In this document: positions 1 through 64,000 of the stretch, piece after piece
Layout of the letters: each line of letters begins with the position of its first letter
Numbering within the stretch: the first letter of the stretch is position 1
Assembly (NCBI GenBank): GCA_958009085.1
Contig: OY253672.1
Span: 62,001 to 126,000, forward strand
DNA from: Protoeuglena noctilucae
Lineage: Eukaryota
Direction: 5' to 3'
Length of the DNA stretch: 64,000 bases
Made by a program: the position numbers and the translations under genes
Notes under the pieces: model-generated
Database searches by the model: none
Seen by the model: only the letters and a program-made list of their open reading frames with translations
What the model was told of the DNA's origin: nothing

Positions 1-947
1 TGCACGCCAACGCCGACATCACCAAGGACCAGCAGGAGACGGACCGGATGCTGGACAGCCTGCTGCGGACGCAGAGCCAGAGCACCGCGGGGGCGGGCAT
101 GTCCAAGGAGCGGGTGCTGGAGGAGCTGGCGGCCGACATCCTCGCCCGGGTGCCGCAGCCCTTCGACGTGGAGGCGGCGCGGTGGCGGTACCCGGTGGAT
201 TACCACGAGTCGATGAACACGGTGCTGACGCAGGAGCTGGTGCGGTTCAACTGGCTGCTGGAGGTGATCCACGCCACGCTGGCCGACCTGCGCAAGGCGC
301 TCAAGGGGCTGGTGGTGATGAGCGGGGACCTGGAGGCCGTGGGCAACGCCATGTTCGACGGCAAGGTGCCCAAGGTGTGGAAGGACAAGTCCTACCCCAG
401 CATCAAGCCCCTGGGGAGCTACGTGAACGACCTCTGCGAGCGCCTGGCCATGTTCCGGGGGTGGGTCGACGGCGGGGCGCCCGTGGTGTTCTGGATGTCG
501 GGCTTCTTCTTCACGCACGCCTTCCTCACGGGCGTCAAGCAGAACTTCGCCCGCAAGGGGCGCGTGCCCATCGACACCGTGGCGTGGAACTTCCGGTGCC
601 TGCCGCGGGGGGACCCGGACAAGCGCCCCGCGGACGGGGCGTACGTGACAGGGCTGTTCCTGGAGGGGGCGCGGTGGGATTACGGGGCCATGCGCCTGGA
701 CGAGTCGGAGCCCAAGGTGCTCTTCTCGGCCGCTCCGCTGCTGCTGCTGCAGCCGGCCAGGGCCGACGAGGCGGACGACTACCCCCACTACGAGTGCCCG
801 CTCTACGTCACCACCGAGCGCAAGGGCGTGCTGCAGACCACGGGGCACTCCAGCAACTTCGTCATGGACGTGCGCCTGCCATCCGACCAGGCACAGGATC
901 ATTGGATTAGGCGCGGGGTGGCCTTGATGTTGTCACTGCCCGATTAG
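1..947 (+). CDS. Dynein heavy chain, C-terminal end (5' part lies outside the window), probably axonemal
   Basis: Typical DHC C-terminal motifs: YPVDYHESMNTVLTQELVRFN, SYPSIKPLGSYVNDL, FWMSGFFF, GLFLEGARWD, YECPLY..ERKGVLQTTGHSSNFV, HWIRRGVALM. Stop at 947. Confidence 0.95.
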   Translation, partial: HANADITKDQQETDRMLDSLLRTQSQSTAGAGMSKERVLEELAADILARVPQPFDVEAARWRYPVDYHESMNTVLTQELVRFNWLLEVIHATLADLRKALKGLVVMSGDLEAVGNAMFDGKVPKVWKDKSYPSIKPLGSYVNDLCERLAMFRGWVDGGAPVVFWMSGFFFTHAFLTGVKQNFARKGRVPIDTVAWNFRCLPRGDPDKRPADGAYVTGLFLEGARWDYGAMRLDESEPKVLFSAAPLLLLQPARADEADDYPHYECPLYVTTERKGVLQTTGHSSNFVMDVRLPSDQAQDHWIRRGVALMLSLPD

Positions 948-1147
948 ATGGTCGTTGGAAGTGGACCCAGCGGCCGCGCGGCGTGAAGGACGCCAACGGG
1001 AGGTCCTGCGGTTCCCCTGGGTGCGCATCGTCTGTTTCTCTCCCTTTCGATAGCCCTTTTCCCATAACACCGTGCTTGTGATAGCGCTAGATAGATGGCA
1101 ACGTCTGAACGAACCAATCTATCTGCTGTAGGCCTCCCAGAGATGCG

Positions 1148-1898
1148 CTACGGCCGGTCGCCAGTGTCAGAATCCATAGAGGCCGAGACGTCCACGGACT
1201 CGAGCAGACTGGGGAGAGCACCCTGCGCCGGCAGCTGTCGTGGCGTCGACCCGCCGCTGCTGCGATTGAGGACGTCGAACGGATTGCGGCCACGGTTTTC
1301 GCACAGCTCCAGGAGGCGATGGAGGCTTGCAAGCGCCGCCTCGTTCCCGGCTGCGGCCGCCAGATGAAACGCAGAATTACAGGTTTGCCTGTCCGTTGAG
1401 CACAGGACGCTGCGCAGTGTCCTCGGGTCGGCATCACCCATGGGCTCGAGGAGGACCCGGCAGATGGCTGCATGCATTATGCGAAGGGTGCATATGGATT
1501 ACCTGCCCTCGTGCGAGCATTCACGTCAGCCAGCGCACTGTCTCACCATCGAAGAAGACGTTCCGGTCGGGGCCCAGAGCAATCGTGTAGTGCAGCACCG
1601 GCATCATGCCCACGTCGCTGTGCGCTCGCAGTGCTGCGCCGGCCTCCTGCCATTGGCCGGCGAGGCCGTCGATGGCCTTAATGAAGTCGGCGAGGTTCCT
1701 CCGCCTGACCAGGTCGCATAGTTTGTTCGCCGTCGCAGTGCCCTGTTGCTGTACCTTACGATGGTGGAGCGAACGGCGCACCATGCTCGTCACTACAGTC
1801 GCCGCTACGACAGCACCCGCGCCGATCAGGAAGGCCTTCAGCTTCGCGCCTCCGCGCTCGCCCCGCCGGGCACCACAGGAGTCCTCCGCACCCACCAT
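1148..1898 (-). CDS. Small protein with an N-terminal hydrophobic segment and ankyrin-like repeats (2 exons)
   Basis: ORFs 1521-1898 and 1148-1477 join in frame through a 79-nt GTGAGA...TGCAG intron (FFD|AICRVLL). Ankyrin-like motifs MPVLHYTI and NSAFHLAAAAGN; hydrophobic FLIGAGAVVAATVV. Confidence 0.5.
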
Positions 1899-2901
1899 TT
1901 CGAAACCACCTACGGGTCACATCACGTCAGATGTGACGGGCATGCGCGGACCCTGTCGACGGCGGTCCGAGCGAGGAAAGCAAATTCATCTGTCAAGTCG
2001 ATCTCGCGCGGCCAGCAGGTGTCCCCGCGGGGCTCAGCGAGGCCCAGAAATGCAACGGCCAGGACTGTCACGTCAAGACAAGAAACGCATCCGACTCGCT
2101 CGCTCTCTCGACCAGAAAGCGCTGCGTGACACGCGGTATCTTGACATAACTGCATTATAACGGACTAGCGTTTGATCCCGCTCGCCAAAGCGCTGCTCAC
2201 CTTGCACGCGTGGCCTGTGCTGTGGATGTCCCCAACTCTCGCGCGTCTCCGAGCGGACCGATCGCGGGCTTATCTTCCCTTGCTGAGCTCGCACGTGGCT
2301 ATGGGCACGGACGAGCGCGTCGAGGAGCCATTAACGCTTAGGGTCACATCTTACATCAGCGTCGAACTGGCAGTGGGTGCCAGAATTCAATGGCTGTGGC
2401 TGCGGACTAGGAGCAGCGCTACACAGCCGGAGGGCTGAGACGGGGACGCGCGAGGGCGTGGTCCCTGCTATGGGGCCAGCCAACGCAGCGAGTGGCCAAT
2501 CTAATCGCGCGGGGTGGCGTGCCGGGTCGGCGGCTCATCGCGGGGCGGGCTGCCGCCCCGTTTCTAAGTCTAGGTGGCTGGTGGGGGTCATGGAGAGCTT
2601 GGTGGGGTCCAGGGCCTTGCGCAGACCTGGGGGCACGAGCGGGGGGCGTGTGTTGTGTCGAAACTGAGGGAGTGGCAATGAAGCACGGGTCCTCCATTCT
2701 TAGTACGCAAGCGACTCGCCGGAGAAGGCGGCCAGGTCAGCGCCGCTGAGGCTGCGTGGCCCAAAGCCCAGGAGGCTGAGGCCCAGCCCCGCCGGCAGAG
2801 ACGCCCTGGGGAGGCGAGGAGATGTTGTGGGGATATTGATGGGCGGGCATGCATGTTACAGAGTCAGCATGCCGCAGTGTCATTTCTCTCATCACAAATG
2901 G

Positions 2902-4305
2902 TCACCTGCCGGGGAAGGCTCGGTCGCCGTGGAGGCTGGCGGCGGCCTCCTCGGCCATGTCGCGGGCCAGGGCGGCGTCTGGGGTCAGGGGGAGAGAGAG
3001 AGCGTCACGCGTGTCGCTGTCGATGCATGTCCCATAGCACAGAGCCATGCCGGCTGCCGCCTCCTCACCCATCATGGGGAAGAGGGGCGTGCCGCTGGGG
3101 GAGTTGAGGCCCACCAGCGCCTGGGCCGCCTGAAGGTCCACCGGCGCGCCCAGGCCAGCCCCGGGCCCCATCCGCGGCACCGCCACCTGCAGCCCCGCGC
3201 GGCCGCCCCACCCCAGCTGCCCCGCCATGGCGCGGCGCTGCAGCACCGTCGGGGAGGGCAGCGGCGCGACGCCGGGGAGACCCTCCGCGTCCCTGCGGCC
3301 GGAAGAGCAGAGAGTCGCATATGCCGCACACCCACATCCACATGGCCGCATGTGCCCGGCGCCCCACCCTGGGCCTCGCCTGTCGCGCGCCTCCGGCTCC
3401 GGCGGGGGCGCAGGCGGCGCGTGCGCCCGCGCCCCCCTCCCCCTCGCGCGCCCCGTGGTGGCCGGCGGCGCGTGGTTGTGGTGTCCCTCGTAGGTGGTGG
3501 CCACCTTGGCCGGGTCCACCACGCTGCGCTCCACGTGCTTGCGCACCGTGCAGCCGGGCGCCGTGCACTTGTAGTAGCTGCGCGGGTGCGGGCTGCCCTT
3601 CACCACCTTCTGCCCGTACTGCGGGGGAGCGAGCACGGGCGGAGGTGCGCGACATGCACTTGACAGCACCCAACACAGCACCCGATGCTCCCCCTCCACC
3701 GCACCTTCCTCCACCGGTACCCGTCGTCGACCACGTCCGACTCGCTGACCACCTCCGTGACCACCTTGGAGGGCATTCCCGCGTGGGCGCCGGGGGAGGG
3801 GGCGGACTGGGGGGTGCGGCGACCGGACGTGGCAGCCGGGGGCGCGTGGGCCCCGGGGGTCCCCTGCGATTGCTCTTGCGCCTGAGCCTGGGCATGCGCT
3901 TGGGCGTACGCCTGTGCCTGCGCCACTGCCGCCAGGGGGGACAGCCCAGACAGACCGGTTGGGGCCGATGGCGTTCCCTCTTGCGCGGCGGAGAGGGGGC
4001 GCGAGGGCTGCGGGGGACACGGAGGCGCACATTTGCAGCAACAGTCTACCTACACAACTGCACTTACACCCACACCCACACCCACTCCCACACCCCGCCG
4101 CGCACCTGCCCCCCCTCGTAGAGCGCATCCCCGGGCCCGTCGGCGTGGTTGCTGGTCCCGACGCGGCGCCGCTTGGACGGGTGGAGCTCGCTGGAGCTGG
4201 GCTCACGGCTGACGTGGGGGCGGAAGGCTGCAAGGCACGAGCGGGCCGTCGGGTGGAGCACAGGGGCGCAGGGGTCGCTCAACCAAGGTCAGTCACACGG
4301 CGCAT
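2902..4305 (-). CDS. WRKY: WRKY transcription factor with a single WRKY domain (multi-exon)
   Basis: Spliced [31 protein letters not shown]...HNH gives a C-X4-C-X23-H-X-H finger. Upstream KRRR and an AQ-rich tract. The start at 4305 is inferred. Confidence 0.9.
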
Positions 4306-4469
4306 GACCCTCACCGGACCCGAGGGGCAGCTCTGCGTTGGAGCGCCGCTGCTGTGCGGGCGAGTCGGGCGTTCCCCCCGCCGGGAGGCCGTCGTGCCTG
4401 TGAGCGAGGGCAGAGTCGCCAGCTCAGCGCAAGTCATCTCGTATCAATCTCCTGCCAAGTGTTCTCCCC

Positions 4470-5800
4470 TCACCTCGCCGCCCCCGCGTCGTCCTCGTCC
4501 GCGTATGCCCCCTCGTCCGGGGCCTCGGCGTCGGAGCGGCGGTTGGAGCGGTACAGGGTGGAGCGGGCGGCCTGGGCGCGGGAGCGGAGGTGCGCGGGGA
4601 TGGTGGTGTCCCCCTCGGAGGCCCGCGCCAGGCTGAGGATGGTGGAGAGGCTGTCCAGGCCGTCCGACCGGCGGGGCACCGGGCGCGCGATGCGGTGCTG
4701 CAGGAAGAGGTCGCTGGCGCCGGCAGAGCCGCGCAGGTCGGCGTAGAGGCCCGCGCGCTCGTGGAAGAAGGGCAGCGGGGCCAGGCCGCTGGGGGACGGC
4801 TCCACGTGCAGGGGCACCAGCACGGGCGAGTCGAGCATGCCTGGGGAGGGGATGGGGAGGCCGGGACTGACCTGACGCGCCCGCACGCCCTCATAGCCAG
4901 CGCATCGCAGCCGCGCGGGGCCGCCGCAAGAGACGCCGCCCATGGTCACCGCCACCCCGACAGCTGTCGGCGGGCGTGGGCAACGCGCCCTGCCCCGCCC
5001 CGCGTCCCCGCGGCGCCCCCCGCTGCGTCGCGATGCCCCGCACCTGGCAGGGCCCGGACCAGCCCCTCCTGGTCGTCCACGGCCGCGTCGGAGAAGCCCG
5101 CCGTGGGGCGCGGGTAGTAAAAGCTCAGCCCGTGGATGCTGCGGAACAGCTCCGCGCCCACGCCGGGGGCCATCGCCTCCGGCATACCTGTGCTGGGGCG
5201 CCCGCGCGCCGCGCCGCCGCCCGCCAGCGCGTCTCGCCGCAGCGCGTCTCCCAGGCTCCCCGGGCCGTCCATCCTGCGGCAAAGCCGGCGGCATCTCGGC
5301 CTGATGCCACTCGCATCGCGCGACAGACCGTCCCAGCTGCCTCGACGACATCCGCCGGGAAGCCGAGCCTCGGCCCAGTCGCCAGCCCTACCCGACGAGG
5401 ATTGCAGCGAGGTCGCCCGGCATGGCGCCGGCCCCGCGCGCCTCCCCCGCAGGCGACCGCGAAGCTCACCCAAGTTGCGCGGGTCGGTCCACAGACAGGT
5501 CGCCGTTACAACTCATCGATCCGCGCCAGCGTTCCTCGACGGCGACCCGGTCAACCTTTACGCCGTCTGGCTGGGGTGTCCCTGCGACCCCGAGACAAAG
5601 CGCCCGGTCGCGCGCGGCGACTGCATCATCCGACGTCTTCCGTGACCAGTTTGGAGCGCGGAGTGACTCGGAGCTGGCCCCCAGGGTGGCTGGGGCTATC
5701 GAGGCCCAGGCGTGCTGTCGCGGCCGGCGGGGACCGTCCCCACGCGACCACCGCATATTGATTGCCGCACAACGCGCACGGGGCGTCGCGGTGCGCGCTT
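4470..5800 (-). CDS. Hypothetical protein (multi-exon, 5' end uncertain)
   Basis: Coding-like exons with splice sites (AELFRSIHGLSFYYPRP; MLDSPVLVPLHVEP...FLQHRIARP), stop at 4470. No family recognised. Confidence 0.45.
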
Positions 5801-6245
5801 CGGAATGCCCGAGCGCCAAACTCGCCTCAGCCAGCGTCGTGACCGCCCTACGATGGAGAGATGCGTGCAATTCGACGGCCTGCGAACGAGCGGACAGCCG
5901 CCTCTTTCTCCGGTCAACGATTTCTAATTTTCGCCCTTACGAGACCTAGCGCGACGTTTCGGCACGCGAATGACGGATCAGCGACGTGATACGAGCATTT
6001 CCGCGCGCAGAGGACGCTTCAAGGCAGCGCGGCCGCCTCTGACACCGGAGGCGCGTCTGACCGAACCCACCCCGTGTTCCGGAGAGGGAAAGCGGCAGCG
6101 GGCCTTTGTACTTGTGTTCTTGCGAGCGCGATTCGATCGCGCGGGGCGCGCCGGGGGGTGGGTTTGCGCAGCGGGCCCAGGGCGACCCTTGGCGGCGAGC
6201 GTGCGTGCGTGGGAGGGAGCCGGCACATGGTTATGACGGAGAGCG

Positions 6246-8781
6246 ATGGACGGGCGGGAGCGCGGGCAGCACGGCCTGCATGAGGCGCCATGCTCCACGA
6301 GCGCAACGGGCGGGGGGCCGGTCCCCGCCCCGCCCTGGGTCCTGGGAGCCACGAGGCTGGCGGACGGATTCGGGAGGCTGCTGCGTGAGCTCGGCCGGGC
6401 TGGGGAGGCGGGGCCCTCCGGTCCTGCGCCCCGTGGGGGCCAGCGGCGGCGTCCCTGCGTGGCAAGCGTCACGAGTCATGGGAAGCAGAGGCGAGGCCAT
6501 GTGCTGGGACGCGCATTCCTCGAGGAAGGGGAGGGCCACTCGACTGCCCATCGGTCAATGTCGCTGCCTTGCTCGTCGGCCTGCGCAGGGCGAGCCGCTA
6601 CGAGGAGACGAGCGTGATGGAGGTGGAGGCGGGGGGCCACTGGCGGCGAGTGGTGTTCGACCGGCAGCGGGGGTTGCTAGTGGCACGCGAGCAGGTGTGG
6701 GTGCGGCAGTGCAGGAGGGGGGAGCAGTGGCAGGCGCCCGCGCTTATGCCTCCGCACTCCTCACTGGCGGTGGCGGGGGCGTGCGATGCGTGGGCCCGCG
6801 CCTGTGGACGCAGGAGGCACTGGACGCTGAAAAGAGAGGCTCCACGCATCGGGACCACGCCGAGCGCCTGCACAAGAGGGTCATGGTGGGTGGGACGGGG
6901 TATCGGGGGCGAGAGAGAGCACGCTGCCGGCCGTGCCAGCCGTCACCATTGTTTCTCTCCCGCAGAAGCACCTGGTGTCTGCCTTCTTCCCCGACCACGT
7001 GACGGGGGAGTACTGGGAGTACTGCAAGTGGAGGGCGGCCCACCGCGTGTTCAGTGCGGTCATGGGCACCATGTCCACGCAGGCCATGCTCACGGCCATA
7101 GGGGTGGGGTCATCGCGGGCAGTCCCAGCTGCCGCCGCTTTGAACTGGGTCCTCAAGGACGGCCTGGGCAAGATGGGCAAGCTGGCCGTCACGGCCGCAT
7201 TCGGGCGCGCCTTTGACTCGGATCTCAAGCGGTTCCGATTCGTGGCGTCCGTGGTCATGGTGAGGAGTGCTGACGAGTGCACGCATGGCTGGGGTGGTGA
7301 TGCCGATGCGGGCGTGGTGATGGGTGTGGGCGCCCCACTTCACGCAGGCGGCGTGTGAGACGTTGGAGATGCTGACGCCCTTCTTCCCGAGGAGCTTCCT
7401 TCTCCTGGCATCCGCGTCCAGCTGCGGGAAGGTGGCCGGACGCACGCGCACAGAATGCAGCGAGAGGGCGGGACGCACGTCTGCTGACGCCAGTGCCCGT
7501 GGCTGTCTTCTCCCGCAGGCCGTGGCGCTGTCGGCGGCGCTGGCGGTGCAGCCGGCCATCCACAAGAGCTTCGCCACGGTGGACAACATGGCGGAGGTCA
7601 CGGCCAAGTCCCAGGCGCAGCACGTGGTGGTGGACAACGTGGGGCTGGCCATCGCAGTGCTCATCACCAAGGTGACGCGTCGGGGGTAGCGGTGGCGGAA
7701 ACGCATAAGGCGCAAGGCATGCATCAAGCACCCTGCCCCTTCCCACCGCAGATGCTCTACCCGAGGCAGCGGCAGGCCCCCCCCACCCGGATCTTGTCAG
7801 GTCCCATCGTCCTCTTCCCCTTCCTCACCGCCTGCGAACTCTTCTGCACCCACCACGAGCTCCGCGCCGTCCGGCTCACCTCCCTTAACAGGCGAGGTGC
7901 CATGGGGAGCGCGCTGCATTGCCATGTCCCTAACCGCCCGGTGGCTCACCAAGCGCGTTGGCCGTCTCGCAGGGAGCGTGCTGAGCTGGCCGCGGCCGCG
8001 TGGGCGTCCTCCCGCACCGTCCCCTCCCCCCGGGAGGTGTCGTGCCGCGAGGGTCTCTTCTGGCCCTCCGAGATGCTGCACCCGGAGTGCGCGCCCCCTG
8101 CTCGCATCCGGCCCCTCTCCTCCATGGCGCAGACGCCAGAGGACCTCGCGGGGCTCCTCCAGGCACGCGTGCCGGTGAGGCAAAGCTGCAAAGGCGCGTG
8201 TGTCAGTTGCAAGCGTGCCATATTGTGTTCCTTGCGAGTGTCAGCAGTGAGCCATGCCACCGCTGCCGGGGTGTCTGCGTCTGCAGGGGACCAAGCACGT
8301 GCTCCGGGCAGTGCCCAGGAAGGGCCTTGTGCCCAAAGGCGGCGAGTGCGACGTGGCCATCGCGCTGCAGGAGGGCGCGTCTGCCAGGGACGTCCTCTGC
8401 GCACTCCTGCAGGCGGCGTACCTCAGGAGGGAGATGCCGGGGAAGGGGGCGCTGCCCGAGGCTGCCATGCGGGCGGCCGAGGCGCGGGCAGGGGCGCGGG
8501 CGGCCTCGGAGGTGAGGCGCTGTGGCTGAGTGGTGACTGAGAGTGGTGACTGAGTGGTGAATGTCATTCATCACTCAGTCATCACTCATTACGGTGACTG
8601 CCAGTCAGTGAGTGGCGACTGAGTGCGGGCGCGGCAGGCCCTGCTTGGCTCTGGTACATGCCTGTTCCCATGTCCTCGCCCGCAGGTGGGCCCCATGATC
8701 CGGGCCCTGCAGAGCCAGGGGTGGGAGACCCACCGGGTGCTGCTGTCCAGCCACGAGCGCGCCCGGTTCGCCCTCTCGTGA
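6246..8781 (+). CDS. ROOT UVB SENSITIVE (RUS)/DUF647 family protein
   Basis: FFPDHVTGEYWEYCKWRA, STQAMLTAIGVG, AAALNWVLKDGLGKMGKL, FDSDLKRFRF, IHKSFATVDNMAEVTAKSQAQ. Last exon 8686-8781. Confidence 0.9.
8526..8625. repeat. Intronic tandem repeat (GAGTGGTGACT-like) followed by its inverted copies
   Basis: ctgagtggtgactgagagtggtgactgagtggtga is followed by catcactcagtcatcactca inside the last RUS intron. Confidence 0.7.
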
Positions 8782-8832
8782 CCAAGCCATGCCATGCCAC
8801 TGCGTCCTTGTTGACAGGCAGCGTCGGACAGA

Positions 8833-11800
8833 CTAGGACGGACCCACGCTCGCGTTTGCACTTTCTAAAACAAGAGATCGATGATTGAACCACGCATGGA
8901 AGAAGCTAGCAGCAGTGGCAGTGAGCAGCGTCAGCCACGGCAGCCCTGCGCTGGGCCTGGGAAGCGAGCCAGTGAGGGTAGCAACAACCCACAGCTTAGA
9001 CAGACAGATGTAACTCATATATGGATCGCCATCGCACGTAAGCGCGTCACACGCAGCGCGTTTCAGATGGACGCCTTGTACCGGGAGGGGGGCCGCGACA
9101 CCTGCTGGGGGCTGGCTGGCGTGTCTGCGGGCGCAGAGGCAGGGCTGCTTGCGCCAATCGCCGCAGCATGCCAAGCAGGTGGCTGCGGCTCATGGCATGC
9201 GGCGCACCTGGCGCAGTGGAGAGGAACTTGCATCCCGTCCACCACAGGCCGTCCTCTGCCTTCGGTGCCTTCCCCTGGGGGACCCCGGCCTCGTGCAGGG
9301 CACCCAGCCGCCTGCGAACCACACAAGGAGTATGCAGGTGCAGAGAGGCTGGCACGATGGGTGCATACGTGCAGAGAGGCCTCGCCCCGCTGCTGCCCCA
9401 CCTCACAGCGGCCAGCCACTCCTCGTCGGCGTACTCCACCGAGCGCAGCGCCACGCGTGCCCCCGCCGCGACCTTCTGGGCCGGCGCGGACGCCCCCGCG
9501 TGCACGAGGCGGTGAAGGGTCACGAGCGCGGCTGTCTCGGGCGCTGCGGGGGCCAAGCAAGGGTGCGCTATCGGACGCACGCACATACACCATCAAGCAC
9601 CGGCTGTTGCATCCGTCGCCTCGCTGTCTCACGTGCGCTGGATGCGGCCAGTAGCCTGGCGGCCGCTTCCATGAGTGGGTCCCGGAGGGCGTGGATGGCG
9701 TGGGCGTGGCAGGAGAGACCGGCACAGGCGAGGAGGCAGCCGTAGGCAGCCAGGGTGGCGTCCAGGGCAGGCGGGGCGGGGGAGGCGGGGGTGGCGGGCA
9801 GGGGGGAGAAGTCACTGGCTGGCTGGGCGAGGTGGTTGGGCCACCTGTGGCGTGAAGAGGGAGGGGGTGTGGGTAAAAGTGGAGAGTAGAGTGCATGGAG
9901 TGGATGAGGGAAGGCACGCAGCGTCGCACCGGAGCGTGGGGTCCAGTGGGCTGAAGACGCGTGCCACCGCGGTGTGCTGCAGGGCGGGGTCGACGGGGAG
10001 GCCCAGGGCCGAGGATAGGGCGGCAGCCACGGAGCGGACGGCGTCGGGGGAGGCGTCGGGGGCGCCGCGGAGGAGGGCAGCCACGGCGGAGCAGGCGGCA
10101 CGGGAAGCGGACAGGGCTGCAAGGAGGAGGGGTGGGGTGGCGGTCACATAGACAGTGGCGCAGGCATGGATGGTCAGGGCATGCGTTGACCGACTCGCAG
10201 GGCCCCTCACCGTCCCCGCCCGCCGCGGCCCTCCCCATGTCGGCCAGGCTGCCGTCGACCGTGGCTCCCCCGGAGGCGCGGATGCCCAGGGTGGTGGCTG
10301 CCTGCCAGGGCGGCATGGACGCCAGGAGCTCGGGGGTGAGGGCCGAGGGGGACTGCGGCGACGTGGGATCTGCATCCGCGGCGGCTGGGGCACCGGGGCC
10401 TGGGGGGGCCTGCAGGGACGGGCGGAGGGGTCAGGTGCGGCTGGTACGGGCACAGTCATATGCATAAGCACAGACACAGGCACATGCACAGTCATGTGCA
10501 TAAACACAGGCGCAGTCACAGGCTCACCTTCCCCCCGGCACCCATGGCGTTCGTGACCCCCATGGCCAGCAGAGAGGCGGTGTCCAGCCACAGCATCTGG
10601 GGGGCATCGGCACCCGCGTCCTCCAGGCGACCCAGCAGCCACGCTGCGGCAATGGGAGGGAGAGGCATCAACACAATCAGACTGATGCAAATCAAGCAAA
10701 GAGCACCGAGTGCGGGTTGCATACCGCAGCCGCCACTCACTTGGCAGCGTGGCCGCGAGGAGCTCCTTCCCCAGCACGGCGTCCCCCGCCAGGGCGCACT
10801 CGCACCCGAGCGTGGCCTGAAGGGCGTCCGCGCCCGGCAGCCCCGCGGCGCGCCCCACCGCCCAGGCCAGCAGCACCTGCGCCCCCGAGAGGAGCTGGGC
10901 CACGGCGCCTGCCACGTCCCCCACGGAGAGCAGGCAGCAGGCGGCCCAGACGCGCTGGCCCTTGCCGGCGAAGCGCTCGGCCTGCATCGCCTGGATGGCC
11001 ACCAGCTGCGCGCTCGGGCGCAGAGACGGCGTGGCCGAGGGGGAAGGGCCGGAGTCGTCCCCCGTGCGGCCCCCCCGGTCCTCGTCGAACTCCGCGACGG
11101 GCCCCAGAGCGAGGCGGGAGAGGGCCCCGATGCTCGGCTGGCTGTGCGTGCGGGCGTGGGTGCGCAGGAGCTGCGAGGAGGCCACCAGGGGCGCCGCCGC
11201 GTGCAGGCGCCCGGCGTGGGACATGGCGGCCAGGCAGTAGGCGTCGCTGTAGCGCTCGGTGGCGACGTACAAAGCAATGAGGCGCGCGTGCTGCCCCGCC
11301 GCCAGCAGCAGAGGCGCCACCTCATCCACGGGCGCCGCCTGCTCCTCCAGGTCTGCCACGCGCTGCGTGGGTTGGAGGGGTAATGCAGGGTGATACGCAG
11401 GTGATGCGCAGACACAGCCAAGAGGTTGGGAATGCGGAGAGTGATGCGGGGCAGAATGGGGAGTAGGGCGTGCATGGGTGACACGCAGGCAGCGATGGGA
11501 GTGTCACCACTCCCATGCGCCCCCGCCTCTCGCCTGGAGGAGCACTTGTCGGTACTTGTCGGGCCCCTCGAGGACGCTGAGGGCCAGGGCCTCCTCCCAC
11601 CGCCCCAGCTCCACCATGAGGTCGCAGCACTGGCCCAGGTTGCCGGCCATCAGGTGCGCGTGGGCCGCCTGCCCCAGGAGCTCCGATCGCTTGGCGGCCG
11701 CCCCGATGCCGCGCATCTTGGTGGTGGTGCGCAGGAGCTCCAGCTGCTGGGCACGCTCGTTGAGCACGTCCACCACGTGCGTCACGTAGGGCACGCGGCG

Positions 11801-14339
11801 GCTGTGGGACACGGAGGCCGCGGGGCCCGACCCCAGGTGCGCCAGGAGCAGCTCCACCAGCGCCTGGGAGCCGTCGGGGGGCAGCAGCGCCTCGGCCACG
11901 GGGCCCAGGGCGGCCAGCAGGCGCGAAGGGGACAGCCGGCGCAGTGCCTCGCGGGGGTCATTGGCGTCGGAGCCGCCGAGGGCCTCGGAGAGGGCGAGGC
12001 CGGCGGGGCCGCAGAGGGCGGGGGGCGCGCCGGGGGCCATGGCGGCGGCGGGGGAGGCGGTGACGGGGAGGCGGAGGAGGGCGCGGGCGACGAGGGGCGC
12101 CAGAGACGGGGCGAGGGAGAGGACGCGGGTGGTGGAGTCACGGGAGACGGAGGCGAGGGTGAGGGGCCGGCGGGGATGGCACGCGACGTGGTAGACGTCG
12201 GCGCGGTGCAGGGGGAAGACGGCGAGGGTGGCGGCGGTGCGGATGTCCCAAAGCCGCACGGTGGCGTCCCAGGACCCCGTGAGGCAGAGGAAGGGGACCT
12301 CGGGGTGCCACAGCGCCGCGCGCACGCGGTCGGTGTGGCCGGCGAGGAGCGCGCGGGGGGCGGCCAATGCGTCGGCCAGGTCCCAGACGGCGGCGGAGTG
12401 GTCGGAGTGGGTGGAGAGGAGGAGGGCGGGCTGCAGGGCATTCCAGGCCAGGCCGAATCCCGGCGCCTTGGAGGGGTGCGCCCCCTTGGCCTGCAGTTTG
12501 ACGGCGCGCACGTCGATGACGCGGACGGCGCCCTCGTCGTCGCAGGTGGCCACCACGTCGGGGTCGTGGGGGTGCCAGGCGAGGCCGCGGACGGCGGCGT
12601 TGTGGAGCACGTCGGCGCGCCCCTTCCCCTCGCTGTCGAAGACCATGAGGCGGCAGTCGTCGGCCACGGACGCCAGCAGGCCGCCCTCGTGGGGGGACCA
12701 GAGCACGCGCATGGCGCGGGCCGAGTGCACGCGCAGGGTCTTGACGGCCGCGCCCCGCCGCACGTCGTAGAGCACCACGGCGCCCGAGGCGGCCGAGGCG
12801 GCCAGCATGGCGTCGTCGCGGCTCCACGCCACGGCGTGCAGAGCCTCCTCGGCCCCGGTCAGCACCCCCCGGCACGCCAGCTCCGACACGGACCACAGGC
12901 GCACGGTGCGGTCGGCGGAGCAGGTGGCGAGGAGGTCGGGGTCCTTGTGGGAGAACTCCGCCCCGAAGACGGTGTCGGTGTGCCCCGCGTTGGCGTCCCA
13001 CATGACGCGCCTGAGCTCCACGTCGTAGATGACCACGGCGCCGTCGGTGCCGGTGGCCAGGACGGCGCTGGTGTCGTCGACCAGGCACAGGCAGCGCACG
13101 CCGGGGAGGCCCAGGCGCAGGGACCGCAGGGGCGAGGGCTGGCTGACGTTCCAGACCAGCAGCGACCCGGCCTTGTCGCTGGCCGTGACGAAGGTGCCCG
13201 GCATCTTGGGCAGGAAGCACGCCTTCCAGTCCCCCACCGCCTGCTTCGAGAAGGACACCGCGTTGACACCCTGGTCGAGGTCGTGCAGGAACATGCGGCC
13301 GTCGCGCAGGAGCAGCAGCGCGTAGGTGGTGGACAGCAGGTCGAACTCCACCTCCACCACGTCCGCGGACATGTCGCCGAGCTTCTTCGGCTTCGACACG
13401 GAACCCTCCTGGGGTGAGAGGGGAGCATGGGTGTGAGCGAGGCACGGGTGCAAGCACAGGTGTGGGCGAGGCACGGGTGTGGGCGAGGCACGGGTGCAAG
13501 CACAGGCGTGAGCGATGCACGGGTGTGGGCGAAGCACGGGTGCAAGCACAGGCGTGAGCAATGCACGGGTGTGAGCGAGGCACGGGTGCAAGCACAGGCA
13601 TGAGCAATGCACGGGTGTGGGCGGGGTGCTGTGGAGGAATGCATGGCCTGACGCACCGCCCTAGACTCCGCCATCGAGAGCAGCAAGCGTGTGCATGGAG
13701 CACCCCCCGCCCTCGCCTTGAGGTTGTAGGTGAAGAACATGCCGCTGTTGAGTCCCACGAGGGCCAGGTCAGGCCGTCCCGGTGACACCTTGAAGCACTG
13801 GATGGTGTGGGTCACGGGGAGGGCCTTGACGCACTTGACGGTCAGGGCCCGGGGCTGGCCGGGCGTGGGGGAGGGGTCCACGGGGGGCGTGACGGAGAGG
13901 CGGGTGCCCGTGACCACGTGGAGCGCGGTGGACGTGCGGTCAAAGGCCAGGGCCACGAGGCCGGGGGTCTCCAGCGTGGACAGCTGACCCACCTCGATGG
14001 GCTGCCCGGTGGCCAGGGACCAGACGGTCAGGCGCCCCGTCACGGTGGCGGTGGCGAGCAGGTCTGGGAAGAGGGAGGGAGGGCGCAGGGTCAGGGATCG
14101 GCCGGAGACGCGCCGCCTGCCGGCCCGCTCGCGCGCGGCACCCACCGGGGCAGAAGGTGGACGTGGCCACGGCCGTGAGGGCTGTCGGCGCCCGACAGGA
14201 TATTGGCGAGGGTGCGGGACTGCCGGTGGAAGCAGTAGGTGGCCATGGTGCTGCAGTACACGAACTGGTCGGGAGAGCACGCGCAGTTCTGCCGTGCGGT
14301 CGGGTTGGCACCCGCAGGGACGAGACCGGTGCCACGCAT
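8833..14339 (-). CDS. WDR17: WD40-repeat protein, WDR17-like (multi-exon, 3' end approximate)
   Basis: N-terminus GLVPAGANP...CSPDQFVYCSTMATY resembles the WDR17 N-terminus. Many WD repeats (GHTDTVF...LLATCSADRTVRLW; GHTDRVRAALWHPEVPFLCLTGSWDATVRLWD), then CCDLMVELGRWEEALAL and AACCLLSVGDV. Confidence 0.8.
13428..13622. repeat. Intronic minisatellite in WDR17
   Basis: Alternating units gcacgggtgtg(g/a)gcgag and gcacgggtgcaagcacaggcgtgagc, repeated several times. Confidence 0.85.
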
Positions 14340-14950
14340 GGTCTCCTGCCCTCCGTGCGGCGTGCCTGACCAGGCTCTCTTGCCCTGCATGTAGCGGATG
14401 GAAGAACAGTTGGTTCCGTGCGGTCTTGAGCTGCAGATCGGCCGGGAGACGACCCGGTTACCCAACTACCAGCGGGCAGAGTTCCTTGCCGCTCACCGGG
14501 CGCCTTACCCTACGTCAGCCAACCTACAAGAAGTGAATCTGACGACTCCAGTCCGCAAATGCAGGGCAAAATGCTAGGAAAGTCTACTCGGACACAATTG
14601 CGCGCCGGATGCATGCCATCGGGGCAGGGTGGGCCGCGACGTGACACTCATCGAAGACATATTCGCGCAGCGTCTCCCGGAGCCGCAATGAATTGACACG
14701 ACGCCCTGACTCGTGTCTGGCACCACGATTTCAGCACCATTGCGCCCAGCCCTCTCCTGCTCGTGACCACTGCGCTTCTCGCAATCCACCGACTGATCAA
14801 GACCTTCGTACACGGAGCCCCATAGTATTTTGCAGAGCGCACCCAAGGAGGCTTTCGTTTTTCTCGGCCCCAACGCTCCCGTCTGGCGCGAGATACTTAC
14901 CGCATTGGAAGGCAGCGGGCCTGCAGGAGGGAAGGGGTGCTCGCGGGCAC

Positions 14951-16759
14951 ATGCAGAGCCACGCGAGCCGGCATGTCGTGTCGGACCACCTCCGGCACCG
15001 CATGCCGGACTTCAGCGAGCCCTTCTTGAGGTCAGCGCTGACCCTTCCGAGACGCTCGCGGCCCCGAGCGCTTGAATGGCCCGCGTCTCCCGAGCAGAGC
15101 GGGGCACACGGGCAGAGCCTCCTGCGGCACCTCGCGGCGTCGAGCGGGAGAGGCTCGCATCCGTGCCCGCAGTGACATCGTTGCGGATGAAATCGCCCTG
15201 GCGTTCGGGAGGCGCGCCATCCCCAAACTGGTGGACATCCTGGCGCTCCCGGACGGCGTCCTGAGGTGCGGCGGACATGTCCCACGTGCGCCGGGCCGCC
15301 GCGCCGCGGCACAAGCGAGCGGATGTCACTCAACAGCACGGCGCGCCCTCGCCTCTCCGCAGCAGCTGCAGGGAGCTGGCGCACGCCCTCCGGGTGTTCA
15401 ACGCGGAGCTGACCAACCAGGAGACCAAGGCCGACGCCATTGCCTGCGAGGCGGGGTGGCACCTGGTGCGCAACGCGAAGAGCGCCGACGCCGAGGTGCA
15501 GATGCTCTCGTGCCGCGGCCTGCAGGCGCTGGCGACCACCATGGTCGGGAGGTACCACGTCATTCGGGTGAGGGTAGAGCTGGCCAGACACCGCGGCGAC
15601 GGCGATGGCGCAGAGGGCGACGCCGGACTGCAACAGCAGCACACACCCGCAGGTGGGCGCGGTGGAGGTCATGGTGGAGGTGCTGGGGGAGTGCCCGGAG
15701 GGAGCGGCCGGGTGCCTGGCGCAGGTGGCGCAGGGGAACGAGGGGCTGCAAGCCATCCTGTCCAGCCCAGCCAAGGTGGTGGCGGCGGTGGCGGAGGTGG
15801 TGCTGCGGCGGGACGTGGCCCCCAAGGCCCTCGAGAGCGCCTCCGTCATGATGGAGAGGGTGATGCAGCTCGACGAGGTGAGCCTCGTCAATGCCAGGCA
15901 TGGTGCACGCGCATGCCTGCACCCTGGAGACCATTGCTGACAGCGTGACCGGGGCGCTTTGTCCGTGCAGGGCATCATGCAGGCGCTGGCGGCGCACGTC
16001 CCCGCGGCCCTCCTCACCGTCCTGGACAGGGCGACCACGGTGAGTGGCGTCTCAGGCAGCGCGCCGCGCCATGAGCAGGGGGGGTGCGACGAGCGCGTTT
16101 TGTGCGCGCAGGGGGCCTTGGCGGGGACGGCGGGGAGGGGGATGCGTGTGGCGGCGCTGGAGGGCCTGGCACAGGCGGCACACCACGAGTACGGGCGCGC
16201 TCAGATCATGGAGCCCTTCCCCGGGGAGAGGCCCCCCGTGGACACGTCCCGTGAGACGCGCGGCCGACCCTCGCCCTCTGCGCGCGGCGTGCGCCCCCCG
16301 CCCACGCTCTCCCTCCCTCGTCCGCAGTGCAAGTGATGCTGCGGTGCCTGCAGCTGGGGGACCACGCCGCCCTGCGTGGCCTGACGCGCTGCCTCATGGG
16401 CCTCACCGTGGACCCGTACAACAAGCGGGAGGTGGCCGACCACTGCCTCTCCACGCTCATGAAGTGGCTCACGTGAGCGGCACCTGCGCCTGTGATCGTG
16501 CCAAGCGAGCCTCGCCTGCCACCCGCTCCCGCTCCATGACAACTCGCTTCTCCTCCCGATGCTTCTCAGGAATGCCCAGTCGTTGTTGGACGAGGGCAAG
16601 GCGGACCTGGAGACGCTCGAGAACTGCCGCGACGTGGTGGAGAACTGCGCAGAGCACCCGGTGGTCGAGGCGCGACTGAGGGAGACGCTCGCACCGGGGA
16701 CGTTCCAGGAGCTGCTCGGGAGGCCGCGGCCCTTGTCAGCTGGCGCCACAGGCCGGTAG
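14951..16759 (+). CDS. RSP8: Flagellar radial spoke protein 8 (armadillo repeat)
   Basis: MQSHASRHVVS..., DIVADEIALAFGRRAIPKLVDILA, NQETKADAI and LMGLTVD...K match my recollection of Chlamydomonas RSP8. Confidence 0.8.
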
Positions 16760-16892
16760 TGCCCTGCCAGGCAAGCGCCAGGCCCATTGTTCGTTGAAAG
16801 GCGGCGTCGGCGAAGCGATGGGCGGGTCAGAGTTGGGTCAGAGCACACGCTGGCGGAATCGCGAGCCGCGAGGGGCTAGCCGCCGCTAGAGC

Positions 16893-18382
16893 ATGGGCCG
16901 AGAAAGCCGGCCGGAGCTGACCGGGCCGCCGGAGCTGTACTACAACGAGGATGAGGCCGCGAAGTGAGCACAGGCTCTTTGCGCCCAACACCACCAACTG
17001 GAGGCGCCCCGCAGGTCCCGGCGGCGCTTGCGGGGACCGAGAGGAGCAGCAGCACTGTCCCCCTTCTCCGGCCGGTTCCGCGCAGATATACGAGCAACAC
17101 GCGTGTGCTGGAGATCCAGGCGAAACTAACCTATCGAGCGGTCGAGCTGTTGGCGCTGCCGCCAGGCGCGTTGCGCTGCCGGCCTCGGGCAGAGCTGCGC
17201 GGCGAGACAGGGCCCGCCAGCGGGACGCCGTCGCCGGAAAGGAGGTAGCTTGGCGCCGTCGGTGCAGTATCCTTGTCCGACACGACACGCATGCTCTCCT
17301 CCCTTCCCCTCCCCGCGCAGACGGCGGGCCGCGCCTGCTCCTGGACGTCGGCTGCGGGAGCGGGGTTTCCGGGGAGGTGCTCGCGGACATGGGCCATCAG
17401 GTGAGTGGAATTGAACAGAGCTACGCGGCCGCAGGAGCACGTGCGCCCCCCGGCCTGCGGCAGGCTGAAAAGGGCAGTTAGTACGACGTGCCTCTTCTTC
17501 TGGCCCCTCTCGCAGTGGGTGGGCCTGGACATTGCGCCTGCGATGCTGGACGTTGCGGTGGAGCGGGGTCTGGAGGGCGGGGACGTGCTCCTGGGCGACA
17601 TGGGCCACGGCGTGCCCTTCCGGGAGGGGTCGTTCGATGGGGCGGTGTCCATCTCAGCCGCGCAGTGGCTCTGCAACGCGGACACGAGCCGGCAGGACCC
17701 GCGCCGGCGCATGGCGGCCTTCTTCCGCACCCTCTACCGCGTCTTGAACAGGGGCGCCCGCGCCGTCCTGCAGATCTACCCCCAGGACGCCCGGCAGGCG
17801 GAGATGCTGGTGGCGGCGGCCATGCAGGCGGGGTTCTCGGGGGGACTCGTCGTCGACTACCCCCACTCCACGGCAAGGAGCCTGCTTAGCATGCACACTT
17901 TTGCCCATGCCTGCCATCCTCTCGCTCTCCCTTGCCCCTCCCTGCCATCGCGCTCTCCCTTGCCCTCCCTGCCATCCACACTCTCCGTTGCCCTCCTTGC
18001 AGCGTGCCAAGAAGCACTTCCTCGTCCTCATGGTGGGGTCCTCGGGGGCACAGGCGAGACGCGCTGCCCACTGATGGTCACTGCACGCGCACCCCCGCCC
18101 TGCTCTCTCATACCTGCTCCACTGCTGCATGTAGAGCACCCATTCTGCCCCATGCTCTCTCACGCCTCCTGCTCCCCTCATGTCGCAGTGGAGCACCTGG
18201 CCTTGGACGGTGACCCCGATGAGGACGAGGTCCCTCACACCAACCGGGTGAGGCGGTCCAAGGGGCGGGGGGAGTCCCACAAGGCGTGGCTGCTCAAGAA
18301 GAAGGTGCAGCGGGTGCAGAGGGGGCTGGTGGCCAAGCCGACCACCAAGTACTCGGGGAGGAAGAGGAAGCCCAAGTTCTAG
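16893..18382 (+). CDS. BUD23: 18S rRNA guanine-N7 methyltransferase BUD23/WBSCR22
   Basis: RPELTGPPELYYNEDEAAKYTSNTR, LLLDVGCGSGVSG, SISAAQWLCNAD, AGFSGGLVVDYPHS, C-terminal TKYSGRKRKPKF. Confidence 0.95.
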
Positions 18383-18433
18383 CGATGCCAGGTCAGCAGT
18401 TACTAGTGACTAGACTAGCTTGAGTTGAAAACG

Positions 18434-18633
18434 NNNNNNNNNNNNNNNNNNNNNNNNNNNNNNNNNNNNNNNNNNNNNNNNNNNNNNNNNNNNNNNNNNN
18501 NNNNNNNNNNNNNNNNNNNNNNNNNNNNNNNNNNNNNNNNNNNNNNNNNNNNNNNNNNNNNNNNNNNNNNNNNNNNNNNNNNNNNNNNNNNNNNNNNNNN
18601 NNNNNNNNNNNNNNNNNNNNNNNNNNNNNNNNN
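18434..18633. other. Assembly gap (200 N)
   Basis: Run of N. Confidence 1.
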
Positions 18634-21112
18634 CGGCGCCGGGCGCGGGGCGTGGCGGCGGGGGGTGGCGAGGGCCTGGGCCTGACCGCCGCCAAAGGAG
18701 AAGGCGGGGGCGGGGGCGGGGGCGGGGGCGCCGAAGGAGAGGCCGGGGGAGGGGGCGGAGGCGCCGAAGAGGGGGCTGGGCGCGGCGGGCGATGCGCCGA
18801 AGGAGGGGGCGGCGGCGGTGGCGCCGAACGCGGACGCGGCCCCAAAGGCGGGGGCGGCAGAGGCGGGGGCGGACGCGCCAAAGGGCCTGGCCCCGAAGGA
18901 GAATGCGGGCGCGGAGGTGGCGCCGAAGAGGGAGGACCCCGCGGCGGCGGCGGAGGAGGCGGCGCCGAAGGCCGAGGAGCCAAAGGCGGGGGCGGAGGAT
19001 GGCTGGGCGCCGAAGGAGAAGGCGGAAGACGACTGGGGGGGGGTGACAGGGGGGGTGAGAGGGGTTGAGGGATGAGAGGGTGAAAGGTGCGATGCAAGTG
19101 GCCATGGGGGTGGGGCAGCGGGGGGGGCAGCGGGTGGGTCACTGACCTGCGGGGCTGCCTGTCCGAAGAGTCCCCCCGATGGCACGGGGGCTGCCTGGGC
19201 CTGCTGCGCCGGCGCGCCGAAGGGCGTGGCCTGGGCGCCCGTGGCCCCGAAGGCGGGGGCGGCCTGGGATGCTCCGAAGCCACCGCCGAAGGAGGGCTGG
19301 GACGCGCCGAAGGAGAAGCCGCTGCTGGCGGGGGCGGAGGAGGGGCCGGAGAGGGAGAAGCCCTGCGGGGATGGGCGACGAGAGAGGGGAGCGGTCAGAG
19401 CAGCACACACCTGGTGAGTTGAAGCATCTGGGGCGCGGGGGCAGCGGGGCGCACCGAGGTGGGCGCCGAGGCCCCGAAGGGCGACGGGGACGGGCTGCCG
19501 AACGCGGGCCTGGCCTGGCCGAAGACGGAGGACCCCGCGGCGGGGGCGCTGGTGGCCCCGAAGGACGAGGCGGCCGGCTGCCCAAACGCGGACGAGCCGA
19601 ACCCGGTGCTGCCGGCGGCCGCGCCAAAGGCGGAGGAGCCCCCGAAGGCGGACCCGGTGGAGGCGCCGAAGAGGCCGGCGGACGCGGGCTGCTGCTGCTG
19701 CGGCTGCTGGGGCTGCCCGAAGACGGAGGTGGAGCCGAAGGGGGACGTCTGGGCCGGCTGCCCGAAGCCCTGCGGTGGGGAGGTGGGCGAGGAAGCGTGG
19801 CGCAGAGGGGAGCAAGTGGGCGTCGAGGGACGCGGGATGGCCCGGTGCGCACCTGTGGTTGACCGAAGCCCGACGCGCCGGCCCCAAACGCAGACGAGCC
19901 GCCGAACGTGGAACCGCCAAACGCGGAGGACGCCTGCGGGTGCGAGGGGCACAGCTGGCACTGTCGTTCAATGCCCGGAGCCAATCGTGCACCTCGCCTC
20001 ACCCGCTCCCTCGCCCCCCCGCCTCAGGTCTCGCCTGCGTGGCCGTCAGCCGCCCCGCCTGCACGTCCTCCCACCGCAGCTCCTCGTGGCTCTTGTTGGC
20101 GTAGGCAGGCATGGCCGAGATGGACATTTGCGTCACCAGCTGGTGCTGGAAGTCCCTGGTCGGGGCGTAGGGCGTCCCCGCGGTGCCCGTCTGCCCCACC
20201 GCCGACGAAGCGCCCAGCGCCTGCGGTGGGAAGGGGCGTCATCGCAAGGGGGTGAAGGCACCCTTACTGAGGAGGTGAGGCCCACCCCACCCCGGCTGTC
20301 TGCGCGTCACCTGACCGCCGAAGGGCACCGTGCTAGTCGCCGACCCGAAGCTCGGCTGCGCCTGGGGCGCCCCAAACAGCCCCGGGCTCCCGCCCCCGAG
20401 GGTGGACCCGGCCGTCGCGCCAAACGAGGACATGCCGCCGCCGAACGCGGGCTGCTGCGCCGGGGCCGCGAAGGGACTGCGGCGGGACCAGGGCAGGCGG
20501 GATCGCGGGCCGGGATGCACCCGCATGGTCAGGGCCACCTGGGTTGCACCGCACGCCCTTGCCTGGCGAAAGCGCTCGCCGACTGTGGCTGCCCGAAGCC
20601 AGTCGCTGTGGCTCCGAAAGCACAAGAGCCGAAAGCGGACTGTGTCTGTGCGGCGAAAGGCGACGGCGTGGAGCTGCGGCGGAGGGGCGGAGGCGGTCGG
20701 GCGTGAATCGTGGCCATGCTGCCTCTCTCTCGCCCGCGCGCGGTCGAGAACCGCCCACCTGCCCACTCCAAACGCACTCTGCGTCTGACCAAACGTGCTC
20801 GTCGTGCCAAAGCCCGAAGGCCGGCCGAACGGGTTGCTGGACCCTGCTCAAGAGGGGGCGGGAAGGCGGTGACGCGGCGTCGCGACGGCAAAGGCGCTGG
20901 CAGCTGCTGTGAGATGGACATCAACATCTAACGCGATGGGCGCGCGGGAAAAGAGCGCCAAGCGTCGAGGCAGAGCACAGTAGAGCACGCTGCGGTCTGC
21001 AGGCGCTTCCTGGGACCCGTGGCCCAATGTCCGCATCCCCCGACGTGCAACTCAAGCAAGGTCAGCCAGTCATGCGGGGGAGCGGGCGCGCCTGCGCCCA
21101 CTCGCCGAACAT
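18634..21112 (-). CDS. NUP98: FG-repeat nucleoporin NUP98, N-terminal part (runs into the gap)
   Basis: MF|GSSNPFG start via a GC-AG intron, many FG repeats, and the GLEBS motif SISAMPAYANKSHEELRWED. Confidence 0.9.
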
Positions 21113-21389
21113 CGCCCGTGCGAGTCGAACGCTCCCCGCAGATGGGGTACTCGCTGAGCTCGGGGCCGATGCTCGGCCTGGCCGGTCGCTCAGGTAACCA
21201 GTAGCCGGAGACTGCGCCGGGCCCGCCGCAGTGGCGAGGATCGCGTCCCGGAGCCCTCCAGCAGAGCTATGGATGAGAGAGATGTGTCCAAAGTTGCCCC
21301 CCGCGGAACGAAGGCGCAGATACCAGTGCAATGGCATGGCCCTGCGCCGGAGATCGGCGTTTCTCCAGCGACGGTTCCTGCCAGCTAAG

Positions 21390-24300
21390 ATGGTTTCAGC
21401 CGCCCGGGTGCTCGGAGGGGGCGTGGCGTCGCGAGACTTGCGTATTTCCCCGCACGCTGGCTTGCTTTGCGCATGCTACCGAGCCGCTGGATTGCTTTTA
21501 TTGAAAGTTGGTCTGCGGTGGTGCAACAGCGCGCTTTGGGAGACTCAGGGAACCGGAGCACAGAAGCGGTTGGGGGTGCGAGACTGCGGGCTGCGCTGGT
21601 CCCGGGGAGAGCCAGCGGGCCCGTTGGAGACGCAGGCGGCCTTTGCCCGAGCTCCCGGAGCCTCGCCAGGGGACGCGGCATTCCCCGGCGTGACGGTCAT
21701 GGAGGACAGCTTCGGTCTGGTTCTGCCTGCAGAGGGGCGGTCCCCCAGCGGCCGCGATGGAGCACGAGCTTGGGAGCGTGCAGTCCCGCGAGGACTACCA
21801 ACGGCTCTACGACCGATCGCTGCAGGATCCCGAGGGCTTCTGGGGCGGAATTGCAGACGGGTGCGTATCGCGCCAGCCCGGAGGCTGCGGGGCCACGGAG
21901 GTTTGAACCGTTGCCCCGCGCGGCGCGTGCTGCGGGCGTGCTGCGTGCCCATGCCGGCCCAGCCTCGCCCGCAGGTTCTACTGGAAGCAGAAGTGGACGG
22001 GGCCTGTGTGCGAGTACAACTTCAGCAGAGTGAGCAACGGGGGCCCTTGGGAGCAGCACTTGCCTCCCTCGCTCACGCCCGCCCTCTGCCCGAGCGTGCC
22101 GACTGCCCTTGCCGCAGAAGAAGGGGCGGGTGTTTGCCAAGTGGTTCCAGGGCGGCCTCACAAACATATGCTACAACGCCGTCGACCGCCATGTGGAGGG
22201 GGGCGCGGGCGACCGAGGTGCGGCAGTGGTGGGGGTGTAGCTGGCGGGGTGGCGGGGTGGCGCGCAGCGATGTGCGCAACGCCGGGTTCGTTTCCCCGGT
22301 CTCTTCCCCCGCAGTGGCCATCTACTGGGAGGGCAACGACCCCAGCGACCCCCCACGCACGCTGACGTACCGTGAGCTGCTGGACCTGGTGTGCCAAATC
22401 GCCAACCAGCTGAAGGCCATGGGGGTGCAGCAGGGGGACTGCGGTGCGTGACGACGGGGCGCGGGGTGTGGCGCGACGTGCCCCGCCTGCCCCACACAGG
22501 TGCCACATGCCCTGTGCCCCTCCGCCCATCGTCGCAGTAACGACGTACATGCCGATGGTGCCGGAGCTGCCTGCGACCATGCTGGCGTGCGCGAGGATCG
22601 GTGCGGTGCACTCGGTGGTCTTCGGTGGCTTCTCCGCCGACTCCCTGGCCCAGCGCCTCGAGGACGCCCGCAGCCGCGTGCTGGTGACGTGCAGCGGGGT
22701 GATGCGGGGGCCCAAGAGGATCGAGCTCAAGCGCATCGCAGACGACGCCATGGCGCAGCTGGAGGCGCGGGGACACGCCGTCACCCACTGCCTCGTCTAC
22801 GACCACCCCAGCCCCGCCGTGCCCCAGGCGAGCATGGCATGGTTGCGGCTTGCGAGAGAGCCAGGTCACCGTGGCAGCGGCCGACACACTGACACCCCGC
22901 CCCTCGCCCCCGCAGTGCTCCATGGCGGAGGGGCGCGACCTGCGCTGGAGCGAGTACGTGCCGCGCATGCCCACTGCGTGCCCCGTGGCGTGGCTCGACG
23001 CCGAGGCCCCCAGCTTCATGCTTTACACGTCGGGGTCCACGGGCAAGCCCAAGGGAGTCCTGCACACCACGGCAGGATACATGATCGGCGCCGCCACCAC
23101 GTTCAAGTCAGTGCCCTTGCCGCATTGCTGCTGCCGCTGGCCCATGTACGCTGTAGCCAGCCCCTGACACGCGAGCGCTCGCCCTGGGATGCCCCCCGCA
23201 GGTACGTGTTCGGCTACCGCCCTGGGGATGTCTACTGGTGCGGTGCGGACTGCGGCTGGATCACGGGGCACTCGTACGTGGTGTACGGCCCGCTGCTGTG
23301 CGGGGCCACGCAGGTGGTGTTCGAGGGCATCCCCACGTGGCCGGACGCGGGGCGGTCGTGGGAGATCGTGGACAAGTACCACGTGAACATCTTCTACACG
23401 GCACCCACGGCGATTCGGTGAGAGGGGGATGGGTGCACGCCTGGGTGCATGCCTGCCTGGGTGCGTGTATGCATGGACGCACGGCCGACGCGCCTCCCCG
23501 CAGCACCTTGATGGCGGCGGGCGACTCCTTTGTGACCCGCCACAGCCGCAAGTCCCTGCGCGCGCTGGGGTCGGTGGGGGAGCCGATTAACCCTGAGGCG
23601 TGGCGGTGGTACCATGACGTGGTGGGGGGCGGGAGGTGCCCGGTGATGGACACGTGGTGGCAGACGGAGACGGGCGCGCACATGATCACGCCGCTGCCGG
23701 GCGCGTGGGAGCAGAAGCCCGGGTGCGCCACGCTGCCCTTCTACGGTGTCGATGCGGCCCTGCTGGACGAGCGGGGGCAGGAGGTGCGGGGGGCGGGGGA
23801 GGGGTTCCTGGTGCTGCGGCGCGCGTGGCCGTCGATGATGCGGACGGTGCAGGGCGACCACGATCGCTTCGAGGCCACGTACTTCAGCCAGTACGACGGC
23901 TACTACTTCACGGGGGACGGGGCGAGGAGGGACGAGGACGGGTTCTACTGGCTCACGGGGCGAGTGGACGACGTCATCAACGTGTCGGGGCACAGGTGAG
24001 GGCTCTTAGCGGGGCAGGGCGTTACTTGGCATGGCATGGGATGGCGGGCGGCCGGTGTCACCCATGCTCATGCCCATCCCCGCAGGCTGGGGACGGCCGA
24101 GGTGGAGTCGGCGCTGGTGGAGCACCCGCTCGTGGCCGAGGCGGCCGTCGTGCCCCTCGAGCACCACATCAAGGGGCAGGGCATCTACGCCTACGTCACG
24201 CTGGTCGCCGGGCAGGCCTACCCCGGCTCAGAGGAACTCCGGTGCGGGCCAGCGACTGCCGCTGCCCGCTGAGCTGTGGAAACGGCGCCTCCGCAGCGCT

Positions 24301-24632
24301 CCCTCCCCTCTCCCGCGCGCAGGAAGGAGCTGGTGGCGCTGGTGCGCAAGAAGATTGGACCCATCGCCACGCCCGACGTCATCCACTGGGCCCCGGGGCT
24401 GCCCAAGACCCGCTCGGGCAAGATCATGCGCAGAATTCTCCGGAAGGTGCCCGCGCGCGGCCCGGGTCGCGGGCGCGGCACCCATGCAGCACGTTTTGGT
24501 TTCTGGCTCGTCGTGACGGCGCCTTCCCTCCGCCCGCAGCTCGCGCATCACGAAGAGGACCACCTCGGTGACATCAGCACGCTCGCGGATCCCTCCGTAG
24601 TCGCCACGCTGCTCGAACTGCGGGGCAAGTGA
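21390..24632 (+). CDS. ACS: Acetyl-CoA synthetase (start uncertain)
   Basis: [83 protein letters not shown]. Confidence 0.97.
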
Positions 24633-24760
24633 AGAGGGGGCAGCGATGCCATGACCGTGCGGCGACTGGCGTTATCATATTGCTTTGAAACGTGAATTGC
24701 TCGCATTCGGTCGTCCTCCCGCGTGCTCGGGGGCTCATCTGCGCCACGCGCGACGCCACC

Positions 24761-27700
24761 ATGGGTCCCCACATGGGGGCCCACAAGTACGCGGGGACGC
24801 GGCTGGAGGCGAGGCGCCGCAATTGGTGGCCTTCTTATGTCGTCAACAACGACATCGTTGCTTCTGGAGGACTAGGCGGCCACGGTATGCGCGGCGGATA
24901 GCGCCAACACTGCTGTCGCTCACTGTTTCCGCATCCCTCCTCGCGCTCAGATGGTCGCGTCGACGGACAAACCTACGACGCTGATACGCCTGCAGCCCGG
25001 CCTGCGGAGGGCCGACCTGGACCAGGCGAGTGGTCGCGCCCTCAGAGCGCCCCGTCCAGCGCACGCCGCATGCCGGCGCTGGGCAGCCATACCTCCTTCC
25101 ATTCACATCATGTTGCAGGAAACGCTGGCGAAGGCGGTGGAGGCCGAGTACTACTGGAGGCGAGTGGCATGCGTGCAGGGCGCTGCGGCGCTCATGGTGT
25201 GGCGAGCAGAGCTGACCACGGAGCTCCGCGCTCTCTCCGCTGCAGACTCCTCGAGACTTTGGGGGCGCGACCCTCGCCGGAGCAGAGCGCCGAGCTCCTC
25301 GGGACCCTGCGCGCGTGCTTCCCCGACCTGGTGTCGCACCTGTCCCTGCGCATGGCGGGTGCGGCAGGCGACGCCGCGCCTCCCGGCGGCCGCCGCTGCC
25401 TCGTCCGCTGCACCCCCGCCCCGCCCCCCGCCCCGCAGGTCTCTACACGGCCCAGTATGACGAGGTGGCCATCACGCAGCCGCCGTCGCAGGCGCGGCCG
25501 GGGGGGCTGGGAGAGCCGACCACCGCGGGCCGCGCGGCGCAGCGAGAGGAGGCGAGACACCCAGGCGAGTGCGGGCCGACTGCCGTGGCGATAAGGATCC
25601 CAGCCTCAGCCACTGCCGAGTAGCGCGCATGCCTCCCCGCCCCCGCAGTGCATGACCCCCGCCACCAGCGCAGCTCGGCGTTCCTGCGGGCGCTGCGTCC
25701 GAGTCCCGACGAGGATCAGCGGATCCAGAACATCCGCAACGCGCAGCTGCTGGGCCGCATACGAGGGGTGCCGGCCGCAGACGAGGCGGAGGGGGCGGGG
25801 GAGGACGCGGATGCGCAGGAGCTGAAGGGGTGAGGGGACCGACAAGGGAGGAGGCGAAGGGTGAGAGGGTGATATGGGTCAGGGCTCGGCGGCTGACCAC
25901 GCCTTGCCTCCTCTCCCGCTTGCAGGGCCGGCTTCAGCGCCTTCACGTCCTACACGTCCAAGTTCCTGTTCCCCTTCTCGCTCGTGGCCTCGTCGCAGCT
26001 GCACGCGCGCAAGCTCGACGCGGAGAAGCAGCCGGGGTCCCCGGGGGGCGCCGTGGCCGACGGGGCCCGCCCGCCCCCCGACGCAGCGGTGCGGCGGTTC
26101 GTGAGGCAGCTCAAGCGCACGCGCAACGCAAGGGGCATTGTGGCGCCGCCCACGCCCGAGGCGGACGGGCGCATCTTCACGGTGCCGCGGGGGGCCGAGG
26201 ACCCCTCTCCCCTGGGGGGGGCGCTGAGCGGCGCGTGGGAGCGAGTCGGGGGGCAAGGGGGGGCGTCGTTGGCTGCGGCGCCTGCGGAGGGGCTGGCGGA
26301 GCCTGGCCCGGACTCCCCGGGGCAGGTCGGGGCGGGGCGCGAGGGCGGGGCGCGCCCGTGGCCCTCCCCGGCCCCGCGGGGTCGCCGGGAGCACGTCCGG
26401 CGGATGGTGCGGGCGGCGCTGGGGCGCTCCCCGCCCCCGACCCCCGCGTCCCCCCCCTCGCCGCGCCCGCGTGGCGCGGGGGTCGCGGCTGCTGGGGGTG
26501 GTGTCGGCGGCCGTCGCCCAGCGCGAGGCGGCGGAGGTGCGGCGGGCGGAGGAGACCCCGAACCCCGTCCGCATCCACGCGGCGCTGGCGGGCCTGCCCG
26601 GGCCCCACGCCGTGGACACCAAGGTCCGCGCCGAGCTGCAGCGCAAGTTCCACGTGACGGACGAGCTGGCCCAGCACTTCCAGTCCTCCTTCGCCCAGTC
26701 CCTCACGCACTGGGTCGAGCATGAGGCGTCCCTGGCCGTACGGTGAGCTGCGATGGGGCGGAGGCGGGGCGAGGTGGGCCAGGGTGATGCGCTGCTTCCG
26801 ACGCCCGCGCCCCACACGGCCGCCCACAGGAGGAAGCTGGGGACGTCGTCGCTTCGGACGGCGTGCGAGTGCCTGCTGGGCCCCGTGGTCATCGAGCTCA
26901 TCGTCAAGACGACGACTTATTTGTATGCGCGCGTGGTGCTGGCGAACGGGGTGACGCCGCGGGGGTCCCAGATCGGCCGGGTCGCGGCGGAGCAGGACGC
27001 CCGGATGGACGCCATGCTGTCGCTGTGGCAGCGGCTGGTGCTGTCGTGGCGCGCGGGCACCCGCGAGGCGGCGTCCCTGGGCCTCAGCACCGTGCTGCCC
27101 CTCGTGCTCCTCTCCCTGCGCGGCACCGTGCTGCAGATCATCAACTGGCTGCTGCCCTTCTGGTCCTCCACCGACGTCGGGCAGGTGGGCCAGCAGGAGA
27201 TGGCCGAGTGCATCAGCGAGGTCTTCGACCCCCAGGGGTACTACTCGGACCTCTCGGTCCTGCAGAGCCACGCCTCGGCCGTGCGCATCGTCAGCGCCTA
27301 CAGCACGCACTCCCACATCCCCGCCCACTACCGCGCGGGCGACCTGTCCCCGGCGGTCAAGGCCGTCATCAACCAGCCGCGCTCCAGCGAGGTGCGCCGC
27401 ATGCTGGCACTGGGGGGAGGGGGGGCGACCCACGCCGACGGCGGGGCGGGCAGGGCAGCGCCGCCGGGGGGGGCACCCCCGCGGCCGCAGCCGCCGGCCG
27501 CCGCCCCGCACCCGGCCCCGGCTCCCCGGAGCGCCCGCACGCCGCCGGGGGGGTACCCGCTCAAGTCGCGCCCGCTGTCGTCCCGGGAGCGTGTCCTGCG
27601 CAGGTGAGCGCCGGTCCAGGGGCACCACGGGCGGTGGCCCGCGGCTCCATGCTGCGAGCGGCGGCCCCTGACCCACCCTGCCCCGGCTCGCAGCGCCCCC

Positions 27701-28075
27701 CCCGCCGAGTCCCCATGGGCAGCCGACGCGGCCGGGGCCAAGGCCGGCGGCGGCGCGCCGGTGCTCGTGTCGTCCCCCGAGAGCCGAGTGAGGCTGGGCA
27801 AGAAGGTCCTGCAGAAGATCGAATCGCTGGCGCGGGCAGGTGCGGGGCGGGCGGACGCCGAGACGGGCCGCCCGGCATGCGTTTGCGGCGTGACTGAGGC
27901 GTCGCGCTGGCTGACGCGCAGGGAGGTCGACGGCGGGCGGACCGATCGAGCACGACGCGTCTCGGTCCTCGAGGGAGGCATGGCTGCTTTCAACGTGGCA
28001 CCCCGGCGCGGGGCCGACGGGTGGCAGCGGCGCGCACTTGCGGGGGCCGGCGTGACAAGGCAGCTAGCCAGCTAG
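24761..28075 (+). CDS. Hypothetical protein, many exons (could be two genes)
   Basis: Series of coding-like exons with GT/GC-AG boundaries (ETLAKAVEAEYYWR; FSAFTSYTSKFLFPF; LPLVLLSLRGTV...ISEVFDPQGYYS). No family recognised. Confidence 0.55.
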
Positions 28076-28124
28076 GAATGAAAATGGAAACGGTCAATGG
28101 ACGTCACGTTTGAATCGAAGCGGG

Positions 28125-30175
28125 TCAAATCGGCAGCGGGCACAGGCTGCTGCAGTCGGTGGCAAGGAGGTCCTCGATCATGTCGACGTCGAGGGGGAGC
28201 GGGCTGGGCAGGGTCTCCACCTCCCACGAGCCCATCCACTTCAACAGGCTAGAGTCATGGGGCTGGGGCAGGGGCGCTGAGAAAGGCAGCACTTGAACTG
28301 GCGTGTTGAGCGCCTCGATGCCTGCAGAAGACTCTGAAGACGGGCGTCGTGTGTTGGGGCTCGGCATCTCTGTGGTTTGCACACGCCTCTTCTTTGATAG
28401 GGGTCGCGAAACTGAATCGTCCGAGTCCAGCGTACGCTCTGTTGTGCGAGCCTGGGGCGAGTCTCGCTTTCCTGACTTGAGACGAAGAACAGCGCGGTGT
28501 AACCCAGATGTAGAATTGCAATCTTCTTGCGAGGAGAAAGACGATGTAGTCCCCAACGAAGATGATTTAGCACCGCTTTTTCCGTGGCGCCTCTTGAATA
28601 AGTCCTTGTATCCTGCTTGTCTAAGGTTTCTGCGCACAATAAGGAGCCCCTGACTGGTGGCAAGAATAAACTGCAAATCTCCGCTGCTGCAAAAGATAGA
28701 AGCGACCAAGGGTCACCTGAGGTCAGCGCCAAAGTCTTGATTGGGGTCTTCGTATATAGCCTTATATTTCCCCTCTAATCTGCGAGTAAAAGATGCTGAA
28801 ACTGTAATATATACAAATGCACATATGCAACTTATCCTGTTCCACTGCACCGTACCTCTGCTTCATGTCCTGCAAATGCTGATACGCAGCTCCCGTCTTG
28901 TATGCCTTTTGAAGTTCCTCGGATATTTGCTCGATTAAATTTCTAAGACTCATAAGCTTCCTGCGAGAAAAAATGATAGACGATGTTATAAAGATAAAGA
29001 AACTTCCCTCTGTGCTTTGGACAAATTTTTAATATTAAACTGTAAGGCCACCGAGGAACGTTTTCCTTGCGGCAAAATTTTTTCAGAACTGTAATACCGA
29101 CGCCCAAAATGGTCACCGCCTCTCCAATAGGGAGGTGATACAACGCGGCAATCCTCCCTTTGGTCTGCGAACATTATAACTCTTTACAGTGAAAGCGATA
29201 CAAATGTCTCTTTCAAGATGATGCTCGATTTATGTGCCTTACCAGAAAATTGCTGGCATCTTTACAGCGGCTCAATGATTCCGGAAGTGTCTTCCCATGC
29301 AGAGCATCGGTGCCGCACTCTAACGCACAATTGTTGTAGGGGTAGGTCATGAGCTCATTGTAATAGCCTGCAAAGGAAGATAATAATTATTTAAATCATT
29401 CCAGTATCTTTAATATTAAGAAGTGTATTTATCATTTGGGTTGACGTGGAGCTGCAACACAATTGACGCGTACCTTGTGGTGTGTGCTGTTCCGGTCGCA
29501 GGGGCGTCAGACACGTCAAATTTCGAAGAGCATGTTCTGCGTCATACACGAGCTTCGGAGTCTTGACAGGTCCGAGTAGAGCACTTGGTGAGTAAGCGTC
29601 AATCATGATGTCCCCCATCATCCTGCAGGTATAAAGAGAGGTAGCCGCTGGTTGTTTTTGAAAGAACTTTCTGAAAAACGTTGCGAAGGACATGTTTGAG
29701 CAGGCGGGTGAACACAACAGGGGAGTGAAGGCATTTGTGGGTTCGAAAACATCAGCGAGTGTTTGCCAAAAGGAAAATGTCGCAGACATTTTGCGATGCA
29801 CGTATTGTGGGCCTTGTTCTGTCGATCGTACATGTCAAGTCCCACAAATTAGCACTAAAAGTCTCGACCATCATAACAAACAGAGCGGCAAACGTGTAAA
29901 TTGGCGCAAAATTAGTCGCACCGAGGGTGGCAGGTGCAACCACATGGATAGATAAAGCGTTTTAATAAGGGTTTGTAAAATGTCTTATCTAGTTGATACC
30001 TCATTAAATCATTACACTGCACTCCCGTAAAGCGCGAGGAGGCAAAGCGCAAGCGCAAACGAAGCATTTGCAAAGGGGAGCCCGGGACGAGCCCAGCGGA
30101 GCCAAGGGCCACGTTGGAACGTCGCAATCGGTTGGCTGACGTGCCGATAAGAAGTGGTGTGCGTCACCTGGTCAT
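28125..30175 (-). CDS. RWP-RK transcription factor, RKD-like
   Basis: Spliced LTKGRIAALYHLPIGEAVTILGVGITVLKKFCRKENVPRWPYR|KLMSLRNLIE, followed by AIYEDPNQDFGADLRNLRQAGYKDLFKRR, resembling the RKD C-terminal motif. First micro-exon proposed at 30175-30168; alternative start at 29621. One donor (29039) is non-canonical. Confidence 0.85.
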
Positions 30176-30465
30176 GGCGGCCTCCGGGTGGCTCCACCGC
30201 GAGGCGGAAGGGTGCAGAAAGGGTTCGAGACCTTCTCTCTTCCAAACCTCGATCTTTGGCGACGGCAACCTCGTCCCCTGCCCCCTCTACCTCTAGCCGT
30301 CGAAGCTAATTTTCTTGTAGCAACAAGCGCAGAGACAGTCGCAACGAAGCTTTAAAAGCGGAGAGGACGCTTCTGTTCGACGCACTCTGCACTCGTGCCC
30401 CACTACACGCGACCCAAAGCAGCTGATAGCATGCGTCGTGACTTGCGATGAAAAAATGCCAAATA
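30015..30465. repeat. Left arm of a degenerate inverted repeat (putative promoter plus first exon of the RWP-RK gene)
   Basis: Reverse complement of about 31405-31842. Shared blocks include cactgcactccc, gggccacgttggaac, catggcggcctccgggtggctcc, aaagcggagaggacgc, gcactcgtgccccactaca and gtgacttgc. Confidence 0.9.
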
Positions 30466-31332
30466 TTTTTTTTTTTGGCCACTGAGGAAGTCAAGAGGCT
30501 AAGCGGCTAGGATACCCTAAAAAACCCTACCTGCCGAAAGGGAGGCGGAGAAGATGTGAAGATGAAGAATAGACCTAGGAAGGAGAAAATTAGGAGGGGA
30601 TAGGAGGAGCCGCATAGACCAAAACCAGCTGCAGATAAGAAGAGCCACACCCAGCCCAGCCCCTCAGCCCGGTTCCCCCGGGACGTCGCTTGGGGGGGGC
30701 GGCTGTGGAGGTGGAGGAACCCGACGGGGAGGGAAGGATGAGAAGAGGTCCGGAGTGACGGTGAAGGCCTTGAAGCAGAAGCAGCAGAGCCAGCCGGAAG
30801 CCACGACGGAAGGGAAGGCTCGTGGAGGTCTTGGATCATAGCCGCAGCCAGGGAGGCGAGGCGGTTATGGAAGGCTATGGCCGACGAGATCCTGTGGCCG
30901 GCGTAGGAGACGATGCGAGCGGCCCCTGCCCACGCTGGGGCATGGGGAGGGTCGAGAAGCAGCATGGGGTGCGCCTGGGAGCGGATGGCCCGTGCGCCAG
31001 TAGCGGCGGGCAGTGATGATGGCATGGAGAGTCTCAGATCAGAAAAGGCGCCAAGCGGGGGACTTGAGGAGCTCTGAGCTGGCATGGGCAGCGCCAAAGC
31101 GGAGGAGGAGCGCAGTAGGGGCGCCACGGTGATAATATATGCCATCTCCAAAATATAGGAAACGGGGCGAGGTAATGAAGCTAGTAAGGCGGTGGTGCTG
31201 CGTGGAAACAATATTAAGTTTAGAAGTACGGGAAATCCATGCCTGGCGGTGGGGGTAGCGGATGAGGGCTAGGTGGGTGAACTTGGGACCCCTGCGCTTG
31301 TCGTAAGCGGAGATGGCGAGGTGGCCAGGGCT
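30466..31332 (-). mobile_element. 5'-truncated, degenerate Penelope-like retroelement (Naiad/Chlamys-type), with a terminal A-run
   Basis: Minus-strand translation LAISAYDKRRGPKFTHLALIRYPHRQAWISRTSKLNIVSTQHHRL resembles the PLE RT thumb (YDKR..F...P...S.I....Q..R). It is frameshifted, ends in an A-run at 30466-30476 and is homologous to 50761-51290. Confidence 0.7.
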
Positions 31333-31404
31333 AAAAAAATTCGAATTGTCAGAGCCCTTGTGTCCATGCGGTTTAAGTATCGAACAACCTCCCGTTCAAA
31401 CGCT

Positions 31405-31842
31405 GCATATGGGCAGTGTTGCATTGCAAGTCACAGCGTGTGCTCTCAGCTGCTTTTGCGTCGCTTGTAGTGGGGCACGAGTGCTCCGTGCGTCTGGACG
31501 GAGCGTCCTCTCCGCTTTCGAAGCCTCGTCGCTGCTGTCGCTGCGCTCGTTGCTACGACGATCTTAGTTGCCTTGGATAGAGGGGTAGCGGGCAGGGGAA
31601 GTGGTTGCCGTCGCCGAAGGCCGCGGCTCGGAAGACAGAAGGACTCACACTCATTTCGCCGACTTCCGCCTCGCGCCGGAGCCACCCGGAGGCCGCCATG
31701 AGCAGGTGAGGCATTCTTGTTCACATAAGTGCGTCAGCGAACCTATTGCGGAGTTCCAACGTGGCCCTGGGCTCGCACGGGAACAGGTGCGAATGCCTCG
31801 CTTGCGCTTTGCGTCCTCTGCGCTTTGCGGGAGTGCAGTGTG
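31405..31842. repeat. Right arm of the degenerate inverted repeat (putative promoter plus first exon of the PKS)
   Basis: See left arm. Contains GCCGCCATGAGCAG|GTGAGG at 31692-31711. Confidence 0.9.
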
Positions 31843-34800
31843 CTGGGTTAGCTGAATGTCGACCAAATGAAAGGTTCGAGTGACCCATGTGAGGGTTGCA
31901 CATTGCTTGCCATCCCCAGTTTTAGTGATGTAACAAGTTTGCGACTGACCCTTCACACCTTCGTTGCTCTTTCGCTATGGTGGATGTTTAAAGTGCTAAT
32001 ATGTGGGGCTTTGCAATGTAGAGTCGACAGCATAGGGCGCACAATATGTGCAGCACTGATGCCATGCAAAAAGTAGTTGGAAGGATGTTGCACGTAAGTA
32101 TATAAGTCTTAAACGTATGTATGATAGATATGACAAATTCGCATTGTCCGTCTTTACAGGTCGCCATGTGACGAGGTCCTCTATGAGGACTATGAAACAT
32201 CACCGGACCAGGCAAGTCCGGCCATTGCTTTTGTTTGCACAATGTAAATAAACGCCAATAACCACTAAATTTCAAAAACTGAAATTGCAAAACAACCTCG
32301 CTGCAGATGAGCTTTGGAAGCGACACCTCATCTTTTGCACCGTGGGCAGTCGACCATGCTTCTGCAGATGTCATATTCGTCATAAGTGCGACTGCAAGCA
32401 AGTACCCCACCAATGTGGCAGTCGCAGGGCCCGACTGCAGTGCCATTGTCAGTCAAAACAGGTGGGATGTTGACACATGGTCGTTTGCAGGCCAAGTGCC
32501 GTTGAGATTTTCGAGCTTAATGGAAGGTGTGGAAATGTTTGACAACAACGCGTTTAGCATGTCTCAGCAAGAGGTGAGGCACATGGATCCCCAAGCTAGA
32601 CTTCTTCTCCAGCAGACAGCAGAAGTGTTTACTTTTAGTGGGCACTTGCGTCTGAAGTCTCTTGAGATTGGGGTGGTTGTAGGTACATATCAGGACGAGT
32701 ATGGCCCCACAGCAGCGAAAGCTTTGAGCATGACATCTTACGACGTCACAAACATGGTCACATGCCCGCAAGCAGGGCGAATTTCGTATTTCTTCGGCCT
32801 TAAAGGCTCATGCTGTACAGTTGATACAGCGTGCTCATCAGCCCTTGTGTCGGCAAACCTTGCCGTGTCCTCGCTGCAAAGCACCAACTCTCCAGCACAT
32901 GTTGTTGCATCTGTTAATTTAGTAATGCCCATCATGCAAGCCGCGTGCACTGTCGCTAATATGCTGAGTGCAGATGGACGCTCAAAGACATTGGACGCAG
33001 CAGCAGATGGATACGGGCGTGCTGAAGCATGCTTTGTTCATTTGTTTGAGAGCCAATTAATTGGTGACGGCACTGACAAGGCAATGGCAATTGTAATGGC
33101 TTCTCATGTCAATCAAGATGGCCGATCCAGCTCTCTCACGGCTCCTCATGGTCCATCTCAAGAGCGGCTTGTGGTAGACGCTATGATCAAGGCACGAGTC
33201 GGGCCGAATGATGTCGGCTACTATGAACTTCATGGCACTGGTAAGTGCTGCCACTCGCACATGTTAACAACGCATTGATGTCTTTTGGCTTGAGTAGTAT
33301 GCCCTTCTCGCTATGCAGGTACAGCTTTGGGCGACCCAATTGAGATCGGGGCGCTGACCAACAGCATGTGCAGGGAACAAGATGCTTCAACGCCGTTATA
33401 CATCAGTGCCACAAAATCGCACTTTGGGCACAGTGAGACAGCAGCAGGGTCTGTCGGTGTCGTTCAGGCAATCATGCACCTTGATATTCTCGGCTCCAGT
33501 GACATTTTACATCTGCGTTCTTTAAATAATATAATAACAAATGTAATAAATAAGTCATACAAAAACGGTGGCAGGTTTGTTACGGTGGGTAGAGAAGTTG
33601 GTCCAACACCATTGCATAACATGACATTTGCTGGTGTCAGTGGATTTGCTTTCCAAGGGACTTACGCGCACATCATCTTAGGCCGCTCGCCGGCCTCGTC
33701 GTGCGTCCTAACCAAAAGCATGTTGGCATGGGAGAATGCCTTTTTCTGGATGTTCCCTCCGACTCTTGCTCCTCTTTCGGCAGTGCAGGTTGCGTCAAAT
33801 CATATATATATATATATATATTTATATACGCTGCAAATGTAGTGGCATGGGTAGACTTTGCCAGTGAGTGTCTGTACCACGTAAACGTTGGTGCTAATTT
33901 ATCTCTCACAAACGCGGTAGAAGTAAAAGAACTAACAAATAAAAACCGTGTTGGCGATAGCAATGTCAGAATTCGCCTTAATGTGGATGATGGAAAGATA
34001 TTTGTTTCATGTGGCGATGCAACATTCGCTGAGGCAACAACATCAACCATGAATAACTGTGCACAGGAATGCAGGAGGTGTCCTTTAGTCAGCCTGTCGC
34101 GACAGACAGTTGTGACTCCAGCTTGCACTCTTGGCTGCGTGTTCCAAAGAAATGCTGATTTATCGCCTCTCCTTGCAACGTTGAGGTGCGCGACATCCAG
34201 TGTCGATACCACTCCATCTCCTTTGCAGCCTAACTACTCATTTTGGCACAGGCAACCGAATAGTCCCACGTGGGTGTCGCTTGAACATCAACGGAGTGCC
34301 GTGGTGGGCCGTGCCGCTACAGACAACAGCGAGCAATCATGTTGTTTTGTATTGGATCCCGCAAAGCTTTATTGTCATGCAGCACTCAGCAGCCCACTGA
34401 ATTTTAGGCTAGCATATGTTGAGGAGGTACAGGCATTCCAAAGCGCATCCTCGACGTTACCCACATACAGCAGCAACATTTTGTGCATAGAGGGTACAAA
34501 ATCATTCATTTACTGTCAAAAGTCTTACTATCTGTCTGTTTTACAAACTTTGATAACACAAGGTGTCAAGGATGTGAAATCAGTAGATAAAACATGTAGC
34601 TGCTTTGTGACCTGTCATGCAGCCCCACGTGATGACAACGTGGGTGCTCTATTTAGGGTTGCAAGATCAGAACGGGGATTGGAGCATTGGACTTCATACC
34701 AATCAAGTTTCCTTTCAAATATGGCTACTGTAAGGAGCAGCACCGATAACGACTGCATGTCCTTTTCAAACATATTATTTAACTCTTGCCTTACGGAAGC

Positions 34801-37800
34801 AAGGCACAATAAACGTGATGACAACACGCCCTCAAACGTTTTGATTGTGGGGGGCCTTGGTGGCATTGGAGGACTTTTCCGCACGTGGTTTGCAAAACAC
34901 GGCTGCAACTGTGTTCTACTAGGCCGCTCGGGGCGTGGAAAACTTGACCCTGTGCAGCATTATAGCAAGTCAATACGATGCGATATATCCAAGCTCAGTG
35001 AGTCGTACGCTCTCCGGCTTGGTTTAGAAGAAAAGCCGGATTGGATAATAAATTCTGGAGGTCTTCTTCAAGATGCAAGCATTATGCGACAAACGCCACG
35101 TCATCTGCGAAACGTCCTCGCTTCCAAAACCATAGGATCGGCAAACCTGACGTTCGCCAGTACTGCAGCTGCGGTATCATCTTTGTTACTGTTTTCATCT
35201 ATCAGTGGATATTTCGGGCTGCCTGGGCAAGCTAACTATTCCTACGCAAACGCGAACCTTGACAAAATGGCGCTCTCAAATAGGAATATGGGTTTCCAAA
35301 CAACAAGCGTTGCGTGGGGAGCATGGGCTGGAGCTGGCATGGCCGTGGCGGATGAAAAGATCGTTTCGCACCTCGCCGCCCTTGGCCTGGGAACGATAAG
35401 TCCAGAACAAGGCCTTTGTTTACTTGGATCCTCGCTGGTGATGCCGAGCAGCTATATCTTTTTCAGTCAAGTAAATTGGAGTTTGATCCTACAAAAACTT
35501 CCTTTGCTACAAAAAGCAATATCCATAGAAAGCAGTTCTAGACATGAAAATATAAGTGCATTACCTGATACTAGTTCGTCCTTAGCTGCTATCAAACCAA
35601 GAACTTTGTCTGAGAACAGTGTGACTTCGACTATTTTGCAAAGCGTCATGGATCTGTCAGGCTCGCCAGTGAACAGAGAATCATCGTTCCTGGACACAGG
35701 TTTGGATTCCCTTGCTGTCGTTGAGCTTGGTAAAATGATTTCCTCAGCTCTTGGGCTGGAAGTCTCAGTCACAGATTTATACGACTTCCCGACTCCAGAG
35801 ATGCTAGCCAAACATCTATTATCGGAAAACAATTCCTTGGATGGAAGTGTCAACGACAGCACCTTGCTAAGAAATCCATTTAACTATGTTTCAAGCAACG
35901 AACATGTCGTGAAGAGTGCTCAGCCTGCCAGCTTTATTAGCAAAGATAATGCCCAAATTGTTGAGGTGATAGGGTATGCGGGAACTATGCCCTCCCTTAG
36001 CTTGCTTGACCCTTTCGACGACGCAATTACCAAACAAAGTCGATGTGGAGCAACAGTGGAGGAAGACTTGGCCGACGTCCAAATTAACTTCATGTCTGCG
36101 ATTAACGACGTTGCTTCTTTTGACAATGCATTGTTTTCATTGTCAACAGCAGAAGCTGACATGACAGACCCTCAACAAAGAAAGCTGCTTGAGACAGCAT
36201 ATGTTCTTTTAATGGACAAGGGGAGCAGTGCTAAAGAAACATGCTCTCACTATGTCGGGGCGCAGCATATGGAGTACATCTTTATGCTCCCACAGAAATC
36301 TTTAACTGCACAATCAGCAACGAGTTTTCCTTTGAGCGTTGTTGCTGGTCGTATTGCTTTCGTATTTAACTTGCGAGGAGAAGCCGTTGCCGTTGATACA
36401 GCGTGCTCGTCTTCGCTAGTGGCTCTACAGCAAGCTTCGCAGAGCATGACTTTAATGGGCGAAGCCATTGTCTCCGGGGTTTCCATTATTAGTTCGCGAT
36501 TTACTACAAAAGTAACTCAGCTAGCTTCGATGCTGACCATGGACGGCCGGTGCAAGTCTTTGGATGCTGCCGCTGACGGCTATGTTCGGGCCGAGGCCTG
36601 CGTTGCGCTCGACCTGCGTACACGCCCCTCCTGCGAAGCGGAGTTGGAGCCAGCCAGTGGCCACGGGTTGGAGGGGCGAAGCGCGTTGGCTGTTTTGGGC
36701 ACTGCGGTCAATCAAGACGGTCGTTCGGCCTCTCTGACGGCACCAAATGGCCCCTCGCAGCAGCGTGTGATTCGGGCCGCGTTGGAGGCCGCGGCCCTTA
36801 TGCCTGGTGATGTTTCGCTGCTCGAGATGCATGGTACGGGGACGGCACTGGGAGATCCCATCGAAGTCGGAGCAGCCATGCAAGCGCTCTGTGGGGGGAC
36901 AGGAGCACGTGTACCTTCGGGGCGCATGCAGTTGACGGCCGCCAAGTCGCGCTTCGGCCACGCTGAGCCCGCAGCAGGAATGATTGGGCTTGTCAGCGGA
37001 GCATCCGTGTTGACAGGACTTTCGTTCAACGCCGTGACGCACTTGCGCCACGTGAACCCGTATGTGGCGGGGGCGTTGGGTGGCTCGGGCCGTCAGCCCG
37101 ACCGTGTCGTGGGAGTGGCGCGACAACCTGCCCCAGCAAGCGCTGGAAGCTCCCGCGGCCTCACCATGGGCGTCAGCGCATTCGCTTTCATGGGCACAAA
37201 CGCCCATGCTCTTGTGTCCAACTTAAAATCCGACGCCACGGCGCCGGCGGCACTTGTCTGTGGAAATGACATTCCTTGGAAAAAGCACGTGTCTTGGTAC
37301 GTGCCCCACGCGGGAACTTACGATGTTCTTCGTTACCCAGCAATATTGGCTGCCTCAAGCCAGAGCTTTGCTGCATCATTCCTCTGCTCTTTGAATGGAA
37401 TGTTAGCAAACCTGCTTAGTGAACACGTTGTGCAAGATAAGAAAGTTGTTCCAGGTTCTTTCACGTTGTCACTTCTGCAGGATGCTTGCAGGCTGCTTCA
37501 ACCTGTGCCAGGTCGAAATAATCACATGATACAAAATGTTGCCTTTTTTAAACCTGTCATTTTGTCCGACACAATAAATATGCAAATAAATGAAAACCGA
37601 CTTCAGCTATTAAACAAAACAAACTCTGTATACGCAGAAGGATTGGCAAATGTGCAACTAACCCAAAGAAAATATAAATCACCACCTTGTAACAAAACAC
37701 ATCTAGTTACAAAAGTAGCACTCTTTGCAACGAATGCAGTAGCCTCGTTAGCAAAGAAAGATGTAAGAAGTTTATGGAACAATGACATGAATCCAGCGTT

Positions 37801-40800
37801 GCTGGACTCTCTCTTCCAGTCCTCTTGGTCAGTGCAGCGTGCTGGTGAGAAAACTCTGGTGCCATCTTACGCGCTGTGCTTTTGGACTTCAAAAGAGCAC
37901 ATAACGGAGTTTATGCTTTCGGCCAAAGTCGTTTGTGAAAAGAATGCTCTTATTAGCTCCTTTTGCGTAGAATGTATGGAAAATGTTGTAGGCATTACCA
38001 GCGGACTAGTAGGAAAGGAAATCAAACTCAACAATGGAAAGATGTTACATGATTCCAACGCCTCAGCGTTACTGATGGCAGAGACAAGCTTTTGGGCGAC
38101 TCACGTCGCAGACAGTCCAAAAAGTTCTTCAGTGTTGTCTAAAAGTAAACACTTAACCGTGCAAGCTGGTGCTTGTATGATTACTTTACAGCACAATGTT
38201 TACTTCCAAAACAACACACCGTTTCATAATAACTTTACAGTTAACACTAGAAATGCATTTGATAGCGCTGCAAGATCTGCGCAGCGTGAACGGACGTCAA
38301 CAAAAACAGTCCCTGCCAACAATTGCGTCTCCTTACTCGTGCGCTTGAAAAGAAACTCTTTGGCTCTCTCCAATCCATCCGCACCGTTTACTGCAATTTC
38401 AGGAGGAACAAGCGGACTTGGGTCTTTAGTTTCCACGTTGGCTCTGAGGTGCGGCTCAGTACCCCTGTTGCTGTCCAGGACTGGGCAACTTCCTGAAATC
38501 AGCTTGCCGTCTTGCAGGGATATGTGCATGGTCGTGAAAAACGACGTGTCGATGAAAGAAAGTGCTCCTTTGCTTCGTGATCTTCATGCACGCTTTGCAT
38601 CTACGTTATCTTTTGTTCATGCTGGAGGCGTTTTAGCTGACGCGCTGCTTTCCAATCAAAATATATCCAAATATCGGTTAACCTCAGCACCAAAGTTGCA
38701 TGGACTTCAAAACGTCATAAATGTAGAATGCATTTGTTCGTTTGGATATGTCGTTGCGTTTTCGTCAATATCAGCATGGCTAGGGGGCATCGCTCAGGCC
38801 AACTACTCCATGGTCAATGCGATGATGGATAATATGTGCATCGACCTTCAAAACAATGGATTGGCAGCAACCAGCATTCAGTGGGGAGCGTGGGGCAGTG
38901 TAGGTGTTGCTGTTCAGGCATCTGGCACATTAATGAGGGCGGAAAAGGCGGGCTTGGGAATCATCAAGCCACAGGACGGGTTGCGAGCATTTTCAGAGGT
39001 AATAGCTCGTATAACCTATCCTGTTGTACTTTGCTCCCCTTTCAATCTACAGCGATTATCTCAAGAACTCCCTGATGACGCCGCAAGATTCGAAGCTAGT
39101 CAAGACAAGAAGCAACATAAAGTCGCTCAACAGGTACTCAAAAGAACGAAAGACTTCACTGAGGAGGTCAGGGCGCTGGCGGCCGGTCTGACCGGCGGCG
39201 AAGTGGCCGCGGACGAGCCCTTCATGGGGGCTGGAATGGACAGCCTCGGCGCCGTCGAGCTCCGAAATGTGCTCAGCCAGCGCTACAATGTGAGCCTCCC
39301 CGCAACGGTCATGTTCGACTACCCGACGGCGTCCGCCCTGGGGCTGTACCTGTCTGGCCTGCAGGAGGACGCGCCGGAGGGCCGGCACGATGAGCCGCGT
39401 GACGCGGTGGCCACGGCAGCGGCCCATGGCGGCCGCGCGGGCTTGCCGAGCCGCGAGGAGGTGTGCAAGCAGATCGTGGGCATCGTGGAGGGCATGCTGG
39501 GGCGCGAGGTAGACCCGTCGATGCCCTTCATGGAGGCGGGTCTTGACTCACTGGCGTCTGTGGAGCTGACGAACGCCGTGGCGGGCCGATTCCAGGTGTC
39601 CCTGGGGGCGACCGCCATGTTCGACCACCCAACCCCTTTGCAGCTTGCTCGTGGCATTGCAAGTCTTGCGCTACCAGCATCGGTTATGGACTTAGAACTT
39701 TCGCATGACTGTTGGAAACCCTCTTCTGTTTTTATCGTATCGGCTGTCTCAAATCTGCCAGCAGCTTCAGCGTGTTCATCTGATTCTGTTCAGGTAATTC
39801 CTTACTCACGCTGGGACTCAGAGGAGACAACGCTTCCTTTTAAAGGAATTTTACCGAAATTTGCAAGTCTCCTGAGCTGTCCTGGAGAATTTGATGTAGC
39901 GCTTTTTGGTTTGTCGTGGGCAGAGGCATCGATGATTGATCCTCAACATCGAGCAGTACTTGAGACTCTTCTATCCGTATCTGCGTCCTCTGGGACTACA
40001 AAAAAGGACTACGGCATTTACGTTGCTGTGCAGCAAATGGAGTATGGAAAGACTTTCCCTGCAATCCTCAGCAGCCCATACATAACGACAGGATCAAATT
40101 TGAGCGTTGCTGCAGGAAGAGCAGCCTATTTTTATGGCATGGAATCCGAGGCGGTTGCCATTGACACTGCTTGCTCATCGTCGCTTTCTGCAATACACCT
40201 TGCACGTCAAGCTGTAATGTCACAAAACAGTCCACGGTTTGTTGTTGGTGTCAACTATACTCTTTTACGGGAAACAAATGAAGGTGCTGCTTGGTCCTCA
40301 ATGCTGACCATGGACGGCCGGTGCAAGTCTTTGGATGCTGCCGCTGACGGCTATGTTCGGGCCGAGGCCTGCGTTGCGCTCGACCTGCGTACACGCCCCT
40401 CCTGCGAAGCGGAGTTGGAGCCAGCCAGTGGCCACGGGTTGGAGGGGCGAAGCGCGTTGGCTGTTTTGGGCACTGCGGTCAATCAAGACGGTCGTTCGGC
40501 CTCTCTGACGGCACCAAATGGCCCCTCGCAGCAGCGTGTGATTCGGGCCGCGTTGGAGGCCGCGGCCCTTATGCCTGGTGATGTTTCGCTGCTCGAGATG
40601 CATGGTACGGGGACGGCACTGGGAGATCCCATCGAAGTCGGAGCAGCCATGCAAGCGCTCTGTGGGGGGACAGGAGCACGTGTACCTTCGGGGCGCATGC
40701 AGTTGACGGCCGCCAAGTCGCGCTTCGGCCACGCTGAGCCCGCAGCAGGAATGATTGGGCTTGTCAGCGGAGCATCCGTGTTGACAGGACTTTCGTTCAA

Positions 40801-43800
40801 CGCCGTGACGCACTTGCGCCACGTGAACCCGTATGTGGCGGGGGCGTTGGGTGGCTCGGGCCGTCAGCCCGACCGTGTCGTGGGAGTGGCGCGACAACCT
40901 GCCCCAGCAAGCGCTGGAAGCTCCCGCGGCCTCACCATGGGCGTCAGCGCATTCGCTTTCATGGGCACAAATGCTCACATCTTGCTTTCGTGTGAAATTC
41001 CAAGCTCAGCAGCATGTCACGCAGACAGACTGTTACTCTTCCAACGCCAAAAATGCATGCCTGACCATGAGAAAAACTCGTTTATAGTCAAATGTATGTT
41101 TGAAAACATACCCTCAAAAGCCGTGAAGCTGTTTATTTCACTTTCACATCCAGCAAACGTGGACCTTAGAGAGCACGTCGTTGCTGGAAATGCAATTATG
41201 CCGGGTGTGGGAATGATGGAAGTGATGATGCTGGCCCAAACTCAGTGTCTAGAAATTGATAATACCAGCAAGTCGTTCTTGGCCCGTGTCATTGTCCCTG
41301 CCCCTCTTTTACTTGCACAAACTACTTCGTGCATTGTTAGGGCAAATTTGGACGACGGAAGCCTGTCTCTCGAATCCAAGAATTCTGTTGTGTTCTGTAG
41401 AGGCCAAATGTCGTGCCAAACGAACAAGAAGTCAAATGATAATAACAAGAATATAGAAGACATTGATGTGTTACATAGACGACGTTTATCAAAAACCACA
41501 GCTGGAGTGAGATTCCCAGGGACTGTAGGCAATGTCTACCCCTTGGTAACCAACGCTGGCAAATCTTCGCTTCATCCAGGAGTAATGGACAGTTGCATTC
41601 AGATCTTAACGGCGATCTCCCGTAATGACGACAAAAGTAATAAAGTTCCACTCGTTCCAATCGGCGCTTCCGCATTAATGCGATCCAATTTTAACCACGG
41701 TCAAATGGTTGCATCCGCGCAACCAGTTGATGCTGGCAACGTCCAGACGTCTAACCATGACATAATCGAAAATAACAGCAGACACGTCAGCTTCATTTTT
41801 GGCATGCAATTTAAACGGTTTGTGCAAAAGCTGTCAGCAAACAAACCAAAAGCGATCCACGACCTCGTTGCGAAACCCATGCATGGCCCCCGTGCGGTGG
41901 GGTTAGGGACGGAAAACCGTCTGACAGATGCTTTGCTCCACCCCGTCTCGCGTGTGTACGAGCCAGCCGCATGCCCTAATGACCGTCTCTCGGCCAGGCT
42001 GGCGCGAGCCGACGTAGTGGCGTGGAGCGTCAGCCAAGCAAGGAGCGCGGTCCGCTTAGACCTCTCGTCGTGGCCGGCAGCCACGTCGGGCAGCCTGGAC
42101 GCCCTGCACCGCATCGTCTCGCAGGGCTCCCATGTCGAGAGCCGGGACGGTGCCGTCGCCCACGTCACGGCAGGCCCATCGCCTCTTAATGGCATGACAG
42201 GGAACCTCGCTCGCCGTGCCGCTCTCTCAGGCATGCAGCGGGCTGCGGCGGCCGAAGCCGTTGCGTCCACTTGGCACCAGCGACCAGTGGCGGGGGCCGT
42301 GGTGGGTCGGGTGTCACTGTCATCAATGCAGACTGCTGGGCGGCTCCAGGCGTACGCGGAAGCGCGCAGCCGCGCGCCTGCGGCAGCGATCTCGGGCGGG
42401 ATGAGTGGGATCGGCCTGCTGACGGCGCAATGGCTGACGGGCTCGCTGACGAGGGGTCTCTTGCTCCTGGGCCGTTCGGTCCGACTGCCTGCCGGGTCGG
42501 CGGGACAGCTGCTGACTGGCCCCCACGTCATGGCCGTGGTCCGCTGCGATGTGGCGTCCATGGAGGAGACACGCGGGTGCTTGGTACAAGTCACAGCTGC
42601 GCATGGGCTGGGGAGCGCTGTGGAGGCGATGTTGCACTCGAGCGGAGTGCTGCGAGATGCGGTGCTGGTCAACCAGACGGTGGCGCAGATGCGGGAGGTC
42701 ATGGCGCCCAAGGTGGCGGGGGCCGTGCACATGCTCGAACAGGCCTCTGCGCTGGCTTTGGCCGGCTCCGCGCTCTTCTCTTCCATCGCGGCACTGCTGG
42801 GGAGCCCAGGCCAGGCAAACTACACCGGGGCGAACAGCGCGGTGGACGCTATGGCCTCCGAAGCCAAACAGCAAGGGCTGCCGATCTGCAGCGTGCAGTG
42901 GGGCGCATGGGCGGCAGTGGGCATGGCCGTCAACGAGGCGGGGACGCTGGCGCGGACGGAGGCGGCGGGTCTGGGTGTCGTGCGCCCGGCTCAGGGTCTG
43001 GCCATGCTCAGCGCGGTGCTGGATGCCAGCATGTCCGCCGACGCCACGGTGACGGCGACGCCATTCGACCGGGTCAAGCTGTCGCAGCGGTTCCCGGCGG
43101 TGTTGGAGCTGCTGGAGGGGTCCGAAGTTGTGAGAGGCGAACGCATGCAGGACAGCCGCACTGCCGTTGTTGCCCAGGGAAGCCGCACCGGGCATGCGCA
43201 CCGCTCGCGCAAATCGGTGGCGGTGCTGACTGAGGAGGTCAGGGCGCTGGCGGCCGGTCTGACCGGCGGCGAAGTGGCCGCGGACGAGCCCTTCATGGGG
43301 GCTGGAATGGACAGCCTCGGCGCCGTCGAGCTCCGAAATGTGCTCAGCCAGCGCTACAATGTGAGCCTCCCCGCAACGGTCATGTTCGACTACCCGACGG
43401 CGTCCGCCCTGGGGCTGTACCTGTCTGGCCTGCAGGAGGACGCGCCGGAGGGCCGGCACGATGAGCCGCGTGACGCGGTGGCCACGGCAGCGGCCCATGG
43501 CGGCCGCGCGGGCTTGCCGAGCCGCGAGGAGGTGTGCAAGCAGATCGTGGGCATCGTGGAGGGCATGCTGGGGCGCGAGGTAGACCCGTCGATGCCCTTC
43601 ATGGAGGCGGGTCTTGACTCACTGGCGTCTGTGGAGCTGATGAACGCCGTGGCGGGCCGATTCCAGGTGTCCCTGGGGGCGACCGCCATGTTCGACTACC
43701 CGACGGCGCTGGCGCTTGCTGACGTCGTGAGCAGGGAGCTTGGGGACGTGTCCAGGGTCGAGGACGTAATGCTGGCCCCCGTGGGATCACGGCCAGCTGA

Positions 43801-44634
43801 GGTGAGCAAAGATGTTTGGGTGGCGGCCATAAAATCCTTTTTTTGTCCTGCTGTATGTCCAGGGGGTTAAGCAGTGATTAGTACTATAAACTTGCTTGCA
43901 GGGACTAGATCCGAATGGTTCAAAGCATCGGCAACATGTTATCTTCACGTTTGTGAGCGACGAGGGTGGAGTACAGCTTGCCACAACCACTGTGCGGCGG
44001 TTCACAAGGGGTGAACTTGTAATTTTGCAACACAATAACGATATTACGAGTCCTGAGAGCGTCGCAAGCTGCGCTGACTTTGTTCAGCATGTGTGTGCGT
44101 CATCTCTTACGTATAGTATTGCTGCACATGGAGTCAAAGCCATCTTTGCCCGCGAAGTTGCCGAGGAAATTGTAAGACGCACGCGGAGGCAACCTGAATT
44201 CGTCGCTCTTGTCAACCCAAGGTGTGTAAAAGAGCATCGTTTAGTTGATGCACTTGTAAGCAATATCTTGCACCCAAACAGTTGCGACAATTTTTGGTGC
44301 GCAGGTTGGATTCCACCATCGGCTCGTTCTACGTACATAACGAGACAAGTTTAAATATCATTACCGCAAGATGTCAAGAAGCAGATGATAATTTCCAGGT
44401 GGGCAGAAAGTTAATGCTTGTTACAGTGTTTATATTATTTGTTTCTGCTTTTTGCCTTTTGCTTCTCTATTTCTTTAAAATAATCTTGAGTTTTTTTCTA
44501 AGCAGATGGGTACTTTTCGGACGTTGGACTTGGATAGTGAAACTGCATGCACACGTACTTCTAATTTGTGGCTTTTGGTTGCAGCAGCTTTTGCCATGTT
44601 TGCTGCAATTCTTATTGTGTCAATATGGCTGTAA
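31698..44634 (+). CDS. Multimodular type I polyketide synthase, AT-less: KS-(DH)-KR-ACP / KS-DH-KR-ACP-ACP / KS-DH-KR-ACP-ACP / TE-like / TM
   Basis: Three KS domains with DTACSS, HGTGT and GH(S/A)E(T/P)AAG; KR motifs GGLGGIG, GGTSGLG, GGMSGIG with catalytic Tyr; DH LREHVVAGNAIMPG; five ACP G(L/M)DSL motifs. Introns at 33241-33318 and near both ends; frame break at the (TA)n tract near 33810. Core 32307-43870 is firm; the terminal exons are inferred. Confidence 0.93.
36530..37200 (+). repeat. PKS internal repeat A, copy 1 (KS C-terminal half, 671 nt)
   Basis: Apparently identical to 40301-40971. Confidence 0.95.
39158..39625 (+). repeat. PKS internal repeat B, copy 1 (ACP-ACP, 468 nt)
   Basis: Near-identical to 43229-43696; one difference seen (ACG vs ATG). 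Confidence 0.95.
40301..40971 (+). repeat. PKS internal repeat A, copy 2
   Basis: Apparently identical to 36530-37200. Confidence 0.95.
43229..43696 (+). repeat. PKS internal repeat B, copy 2
   Basis: Near-identical to 39158-39625. Confidence 0.95.
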
Positions 44635-44931
44635 TTTTTGTGTTACATACCTGATAAGCAGGGAAATCCAACGGTGGTTGTTCACGCATATAATGTAATG
44701 CATTTCTTGGTTGAATCCGAACTTAAATAATGACACCATTCAGCCTGTATGTCCAGTCTCAGCCACGATAGCAATACTACTTTCAATCACAATTACGAAA
44801 CTGCATGACGCCCAGAAACCTGCCTTCAGCAGCTGGTGGCCATTGCGGCCCACGTTTGCATCGCAAGAAAAAAGAGACATGCAAGGGCGCTCAGGGCGCC
44901 GCTAGTCCACGACTGGGAGCTGTGCTTCCCC

Positions 44932-47900
44932 TCAGACTCTGGACCATGACCGGACCCTGCGTGCCTGCGAAGATGGCAGTCCTGCATAGGCAACAAGAGG
45001 AATATGCATCGTAAGTCTCTGCCATCGCACACCCTCCCCTAGTCCCGTCCTCCGCTGCATCTCACCCGCCGACCGCCCACCATCCTCCCCCTCTCCACCC
45101 CCTGACAGCGGCAGGTCCCGACCGCTGGAGCTGGCCTTGGGGCCAGGGCGCCCGCCGGGGGCTGCGCCAGTCCGCTGGCCGCCCTGCTGAGCGGCCGATG
45201 TGACAGACGACGAGTCAGGGAGCGACGCTCCATCCTGGGACGTGACGCGTGACGCCCGGGCGTTGCGTGCGGACCGTAGGTAGCTCGAGACGGATGGCAG
45301 ACGTATGCGCTCCCCCGCAGCCGTCTGAATCTCGCTCGTTCCATCGGGCAGAATGGTGGACGAGCCTCCCACAAGCATGGCAGGCAGTGCCAGGGAGCCG
45401 TCCTCTCCTGTGATCCACGACCCCATCGTGGCCAGCACCTGGTGATCCCCATTGTCGAGCGTTGCGCCCCGGCTCGTTTGCCGGGACAGAGGTGGGCGGG
45501 CGTGCGCCAGCGCCAACCCCGGCCCCACAGCAGGCGCGTCGCGGTCCTTGACCGGCACCGTCGACCCCACCCGCCCCAGCGCCGGCGGCAACTCCAGCGC
45601 TGGGGCTCGGCTGCCCGCCGCCTGAGAGGCAGAAACCCCAGCGCCACTTGGTTGCCGCTGCAGGGGCGGCTTGAGTGGGGTCAGCCGGCCCGGCTTGGAC
45701 GGCTGCAACTCGGTCACTGCCGTCGGTCCTGCGTGGGGACGACCGCAGCGGGGGAGTCGCGCCTGCTGTTGCTCCCTGGCGACAAACAAACGTCAGAAGG
45801 ACGAGCATGACAGCTGTTGAGCGGCAGGAATCACCGAGCACGCGGACTCCGGCATTCCTGCGCTCCATGTCGATCGCCCTGTCTTGGCCCATGGTGCTGC
45901 TGGGTGGCTGGCGCATGGGGTCGTGTGGAGATAGGGACGGGCTGCTGTGCGTCGCCCCCGCCGTCCTGCGGACGAGGATCTGAAGACCGCATCACTCTGG
46001 CCTTGCCCCTTGGGATGCGCGCCCCAGACATGGCTGGTGACAAGCCCGCGCGGCGGTAGGCACGGCCACCTGGCGGGCTCGTCTGCGCTCGCGTCCGTCC
46101 TGCGCGTTCGGCTGCTGGACGCTTGCTCCTGGAAGAGCCGCCTCCGCGGCAGCGTCGGGGAGTCCACCGGCACACCCCCCGCGTGCTCCCCCGTCGTGTC
46201 CCCGTACACAACGCCCACGTAGAACTGCGAGGGTAGGTTGCAATCGCGGTCGCTGGAGGTCCTGCTTGCTAGGGTAGGAGCTTGCGCGCGACACGTGTGT
46301 GCAGGCGACATCCCTCGCCTGGGGTCCCAAGGAGGAAGCCTTGGTGAGGTCGCTGCAAAGCACGTCCTGGGGCAAGGACGCCTGGTGGAGCGGTCCCGGG
46401 CGAGTCACCGGGGCCGTGACCTGTCGACGGATACCCTGGGCAGACTGTCCCGGCAGCAGCTTCTGCATGGCCGGCACAAAGACGGCATCGCGGCTGGCCA
46501 TGACCGTCGATACCTTCTTGGCCGCCGCCGACTGGTAGTAGCTCTGGACCATCTCGCGGCCCGCCGTGACGCGCCGCTGCAGCTTCTCCTCCTCGATGTC
46601 CTGGTGGATCTGGCCCAGCGCCTGGTACGCCGCCACCAACTCGCGCGTTGCCCGCCGGGCGGCAATCGTCTCCTTCAGCTGCCCCTGCAGGTCCGGCCGC
46701 AGCTCGAACAGCCGCTGCATCTCCTCCCGACGGATGCACACGGCCCGGACGCACGTGCGGGCGCGGCCGCTGGCCGTCCGGACCATGCCCGGGGACATCA
46801 CCGCCATCTCTCCCACAAACTCCCCGGGCCCGTGCCGCGCCACAAGCGCGTCTTGAGGGTTCATGCTGCTCAGCACCACCGTGCCGATGGACGCCGCCAT
46901 GGAGGCCGTGGCCTCAAGCATACGGTCAAGCTCCCGGTCCCCCTTGTAGACGATGCCCGCCCCCGTGGGCTCCTCCAGCTCCCGGGCCGCCTCCGCCGCA
47001 TGGACGACGTCCTCCTCCGTGTACACCTGCAGGGCCACGCACGACGTGACGCATCATGTCGCTCCTCCCCTGGCACGGGGTGGACCCCAACGCTCCCGCG
47101 GCGGTGACGCCAAGGCAGGCTCCTGCCCCTCGCCTGTCCACTCTCCACGTTGAGCTCGCTTCGCAGGGACTTCTTCCGCGCGGGCGCCGGTGCTCTGCCC
47201 CCGTTCGCGCTGGTCTCCGCGGCCTGGGCGACAAGAGGCACCCCGCCTGCCGGGGGCGACACGGGCACGTCATGGGCAGTGGCGGAGGACCGCAGGCTGC
47301 TGTGCGGGAGGGCGCCACTGGCAGTCCCGCCAGGCACTGCGAGGCCCGTCCCGCCGCGCACCCACGGCACCTGGCCGGGGCTCTGCCGCGTGGACTCGGC
47401 GCCGAGCGACAGGCGAGACGGGCGACGGAGGAGCCCGGGTGACGAGGTCCCAGGGAGCCCAGCCGTGGCAGTGGCAGCCGCAACGCCGGCGTGGCGGGAG
47501 GCCGCGCGGCGCAGCTGTGGCGGAGTGGAGGGTCCCCAGCGGCCGGCTCCCCGTCTGGGCTCGCCCTCGGCCTCCTCCTCCTCGGCGATGTTGGCGAGGG
47601 AGAGCTTGCGGGCCGTGGACGCCCGCGCGGGGACTGCGTCCTCCGCCCCCAAAGGGTCAGGCCCCGCGGGGTCCTCTGCGTCTGCCGCCAGGGACCGCTT
47701 GGAGGCCGACTGGCGGAGCGTGGCTGCGTCCTCGGTCCCCCGGAGGGAGCTAGGAGGCGCCATGTCCGGGTCGATCGATGCCTGGTGCCGACGGGCCACT
47801 GCACAAAGGGCAGGCCGGGAAGCTGGCGGGCCCCTGCCCTGGGGCGGTCAGCTGCGCCGGGTGCACGCACGCAGGCCTCACCGACGCGCATGAAGTCCGT

Positions 47901-50215
47901 CTCGCGACGGGACCGGCCCGCCATCAGCGATCCGCGCTTCGACACCATGCGCCTCACCGACATGCGGCGCTGAATGCCGGGGTTCTGCAGGTGGGCTGAC
48001 CAGACGCGCGTCGCACGACAACCATGGGCGCGGACTCGCAGCCGCCCACCAAGCCTCGCTGCCGCCTTGCCTGGGGGTCCTCGACCTCCACCTCGGCCTC
48101 CTCCCACTCAAGCTCGTCCTCAAGCGAGTCCACGCTGGCCTCCGACACGCGCCGGCCCGCGCCCACCACAATGTCGACGTTGCCCTCGACGATGTAGAAC
48201 ATCTCGTTGCCCTCCTCCCCCTCCCGGAACAGGTAGCTGCCCGGCGCGTACTCCCTCTCTTCGAACCCCACGCCCGTGAGCCCGTCCGCGACCAGCGGGC
48301 GGTAGGCGCTTAGCGCCGAGTCCACCTCCTCGGGCGACACCTCGACCGGCTTGAGCAAGCGGGCCGAGATCATGCGCTCGAGCCGACCGCGGCCCGTCAC
48401 CCAGTCGTGGTTGCACACCTGCTCCATCGACAGCCGCGCCGCCGGGTCCTTGGCCAGCATGCCGCGCAGGAGGGACTTGGCCTGCTCCGACAGGGACGTG
48501 CCCTCCGGGAAGGCCAGCTCCTGGTCCATGATGGCGTTGTACGTCGCAAAGACCGTCTTGCCTTGGAAAGGCACCCGGCCGCACAGCAGCGTGTACAGCG
48601 CCACCCCGCATGCCCACAGGTCCGCCCCCCGCGCGCTGAATGGGTCTCCGCGGCACGCCTCGGGGGGCATGAAGGCCGGCGTGCCCAGCGTGCACTGCAG
48701 CATCACGTCGTCCTCCTTGCCCGTGAAGATGGAAGAGCCGAAGTCGATCAGCTTGACTGGGAGGGGGAGGGGGAGGGGGGATACATGCTGCTGTCCGACG
48801 CGGACGGCCCAGGTTCGCCCGCGGCCATCCCCTCACCGCAGCCCGAGGAGGACAGGATGAGGTTGTCCGGCTTGATGTCTCCATGCACGACGTGGTTCAC
48901 GTGCAGGTAGTCCACGGCCTGGGTCCCAACGACGCGGGGGGGGTTAGGCACCCCCGCCAGCCTGCGGGGCTGGAGCGGCCATCGCCTCGGCGGCCCTTGC
49001 CTGGAGGAGCTGCCGGAAGTAGACGCGGCTGGTGACCTCCGAGAGCTTCTCGCGCTCGTCGCTGTGCTGGTACTGCACCGGGCCGCCCTCGATGTGCTGC
49101 ATGACCATGAGCATCCAGGCCGAGTCCTCGGCGTCGATGACCTCGTACACCTTGGCTGTGTGGGGGTGGTCCAGCGCCTTCATTACCGCGATTTCCTGGC
49201 GGAGCGTCGCCGAGAGGTCCGAGGCGCCGGCCATCCGCACGCGCTTGCGGCGGTCCTTGCTGACCATCTTGACCGCCACCAGCCGGTGCGCCTTCATGTC
49301 CATCATGCACAGCTTGACCTTGCCGTAGGAGCCCTCCCCGAGAGACTTGAGCACGATGTACTCGTTGAAGAAGAGGTGCCCATGTGTGTCCTTGGCCCAC
49401 TTGATCTCCGTACGCTCCCGGAACCCCTCCTCGAAGCGCCCCGACGGGAGGGGCGAGTTGCTCGCCGACTCCCCGCCCTCGCCACCCGCTGGACCCAGCG
49501 AGCCCAGCGACGGGTCGCGGGGCGTCCCCGCTGACCCCAGCGACCGCGTGCTCCCCAGGTTCAGCGGCACCGCGCGAGGGGAGGTCAGGGGGGTGGTGAG
49601 CGTCCCGCCGAGGCTCACCGCGTGCTGGCTGCCCCACGTGCGCGACAGCAGCCCGTCCCCCGTCTGAATGCTCCGCAGATGACGGAGCTGCTGCTCGTAC
49701 GTCACGCTCTCCCTGCGCTTGACCGGGCCTGGCCCCGGTTCCACGCCCTCGTCCCCCGCCGCGTCCGCGCCCTCCCACGACGGCCGTCCCGTCGCTTCCA
49801 CTCCCGCCGCCGGGCCCGTGCCGCCGCGGGGCGCCTCGGGCGGCCGCTCGCGGGCACTGCCGTGCAGTCGGCTCGCCTCCCGGTGCGAGGCACGGGACGC
49901 TCGTGACGCCCGCGCCAGCCCCCCGCCCACCTCGCCCCCCGACATGCGCGATTCGTTGGCTGTCGTCGTGCACAGGCGCGCGTCGCCGCCGCTGCTGCCC
50001 CCCGTGCTGAGGTCCTGGTCTGCACCGCGCGCCGTGCTCTTGCCCAGCGAGGCGCCCCCGCCAACCTTTGTCGGCATCGGCGCGCGTCTGGGCGACGTGG
50101 CCGTGTCTTTCGCCGCCCCGAAGCCATGGCGCGACACCCGCATCGGCACCTCCACATCCCCGCTCCGGGTCCCAGCCTCATCGACCACCGCCGCCTTGCT
50201 GAGCCGGCACCCCAT
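44932..50215 (-). CDS. CaMKK/GRIK-like Ser/Thr kinase with a cyclic-nucleotide-binding domain
   Basis: FNEYIVLKSLGEGSYGKVKLC, VAVK, HGDIKPDN, DFG, GTPAFMPPE; cNMP halves LFREGEEGNEMFYIVEGNVDI and GPGEFVGEMAV...RTAS; N-terminal MGCRLSK. 3' end approximate. Confidence 0.88.
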
Positions 50216-50753
50216 GGCACTCAAACCTTTGCTACGCGAGGTGCAGCGCACGGCAAACTTTTGTCGCCGGGGCCTCCAGAGAGGGCGACGCGGACGCCTC
50301 CCGTTCTGCGCAGGGGGGGGGCTTCGGCGGAGTCTCAGCTCGCCGCCAAGCCGCGGGCGGCGAGTGCGAGAGAGACAGACGCCCTAATTGGGGACTGAAG
50401 AAGCGACCGTGAGAGACCAGGAGAGCCGGAAAGCGGCGCAGGGGCGCGTCGCATCCGGGAGGCCCACGCACCGAGCACGCAGCCCCCGGGGGCTGCCGTG
50501 GGGGTTCCCTGGCCGCGCCAGGTTATTGGGTCCCAGAAGCAGCCGCGGCAGGCGTCGAAGGGCGGTGCGGCGGGATCGTCTGCCCAGTGCGACGCCCAGA
50601 AGTGCGCGGCGCCGAAGTCGCAGGGCAACACCGCAGCGAGCCAAATTATGCGGATTACTTTGGCGGCGTCGACGGCCCGCCCTCGCGCGTTGCGCCGAAC
50701 GGGCTCCCGACCCAACTCCGCTCCTCGAAATGCAGCGAAGGTATGACGAGCGC

Positions 50754-51290
50754 TTTTTTTGCCAATGAGAATTCAAAGAGATGACGTCGATGAGGGCACC
50801 CTCAAAACCCTACCCGCCAGAAGGCTACCCCGCTAGCGAGGCAAAAGAAAGAAGGAGGAAGGGAAGAAGAAGAAGATGGCCGCCGAGCTCACTGCGTTGG
50901 AGAGGAAAAACACAGTGTGAGGAAAAACAACCAACGAGCCCCTTAGCCCGGCTCAACAGGAAGACGACGGGGGGGCGGCGGCCTTGGAGGGGGGAAGGGA
51001 GCAAAGAGAGCCTGAGAGACAGAGAGAGCCTTGAAGTAGATGCCAGGTGGAAGGGAAGGATCATAGAGGTCCCGGAGCATAGAGGCCGTGACCGGAGAGC
51101 CGAGGCGGGCGTGGCAGGCAAGGGCAGAGGAGATCCTGTGGCTGGCGTAGGAGACGATGCGCGCGGCCCTGGCCCACGCTGGGGCATCGGGAGGGTCTAG
51201 GAGCAGCATGGGGGGTGCACCTGGGAGCGGATGGCCCGTGCGCCAGTAGCGGCGCGCGGTGATGAGGGCATGGAAAGGGTCGCTCAACAG
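50754..51290 (-). mobile_element. Second, shorter 3' fragment of the same Penelope-like family
   Basis: 51130-51274 closely matches 30886-31028; aaaaccctac is shared near the 3' end; A7 run at 50754-50760. Confidence 0.7.
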
Positions 51291-51561
51291 GGGTCCCGAT
51301 GGACCTCGCTCCGCAGGAAACCGATTCCCCTGCCCAGGTTAGGGTTTTCGCTCTTGCGCCTCGCCCACGTCTCCTCCCCGCACGGCGAGGGCGTCTGAGT
51401 AAACTCTTTACGATTAAGCAGACTGTGCGGATGTGCTGGGCATCCTGGTTCCCCGGTTAAAAGAACTGGCGTGACGAATTCGCGTCGCGACCCCGCGGAG
51501 CGTGCCGGAGCGTGCCGTTTGGGGACTCGAGTGAAGCTGAGACGGGGCAGGTGTTGCCGCC

Positions 51562-53171
51562 ATGCCGGTGTCTGCAGAGCGCGACTCGCGGCACGGAGCG
51601 GCCCGGCCCCGGTCGCGCTCCCCGCAAGTCAGGTGTGCGCGCGCTGGTGGTGCCGTGCGGTGCTCCGCGCAAGTTCGTCGCAGCGGCTCTTACATCTCTG
51701 CGAGCACTGCCATGCTCTCTTCGCGCGCAGGGCACCCGATGGCCCGCGTGGGGACCGGGGGGGCGGGCCAGGCCCCGGGAGGGCCGGCGGGGCCGCGGAC
51801 CGAGGCTTTCCCGAGCGCGAGGTGATTTCCAGCGACAGCATCAACGTCTGCTTGCGCGCCTGCCGCCAGCGCGCCGGAAACTCCACGATTGGTTCCTCCA
51901 ACCGTCTCGCAGTGGGACCGCGGCAAGCCCGGCTCTTGGGCCGCACAGCGAGGTTCTGTGCGAGCCGAAGTCGCGAGCTACATCAACGCAGACGCCGTCC
52001 AGGACTACCCTCGCCTGCGCGCCCGTCCGGACGTGAGCGGGGCGACGGGTGAGCGCCCGGTGTGTCCCTGGGCCAGCACAGACGCCGACGCGCGACCCGC
52101 TGGCTGGGACGCAGGGTTCGTCTGCGAGCGATGACGAGGATTTTCGGGAAGCAGGGGACCGCGCCGAATATCGCCGCCGGAAGCGGCTGTCCCTGGCGGC
52201 CCGGGGTCGCCGGAGCCTCTGGCGCAACACTCCCACCCCCGAGCGGGGGACGCGCGCGTGGGAGGAAATCGAGGAAGACAATCAGCGGGACTACGAGACC
52301 CTCGAGCTCGGGTGGGTGCCGCTTGGCGACTGCCCCGCCTGCGAGGCGCCTTGGCGTGCAAGGCACCCCTGCGATCGGCGTCCGGCCCACGCCCTCGCCA
52401 GGGACGACGCCGAGAAGTACGGCGGAGAGGGCAGCGACGCGGGTACGGAAGTGGCGTCTGTGTGCTCTGCTGACGTCGAGGAGGCAGCGCTGCTGGGGGA
52501 GTTCCTGCGCGAGTACAGGTGCCGGGCCCGCCCCACGTCCCCGCGAGGCAGGCGCCGGGTGGAAGCGCCGCCGCGGCTCCGGCGGCGGGAGGGCTGGTCG
52601 GCCTTTCGCGCAGGGACGCGATGGCCCGCGACGAGGAGGAGCGCCGGAGGCGGGAGGAGGAGGACAAGGACGTGGGGCCAGCACCACCACCGGAGGGGAC
52701 GGGCGAGGACCCGGCGCTTGGGGCGGCGTCGTACGGCGGCAGACTGCGGTGCGGGCCACGGCAGGGGCCGTGCAACCCTCGGGGGCCCGCGCGACCTTTG
52801 GGCAGCCGAGCACTACCCTCGCGGCGTGCCGCACCCGCAGGCCGGGAGAAGGGGAGGCGATGGCGCGGTTTTTGCAGGCGGGGCAGCGTATCCCGCGCCG
52901 CGGGGAGATCGGCCTCACTGCGGAGCGCATCGCGCGGTTTGAGGAGGCGGGGTACGTGATGAGCGGCAACCGCCACAAGCGCATGGAGGCCGTTCGGATC
53001 CGGAAGGAGAACCAGGTTTACACGGCCGAGGAGCGCGCGGCCCTGGCGCTCCTGAACTACGAGGAGAAGAAGGCCAAGGAGGACAAGGTCATGGCCGAGA
53101 TGAAGCGCCTCGTGGAGCAGACGCTGGCTGGGAAGGATGGCACGGATGCTGCCCAGAAGTTCAATGCCTAG
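51562..53171 (+). CDS. NKAP: NKAP-like protein (C-terminal SynMuv/DUF926 domain), start uncertain
   Basis: [32 protein letters not shown]...[28 protein letters not shown]. Confidence 0.88.
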
Positions 53172-53265
53172 CGGGGCCCCGCCGCTGGGGCGGGGTCGCT
53201 GAGTGGCGCGCCGCCTGCCGGCGTCCTACTTCTTGAAGCTGAGGGCTCAAGGCGCTGCCAGCGTC

Positions 53266-56200
53266 TCAGTCGCAGAAGAGGAGCAGGTCGCCGTCGGCAC
53301 CGGCCGTCAGCACCCACGGTTGCTTGGGGTGGAACCGGCAGGCCTGGACTCCGTGTCCCCGCGTCTCCTTGTGCGCGCGGAGGACGCGGACCGGCACGAC
53401 CAGCGGGTTGGTCATGAGGTCGGCGTACACCATCCCGTGCAGGACGTGGCAGGTGCCGTCGTCCGAGGCCGTGGCGAGGAGTGGGTGGCGCGGGTGGAAG
53501 GCGACGGAGGTGACAGGGAGGGTGTGGTGGCGCAGGGAGCGATAGGGGCTGGCGGAGAGGTCAAGGTCGAACCAGCAGACGCGACCGTCCGTCACGCCGA
53601 CGGCCAGGTGGTCTCCCGAGGGGTGCACGTCCATGGAAAGCACGTGGCCCGCCCCGCCCAGCATGAGCTTCTTGGCCAGGCCCTGCGGAGAAGGCAGCGC
53701 GGGGTCCCAGGCGGCGTGCCCCCGGCATGGAGCAAGGCGGCGGAGCAGAGGCGCCCGCGCGGCACCTGCGACGTGAGGTTGTACACGCGGACGTGGCGGT
53801 CAGTCGCGACGAAGAGGAAGGGCTTGCTGGGGTGGAACAGCGCGGCGCGGACGACCCCACGGTTCTTCCGAAAGGGGCACTGCGACGCTCCCTTGGGCAG
53901 GTGGTGCACGACGACACTCCGCGACAGGCCCCCCGGGCACACGGACAGCAGGTAGGCTCCCCGCGCATGCCAAGACACGTGCGACACCTCCGCCTGGTGG
54001 TCGATGCGAACGCCGCCCGTCGACGCGCACGGGCGCCACGTGGCCCCTGCGCCTCCCTCGCCGCCGCCGGGGGTGTCGCGCACAGCCGCGAGGGCTGCAG
54101 AAATCGCGTCTGCGTCCGCCCCCGGTGGCGTAAACCCTCGCACCGTCGCGCAAAAGACGCGCACTGCGCACCCCGCGGCCACCGCCAGCACCGGCCCCTC
54201 CGCCCCGGCGGGTCGAAAGGCAAGGCCGGCGATGGGGGCGTCCAGATCCCACGTCGCGAGGCATCTCCCAGTGCCGCACTCCCACAGGCGCACTGCAGGC
54301 GTGGCCAGGGAAGGGCGGGGCATGGACTTCAAAACAGTAACGGCTCTCCCCCTCCGTCGCCACGCTCGCCGCGGGTTCTGCAACATCAGGGGCCCTCGCC
54401 TGTCCCGCCCACGTCGCCGGAGGCCACGAGGTGGCCCGAGGGGTCACAGTCCACGCATGCGACTGCCGAGGTGTGCCCCCGGAAGCGGATGCAGAGGAAT
54501 TTGGGGAAGGGTTCCAAGTCGCTGGGGCTCGGCAACTTGGGCTTCAGCACCTGCGCACGGCGCGGGCGCAGGGGGGCGGTTTGGCGGCACTGGCGTGCCA
54601 GCATTGGTGTGCCGGCGCTCCAACAGGACGCTGCCCGAACCTCGGGATCGATGTGGAACCTGCGCCGCCGCACGCGAGGGCACAGGTAGAGGTCGAGGCA
54701 GCGCTCGAAGCGCTCGCGGATGAACCGGGCGTACGACGGAACTTGGCGGTAGGAGCCAAACGTCTGGGGCTTGAGCGCGGCCTCCTGCGGGTGAGTGCGG
54801 GACCCCTGCGGTGCCCACCGGTCCTCGGCGCGCGGGGAGCGGCGCGCGGCTGGCGGCGCACCTCGTCGCCCGCCGACGTCCCTGGCTCCTCCAACCCCAC
54901 GTACTCGGGTGGGGGCCTGCGGAGGGCATATCGGGCGCCGTGTCCAGCGTCGTGGGCGCGGGCTTGAGGAACACGAAGGCAGAGCACCCCGCCCCCGCAC
55001 CTGTAGCTCTCCTCGTGGCCAGGAAGCTTGGGCTTGGGTGCGGGGATGTATGTCAGCCCCGAGGACGTCTTGGCCGTCGCCTGATGGTCATCCCCCCACA
55101 TCAGGTAGACCTCGTCTACCTGCGAGCGCCACGCGCACGCGCAGGACTCCCCCACGAGCCGCCCGCACCCCGCACAAGCGGCACGCGCCCCAGCGCCGCC
55201 ATCGCCCCCACCTGGTCTTGCTCTTTTCTCCGCAGCCATCCCCGCCGCAGCGCCCGCACGAGCTTAACGACCTTCTTGGCCTCCCATTTAGAGGGCACGA
55301 AGCGGCTCTTGGGCTCGGGCGCGTCTCGGAGAGGCGTGGGCATCACGTCCGACGAGAACCAGTCGCTGTACTCCTCGAACGGATTCACCTCCACGTGCGG
55401 GAAGCGGCCCTGCCTGCGCGAACGAGCCGCAGCGCAAACTTCGACGCGGTCTGCCGCCCGTGCGCCTAGGAGCCGCAGCCCATGCCCCCGCCCCGCACCG
55501 GATGCGCATGATCATGCGCACTTCCTCCCCCGTCAGCGTGATCTCCTCCCCGTTGTACGGATCATACAACGTCCGCCAAGACTTGCCGCCCTCCGAGCGT
55601 TTGATGAGCTCATCCAGTGCGTCCCCACCGCCGGGGCCCTGGGGGCGCGGGGGGTGCGGCGGTGCCGTCTCGCAGAGGGAGGTCCCTCTGCAACGCACCT
55701 GCGCCTCGTCGCGAGCGCCCACGCGGCACCGGCACCCCAGCGAGCCCACGCGCGTACCTTGCCGATGGCCCGGCCCTCGCGGTCGTACCCCAGGTGGTCC
55801 TCGTGGCGGTACCACTCCAGCGGGACGTTGCCGACCGTGTTCCGGTCATCGTCCTCGGAAGAGTCGGACTCGCTCTCCACGTGCGCGTAAGGCTCCGGCG
55901 GCGCCAGCCGGGGGGCCCCCGCGTCCCGGGCCCCCATTTCCCGCGGGGTGGGCCCCTCCCCCCGCTCCAGCCGCTCCAGCGCGCGCACATATCCCTCTAC
56001 AGCGGCTTCCACGTCGCTATCACTGCGGGGGCTCGGGGCGGGGGTGTGCGGCAGCCCTAGAGGCGCGCGGCTGGAACTCGGGCCTGTGTTCGCCCCGACC
56101 CACCTGAGGTCGGGGTGCGTGGTGTCCCCAACAGTCAGATCCTCTTCCGACTCGCTGCCCCCGAAAGCCCCTCCGGCGTCTCTGGCTTCCGCCGCCGCGG

Positions 56201-56394
56201 CCGCCTCCGGGTCTGCAGGGCCGGCCGGCCGGGGTAACCCCCGCCGCTTCGCCTGACCTGCGGAACACGCGTCCAGGCCCGCGATGCGAGACACACTCGA
56301 CGCGGGGTCGCACGCGCCGGTCCCCCGCCGCTCCCCGCCCCCGGGCAACGTCCCCACGGCGTGCGCCCACGCTAGCCGGCCGGCACCCACCCAT
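53266..56394 (-). CDS. BOP1: Ribosome biogenesis protein BOP1/ERB1
   Basis: RNTVGNVPLEWYRHEDHLGYD, EPKSRFVPSKWEAKKV, LPGHEESY, FIRERFERCLDLYLCPR, C-terminal WD repeats (FHPKQPWVLTAGADG). Confidence 0.95.
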
Positions 56395-56929
56395 GGATCT
56401 CCACGCCCACGCTGCGGTCCCGTGCCTCCCTTCCTCCACGGCCCCACTCGACCCCGGCCTCGGATTGCGAAGTTGTTGCCGCGCAATGGGTTCGGCACGT
56501 CGCGGAGCCCAGTTGCGACCACCGGCGCGACTGCGGGGACGGCTGCGTTCCGCGACGACCGAGCACACGGAAACTGCTGCGTCGGGACGCAAGAGAGGCC
56601 CGTCTCTGGCCGTCTGCAGGCTCGTGCTGCACGCCTCGTCAGGCACGCGGGCCAAAAAGGGTACTTTCCAGGCCCGACACGGGCACGCGGCCCAACTCGT
56701 CTTGTTCCGGCAGCCGCTCCCGTCCATCCCCGGCAAGAAAAACGCTCCCGAGCCGCGGTTTGTCAGCCCTCGACCCGCGCCGACGCCCCGCGCCCGCCCC
56801 GACGGAACTTGTGTAGTTTTCGCGAGATAGCCGGCTCGGACGAGGGCTCGAGGTGCTTCATTCCGCCCGTTGTTGGGAAGTTCCGCGGTTGAGGCCGAGC
56901 GGCCGGCAGCGGCGTAGCAAGGGGTCCCC

Positions 56930-57947
56930 ATGCCGCTCATCTACGCGATGGTCAAGCAGGAGGGGGCGGACGCGGTGCTGGGTGAGCTCCCGGCGCCTGG
57001 CTCGGGCGGGCGGCCCCCCCCCACCGGGCGGTTTGGTCGCGTGGCTGGCCCGGCGCCGGCCCGGCCCTGTGCGGCTAGCTTCCCACCCCGGCGGTCGGCA
57101 GCAAGCGCGAGGTGCCGGTCGTGGCGAAACGCGCCGTCCCTGGCGCTCGCAGTGGACTACACGGCGTACAGCGGGAACTTCATTCAGATTGCGCTCAAGT
57201 GCTCCGCCCAGCTGCCCAAGGTCGAACGGCACACGTTCACGGTGGACAGGCACTGCTTCAACTACGAGCGCGGTGGCCCCTACATCTTCTGCGTCGTGGC
57301 TGACCAAGACTACGGGCGCTCGGTGCCCTTCGCGTGCCTCCAGCGCGTCAAGGAGGACTTCATCGGGCGGTATGGGACGTCCGGGACCAACCTCGACCGC
57401 GTGCAGGAGTTCCAGGGCAGGCTGAGGTGCGGGGACGGGGCGGGGCGGGCCACGTCGAGGGGGGGCGAGCGCGGGGAGCGCCTGAGCCTCCCACACGCTC
57501 CTTTGGCCCGCGCAGGGAGCACATGAACTGGTGCATGATGAACCCCGGCCAGTTCGACAAGGTCGCGGAGGTGCAGCGCAAGGTGGACGACGTGAAGAAC
57601 GTCATGGTGCAGAACATTGAGCAGGTCCTTGCGCGGGGCGAGAGGATCGAGGACCTCGTCGACAAGACGGACCAGCTGCGATTCCAGGCCGAGGTGAGCG
57701 GTGGGGGGAGGTGGGGGGAGGCATGTCGCACGTTTCCGTGGGTCGCGGGGGAGCTACGAGCTGCGGCCGCGAAGGGCGTCGCCTTGCCCGTCTCGCCGCG
57801 CAGACTTTCCAGAAGCAGAGCAGAACGGTGCGGAGGAACCTGGCATGGCAAAACTTGAAGATGAAGCTCATCGTAGTGAGCCTGGTTCTCGTCGTGTTGC
57901 TGGTCATCATCCTCATCGCCTGCGGCACGCTGGGCTGCTTCCGCTGA
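56930..57947 (+). CDS. VAMP72: Longin R-SNARE, VAMP72 family
   Basis: LIYAMV...[51 protein letters not shown]-terminal TM helix. Confidence 0.93.
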
Positions 57948-58086
57948 CCGGGCGGCTCGCGCGGGCGGCCGCCCCCCGCTCCCCTTTCCTCGTCCCCCCC
58001 GCTCCCGTGCGGGCTTGCCCAACGAACCAGTTGAATTCTCAGTGACGCTTCAACAGGGGCGAGGGGCGGGCCGTCCCGCGGCTTGC

Positions 58087-59209
58087 CTAAGCGACCACGC
58101 CCTTCTCCATGCCCTTGGCCGGCAGCGGCTCCTCCTCCTTGGGCTCGATGATCTTGACCTGGTCGGGCAGGGGCTTGCGCGGGCCGTTCCTCCCCGTCGG
58201 GTCGTAGTCCTTCATGATGCGCACCGTGATCCCCAGCATGCCCTGGCGCATCAGCACGTTGCGCGTCGCGGACTCGATGAAGTCCACCTGCGGCGAGGCG
58301 GCCCGAGGGAGGACAGGTCGCTGGCCGCAGGGCAGCGGCCGGCCGGCCCACGCTCCCAGGCTGCCCGGCGCGCGCCTTGGGGTGGCCCGTCGAGATCATG
58401 TATCCGTCCTTGAACTTCATGGCCTTGGCGCGCTGGGCCCGGAGCTTGCCCGCGATGACGACCTCCGCCCCCTTGGCCCCCGACTCCATGACGAACCGCA
58501 GGACCCCGTAGGCGGCGCGGCGGACGGCCAGGCCCCCCAGCAGCTTGTACCGCAGCGACTCGCACTGAGCGATCGCGCAGAGGCCGCGGTTGCCCACGCG
58601 CTCCGCGTACAGGTCGACCTGGCCCGGCTGGAAGTTGAAGCGCTTCTGCACCACGGCCGTCAGCTCGCGGATCCGCCGGCCCTTCTCGCCCAGGACGTTC
58701 TGGGTCCGAGTGGCCCGGATGATGATCTGCGGGGGGCCCGCGTCGATGGGTGAACCGCCTGCGGCCGCGCCGCCGCTCCGGGTTGCGCACCGCCCCCTCA
58801 CCTCCGTCCGCAGGGGGTTCTTGCGGACCTCCACCCCCGCGTAGCCATCCTCCGCCAGCTCCCGCGTCAGCAGCTCATTGAGCTCGGCGTAGAAGACGCC
58901 GTCCGCCACGAACTGCGGGGGCGCGCGAGGAGGGCCGGGCTCAAGCCCCATCGCGACGGCAGGAGCGACGCAGCGAAAGAGATTCGTGTGGCCGACGCCG
59001 TGCCGCGTCGGCCCGCGGTGCGGGCGCGGCGGGGGTCGGGCAGCCGACCCCCCCTGCCGAGCGGCCTGAGGTGGACGCGCAAGGGGCGTGCGGTGCCCCC
59101 GCGAGACCCGAGTCGAACCGACGGGCGGCAGGGTTGCAGCAGGCCCCGCGGTCGCCCCCGTCCCGGCCCGAAAACCCACCTTCCTCTTCTTAGAGATCCG
59201 CGCCGACAT
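58087..59209 (-). CDS. RPS3: 40S ribosomal protein S3 (uS3)
   Basis: [66 protein letters not shown]. Confidence 0.98.
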
Positions 59210-59486
59210 GCTCGCGCCCGCCCAAGCAATCCACCAAGGAAAAGGGGGTGGGCGGCGGCACGGGGGACGCCGAGAGTCGCGAGGGGGGGCCGAAGCAGTC
59301 CACTGGCTGTTTCTGGCGTCTTTCAAGGCGTCTAGCGGCGCCCTGTCCCTGCGCCACGGCCTGTTCCGGGCGCATCGAAGGACAGATAGACGGGGCGGGC
59401 CATTCGTCCGTCCGTAGGCCCTGGAATACGGGCTGTTCCCGCTGCGCAGGGCGTCCCGGGCGTACCACGCGGGGATCCCGAGGCAG

Positions 59487-60487
59487 ATGGCGTCGTCTTT
59501 GCTTGCGTCGTCTCTAGATACGACGAGGCTCTACAGCGAGGTGATTCCCGGCATTAGACGGTCGCTCCTGGACGAGCTCAGCCGGGCCCCGAGGCCGTTT
59601 GGCCCGACGCTGTGGGCGTCGCGTCGCAGGTGATCAAGGACGTGGTGGAGAAGGTCCGGAATCACTTCGTCAACGCGGGGGTCGATGAATCGGTGCTCCA
59701 CGAGCTGCGCTCCGAGTGGGAGCAGGAGCTCCACACCATGGGGTGAGGGGCCAGGCAGCTCCCCGCCCCGGGCCGCGCCGGCCGGCGAGGGGGAGGGCCG
59801 CGCTGACCCGAGAGGGCGACTCGCGCCACGGCGTGCAGGGCGCTAGGCGTGGGCGGGGACGAGGCGGCCGCGGAAGTGCACCCGCCCCTGGCCAAGAGGG
59901 CGCGGCATGCAGAGAAGCAGGCGGACGACGGGGGGGGGGACCTGGACGCGGAGTTGGAGGCTGAGCTGGCGGCACCAGGGCGCTCGGCCCCCGACATCCG
60001 GGCGAAAGAGGCGGGTGCAGCCCTTGCGCGTGTGCCGGTGCGAGGGCGGGCCGTCCCACCCGCCGATGTGCGCTGTGGCCGTCGGTTCCCCGCAGGCCGC
60101 CGGAGTGGGCGCGGGGGGCGGCGAGGCCGCCGCTCAGGAGGACCCCGGCCCCGCAGGTGAGGCGGGAGGCGACGGGGACGACAGCGAGGGGGGCCTCAGC
60201 GAGGTGGAGCTGAACCAGGAGGCGGATTGGCCCGCCGAGGAGGTGCACGATTTCCTGGTGGCGTCAGCGACCGAGGTCAAGCGCCCGAGGTCCAAGACGA
60301 AGAAGTTCCAGGTGACCTGAGGGGGGCTCCTGCGCGTTCGCCAGGAGAGTTGCCCTGCTCGCGAGCTGGCAACGTCCCACCCCCTGCTGCCCCGCCCGAG
60401 CAGGTGGAAATGGTGCGTGGCTTCCTGCGCCTCGGCCACCGCGACTTCTTTTTCGCCAAGGGGCGCGCGCAGCTCGACTGGTTGTAA
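59487..60487 (+). CDS. Transcription initiation factor IIA large subunit (alpha/beta)-like
   Basis: N-terminal [35 protein letters not shown], acidic linker, C-terminal [21 protein letters not shown]. Confidence 0.8.
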
Positions 60488-60549
60488 CTAGGGCTGGAGC
60501 AGTGTCGCCGCTGCTTTTGAAAACTCTGGCAGCTCGCAGACAAAGCGTC

Positions 60550-61773
60550 TTAGGACCGCTTGCCCCCCGTGATCCCCTCGGTGCCCAGCGTCAGTAGCAG
60601 CGTGTCGGCCGGCAGGTAGACGCGGTTCTGGGAGGCCGCCACTGTCTTGGCAATCTGGGGGGGGGGGGGGGGGTGGGGGCAGCGAAATGTGCGTCGGCGG
60701 GCGGCGAGCGGCTGCAGGCGCGCTTTTTTCGGTTCGACCGCGGCCGGCCCGCCCACCTCCCGGGCAGCCTCGATGCGCCGCAGCGTCAGGAAGGCGGGGT
60801 TCTGCTGGATGGCCTCGCCGATGAGCCTCGCCGACTGCGCCTCTCCCTGCGCCTGCACAATCGACTTCTCCTTCTCCTGCTTGGCCTTCTCCACCAGGAA
60901 CTTGGCACGCTGCAGGCGGGAGCAGAGGGCAGCGTCCGGGGCGGCCCTGCTGGCCGACGCACGCGCCCCGGCTGAACGGCCGCCGAAACGCCGGCTCGCC
61001 TCTGCCTCCTGCTGCGCGACTTGCTTGGCCTCCACGGCGGCCGTGTACTCCTTCCCGAACGTCAGGTGCGTGATGGCCACGTCCTCCAGGATGATGTCGA
61101 AGTACAGGCACCTGTCCGTCAGGATGCGCCGGATCTCCCGCGATATCATCTCACGCTGGGTCAGGAGCTGCGACGCGTTGTACTGCGCCACCACCGACTT
61201 GAGGGTCTGCGGGTGCCGGGGACGAGCGACGCGGGTGAGCCTAGCGCAGAGCTGTGCCCCCCTCTGGCCGGCGGCCCGCGCGTACAGTCCGCGCACCTCG
61301 TGCACGAGGGAGGGCAGGACGTCCTTGTAATCAGGACCGATGCGCCGGTACAGGTCGGCCAGGCGCTGGCTGTTGGGCTTGGTCAGGACACGCAGCCCGA
61401 GCTTGACCATCTGCAGGTCCCGCGAGCCTGAGTCGGACATGATGGTCTCCGGCCGCGACCTCACATCGTAAATGATCGGGATCTCGATCCAAGGGATGAG
61501 GACGTGCGTCCCCTCCCCGTAGACCTGCACGGGGGCACGCACCGGACGCTCCTCCGCCCCAGCATCGCGCGCTCCGCCGCCGGCCCGTCCACCGGGTCAC
61601 GGCCTCGCCTGGTTCTTGATCCCGCTTAGCCGGTTGAACACGATCGCCCGGTGACCTCCCTCCACGTTGAAGAGGGACTGCGAGACGCCGTAACCCAGCC
61701 CCAGGACGCCCATGGCCGCGGTCCCCAGCCTCCCCAGTCCCCCCGGAAGCGGTGGCATGTTAGGGACGGCCAT
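60550..61773 (-). CDS. PHB2: Prohibitin, PHB2-type
   Basis: [59 protein letters not shown]. Confidence 0.95.
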
Positions 61774-62182
61774 TGGACGCCCCTGCCGCGGCGCGAGGGG
61801 TCCCTCTGGTTCGCAGTGGGCGGTGGGGCGGCGGCGCCGGCTCGGGGGCGCGCGTTCGCAACGATGCTCAATGCGACGCAGCCGTGCGTTCTGGGGTCGC
61901 GGGGGGGCGCTGCGGTCGTCGAGATCGGAGATCGGGGGAAACCCCTGCTGGACTCTCCTGCCGGCCAGCCCAGCCGGCCGCCCGCCAAGAGAGGGCGATG
62001 CGGTGGCTGCCCTCGCATGACGCCGGGTCCGCCTGTTCCCCCGAAGCGCCGATCGCACCGTCGCCAGGCACGCAGAGGTTTTGGCTGGCGCGACCAGAAA
62101 AGGGTCCGCGGGCGGGGCTGGGCATCGGCAGCGCCGCGCGGGGCGAGCCGTCTTGGTCAGGGGTTGCGCTGGTGGCTGAGCC

Positions 62183-63913
62183 ATGGGGCGGTCGTGGCGC
62201 TACCTGGTCGCGCTCCTCGCGCTGGGTGCGGGCCTGCGCTGCGCGCGTTCCTTTCACGTGACGATCGCCGCGTCGGCCGAGGGCAGATGAGCGACTCTGC
62301 GACATTTGTTCCCCCCTGACCCGCCGCAGTGTCGTGCGCCGGCTGGGCTCTGGGGTGCGTGCCACACGGGGGTCCGGGTTCGCCACGCGAATGCGCCGCC
62401 CGGCGGCACCCGATGGTCGCCCGCGCCGGCCCTCCGGCTGATGGCGCGAGGCGTGTCATGCTGGCTAGGATTCTGCGCCATTGCCTCCCTCCGCTCCGCG
62501 GCCTCGCAGGCGTACATTCTATGACATTCTGGAAGTGTCGCGGTCGGCCGACGAGGCCCAGATCAAGCGGGCGTTCCGGAAGCTGGCGATGCAATATCAT
62601 CCGGACAGAAACCCTGGTGAGCGCGGGGCCGGTTTCCCGGCCCCGGAGGCCCTGGATGCCCCGGTAAAGGCGGCCTGCGTGCCTTCCGCCCTTCAGGGGA
62701 CGAGAGCGCGGCGAAGAAATTTGCCGAGATAAACGAGGCGTACGAGGTGCTGTCTGACCGGGAGACGCGCGCGATCTACGACCAGCACGGGGAGGAGGGG
62801 GTGCGGCGCCACCGGGCGGGCGCGGGGCAGCAGCAGCAGGGCTTCCCGGGGGGCGTGCAGTTCGATTTCGGGGGCTTTTCTTTCAGCTTCGGGGACGACG
62901 CGGCACAGAAGGAGGTCAAGGGCGACGACGTGGTGGTGGAGCTGTCCGTGACGCTCGAGGACCTGTACAACGGGCAGGAGTTCGCCCTGCACCGGGAGAA
63001 GGCCGTGTTCGTGGAAACGTCGGGCTTCAGGCGAGGGAGGGCCGGGCTGGCGGGCCCTCGGCTTGCCGAGCGAGCGCTTTCGCATGCGCCCATGTGCGGC
63101 CGCGCGCCCCTCGCAGGCAGTGCAACTGCCAGCAGAAGATGGTGACGCGCCAGCTGGGCCCGGGGATGTTCCAGCAGTACACGACGACGGAGTGCGAGCG
63201 GTGCCCCAATGTCAAGGCCGAGACGCGGGGGGAGGTGCTCGAGGTCCACGTCGAGCCCGGGATGCGCGAGGGCCAGGAGATCCGGTGCGGCGCTCGCGGC
63301 GCGGCATGATCGGAGTCCTCCGGCGCTGCCTGCCCGCCGTTCCCGAGACGACGCGTGGGGCTCTGCGCCCGCCGCAGGTTGCGCGAGGAGGGCGAGCCAC
63401 ACCCGGACGGGGAGGCTGGGGACCTGCGCTTCAGGCTTCGGCAGGAGCCGCACCCGCGCTTCCGCCGCGAGGACGATGACCTGCACTTCGACTTGCCGAT
63501 CACGCTGACCGAGGCGCTCGTGGGCTTCTCCAAGGCCATCCGGCACCTCGACGGCCACTGGGTCGAGGTCACAGAGTCCGGTGAGCGCGCAGGGTGTCGA
63601 GGAACCCCGCTCTCCAGCCGGGCTGCGGCTGCCACGAGCTCGGCCGCACGCCACGGGCAGGCGTCGCGTCGCGCAGCCACTCCTGGCACCGGGTGCGACC
63701 CCACAACCAACGAACGCGGAACCCTGACCCCCCGCGCCCGTCGCAGGCGTGACGAGGCACGGCGAGGAGCGCGTCGTGGCGGGCGAAGGTATGCCCATTC
63801 ATGACTCCTGGGGCAACTTCGGCGACCTCCACATCCACTTCCAGGTGGCGTTCCCCTCGGAGCTGACGCCGGCGCAGAAGGCGCAAGTGAGAAAGCTCGG
63901 GTTCACATACTGA
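62183..63913 (+). CDS. ERDJ3: ER DnaJ protein, ERdj3/DNAJB11-like
   Basis: Signal-like N-terminus, J domain with [27 protein letters not shown]...QLGPGMFQQ...[21 protein letters not shown]. Confidence 0.92.
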
Positions 63914-64000
63914 CAAAAGCGCGATGCCGGGCGCTCAATCACGACTCAAGGATGGTTTTAGAGACATCGTCAAGCATTTTTTTTATGCCCGTAAGTGATC

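Follow-up and report, generated by a model that had tools for sequence, protein, structure and literature searches.

Here we describe an AT-rich island of 17 kb, lying within a window of 64,000 nt (the whole stretch of DNA analysed) and containing two recognisable genes, one encoding an RWP-RK transcription factor and one a modular type I PKS without an AT. On balance, we favour the view that this is native DNA of an uncultured marine green alga, forming a small low-GC "outlier" region of the kind known around PKS genes in marine picoalgae, which takes little part in GC-biased recombination except where PKS modules copy each other. Its AT-richness would then stem from its small share in the recombination that keeps GC at 70% elsewhere in the genome, and PKS segments copied by gene conversion between modules, or from another copy, would keep a host-like GC content, giving a mosaic within a single exon.

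Low-GC regions at PKS genes have already been reported, in the portions of the literature consulted, from Chloropicon and from the outlier region of the Mamiellales. If our reading is true, the association of low-GC islands with trans-AT PKSs extends to a third lineage of green algae, one whose genome has 70% GC and in which the contrast is unusually sharp. The single-exon mosaic would further constitute a natural experiment, in which only module-copied segments are GC-rich and unique coding sequence only bases away lies at non-coding GC, so that one could test directly how far GC-biased gene conversion shapes the composition of algal genomes. The RWP-RK neighbour, together with a second, diverged continuation of the left flank, also offers a concrete site at which to seek a mating-type locus; to our knowledge, none is known in the group to which this alga belongs.

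Composition and edges of the island

Segment GC was 0.524 over 28125-44850 and 0.705 in each of the flanks (1-28000 and 45000-64000), which bears out the fall from about 70% GC noted in the first-pass annotation. The 40-50% GC given there for the island describes most of it (0.43-0.46) but not all, as the high-GC stretches listed in Table 1, the last of which begins at about 41900, reach 0.65-0.71. In 1-kb bins, GC was below 0.60 in 15 of the 17 bins at 28001-45000 (range 0.446-0.592; the remaining two 0.698 and 0.650), and in one of 47 outside the island (18001-19000, 0.573, with a 200-N gap). The edges are GC gradients roughly 0.6-1 kb wide, GC falling from 0.84 to 0.39 across 27.5-29.0 kb on the left and rising from 0.36 to 0.70 across 44.5-45.2 kb on the right.

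Table 1. Features located in and beside the low-GC island.
Feature	Position	Strand	Remarks
Left junction	28095..28150	.	poly(A) end of left-flank plus-strand gene at 28124, beside RWP-RK stop codon
RWP-RK transcription-factor gene, CDS span	28125..29789	-	~431 aa provided that six proposed exons join in frame
Proposed RWP-RK gene exons	29789-29474, 29367-29243, 29164-29040/29042, 28960-28856, 28779-28717, 28686-28125	-	read from minus-strand sequence
Exon with RWP-RK domain, to ...VPRWPY	29042..29164	-	PF02042
Repeat element	30014..31841	.	1.8 kb, GC 0.59; arms 30014-30460 and 31412-31841, ~78% alike
Modular type I PKS gene without AT	32307..43870	+	exons 32307-33240, 33319-33788, 33869-43870; 3,801 aa
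High-GC patch A copy 1, C-terminal half of KS2	36527..37200	+	99.85% identical to 40298-40971
High-GC patch B copy 1, module 2 ACP-ACP	39158..39630	+	99.6% identical to 43229-43701
High-GC patch A copy 2, C-terminal half of KS3	40298..40971	+	99.85% identical to 36527-37200
High-GC PKS 3' end, KR3-ACP-ACP	41900..43870	+	GC3 0.76-0.86; includes patch B copy 2, 43229-43701
Low-GC tail	43871..44850	.	GC 0.435; no recognisable gene

Codon usage shifts as had been supposed: GC1/2/3 were 0.50/0.44/0.43 in the low-GC portions of the PKS exon, against a GC3 of 0.83-0.96 in flank ORFs confirmed by Pfam (ORFs that had been pre-selected for GC3 >0.82). Because GC3 in the low-GC PKS portions (0.426) equals the GC of non-coding DNA (0.433-0.435), the earlier suggestion of a recombination-poor block is a reasonable reading, low GC being a proxy only. 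CpG o/e, which had been proposed as a check, was lower in the island, but only slightly (0.82 in low-GC PKS portions vs 0.92-1.00 in the flanks); the gap is too small for methylation-driven decay to carry the explanation of low GC, and such decay is neither needed nor excluded.

A Pfam scan of 13 island ORF pieces matched RWP-RK in one and KS domains in two, with no viral hallmark domain among them, and thus agrees with the view that the transcription factor and the PKS are the sole recognisable genes of the island. An Rfam scan of 27000-46000 at E<=0.1 gave no matches. Neither of the tail ORFs at 43890-44354 and 44249-44698 had a Pfam match; the tail is probably where the 3' ends of the PKS gene and a minus-strand cNMP-binding kinase gene converge, and an RNA contig (run X10) spans 44702-44980 and is spliced to 45065.

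Support from independent assemblies

Contigs assembled independently from runs X1 and X5 (both of "organism A"; two samples from one study) showed 0 differences from the window over 28095-30666, 31240-36559, 37171-39187, 39596-40330, 40942-43258, and 43667-46400, and in both runs a single 7,117-nt contig bridged the right GC boundary. Contig breaks coincided with repeat borders. The left junction rests on a 30-nt contig overlap, an exact 30-mer in both runs, without a bridging contig. An assembly artefact was considered, in which a metagenome scaffold joined DNA of two organisms, or collapsed or mixed PKS paralogues, to give a false island and a false mosaic. No single contig covers the left junction and depths are unequal on either side of it (left flank 4.7 vs island 33-110 in X1; 165 vs 83-120 in X5), the window seems to derive from a marine metagenome and contains a 200-N gap, and a near-identical ENA protein, P0002 (2,107 aa), seems to represent this gene after the collapse of one module at its ACP repeat, its contig having a (TA) run one unit shorter. 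We nevertheless regard an artefact as highly improbable, given that contigs from X1 and X5 match the island letter for letter and bridge its right boundary, that 30-nt overlaps join low- and high-GC segments at every patch border with a single 3,416-codon frame kept, and that the exact 30-mer at the left junction is common to flank and island in both runs.

Depth was also considered as evidence for hemizygosity and was set aside, the values being inconsistent between X1 and X5. Word shares in runs X7 and X8 were 0.66-0.68 and were not counted as presence/absence evidence. Contigs of the metatranscriptome runs X9 and X10 fell on the flanks and, within the island, at 31117-31327, 36548-36838, 40605-40794, 42089-42295, and 43280-43533 only; these may originate from a paralogue or from DNA, and the stretches left uncovered are uninformative.

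The PKS gene and its predicted chemistry

The sole stop codon in the spliced PKS model is the terminal one. Both introns are GT-AG (33241-33318, 78 nt; 33789-33868, 80 nt), and removal of a GT-AG intron restores the HGTGT motif of KS1. The second intron contains a (TA)9 run and preserves the frame, and the run was accordingly rejected as a frameshift. The domain order is KS-(DH-sized region)-KR-ACP / KS-(DH-sized region)-KR-ACP-ACP / KS-DH-KR-ACP-ACP, with KS, KR, ACP, and DH domains matched by Pfam in the 3,416-aa ORF. DTACSS, HGTGT, and GH(S/A)E were found in the translations of all three KSs, which also matched ketoacyl-synt and Ketoacyl-synt_C, and each KR has its Tyr. Neither the 3,416-aa ORF nor the exons upstream of it matched Acyl_transf_1 (PF00698) at E<=0.001, and the KS-KR spacing (~330-465 aa) leaves space for a DH-sized domain only.

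The Cys-His-His residues of the KS and the Tyr of the KR in each module, together with its one or two ACPs, predict an enzyme that adds three malonyl-derived units, with beta-keto reduction in every round and, for module 3 at least, dehydration. As a PKS of trans-AT type, it would depend on other loci for a free-standing AT, a loader, and a release enzyme; none of these was found among 26 flank ORFs scanned, with the exception of an AMP-binding_C fragment at 24000-24269. The protein had been called giant; at ~3,801 aa and three modules it is large, and well below the "giant" algal PKSs.

A GC mosaic within one exon

Duplicated parts of the PKS exon, together with its KR-ACP-ACP end, have a host-like GC of 0.67, and the unique stretches one of 0.455. 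Apart from the KR3-ACP-ACP end, the high-GC stretches of the exon are all 99.6-99.85% duplicates. In both X1 and X5, patch A assembled as a single 671-nt contig at ~2.0-2.8x the depth of its neighbours, which fits two copies or three alike. One X5 contig tracks the window to 43209 and then diverges, hinting at a further copy of the KR3 part elsewhere; the high-GC patches could have derived from a GC-rich paralogue instead of from biased repair between two modules.

Affinity of the PKS and origin of the block

KS trees were built from 51 KS domains of 18 proteins, of which 17 were comparison proteins picked from 120 listed matches of a protein search limited to 1,878-5,978 aa; four of 55 KS matches, with envelopes <330 aa, were left out. 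In both trees all three KSs of the window fell in a 23-row clade made up of exactly the window protein and nine AT-less eukaryote-type PKSs, with SH-aLRT support of 97 (low-GC N halves) and 100 (C halves). The 28 KS rows outside this clade came from eight other proteins, five of them with bacterial names. The closest named PKSs among the matches listed were those of Chloropicon primus (31% identity), Monoraphidium, and Coccomyxa, none of which contained PF00698, and the C halves of Chloropicon KS1 and KS2 were identical in the KS tree.

From the placement of KS pieces of both GC classes among AT-less green-algal PKSs, and from introns whose removal restores conserved motifs, the block is, as far as sequence comparison can tell, native algal nuclear DNA and no recent bacterial or viral insert. 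Spliceosomal introns had been held against recent bacterial transfer in the first-pass annotation, and such a transfer is indeed unlikely given GT-AG introns in both genes (two in the PKS gene, at least four in the RWP-RK gene) and the grouping of both PKS composition classes with algae. A WD40 ORF in the flank aligns over 86% of its length, at 53% identity, with a protein from Pedinophyceae sp. YPF-701, whose genome, in the part of a preprint consulted, has 70% GC; judged on this one flank gene, the host appears to be a marine green alga with a pedinophyte as its nearest named relative. Pattern matches in JGI metagenome contigs (33 with the PKS ORF as query, 11 with its relative P0005) and in viral contigs (151 with the KS alignment, a weak query of two peptide patterns only) yielded no confirmed match, and look-ups in a protein atlas gave labels at family level only.

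The sharpness of the contrast (18 GC points in the mean, 25-27 in unique parts) could instead suggest a foreign block, which brought in the RWP-RK and PKS genes from some donor such as a lower-GC alga or a giant virus and has since been overwritten piecemeal by conversion from GC-rich host PKS paralogues. Terminal branches of the low-GC KS N halves are long (0.82-1.21 vs a median of 0.48), a repeat element lies within the island, and the X5 contig diverging after 43209 may represent a GC-rich paralogue that donated the high-GC patches. We judge such an origin unlikely, as low- and high-GC KS halves share one algal AT-less clade, the two genes hold seven proposed introns, and the 13 scanned ORF pieces are devoid of viral hallmark domains. 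The island is also knitted into its surroundings: the RWP-RK stop codon adjoins the left gene's poly(A) site, the 3' exon of the right host gene lies in low-GC DNA, and the GC gradients at the edges fit evolution in situ. Native DNA with little GC-biased recombination thus remains our preferred explanation.

The RWP-RK gene

The PF02042 match (E 9.8e-14; 51.4 bits, gathering cut-off 29.3) covers profile positions 5-44 of 49, and an exhaustive protein search with this exon found 354 representative relatives at E<=0.001; a word-indexed search with its 41 aa against longer proteins gave three candidates, none of which scored. The stop codon lies at 28127-28125, and at least four introns are proposed (GT-AG introns of 106, 76, and 30/33 nt identified by script, and one of 78 nt by hand). 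The relatives hold RWPYRKLxSxxKLIxS unbroken, whereas here RWPY and RKLMSL fall on separate exons, the latter exon beginning at 28960 with (R)KLMSLRNLIEQISEE. An 80-nt AT-rich insert splits the RWPxRK motif at the third exon junction, and if it is spliced out as a GT-AG intron, the frame lacks one base and a stop arises; in-frame GT-AG alternatives either lose WPY (by hand) or add 12 residues (43-nt intron 29003-28961). Because no in-frame GT-AG junction inside RWPxRK preserves the motif, the gene may be damaged.

The closest relatives of the domain were small unnamed proteins of marine metagenomes and protists, one of them from the stramenopile Pelagomonas, with no named MID or RKD. No PB1 or other Pfam domain was found in five candidate exon ORFs, and it is on this absence that the "RKD-type" label applied earlier would have to rest. 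MID and RKD are RWP-RK regulators of gamete identity. The island gene has the RWP-RK domain in common with both, no further Pfam domain being found in its candidate exons; it differs in having its motif interrupted by an insert with no workable GT-AG junction, and in having marine protist proteins as its nearest relatives.

The mating-type question

The island shows no direct sign of a mating-type role, and the gamete or zygote function, co-regulation of the two genes, and hemizygosity suggested in the first-pass annotation gained no support. After 28124, however, the left flank has two continuations in X1 and X5, one of which is the window. The second, seen in X1 with a matching extra-A contig in X5, carries an extra A, reaches 28150, and then aligns at 21 of 26 positions (81%) to 28290-28315, including an exact run of 12 letters. 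Read as a diverged version of the RWP-RK 3' end, it raises the prospect of a mating-type-like idiomorph, that is, one of two long-diverged, non-recombining haplotypes with an RWP-RK core and the PKS as linked sexual-cycle cargo (e.g. for the zygote wall). Such an idiomorph would accord with the RWP-RK domain gene within the island, with a composition consistent with prolonged absence of GC-biased recombination, and with two precedents in the partly consulted literature: the Mamiellales BOC, which holds a candidate mid-like RWP-RK gene along with PKS genes, and Chlamydomonas PKS1, on which the zygospore wall and tolerance of desiccation depend (as cited in PMC11808170).

Several observations make us doubt it. 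Neither X1 nor X5 has a contig branch at the right boundary, and a 7,117-nt contig running unbranched across it is unexpected where two haplotypes rejoin; the second version on the left could be a paralogue or a local indel. The island, with its 17 kb and two genes, is far smaller than known algal mating-type regions, no strain without it was seen, the RWPxRK junction may be broken, the nearest domain relatives include none named MID or RKD, and low-GC PKS regions in Chloropicon carry no mating-type signal in the excerpts consulted. The idiomorph nevertheless overlaps with our preferred reading, since one and the same region can be a low-GC outlier and determine mating type. A bolder proposal, to which we would give only a slim chance, is that the island represents one allele of a miniature RWP-RK-centred sex-determining locus whose two alleles have diverged deeply, in a pedinophyte-related alga that belongs to neither the Mamiellales nor the volvocine algae, that low GC, RWP-RK, and a linked PKS form the conserved core from which the large picoalgal outlier regions grew, and that the contig at 28124-28150 is the edge of the other idiomorph.

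Comparison with known systems

A close parallel to a native low-GC outlier region is Chloropicon primus, also a marine green picoalga, in which short lower-GC regions coincide with AT-less multimodular PKS genes whose KS halves are identical between modules (Lemieux et al. 2019, PMC6731263). The host GC there is 57.5%, as opposed to ~70% here, so the contrast is larger in the present case; the sections of that paper at hand describe neither an RWP-RK neighbour nor an intragenic GC mosaic, and place 0 of 9 Chloropicon RWP-RK genes in large-indel or exceptionally repeat- or polymorphism-rich regions. In Mamiellales, as excerpted, the presence of PKS genes in the low-GC BOC1 is conserved (bioRxiv 10.1101/2025.04.21.649811); BOC1 has flanking Mutator-like elements and contains a candidate mating-type locus with a mid-like RWP-RK gene (PMC5498103; bioRxiv 10.1101/2025.04.21.649811). 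In common with BOC1, the island is GC-poor and intron-containing and carries a PKS and an RWP-RK gene with a transposon-like repeat close by, but BOC1 extends over hundreds of kb with many genes, and it is BOC1, not the island, for which high expression, insulation, and the existence of two haplotypes have been documented.

Chlorophyte multimodular PKSs lack an AT and have KSs and ACPs 98-100% identical between modules, according to the portion consulted of Shelest et al. (2015, PMC4661987). The island PKS shares with them several modules, near-identical KS/ACP regions, and the absence of an integrated AT and of a methyltransferase; those enzymes reach MDa size, against three modules and 3,801 aa here, and a free-standing AT, loader, and release domain were not found in the 64-kb window. 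PKS1 of Chlamydomonas reinhardtii, needed in zygospore wall formation, is described as the only green-algal type I PKS of known role (Heimerl et al. 2018, cited in the excerpt of PMC11808170); it is of the same general type as the island's, but is encoded by an 83-kb gene.

The inverted-repeat element

The repeat element between the two genes would, under our preferred reading, be old. It is not a known RNA gene (0 Rfam matches), contains no recognisable transposase, and has no common word of >=7 letters adjoining its arms as a target-site duplication; an assignment to Mutator is accordingly not supported. X1 and X5 contigs branch within it, with loose ends at 30496, 30592, 30714, 31008, 31169, and 31333, as expected of a multi-copy repeat, and a second copy of its core (30808-31028) lies in the right flank at 51049-51274 (84%).

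Base composition and host

The low-GC block at 28125-44850 (the island) is real and native, and belongs with the PKS-bearing low-GC regions already known from marine green picoalgae. Internally the block shows a clear GC mosaic, together with an adjoining RWP-RK gene that may be impaired. GC content of the window is approximately 70% overall. In a scan of 1-kb windows, values below 0.60 were obtained for 15 of the 17 windows between 28001 and 45000 and for 1 of the 47 elsewhere; the latter (18001-19000) contains a run of 200 N (18434-18633), and its low value is therefore an artefact. The run also identifies the window as a scaffold with a gap. Segment GC is 0.705 in each flank versus 0.524 in the island, whose edges are short GC gradients. 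The 1-kb windows and segment values thus bear out the island coordinates and GC estimate of the first-pass annotation, and its argument from composition stands. The island is non-uniform, with a GC of 0.65-0.71 in four stretches within the PKS gene (both copies of patch A, the first copy of patch B, and ~41900-43870). Its non-coding DNA outside the repeat element has a GC of 0.433-0.435, and synonymous, non-coding, and intronic DNA all lie at ~0.43 or below. Features of the window are summarized in the table below.

Features of the island and its flanks (window positions)
Feature	Position	Strand	Description
Flank genes	flanks		Ordinary eukaryotic genes: dynein heavy-chain C-terminus, WD40 proteins, cNMP-binding protein kinase, longin SNARE, Band 7 protein, DnaJ protein
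RWP-RK gene	29789-28125	-	PF02042 match in one exon
Inverted-repeat element	30014-31841		Arms ~440 nt, 78% alike; GC 0.59
PKS gene	32307-43870	+	Three exons, 3,801-codon frame, one terminal stop
PKS introns	33241-33318; 33789-33868	+	GT-AG
Patch A (two copies)	36527-37200; 40298-40971	+	C-terminal halves of KS2 and KS3; 99.85% identical over 674 nt
Patch B (two copies)	39158-39630; 43229-43701	+	ACP-ACP; 99.6% identical over 473 nt

Flank ORFs, which were pre-selected for GC3 >0.82, have a GC3 of 0.83-0.96. The best named match of a 717-aa flank ORF, covering 86% of the query at 53% identity, comes from Pedinophyceae sp. YPF-701; the preprint on that strain gives a genome GC of 70%. The window sequence occurs in marine metagenome runs, of which one may be its source, and in runs bearing the label of a single coded organism. 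On the basis of this one flank gene, we take the host to be a marine green alga, uncultured or little studied, that is related to the pedinophytes.

Independent contigs and island boundaries

The assembly was checked against contigs from two runs of one coded organism (X1 and X5; two samples, one study). Over six stretches, together covering most of 28095-46400, these contigs show zero differences from the window, and they break only at repeat borders, as expected of a 31-mer graph. The right GC boundary is spanned by one contig of 7,117 nt. Support is weaker at the left boundary, where the contig of the flank stops at 28124 and that of the island begins at 28095, the two having 30 letters in common; depths of flank versus island are discordant between runs (4.7 versus 33-110 in X1, 165 versus 83-120 in X5), and contig depth was not taken as copy number here. 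A plus-strand transcript of the left flank, present as an RNA contig in metatranscriptome run X9, carries its poly(A) at 28124, adjoining the RWP-RK stop codon (28127-28125, minus strand). The two genes thus converge with no spacer between them, which speaks for a real adjacency, and their 3' untranslated regions must overlap.

In the data of both isolates (X1 and X5), the left flank has two continuations. After 28150, the second resembles island sequence 140 nt further in, with 21 of 26 positions alike and a 12-letter exact run, for which the chance expectation is estimated at ~0.008 over the whole window and both strands. This likeness suggests that the 3' end of the RWP-RK gene exists in a second, diverged copy, whether allelic, paralogous, or a local variant.

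Structure and origin of the PKS gene

The first PKS intron splits the KS1 HGTGT motif. The second, of 80 nt, holds a (TA)9 run (33804-33821); judging from a near-identical environmental protein (P0002), the run there is one TA unit shorter, such that a prokaryote-style gene call reads through. P0002 also suggests a two-module form of the enzyme, as opposed to the three modules in the window. By Pfam, the protein contains 3 KS, 3 KR, 5 ACP, and 1 clear DH domain (module 3), and no acyltransferase, methyltransferase, enoylreductase, or thioesterase. The KS Cys-His-His, the KR Tyr, and the ACP DSL serines can be read from the translations in every copy. Given that the open exon is 10.25 kb long and ~60% composed of sequence of 45% GC, it cannot be open by chance, and the gene is under selection now or was until very recently.

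KS trees were built from 51 domains of the window model and 17 hand-chosen hits of the 120 listed (55 KS hits, of which 4 with short envelopes were left out), with the low-GC N-terminal halves and the C-terminal halves in separate trees. In each, the three window KSs fall in a clade made up of exactly the window protein and nine AT-less eukaryote-type PKSs (SH-aLRT 97 for the N-terminal and 100 for the C-terminal halves), namely those of Chloropicon, Monoraphidium, and Coccomyxa, and six without an organism name (jgi, eukprot, Logan). The other eight proteins, of which five bear bacterial names, contribute 28 KS rows, and these lie apart from this clade. The low-GC KS halves have longer end branches (0.82-1.21 versus a median of 0.48). 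Taken together, the KS clade, the presence of introns, and the way the gene ends interlock argue against a recent bacterial or viral import; the first-pass annotation had cited spliceosomal introns as an argument against recent bacterial transfer, and with GT-AG introns and KSs in a eukaryote-type clade that argument holds.

GC mosaic within the PKS gene

The low-GC segments of the PKS gene have a GC of 0.455 (GC1/2/3 of 0.50/0.44/0.43), and the high-GC segments a GC of 0.673 with a GC3 of 0.76. As far as the profile can resolve them, the duplicated segments match the GC-rich patches. The depth of patch A is ~2.0-2.8 times that of its neighbours. Directly upstream of its two copies, the N-terminal halves of KS2 and KS3 are low in GC and clearly diverged; overall, the KS2 and KS3 regions are 69% identical, with identical C-terminal halves. 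The remaining high-GC part is KR3 (41.9-43.2 kb), which has no second copy within the window. An X5 contig tracks this part to 43209 and then diverges from the window, and another copy may exist elsewhere.

GC-biased gene conversion during recombination is established in many eukaryotes. In the simplest view, it would also maintain the 70% GC and near-0.9 GC3 of the host genome, although for this alga its action is inferred. A segment that rarely recombined with its homologue would then drift to mutational equilibrium, while stretches that serve one another as repair templates, whether between modules or with a paralogue, would still undergo heteroduplex repair and remain high in GC. Such repair between copies would account for the overlap of the GC-rich patches with the duplicated segments. 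Import of the patches as tracts from a GC-rich paralogue would give the same picture as biased repair between modules.

The RWP-RK gene

Exon 29164-29042 matches PF02042 with 51.4 bits (cut-off 29.3), and an exhaustive protein search with this exon returned 354 cluster representatives at E<=0.001. Its closest relatives, small proteins or fragments of gene calls, derive from marine metagenomes, with a single one each from the stramenopile Pelagomonas calceolata and from Dunaliella; none of the nearest is named as a MID or RKD protein. They carry the motif RWPYRKLxSxxKLIxS uninterrupted, whereas in the window gene the exon ends in RWPY and the next exon, 80 nt downstream, begins RKLMSLRNLIEQISEE. 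The sole GT...AG pair at the 80-nt spacing leaves the frame one base short and then meets a stop, and the in-frame GT-AG options at this junction either lose WPY (as read by hand) or, with a 43-nt intron, add 12 residues within the motif. Since the same exon-intron text is found in a second environmental contig (P0242, one residue different) and identically in the X1 and X5 contigs, the split is not an assembly error; as it reads, the gene would be either non-canonically spliced or damaged. The remaining proposed introns are GT-AG, of 106, 78, and 76 nt together with a very short one of 30/33 nt, and the five candidate exon ORFs gave no further Pfam hit.

An extended motif, (V/M)Y(H/D/E)LPIxEAAxxLxxGVTVLKK(Y/F)CR...RWP(Y/F)RKLxSxxKLIxS, is common to short RWP-RK proteins or fragments (P0249-P0254, P0261, P0284, P0287, P0318, and P0344) from marine metagenomes and Pelagomonas, which may form an undescribed marine protist subfamily.

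Relation to known low-GC regions

Chlorophyte multimodular PKSs are described as AT-less enzymes that contain no methyltransferase and evolve through the duplication of modules, their KS and ACP domains sharing 98-100% identity from one module to the next (Shelest et al. 2015, PMC4661987); the window PKS agrees with this description in every respect tested. Lower GC is reported in short PKS-containing regions on three chromosomes of Chloropicon (Lemieux et al. 2019, PMC6731263), the best-matching precedent, and these regions show no mating-type signal. In Ostreococcus tauri, a candidate mid-like RWP-RK gene lies in the low-GC big outlier chromosome, and natural PKS deletions are reported (Blanc-Mathieu et al. 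2017, PMC5498103). PKS genes are further described as a conserved feature of the Mamiellales low-GC outlier region, often beside Mutator-like elements, with similar regions in Pelagomonas (bioRxiv 10.1101/2025.04.21.649811).

The proposal that the island is a gamete/zygote-wall module or a mating-type-like block found no direct support; the PKS is small, and in the Chloropicon precedent low-GC PKS regions lack a mating-type signal. That the island is a mating-type locus is a minority possibility: the two left-flank continuations in X1 and X5, the second resembling the RWP-RK 3' end, would fit it, but the right boundary is unbranched, which speaks against a simple bubble of two haplotypes limited to the island.

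Repeat element and other observations

No recognisable transposase and no target duplication were found in the inverted-repeat element, which could not be placed among Mutator-like elements. Part of its core recurs in the GC-rich right flank (30808-31028 versus 51049-51274, 84% identical over 226 nt), and the X1 and X5 contig graphs branch repeatedly within it; the element is a dispersed repeat family.

Approximately 4 kb left of the island, GC-rich DNA contains an exon for the C-terminal domain of an AMP-binding enzyme (24000-24269, plus strand). This acyl-activating enzyme could be a starter-unit loader for the AT-less PKS, which has no loading module, or a mere neighbour. The right-flank cNMP-binding protein kinase gene has an 84-nt GT-AG intron (44981-45064, minus strand), the joint of which is visible in an RNA contig of metatranscriptome run X10; the exon beyond it (44702-44980) sits in low-GC DNA. 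Within a long WD40 ORF (11507-13660, minus strand), a 46-nt unit is repeated in tandem at 13413-13623, with copies ~90% identical. Finally, an X5 DNA contig and an X9 RNA contig share five differences from the window (26602, 27941, 28033, 28057, and 28092), at which X1 equals the window; the left flank circulates in at least two haplotypes.

Follow-up and report, generated by a model that had tools for sequence, protein, structure and literature searches.

Two divergent genes in a low-GC island

The window, that is, the whole 64-kb stretch of DNA analyzed, comes from a marine green alga of roughly 70% GC. Within it, a 17-kb low-GC island holds only two genes, an RWP-RK gene and a polyketide synthase (PKS) gene of type I, which are transcribed away from each other and are separated by a palindrome (Table 1). 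The ATGs of the two genes lie 2,686 nt apart; before an insertion at the center of the palindrome, the distance was about 1.8 kb. A Bud23-like neighbor gene showed 70 to 76% identity to diverse chlorophytes, with no close annotated relative.

The RWP-RK gene had been recognized from its letters alone, and this identity was borne out by a match to PF02042 in exon 29042-29164 (52 bits versus a gathering cutoff of 29.3; E = 6.7e-14). The introns inferred in this gene measure roughly 30 to 105 nt. Three start codons come into question: ATG 29621, which directly follows a strong acceptor at 29623, and the in-frame ATGs 29693 and 29789, which involve no 5′ intron. Because the strong acceptor directly precedes ATG 29621, some 5′ intron is plausible for this gene. 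The reading frame stays open for 71 more codons upstream of the MMGD start; an open stretch of this length has a P value of 0.043 per frame, a second frame is open as well, and the stretch was given no weight. When the 105-amino-acid (aa) N-terminal open reading frame (ORF) was searched against 1.84 billion protein representatives, it matched only its own unspliced ORF, so that neither the MMGD start nor the upstream extension can be checked by conservation.

The assignment of the second gene as a modular type I PKS likewise held, with PF00109, PF02801, PF00550, PF08659, and PF21089 found in one reading frame; no acyltransferase (AT) domain was among the PKS Pfam matches listed. KS1 begins about 12 residues past ATG 32307, and an in-frame stop codon lies 8 codons upstream of this ATG. 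A protein search with the PKS N terminus returned a closest match of 40% (Bathycoccus), among proteins of 567 to 2,000 aa. An internal PKS region matched one ORF at 100%, which came from an ENA contig; since this ORF was called bacterial-style, it is uninformative about a spliced PKS N terminus. Near-identical repeats persist within the PKS gene.

Further possible 5′ elements lie between the palindrome and the PKS start. When codon usage learned from the PKS was used to score the putative small exon listed in Table 1, the frames of short exons, this one included, were not separated, and the score was given no weight. A GTAAGT that the earlier note had placed at 32093 starts one nucleotide further on and overlaps TATATAAG; we take the two to be a GTAAGT motif and a TATA-like motif. 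The border of a further 5′ exon could lie at this site, or a proximal promoter.

Table 1. Features of the RWP-RK/PKS intergenic region and its flanking genes (positions in the window; a slash marks an exon/intron border)
Feature	Position	Strand	Details
RWP-RK gene	28125-29789	-	Stop codon TGA 28127-28125; exon model inferred by eye
Left arm	29797-30460		664 nt, from alignment; core 30014-30460, 58.6% GC; outer part 29797-30013, 41.5% GC
Best-conserved block, left arm	30164-30195	-	ATG 30175-30173, GT 30167-30166; unspliced ATG ACC AGG TGA
Nested multi-copy insertion	30465-31333	-	From T11 at left end, depth, and second copy
Original inter-arm spacer	31348-31411		64 nt; 78 nt if counted from 31334
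Right arm	31412-32052		641 nt, from alignment; core 31412-31841, 61.9% GC; outer part 31842-32052, 47.4% GC
Best-conserved block, right arm	31678-31709	+	Exact run of 24 nt up to and including ATGA, followed by GCAGGTGA; ATG 31698-31700, GT 31706-31707; unspliced ATG AGC AGG TGA
GTAAGT overlapping presumed TATA-like motif	32094-32106	+	GTAAGT 32094-32099, TATA-like TATATAAG 32099-32106; just outside the right arm
Candidate small 5′ exon (earlier note)	32160-32211	+	Putative; acceptor tctttacag/G, donor CAG/GCAAGT
Type I polyketide synthase gene	32307-43870	+	KS, ACP, KR, and DH domains

The intergenic region is an old inverted duplication

The stretches 30015-30465 and 31405-31842 had been described as diverged inverted copies of each other, and BLASTN recovered them as 30014-30460 versus 31841-31412 with 75.6% identity over 450 columns (E = 1.3e-83). 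Ungapped extension of this core match covered 320 nt at 77%, and a MAFFT alignment of the core gave 77.8% identity over 428 ungapped columns. Weaker similarity had been thought to extend to about 29920 and 31915. This outer homology is real; its limits, 29797 and 32052, are further out than had been assumed. For the outer block 29797-29900 versus 31952-32052, the score was 39, compared to an average of 9.1 for shuffled sequences, and 0 of 300 shuffles reached it. Beyond 29797 and 32052, as many as 194 of 300 shuffles did as well as the real sequences, so that the likeness there is no better than chance. The two arms, 29797-30460 and 31412-32052, are significant reverse-complement copies with defined ends, which are sharp and near-symmetric. 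Comparison over their full length showed 447 identical columns among 670 and a Jukes-Cantor distance of 0.38 (635 ungapped columns). The spacer left after removal of the central insertion, previously put at about 70 nt, was found to be 64 to 78 nt long. In the whole 64-kb window, this palindrome is the only inverted repeat of at least 60 nt.

Mismatches in the core are spread evenly over codon positions (32/32/31), and 41 of 95 are transitions. The arms thus diverged as noncoding DNA. Identity is uneven along the arms, with the observed variance being reached by 0 of 5,000 permutations for the full arms and by 4 of 5,000 for the core; part of this unevenness is owed to windows with indels. Rfam and tRNA scans detected neither Rfam families nor tRNAs in the region.

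The copy number of the arms was judged from the 64-kb window and, at a likeness of at least 90%, from contigs belonging to one DNA-like run. BLASTN found no further arm copy elsewhere in the window, and no other contig of at least 90% likeness fell on either arm in the DNA-like run. Depth was flat over the arms (110.2 and 346.2), each value being that of one single contig. At this likeness in the DNA-like run, the arms showed no sign of being the high-copy MITE that the earlier note had named as a refuting case. No match to the 24-nt core was found either in viral contigs or in the genome contigs of prokaryotes. Six metagenome-contig loci retrieved with a 20-nt core pattern were rejected as relatives of the arms, as they match over 20 to 44 nt only, which is expected by chance. 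None of 28 pattern matches from a protein-guided scan of genome contigs was confirmed.

A probably younger repeat is nested at the center of the palindrome

The center of the palindrome is occupied by a repeat that had been taken for a retroelement. Its multi-copy nature was confirmed: depth in the DNA-like contigs rose to 1,135 over the repeat, compared to 110 to 346 in the flanks, the contigs break at the repeat, and the window contains another copy at 50937-51277. No reverse transcriptase or other domain was detected, as its 253-aa ORF had neither a Pfam match nor a usable Atlas match. A retroelement nevertheless remains a plausible identity. Read on the minus strand, the T11 run at 30466-30476 would correspond to a poly(A) tail, and the insertion is flanked by AAAAAATGCCAA and AAAAAATTCGAA, which match at 10 of 12 positions. 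The poly(A) tail, the target duplication, and the multiple copies are the features that the element has in common with non-LTR retroposons and retrocopies, from which it differs by having no detectable reverse transcriptase or endonuclease ORF. They favor a non-LTR retroposon with moderate support only, since the target duplication is degenerate and A-rich. Because the insertion is unduplicated and central, we infer that it is younger than the palindrome.

Marine metatranscriptome contigs from three runs were examined over 28000-34000. They fell only on 28000-28124, on 28495-28644, and on parts of the nested repeat, where at least one of them continues like the copy at 51.3 kb. One of the three runs gave no contigs there, and coverage did not extend to the arms, to the proposed exons with their junctions 30168>29622 and 31705>32160, or to PKS exon 1; such missing coverage is no argument against their transcription. 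A joint at 30529>30601, which skips 71 nt within the nested repeat, was rejected as a splice junction; the DNA-like contigs show the same joint, which is thus a copy variant.

An ATG and a GT are retained in both arms

The motif GGAGGCCGCCATGA(C/G)CAGGTGA, which the earlier note had pointed out in both arms, was found at the expected places, with a GT located 5 nt after the ATG in each arm (Table 1). The longest exact run between the arms (24 nt; P = 0.07 by shuffling) is located at this block, the best 33-column window between the arms has 31 matches (P = 0.22 by shuffling), and the best 50-column window (45 of 50 matches; 0.90) holds the block as well. No other stretch of the arms is as well conserved as the ATG/GT block, yet this conservation does not significantly exceed chance. 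Splice signals are available, namely, the donors CAG/GTGACG and CAG/GTGAGG and AG acceptors, and the joins that had been proposed from them do give open, in-frame readings into MMGD... of the RWP-RK protein and MSFG... of the PKS. An unspliced leader begun inside the right arm would contain about 20 upstream ATGs before 32307, so that splicing would be needed if transcription starts in the arms.

The arms most likely represent noncoding 5′-flanking DNA

The reading that we prefer, with a probability of about 0.6, is that of an old noncoding inverted duplication in the shared 5′ intergenic region, with each gene starting at its own ATG. The duplication would have arisen with the short spacer between the minus-strand RWP-RK gene and the plus-strand PKS gene, and the retroposon-like repeat would have entered its center later. 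As the arms flank both 5′ ends, the two genes sit behind homologous upstream sequence, which today would serve as 5′-flanking DNA of both, possibly as promoter or leader. Each gene has an ATG at its first large downstream exon, and translation most likely starts at 29621, 29693, or 29789 for the RWP-RK gene and at 32307 for the PKS gene. The ATG and GT kept in the arms would then either have survived by chance within a GC-rich block or, should they be transcribed, form an upstream ORF of three codons. Several observations speak against this reading: the ATG/GT block is the best conserved of all, identity is uneven along the arms, both proposed joins are in frame and have consensus-like CAG/GTGA donors, a strong acceptor precedes ATG 29621, and an unspliced leader would carry many upstream ATGs. 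The RWP-RK exon model, drawn by eye, also has a CAG/GTGACC donor.

The solid, more modest result is an old palindrome with well-defined limits, located between two divergent genes in a small low-GC island. It is useful for annotating both gene starts and is a further example of the structural turnover that PKS loci of algae show in their surroundings. Fold-back palindromes form by replication or repair errors. The locus resembles them in its inverted arms, its short spacer, and its single-copy, local structure; it differs in being old, with no sign of homogenization of the arms. It also resembles head-to-head gene pairs with a shared bidirectional intergenic region, as the genes lie on opposite strands with facing 5′ ends. 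Here, however, the DNA between the genes is an inverted duplication in its own right, and each gene faces a homologous copy in place of the one core promoter that such pairs share.

Alternative origins and functions

Among the alternatives, a decayed long-TIR DNA transposon (a nonautonomous Mutator-like or foldback element) is the best surviving one, although we regard it as unlikely. Its terminal inverted repeats would be represented by the arms, which might carry outward-reading promoters like those in the terminal repeats of Mu, and the element would have inserted between the two genes. This alternative concerns the origin of the arms and is compatible with the preferred reading of their present function. 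Two long inverted arms with sharp outer ends and a very short interior would fit such an element, and a candidate 9-nt direct repeat, TGCGATGCA/TGCCATGCA (8 of 9 matching), is found near the ends. This repeat, however, overlaps the end of the left arm and sits 8 nt past the end of the right arm, and by our estimate, the 1,369 position pairs tried would yield about 0.15 matches of this kind by chance. The absence of further arm copies and of core matches longer than 44 nt in the searches described above also argues against a transposon. No transposase domain was detected in the 133 window ORFs of at least 190 aa outside the PKS or in 12 island ORFs; a nonautonomous TIR element would need no transposase. 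One preprint describes other marine algae in which giant PKS genes, located in low-GC regions, have Mutator-like elements beside them (10.1101/2025.04.21.649811). Like the long-TIR elements of marine picoalgae in that preprint, the long inverted arms lie in a low-GC island, where a type I PKS follows directly downstream of them. The palindrome nevertheless lacks a convincing target-site duplication and, in the searches described here, further copies and a transposase, and its arms of about 650 nt have only about 70 nt between them.

The twin-leader arrangement that the earlier note had put forward appears quite improbable. Each arm would supply a promoter together with a first exon of 8 nt, ATGA(C/G)CAG, spliced in frame to its gene, and the two genes would be co-regulated. 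The RWP-RK exon would be joined at 29622, and the PKS exon would be joined via 32160-32211 and then, across a GC-AG intron, to 32307. The arrangement would explain why an ATG in GCCGCC context followed by CAG/GTGA is kept in both arms inside the longest exact run, it would use good acceptors at 29623 and 32159, and it would relieve the leader of its many upstream ATGs. That both joins keep the frame and contain no stop codon is weak evidence, because the right path was hand-picked from several alternatives and the left join would be in frame by chance in about one-third of cases. This right path passes through one more exon, of 52 nt, and uses a GC donor, both chosen by eye. The first introns, at 545 and 454 nt, are as unusually long as had been noted, compared to those of the RWP-RK gene, and rival donors are at hand, e.g., CAT/GTACGA at 29831 and the GTAAGT at 32094. 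Block conservation within chance and the ATG that each gene possesses also weigh against the shared first exon. If it were true, this would be a rare case in which a structural duplication provided a common promoter and start codon to two unrelated genes, and a gamete or developmental regulator would be tied to secondary metabolism in a marine alga. The broader proposal, that homologous promoters and the same 8-nt start exon co-regulate an RWP-RK regulator and a giant PKS in a recombination-poor, low-GC island, is slightly more doubtful still; in it, the RWP-RK protein would be of the sex or development type and the island possibly mating-type-like.

It is very unlikely that transcription from the arm cores yields twin upstream ORFs, in which ATG-xxx-AGG-TGA would act as a three-codon ORF damping the translation of both genes: ATG, AGG, and TGA are in phase in both arms and only the second codon differs (ACC versus AGC), but this conservation does not exceed chance and many more upstream ATGs follow downstream in the outer arms. 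With such upstream ORFs, splicing of the leader may take a different route.

A low-GC island holds a divergent RWP-RK and PKS gene pair

The window comes from the nuclear genome of a green alga. It codes for the C-terminus of a dynein heavy chain, a WRKY domain, WD40 proteins, a Bud23-like methyltransferase, and other products of this kind. A search with the Bud23-like ORF found proteins from a range of chlorophytes at 70 to 76% identity and no annotated close relative. A marine metatranscriptome was among the runs containing the locus. The GC content is ~65 to 78%, except in an island at ~28.1 to 44.9 kb with 45 to 58% GC. This 17-kb island (28100 to 44900; ~70% GC on either side) contains only two genes, an RWP-RK gene and a type I PKS gene, which are divergently oriented and separated by 2,686 nt. 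In Mamiellales, outlier regions of low GC are reported to contain RWP-RK mating-type candidates as well as giant PKS genes, and Mutator-like elements often lie beside the PKS genes (10.1101/2025.04.21.649811). The island resembles, in miniature, those regions with their RWP-RK and giant PKS genes. The terms "inverted repeat" and "palindrom" are both absent from the main text of that preprint; we do not claim that the palindrome described below is unpublished.

Features of the two island genes
Feature	Position	Strand	Evidence
RWP-RK gene, domain exon	29042-29164	minus	PF02042, 52 bits, E 6.7e-14
RWP-RK gene, stop codon	28127-28125	minus	Exon model
Type I PKS (KS, ACP, KR, DH domains)		plus	Domain matches

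A single RNA run contained part of the locus, with contigs on 28000 to 28124, on 28495 to 28644, and on a repeat nested in the palindrome; none of its contigs reached the palindrome arms, the exons proposed in the earlier note, or their junctions. The contig on 28495 to 28644 corresponds to the last RWP-RK exon at 100% identity. The contig on 28000 to 28124 derives from the adjoining plus-strand gene and ends in a poly(A) tail past 28124. This poly(A) end directly abuts the RWP-RK stop codon, and the two genes converge with zero spacer. The RWP-RK motif is interrupted by an intron at 28961 to 29041 (minus strand). An RWPY-RK reading requires borders one base off GT..AG (GT..CA or TT..AG), and the canonical GT-AG choice leads to a stop after three codons; this could reflect a noncanonical intron, a sequence error, or a mismodelled exon. 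The exon model also requires a candidate intron of ~30 nt at 28711 to 28740 (minus strand; gtgacc...ttgcag), which is unusually short. Among 1.84 billion representatives, the N-terminal RWP-RK ORF matched only its own unspliced ORF (P0241).

The intergenic region is a diverged palindrome

The earlier note had described diverged inverted copies at 30015 to 30465 and 31405 to 31842, with weaker similarity to ~29920 and ~31915. BLASTN aligned 30014 to 30460 with 31841 to 31412 at 75.6% identity over 450 columns (E 1.3e-83), bearing out this core, which showed 77.8% identity across 428 ungapped columns and included an ungapped stretch of 320 nt (77%). Homology runs beyond the outer limits given in the note and reaches 29797 and 32052. 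An outer block (29797 to 29900 versus 31952 to 32052) had a score of 39, equalled in 0 of 300 shuffles, and is joined to the core homology by an AT-rich stretch that is hard to align. Past 29797 and 32052, similarity fell to chance level (best local score equalled in 194 of 300 shuffles); the arms therefore measure 664 and 641 nt. Over their full length, 447 of 670 columns are identical (Jukes-Cantor distance, 0.38). No other inverted repeat of at least 60 nt was found in the 64 kb.

The arms are separated by a GC-rich segment (~30465 to 31333). Contigs of sequencing run X5, which we take to be a DNA run because they are colinear with the unspliced genome, break within this insert, where their summed depth rises to 1135 compared to 110 and 346 in the flanking contigs. 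A second partial copy of its core lies at 50937 to 51277 (84% identity) in a GC-rich part of the window; at least one RNA contig over the nested repeat continues like that copy. A T11 run opens the insert, and a degenerate repeat (10 of 12 positions matching) lies on its two sides, which fits a retroposed minus-strand sequence. The insert is a multicopy repeat, and its removal leaves a spacer of 64 to 78 nt between the arms, in line with the ~70 nt of the earlier note. Domain and protein searches of the insert found no reverse transcriptase or other domain; a retroelement, as proposed, is plausible. As the insert itself is not duplicated, it probably arrived later than the duplication.

Proposed leader splicing and the shared ATG/donor block

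Each arm was proposed to supply a start-codon micro-exon to its gene, and the underlying motif is present in both: they share GGAGCCACCCGGAGGCCGCCATGA, then a single mismatched position, then CAGGTGA. The GGAGCCACCCGGAGGCCGCCATGA stretch is the longest exact run between the arms (24 nt), surrounded by their best 50-column window (0.90). When the core matches were shuffled, 7% of trials produced a run of this length, and 22% produced an equally good 33-column window. Identity varies along the arms more than expected by chance (full arms, 0 of 5,000 permutations; core, 4 of 5,000), and much of this unevenness is owed to indel-rich windows. Within the arms, the block is therefore the leading candidate for constraint, although its conservation was not significant in these shuffles. 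Read without splicing, each copy is a three-codon ORF, ATG-xxx-AGG-TGA.

Some kind of 5′ splicing is favored by a strong acceptor immediately preceding ATG 29621 of the RWP-RK gene and, on the PKS side, by the ~20 upstream ATGs that a long unspliced leader would contain. Alternative donor candidates are CAT|GTACGA at 29831 and GTAAGT at 32094, and a TATA-like TATATAAG lies immediately beyond the right arm (32099 to 32106). A shared, spliced start-codon micro-exon for both genes is unsupported and, in our estimation, quite improbable. The arithmetic of the proposed joins is right: the left one places M-T-R in frame before MMGD, and the right one runs via 32160 to 32211 and a GC-AG intron in frame into MSFG. 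These joins carry little weight, since the left had a 1-in-3 chance of an in-frame outcome and the right path was put together from several possible exons. The leader introns would span 545 and 454 nt, compared to ~30 to 105 nt for the introns inferred in the RWP-RK exon model. In both genes, the downstream exon opens with an ATG of its own. In the PKS gene, an in-frame stop lies 8 codons upstream of this ATG, and KS1 starts ~12 residues in. Upstream of its ATG, the RWP-RK frame remains open for 71 codons and contains further ATGs at 29693 and at 29789, the latter at the outer end of the left arm; so long an open frame is only mildly unexpected (P = 0.043), and one other frame is also open.

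Nature and origin of the arms

The 95 core mismatches are spread 32/32/31 across the three phases and include 41 transitions; by this pattern, the arms did not diverge in the manner of protein-coding sequence. The arm region had no match in Rfam (E up to 1) and none by ARAGORN. X5 depth on each arm equals that of its one spanning contig, no other X5 contig was at least 90% alike on either arm, and no further arm copy was found within the window; therefore, the arms are not a young high-copy MITE, which would have undermined the proposed leader. Searches with the exact core yielded six matches among metagenome contigs, all attributable to chance; neither viral contigs nor prokaryote genome contigs yielded any. 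Older, diverged copies may exist elsewhere in the genome. The best candidate for a target-site duplication flanking the palindrome (8 of 9 positions matching) was sited off the ends, with ~0.15 expected by chance, and is not convincing. No transposase was found in the window.

The palindrome is explained most economically as an old inverted duplication of local origin or as a long-TIR element with a lost family. It occupies the divergent 5′ region common to the RWP-RK and PKS genes, and the retroposed repeat would later have inserted into it. Both genes now lie behind homologous flanking DNA. Promoter or leader elements may well be present in this DNA, and there the idea of a twin leader is reasonable.

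Variation in the PKS gene

Relatives of the PKS comprised one strain-level ORF with 98% identity and a different module arrangement; the others had at most 40% identity. The former, P0121 from an ENA contig (cluster member P0242), matched 33800 to 39715 at 98% and then jumped to 42374 to 43867 at 62%, and a related strain therefore appears to have a PKS whose modules are arranged differently. Two pairs of direct repeats lie within the PKS gene, 36527 to 37200 with 40298 to 40971 (99.85% over 674 nt) and 39158 to 39630 with 43229 to 43701 (99.6% over 473 nt). These near-identical repeats suggest that modules were recently duplicated or underwent gene conversion with one another.
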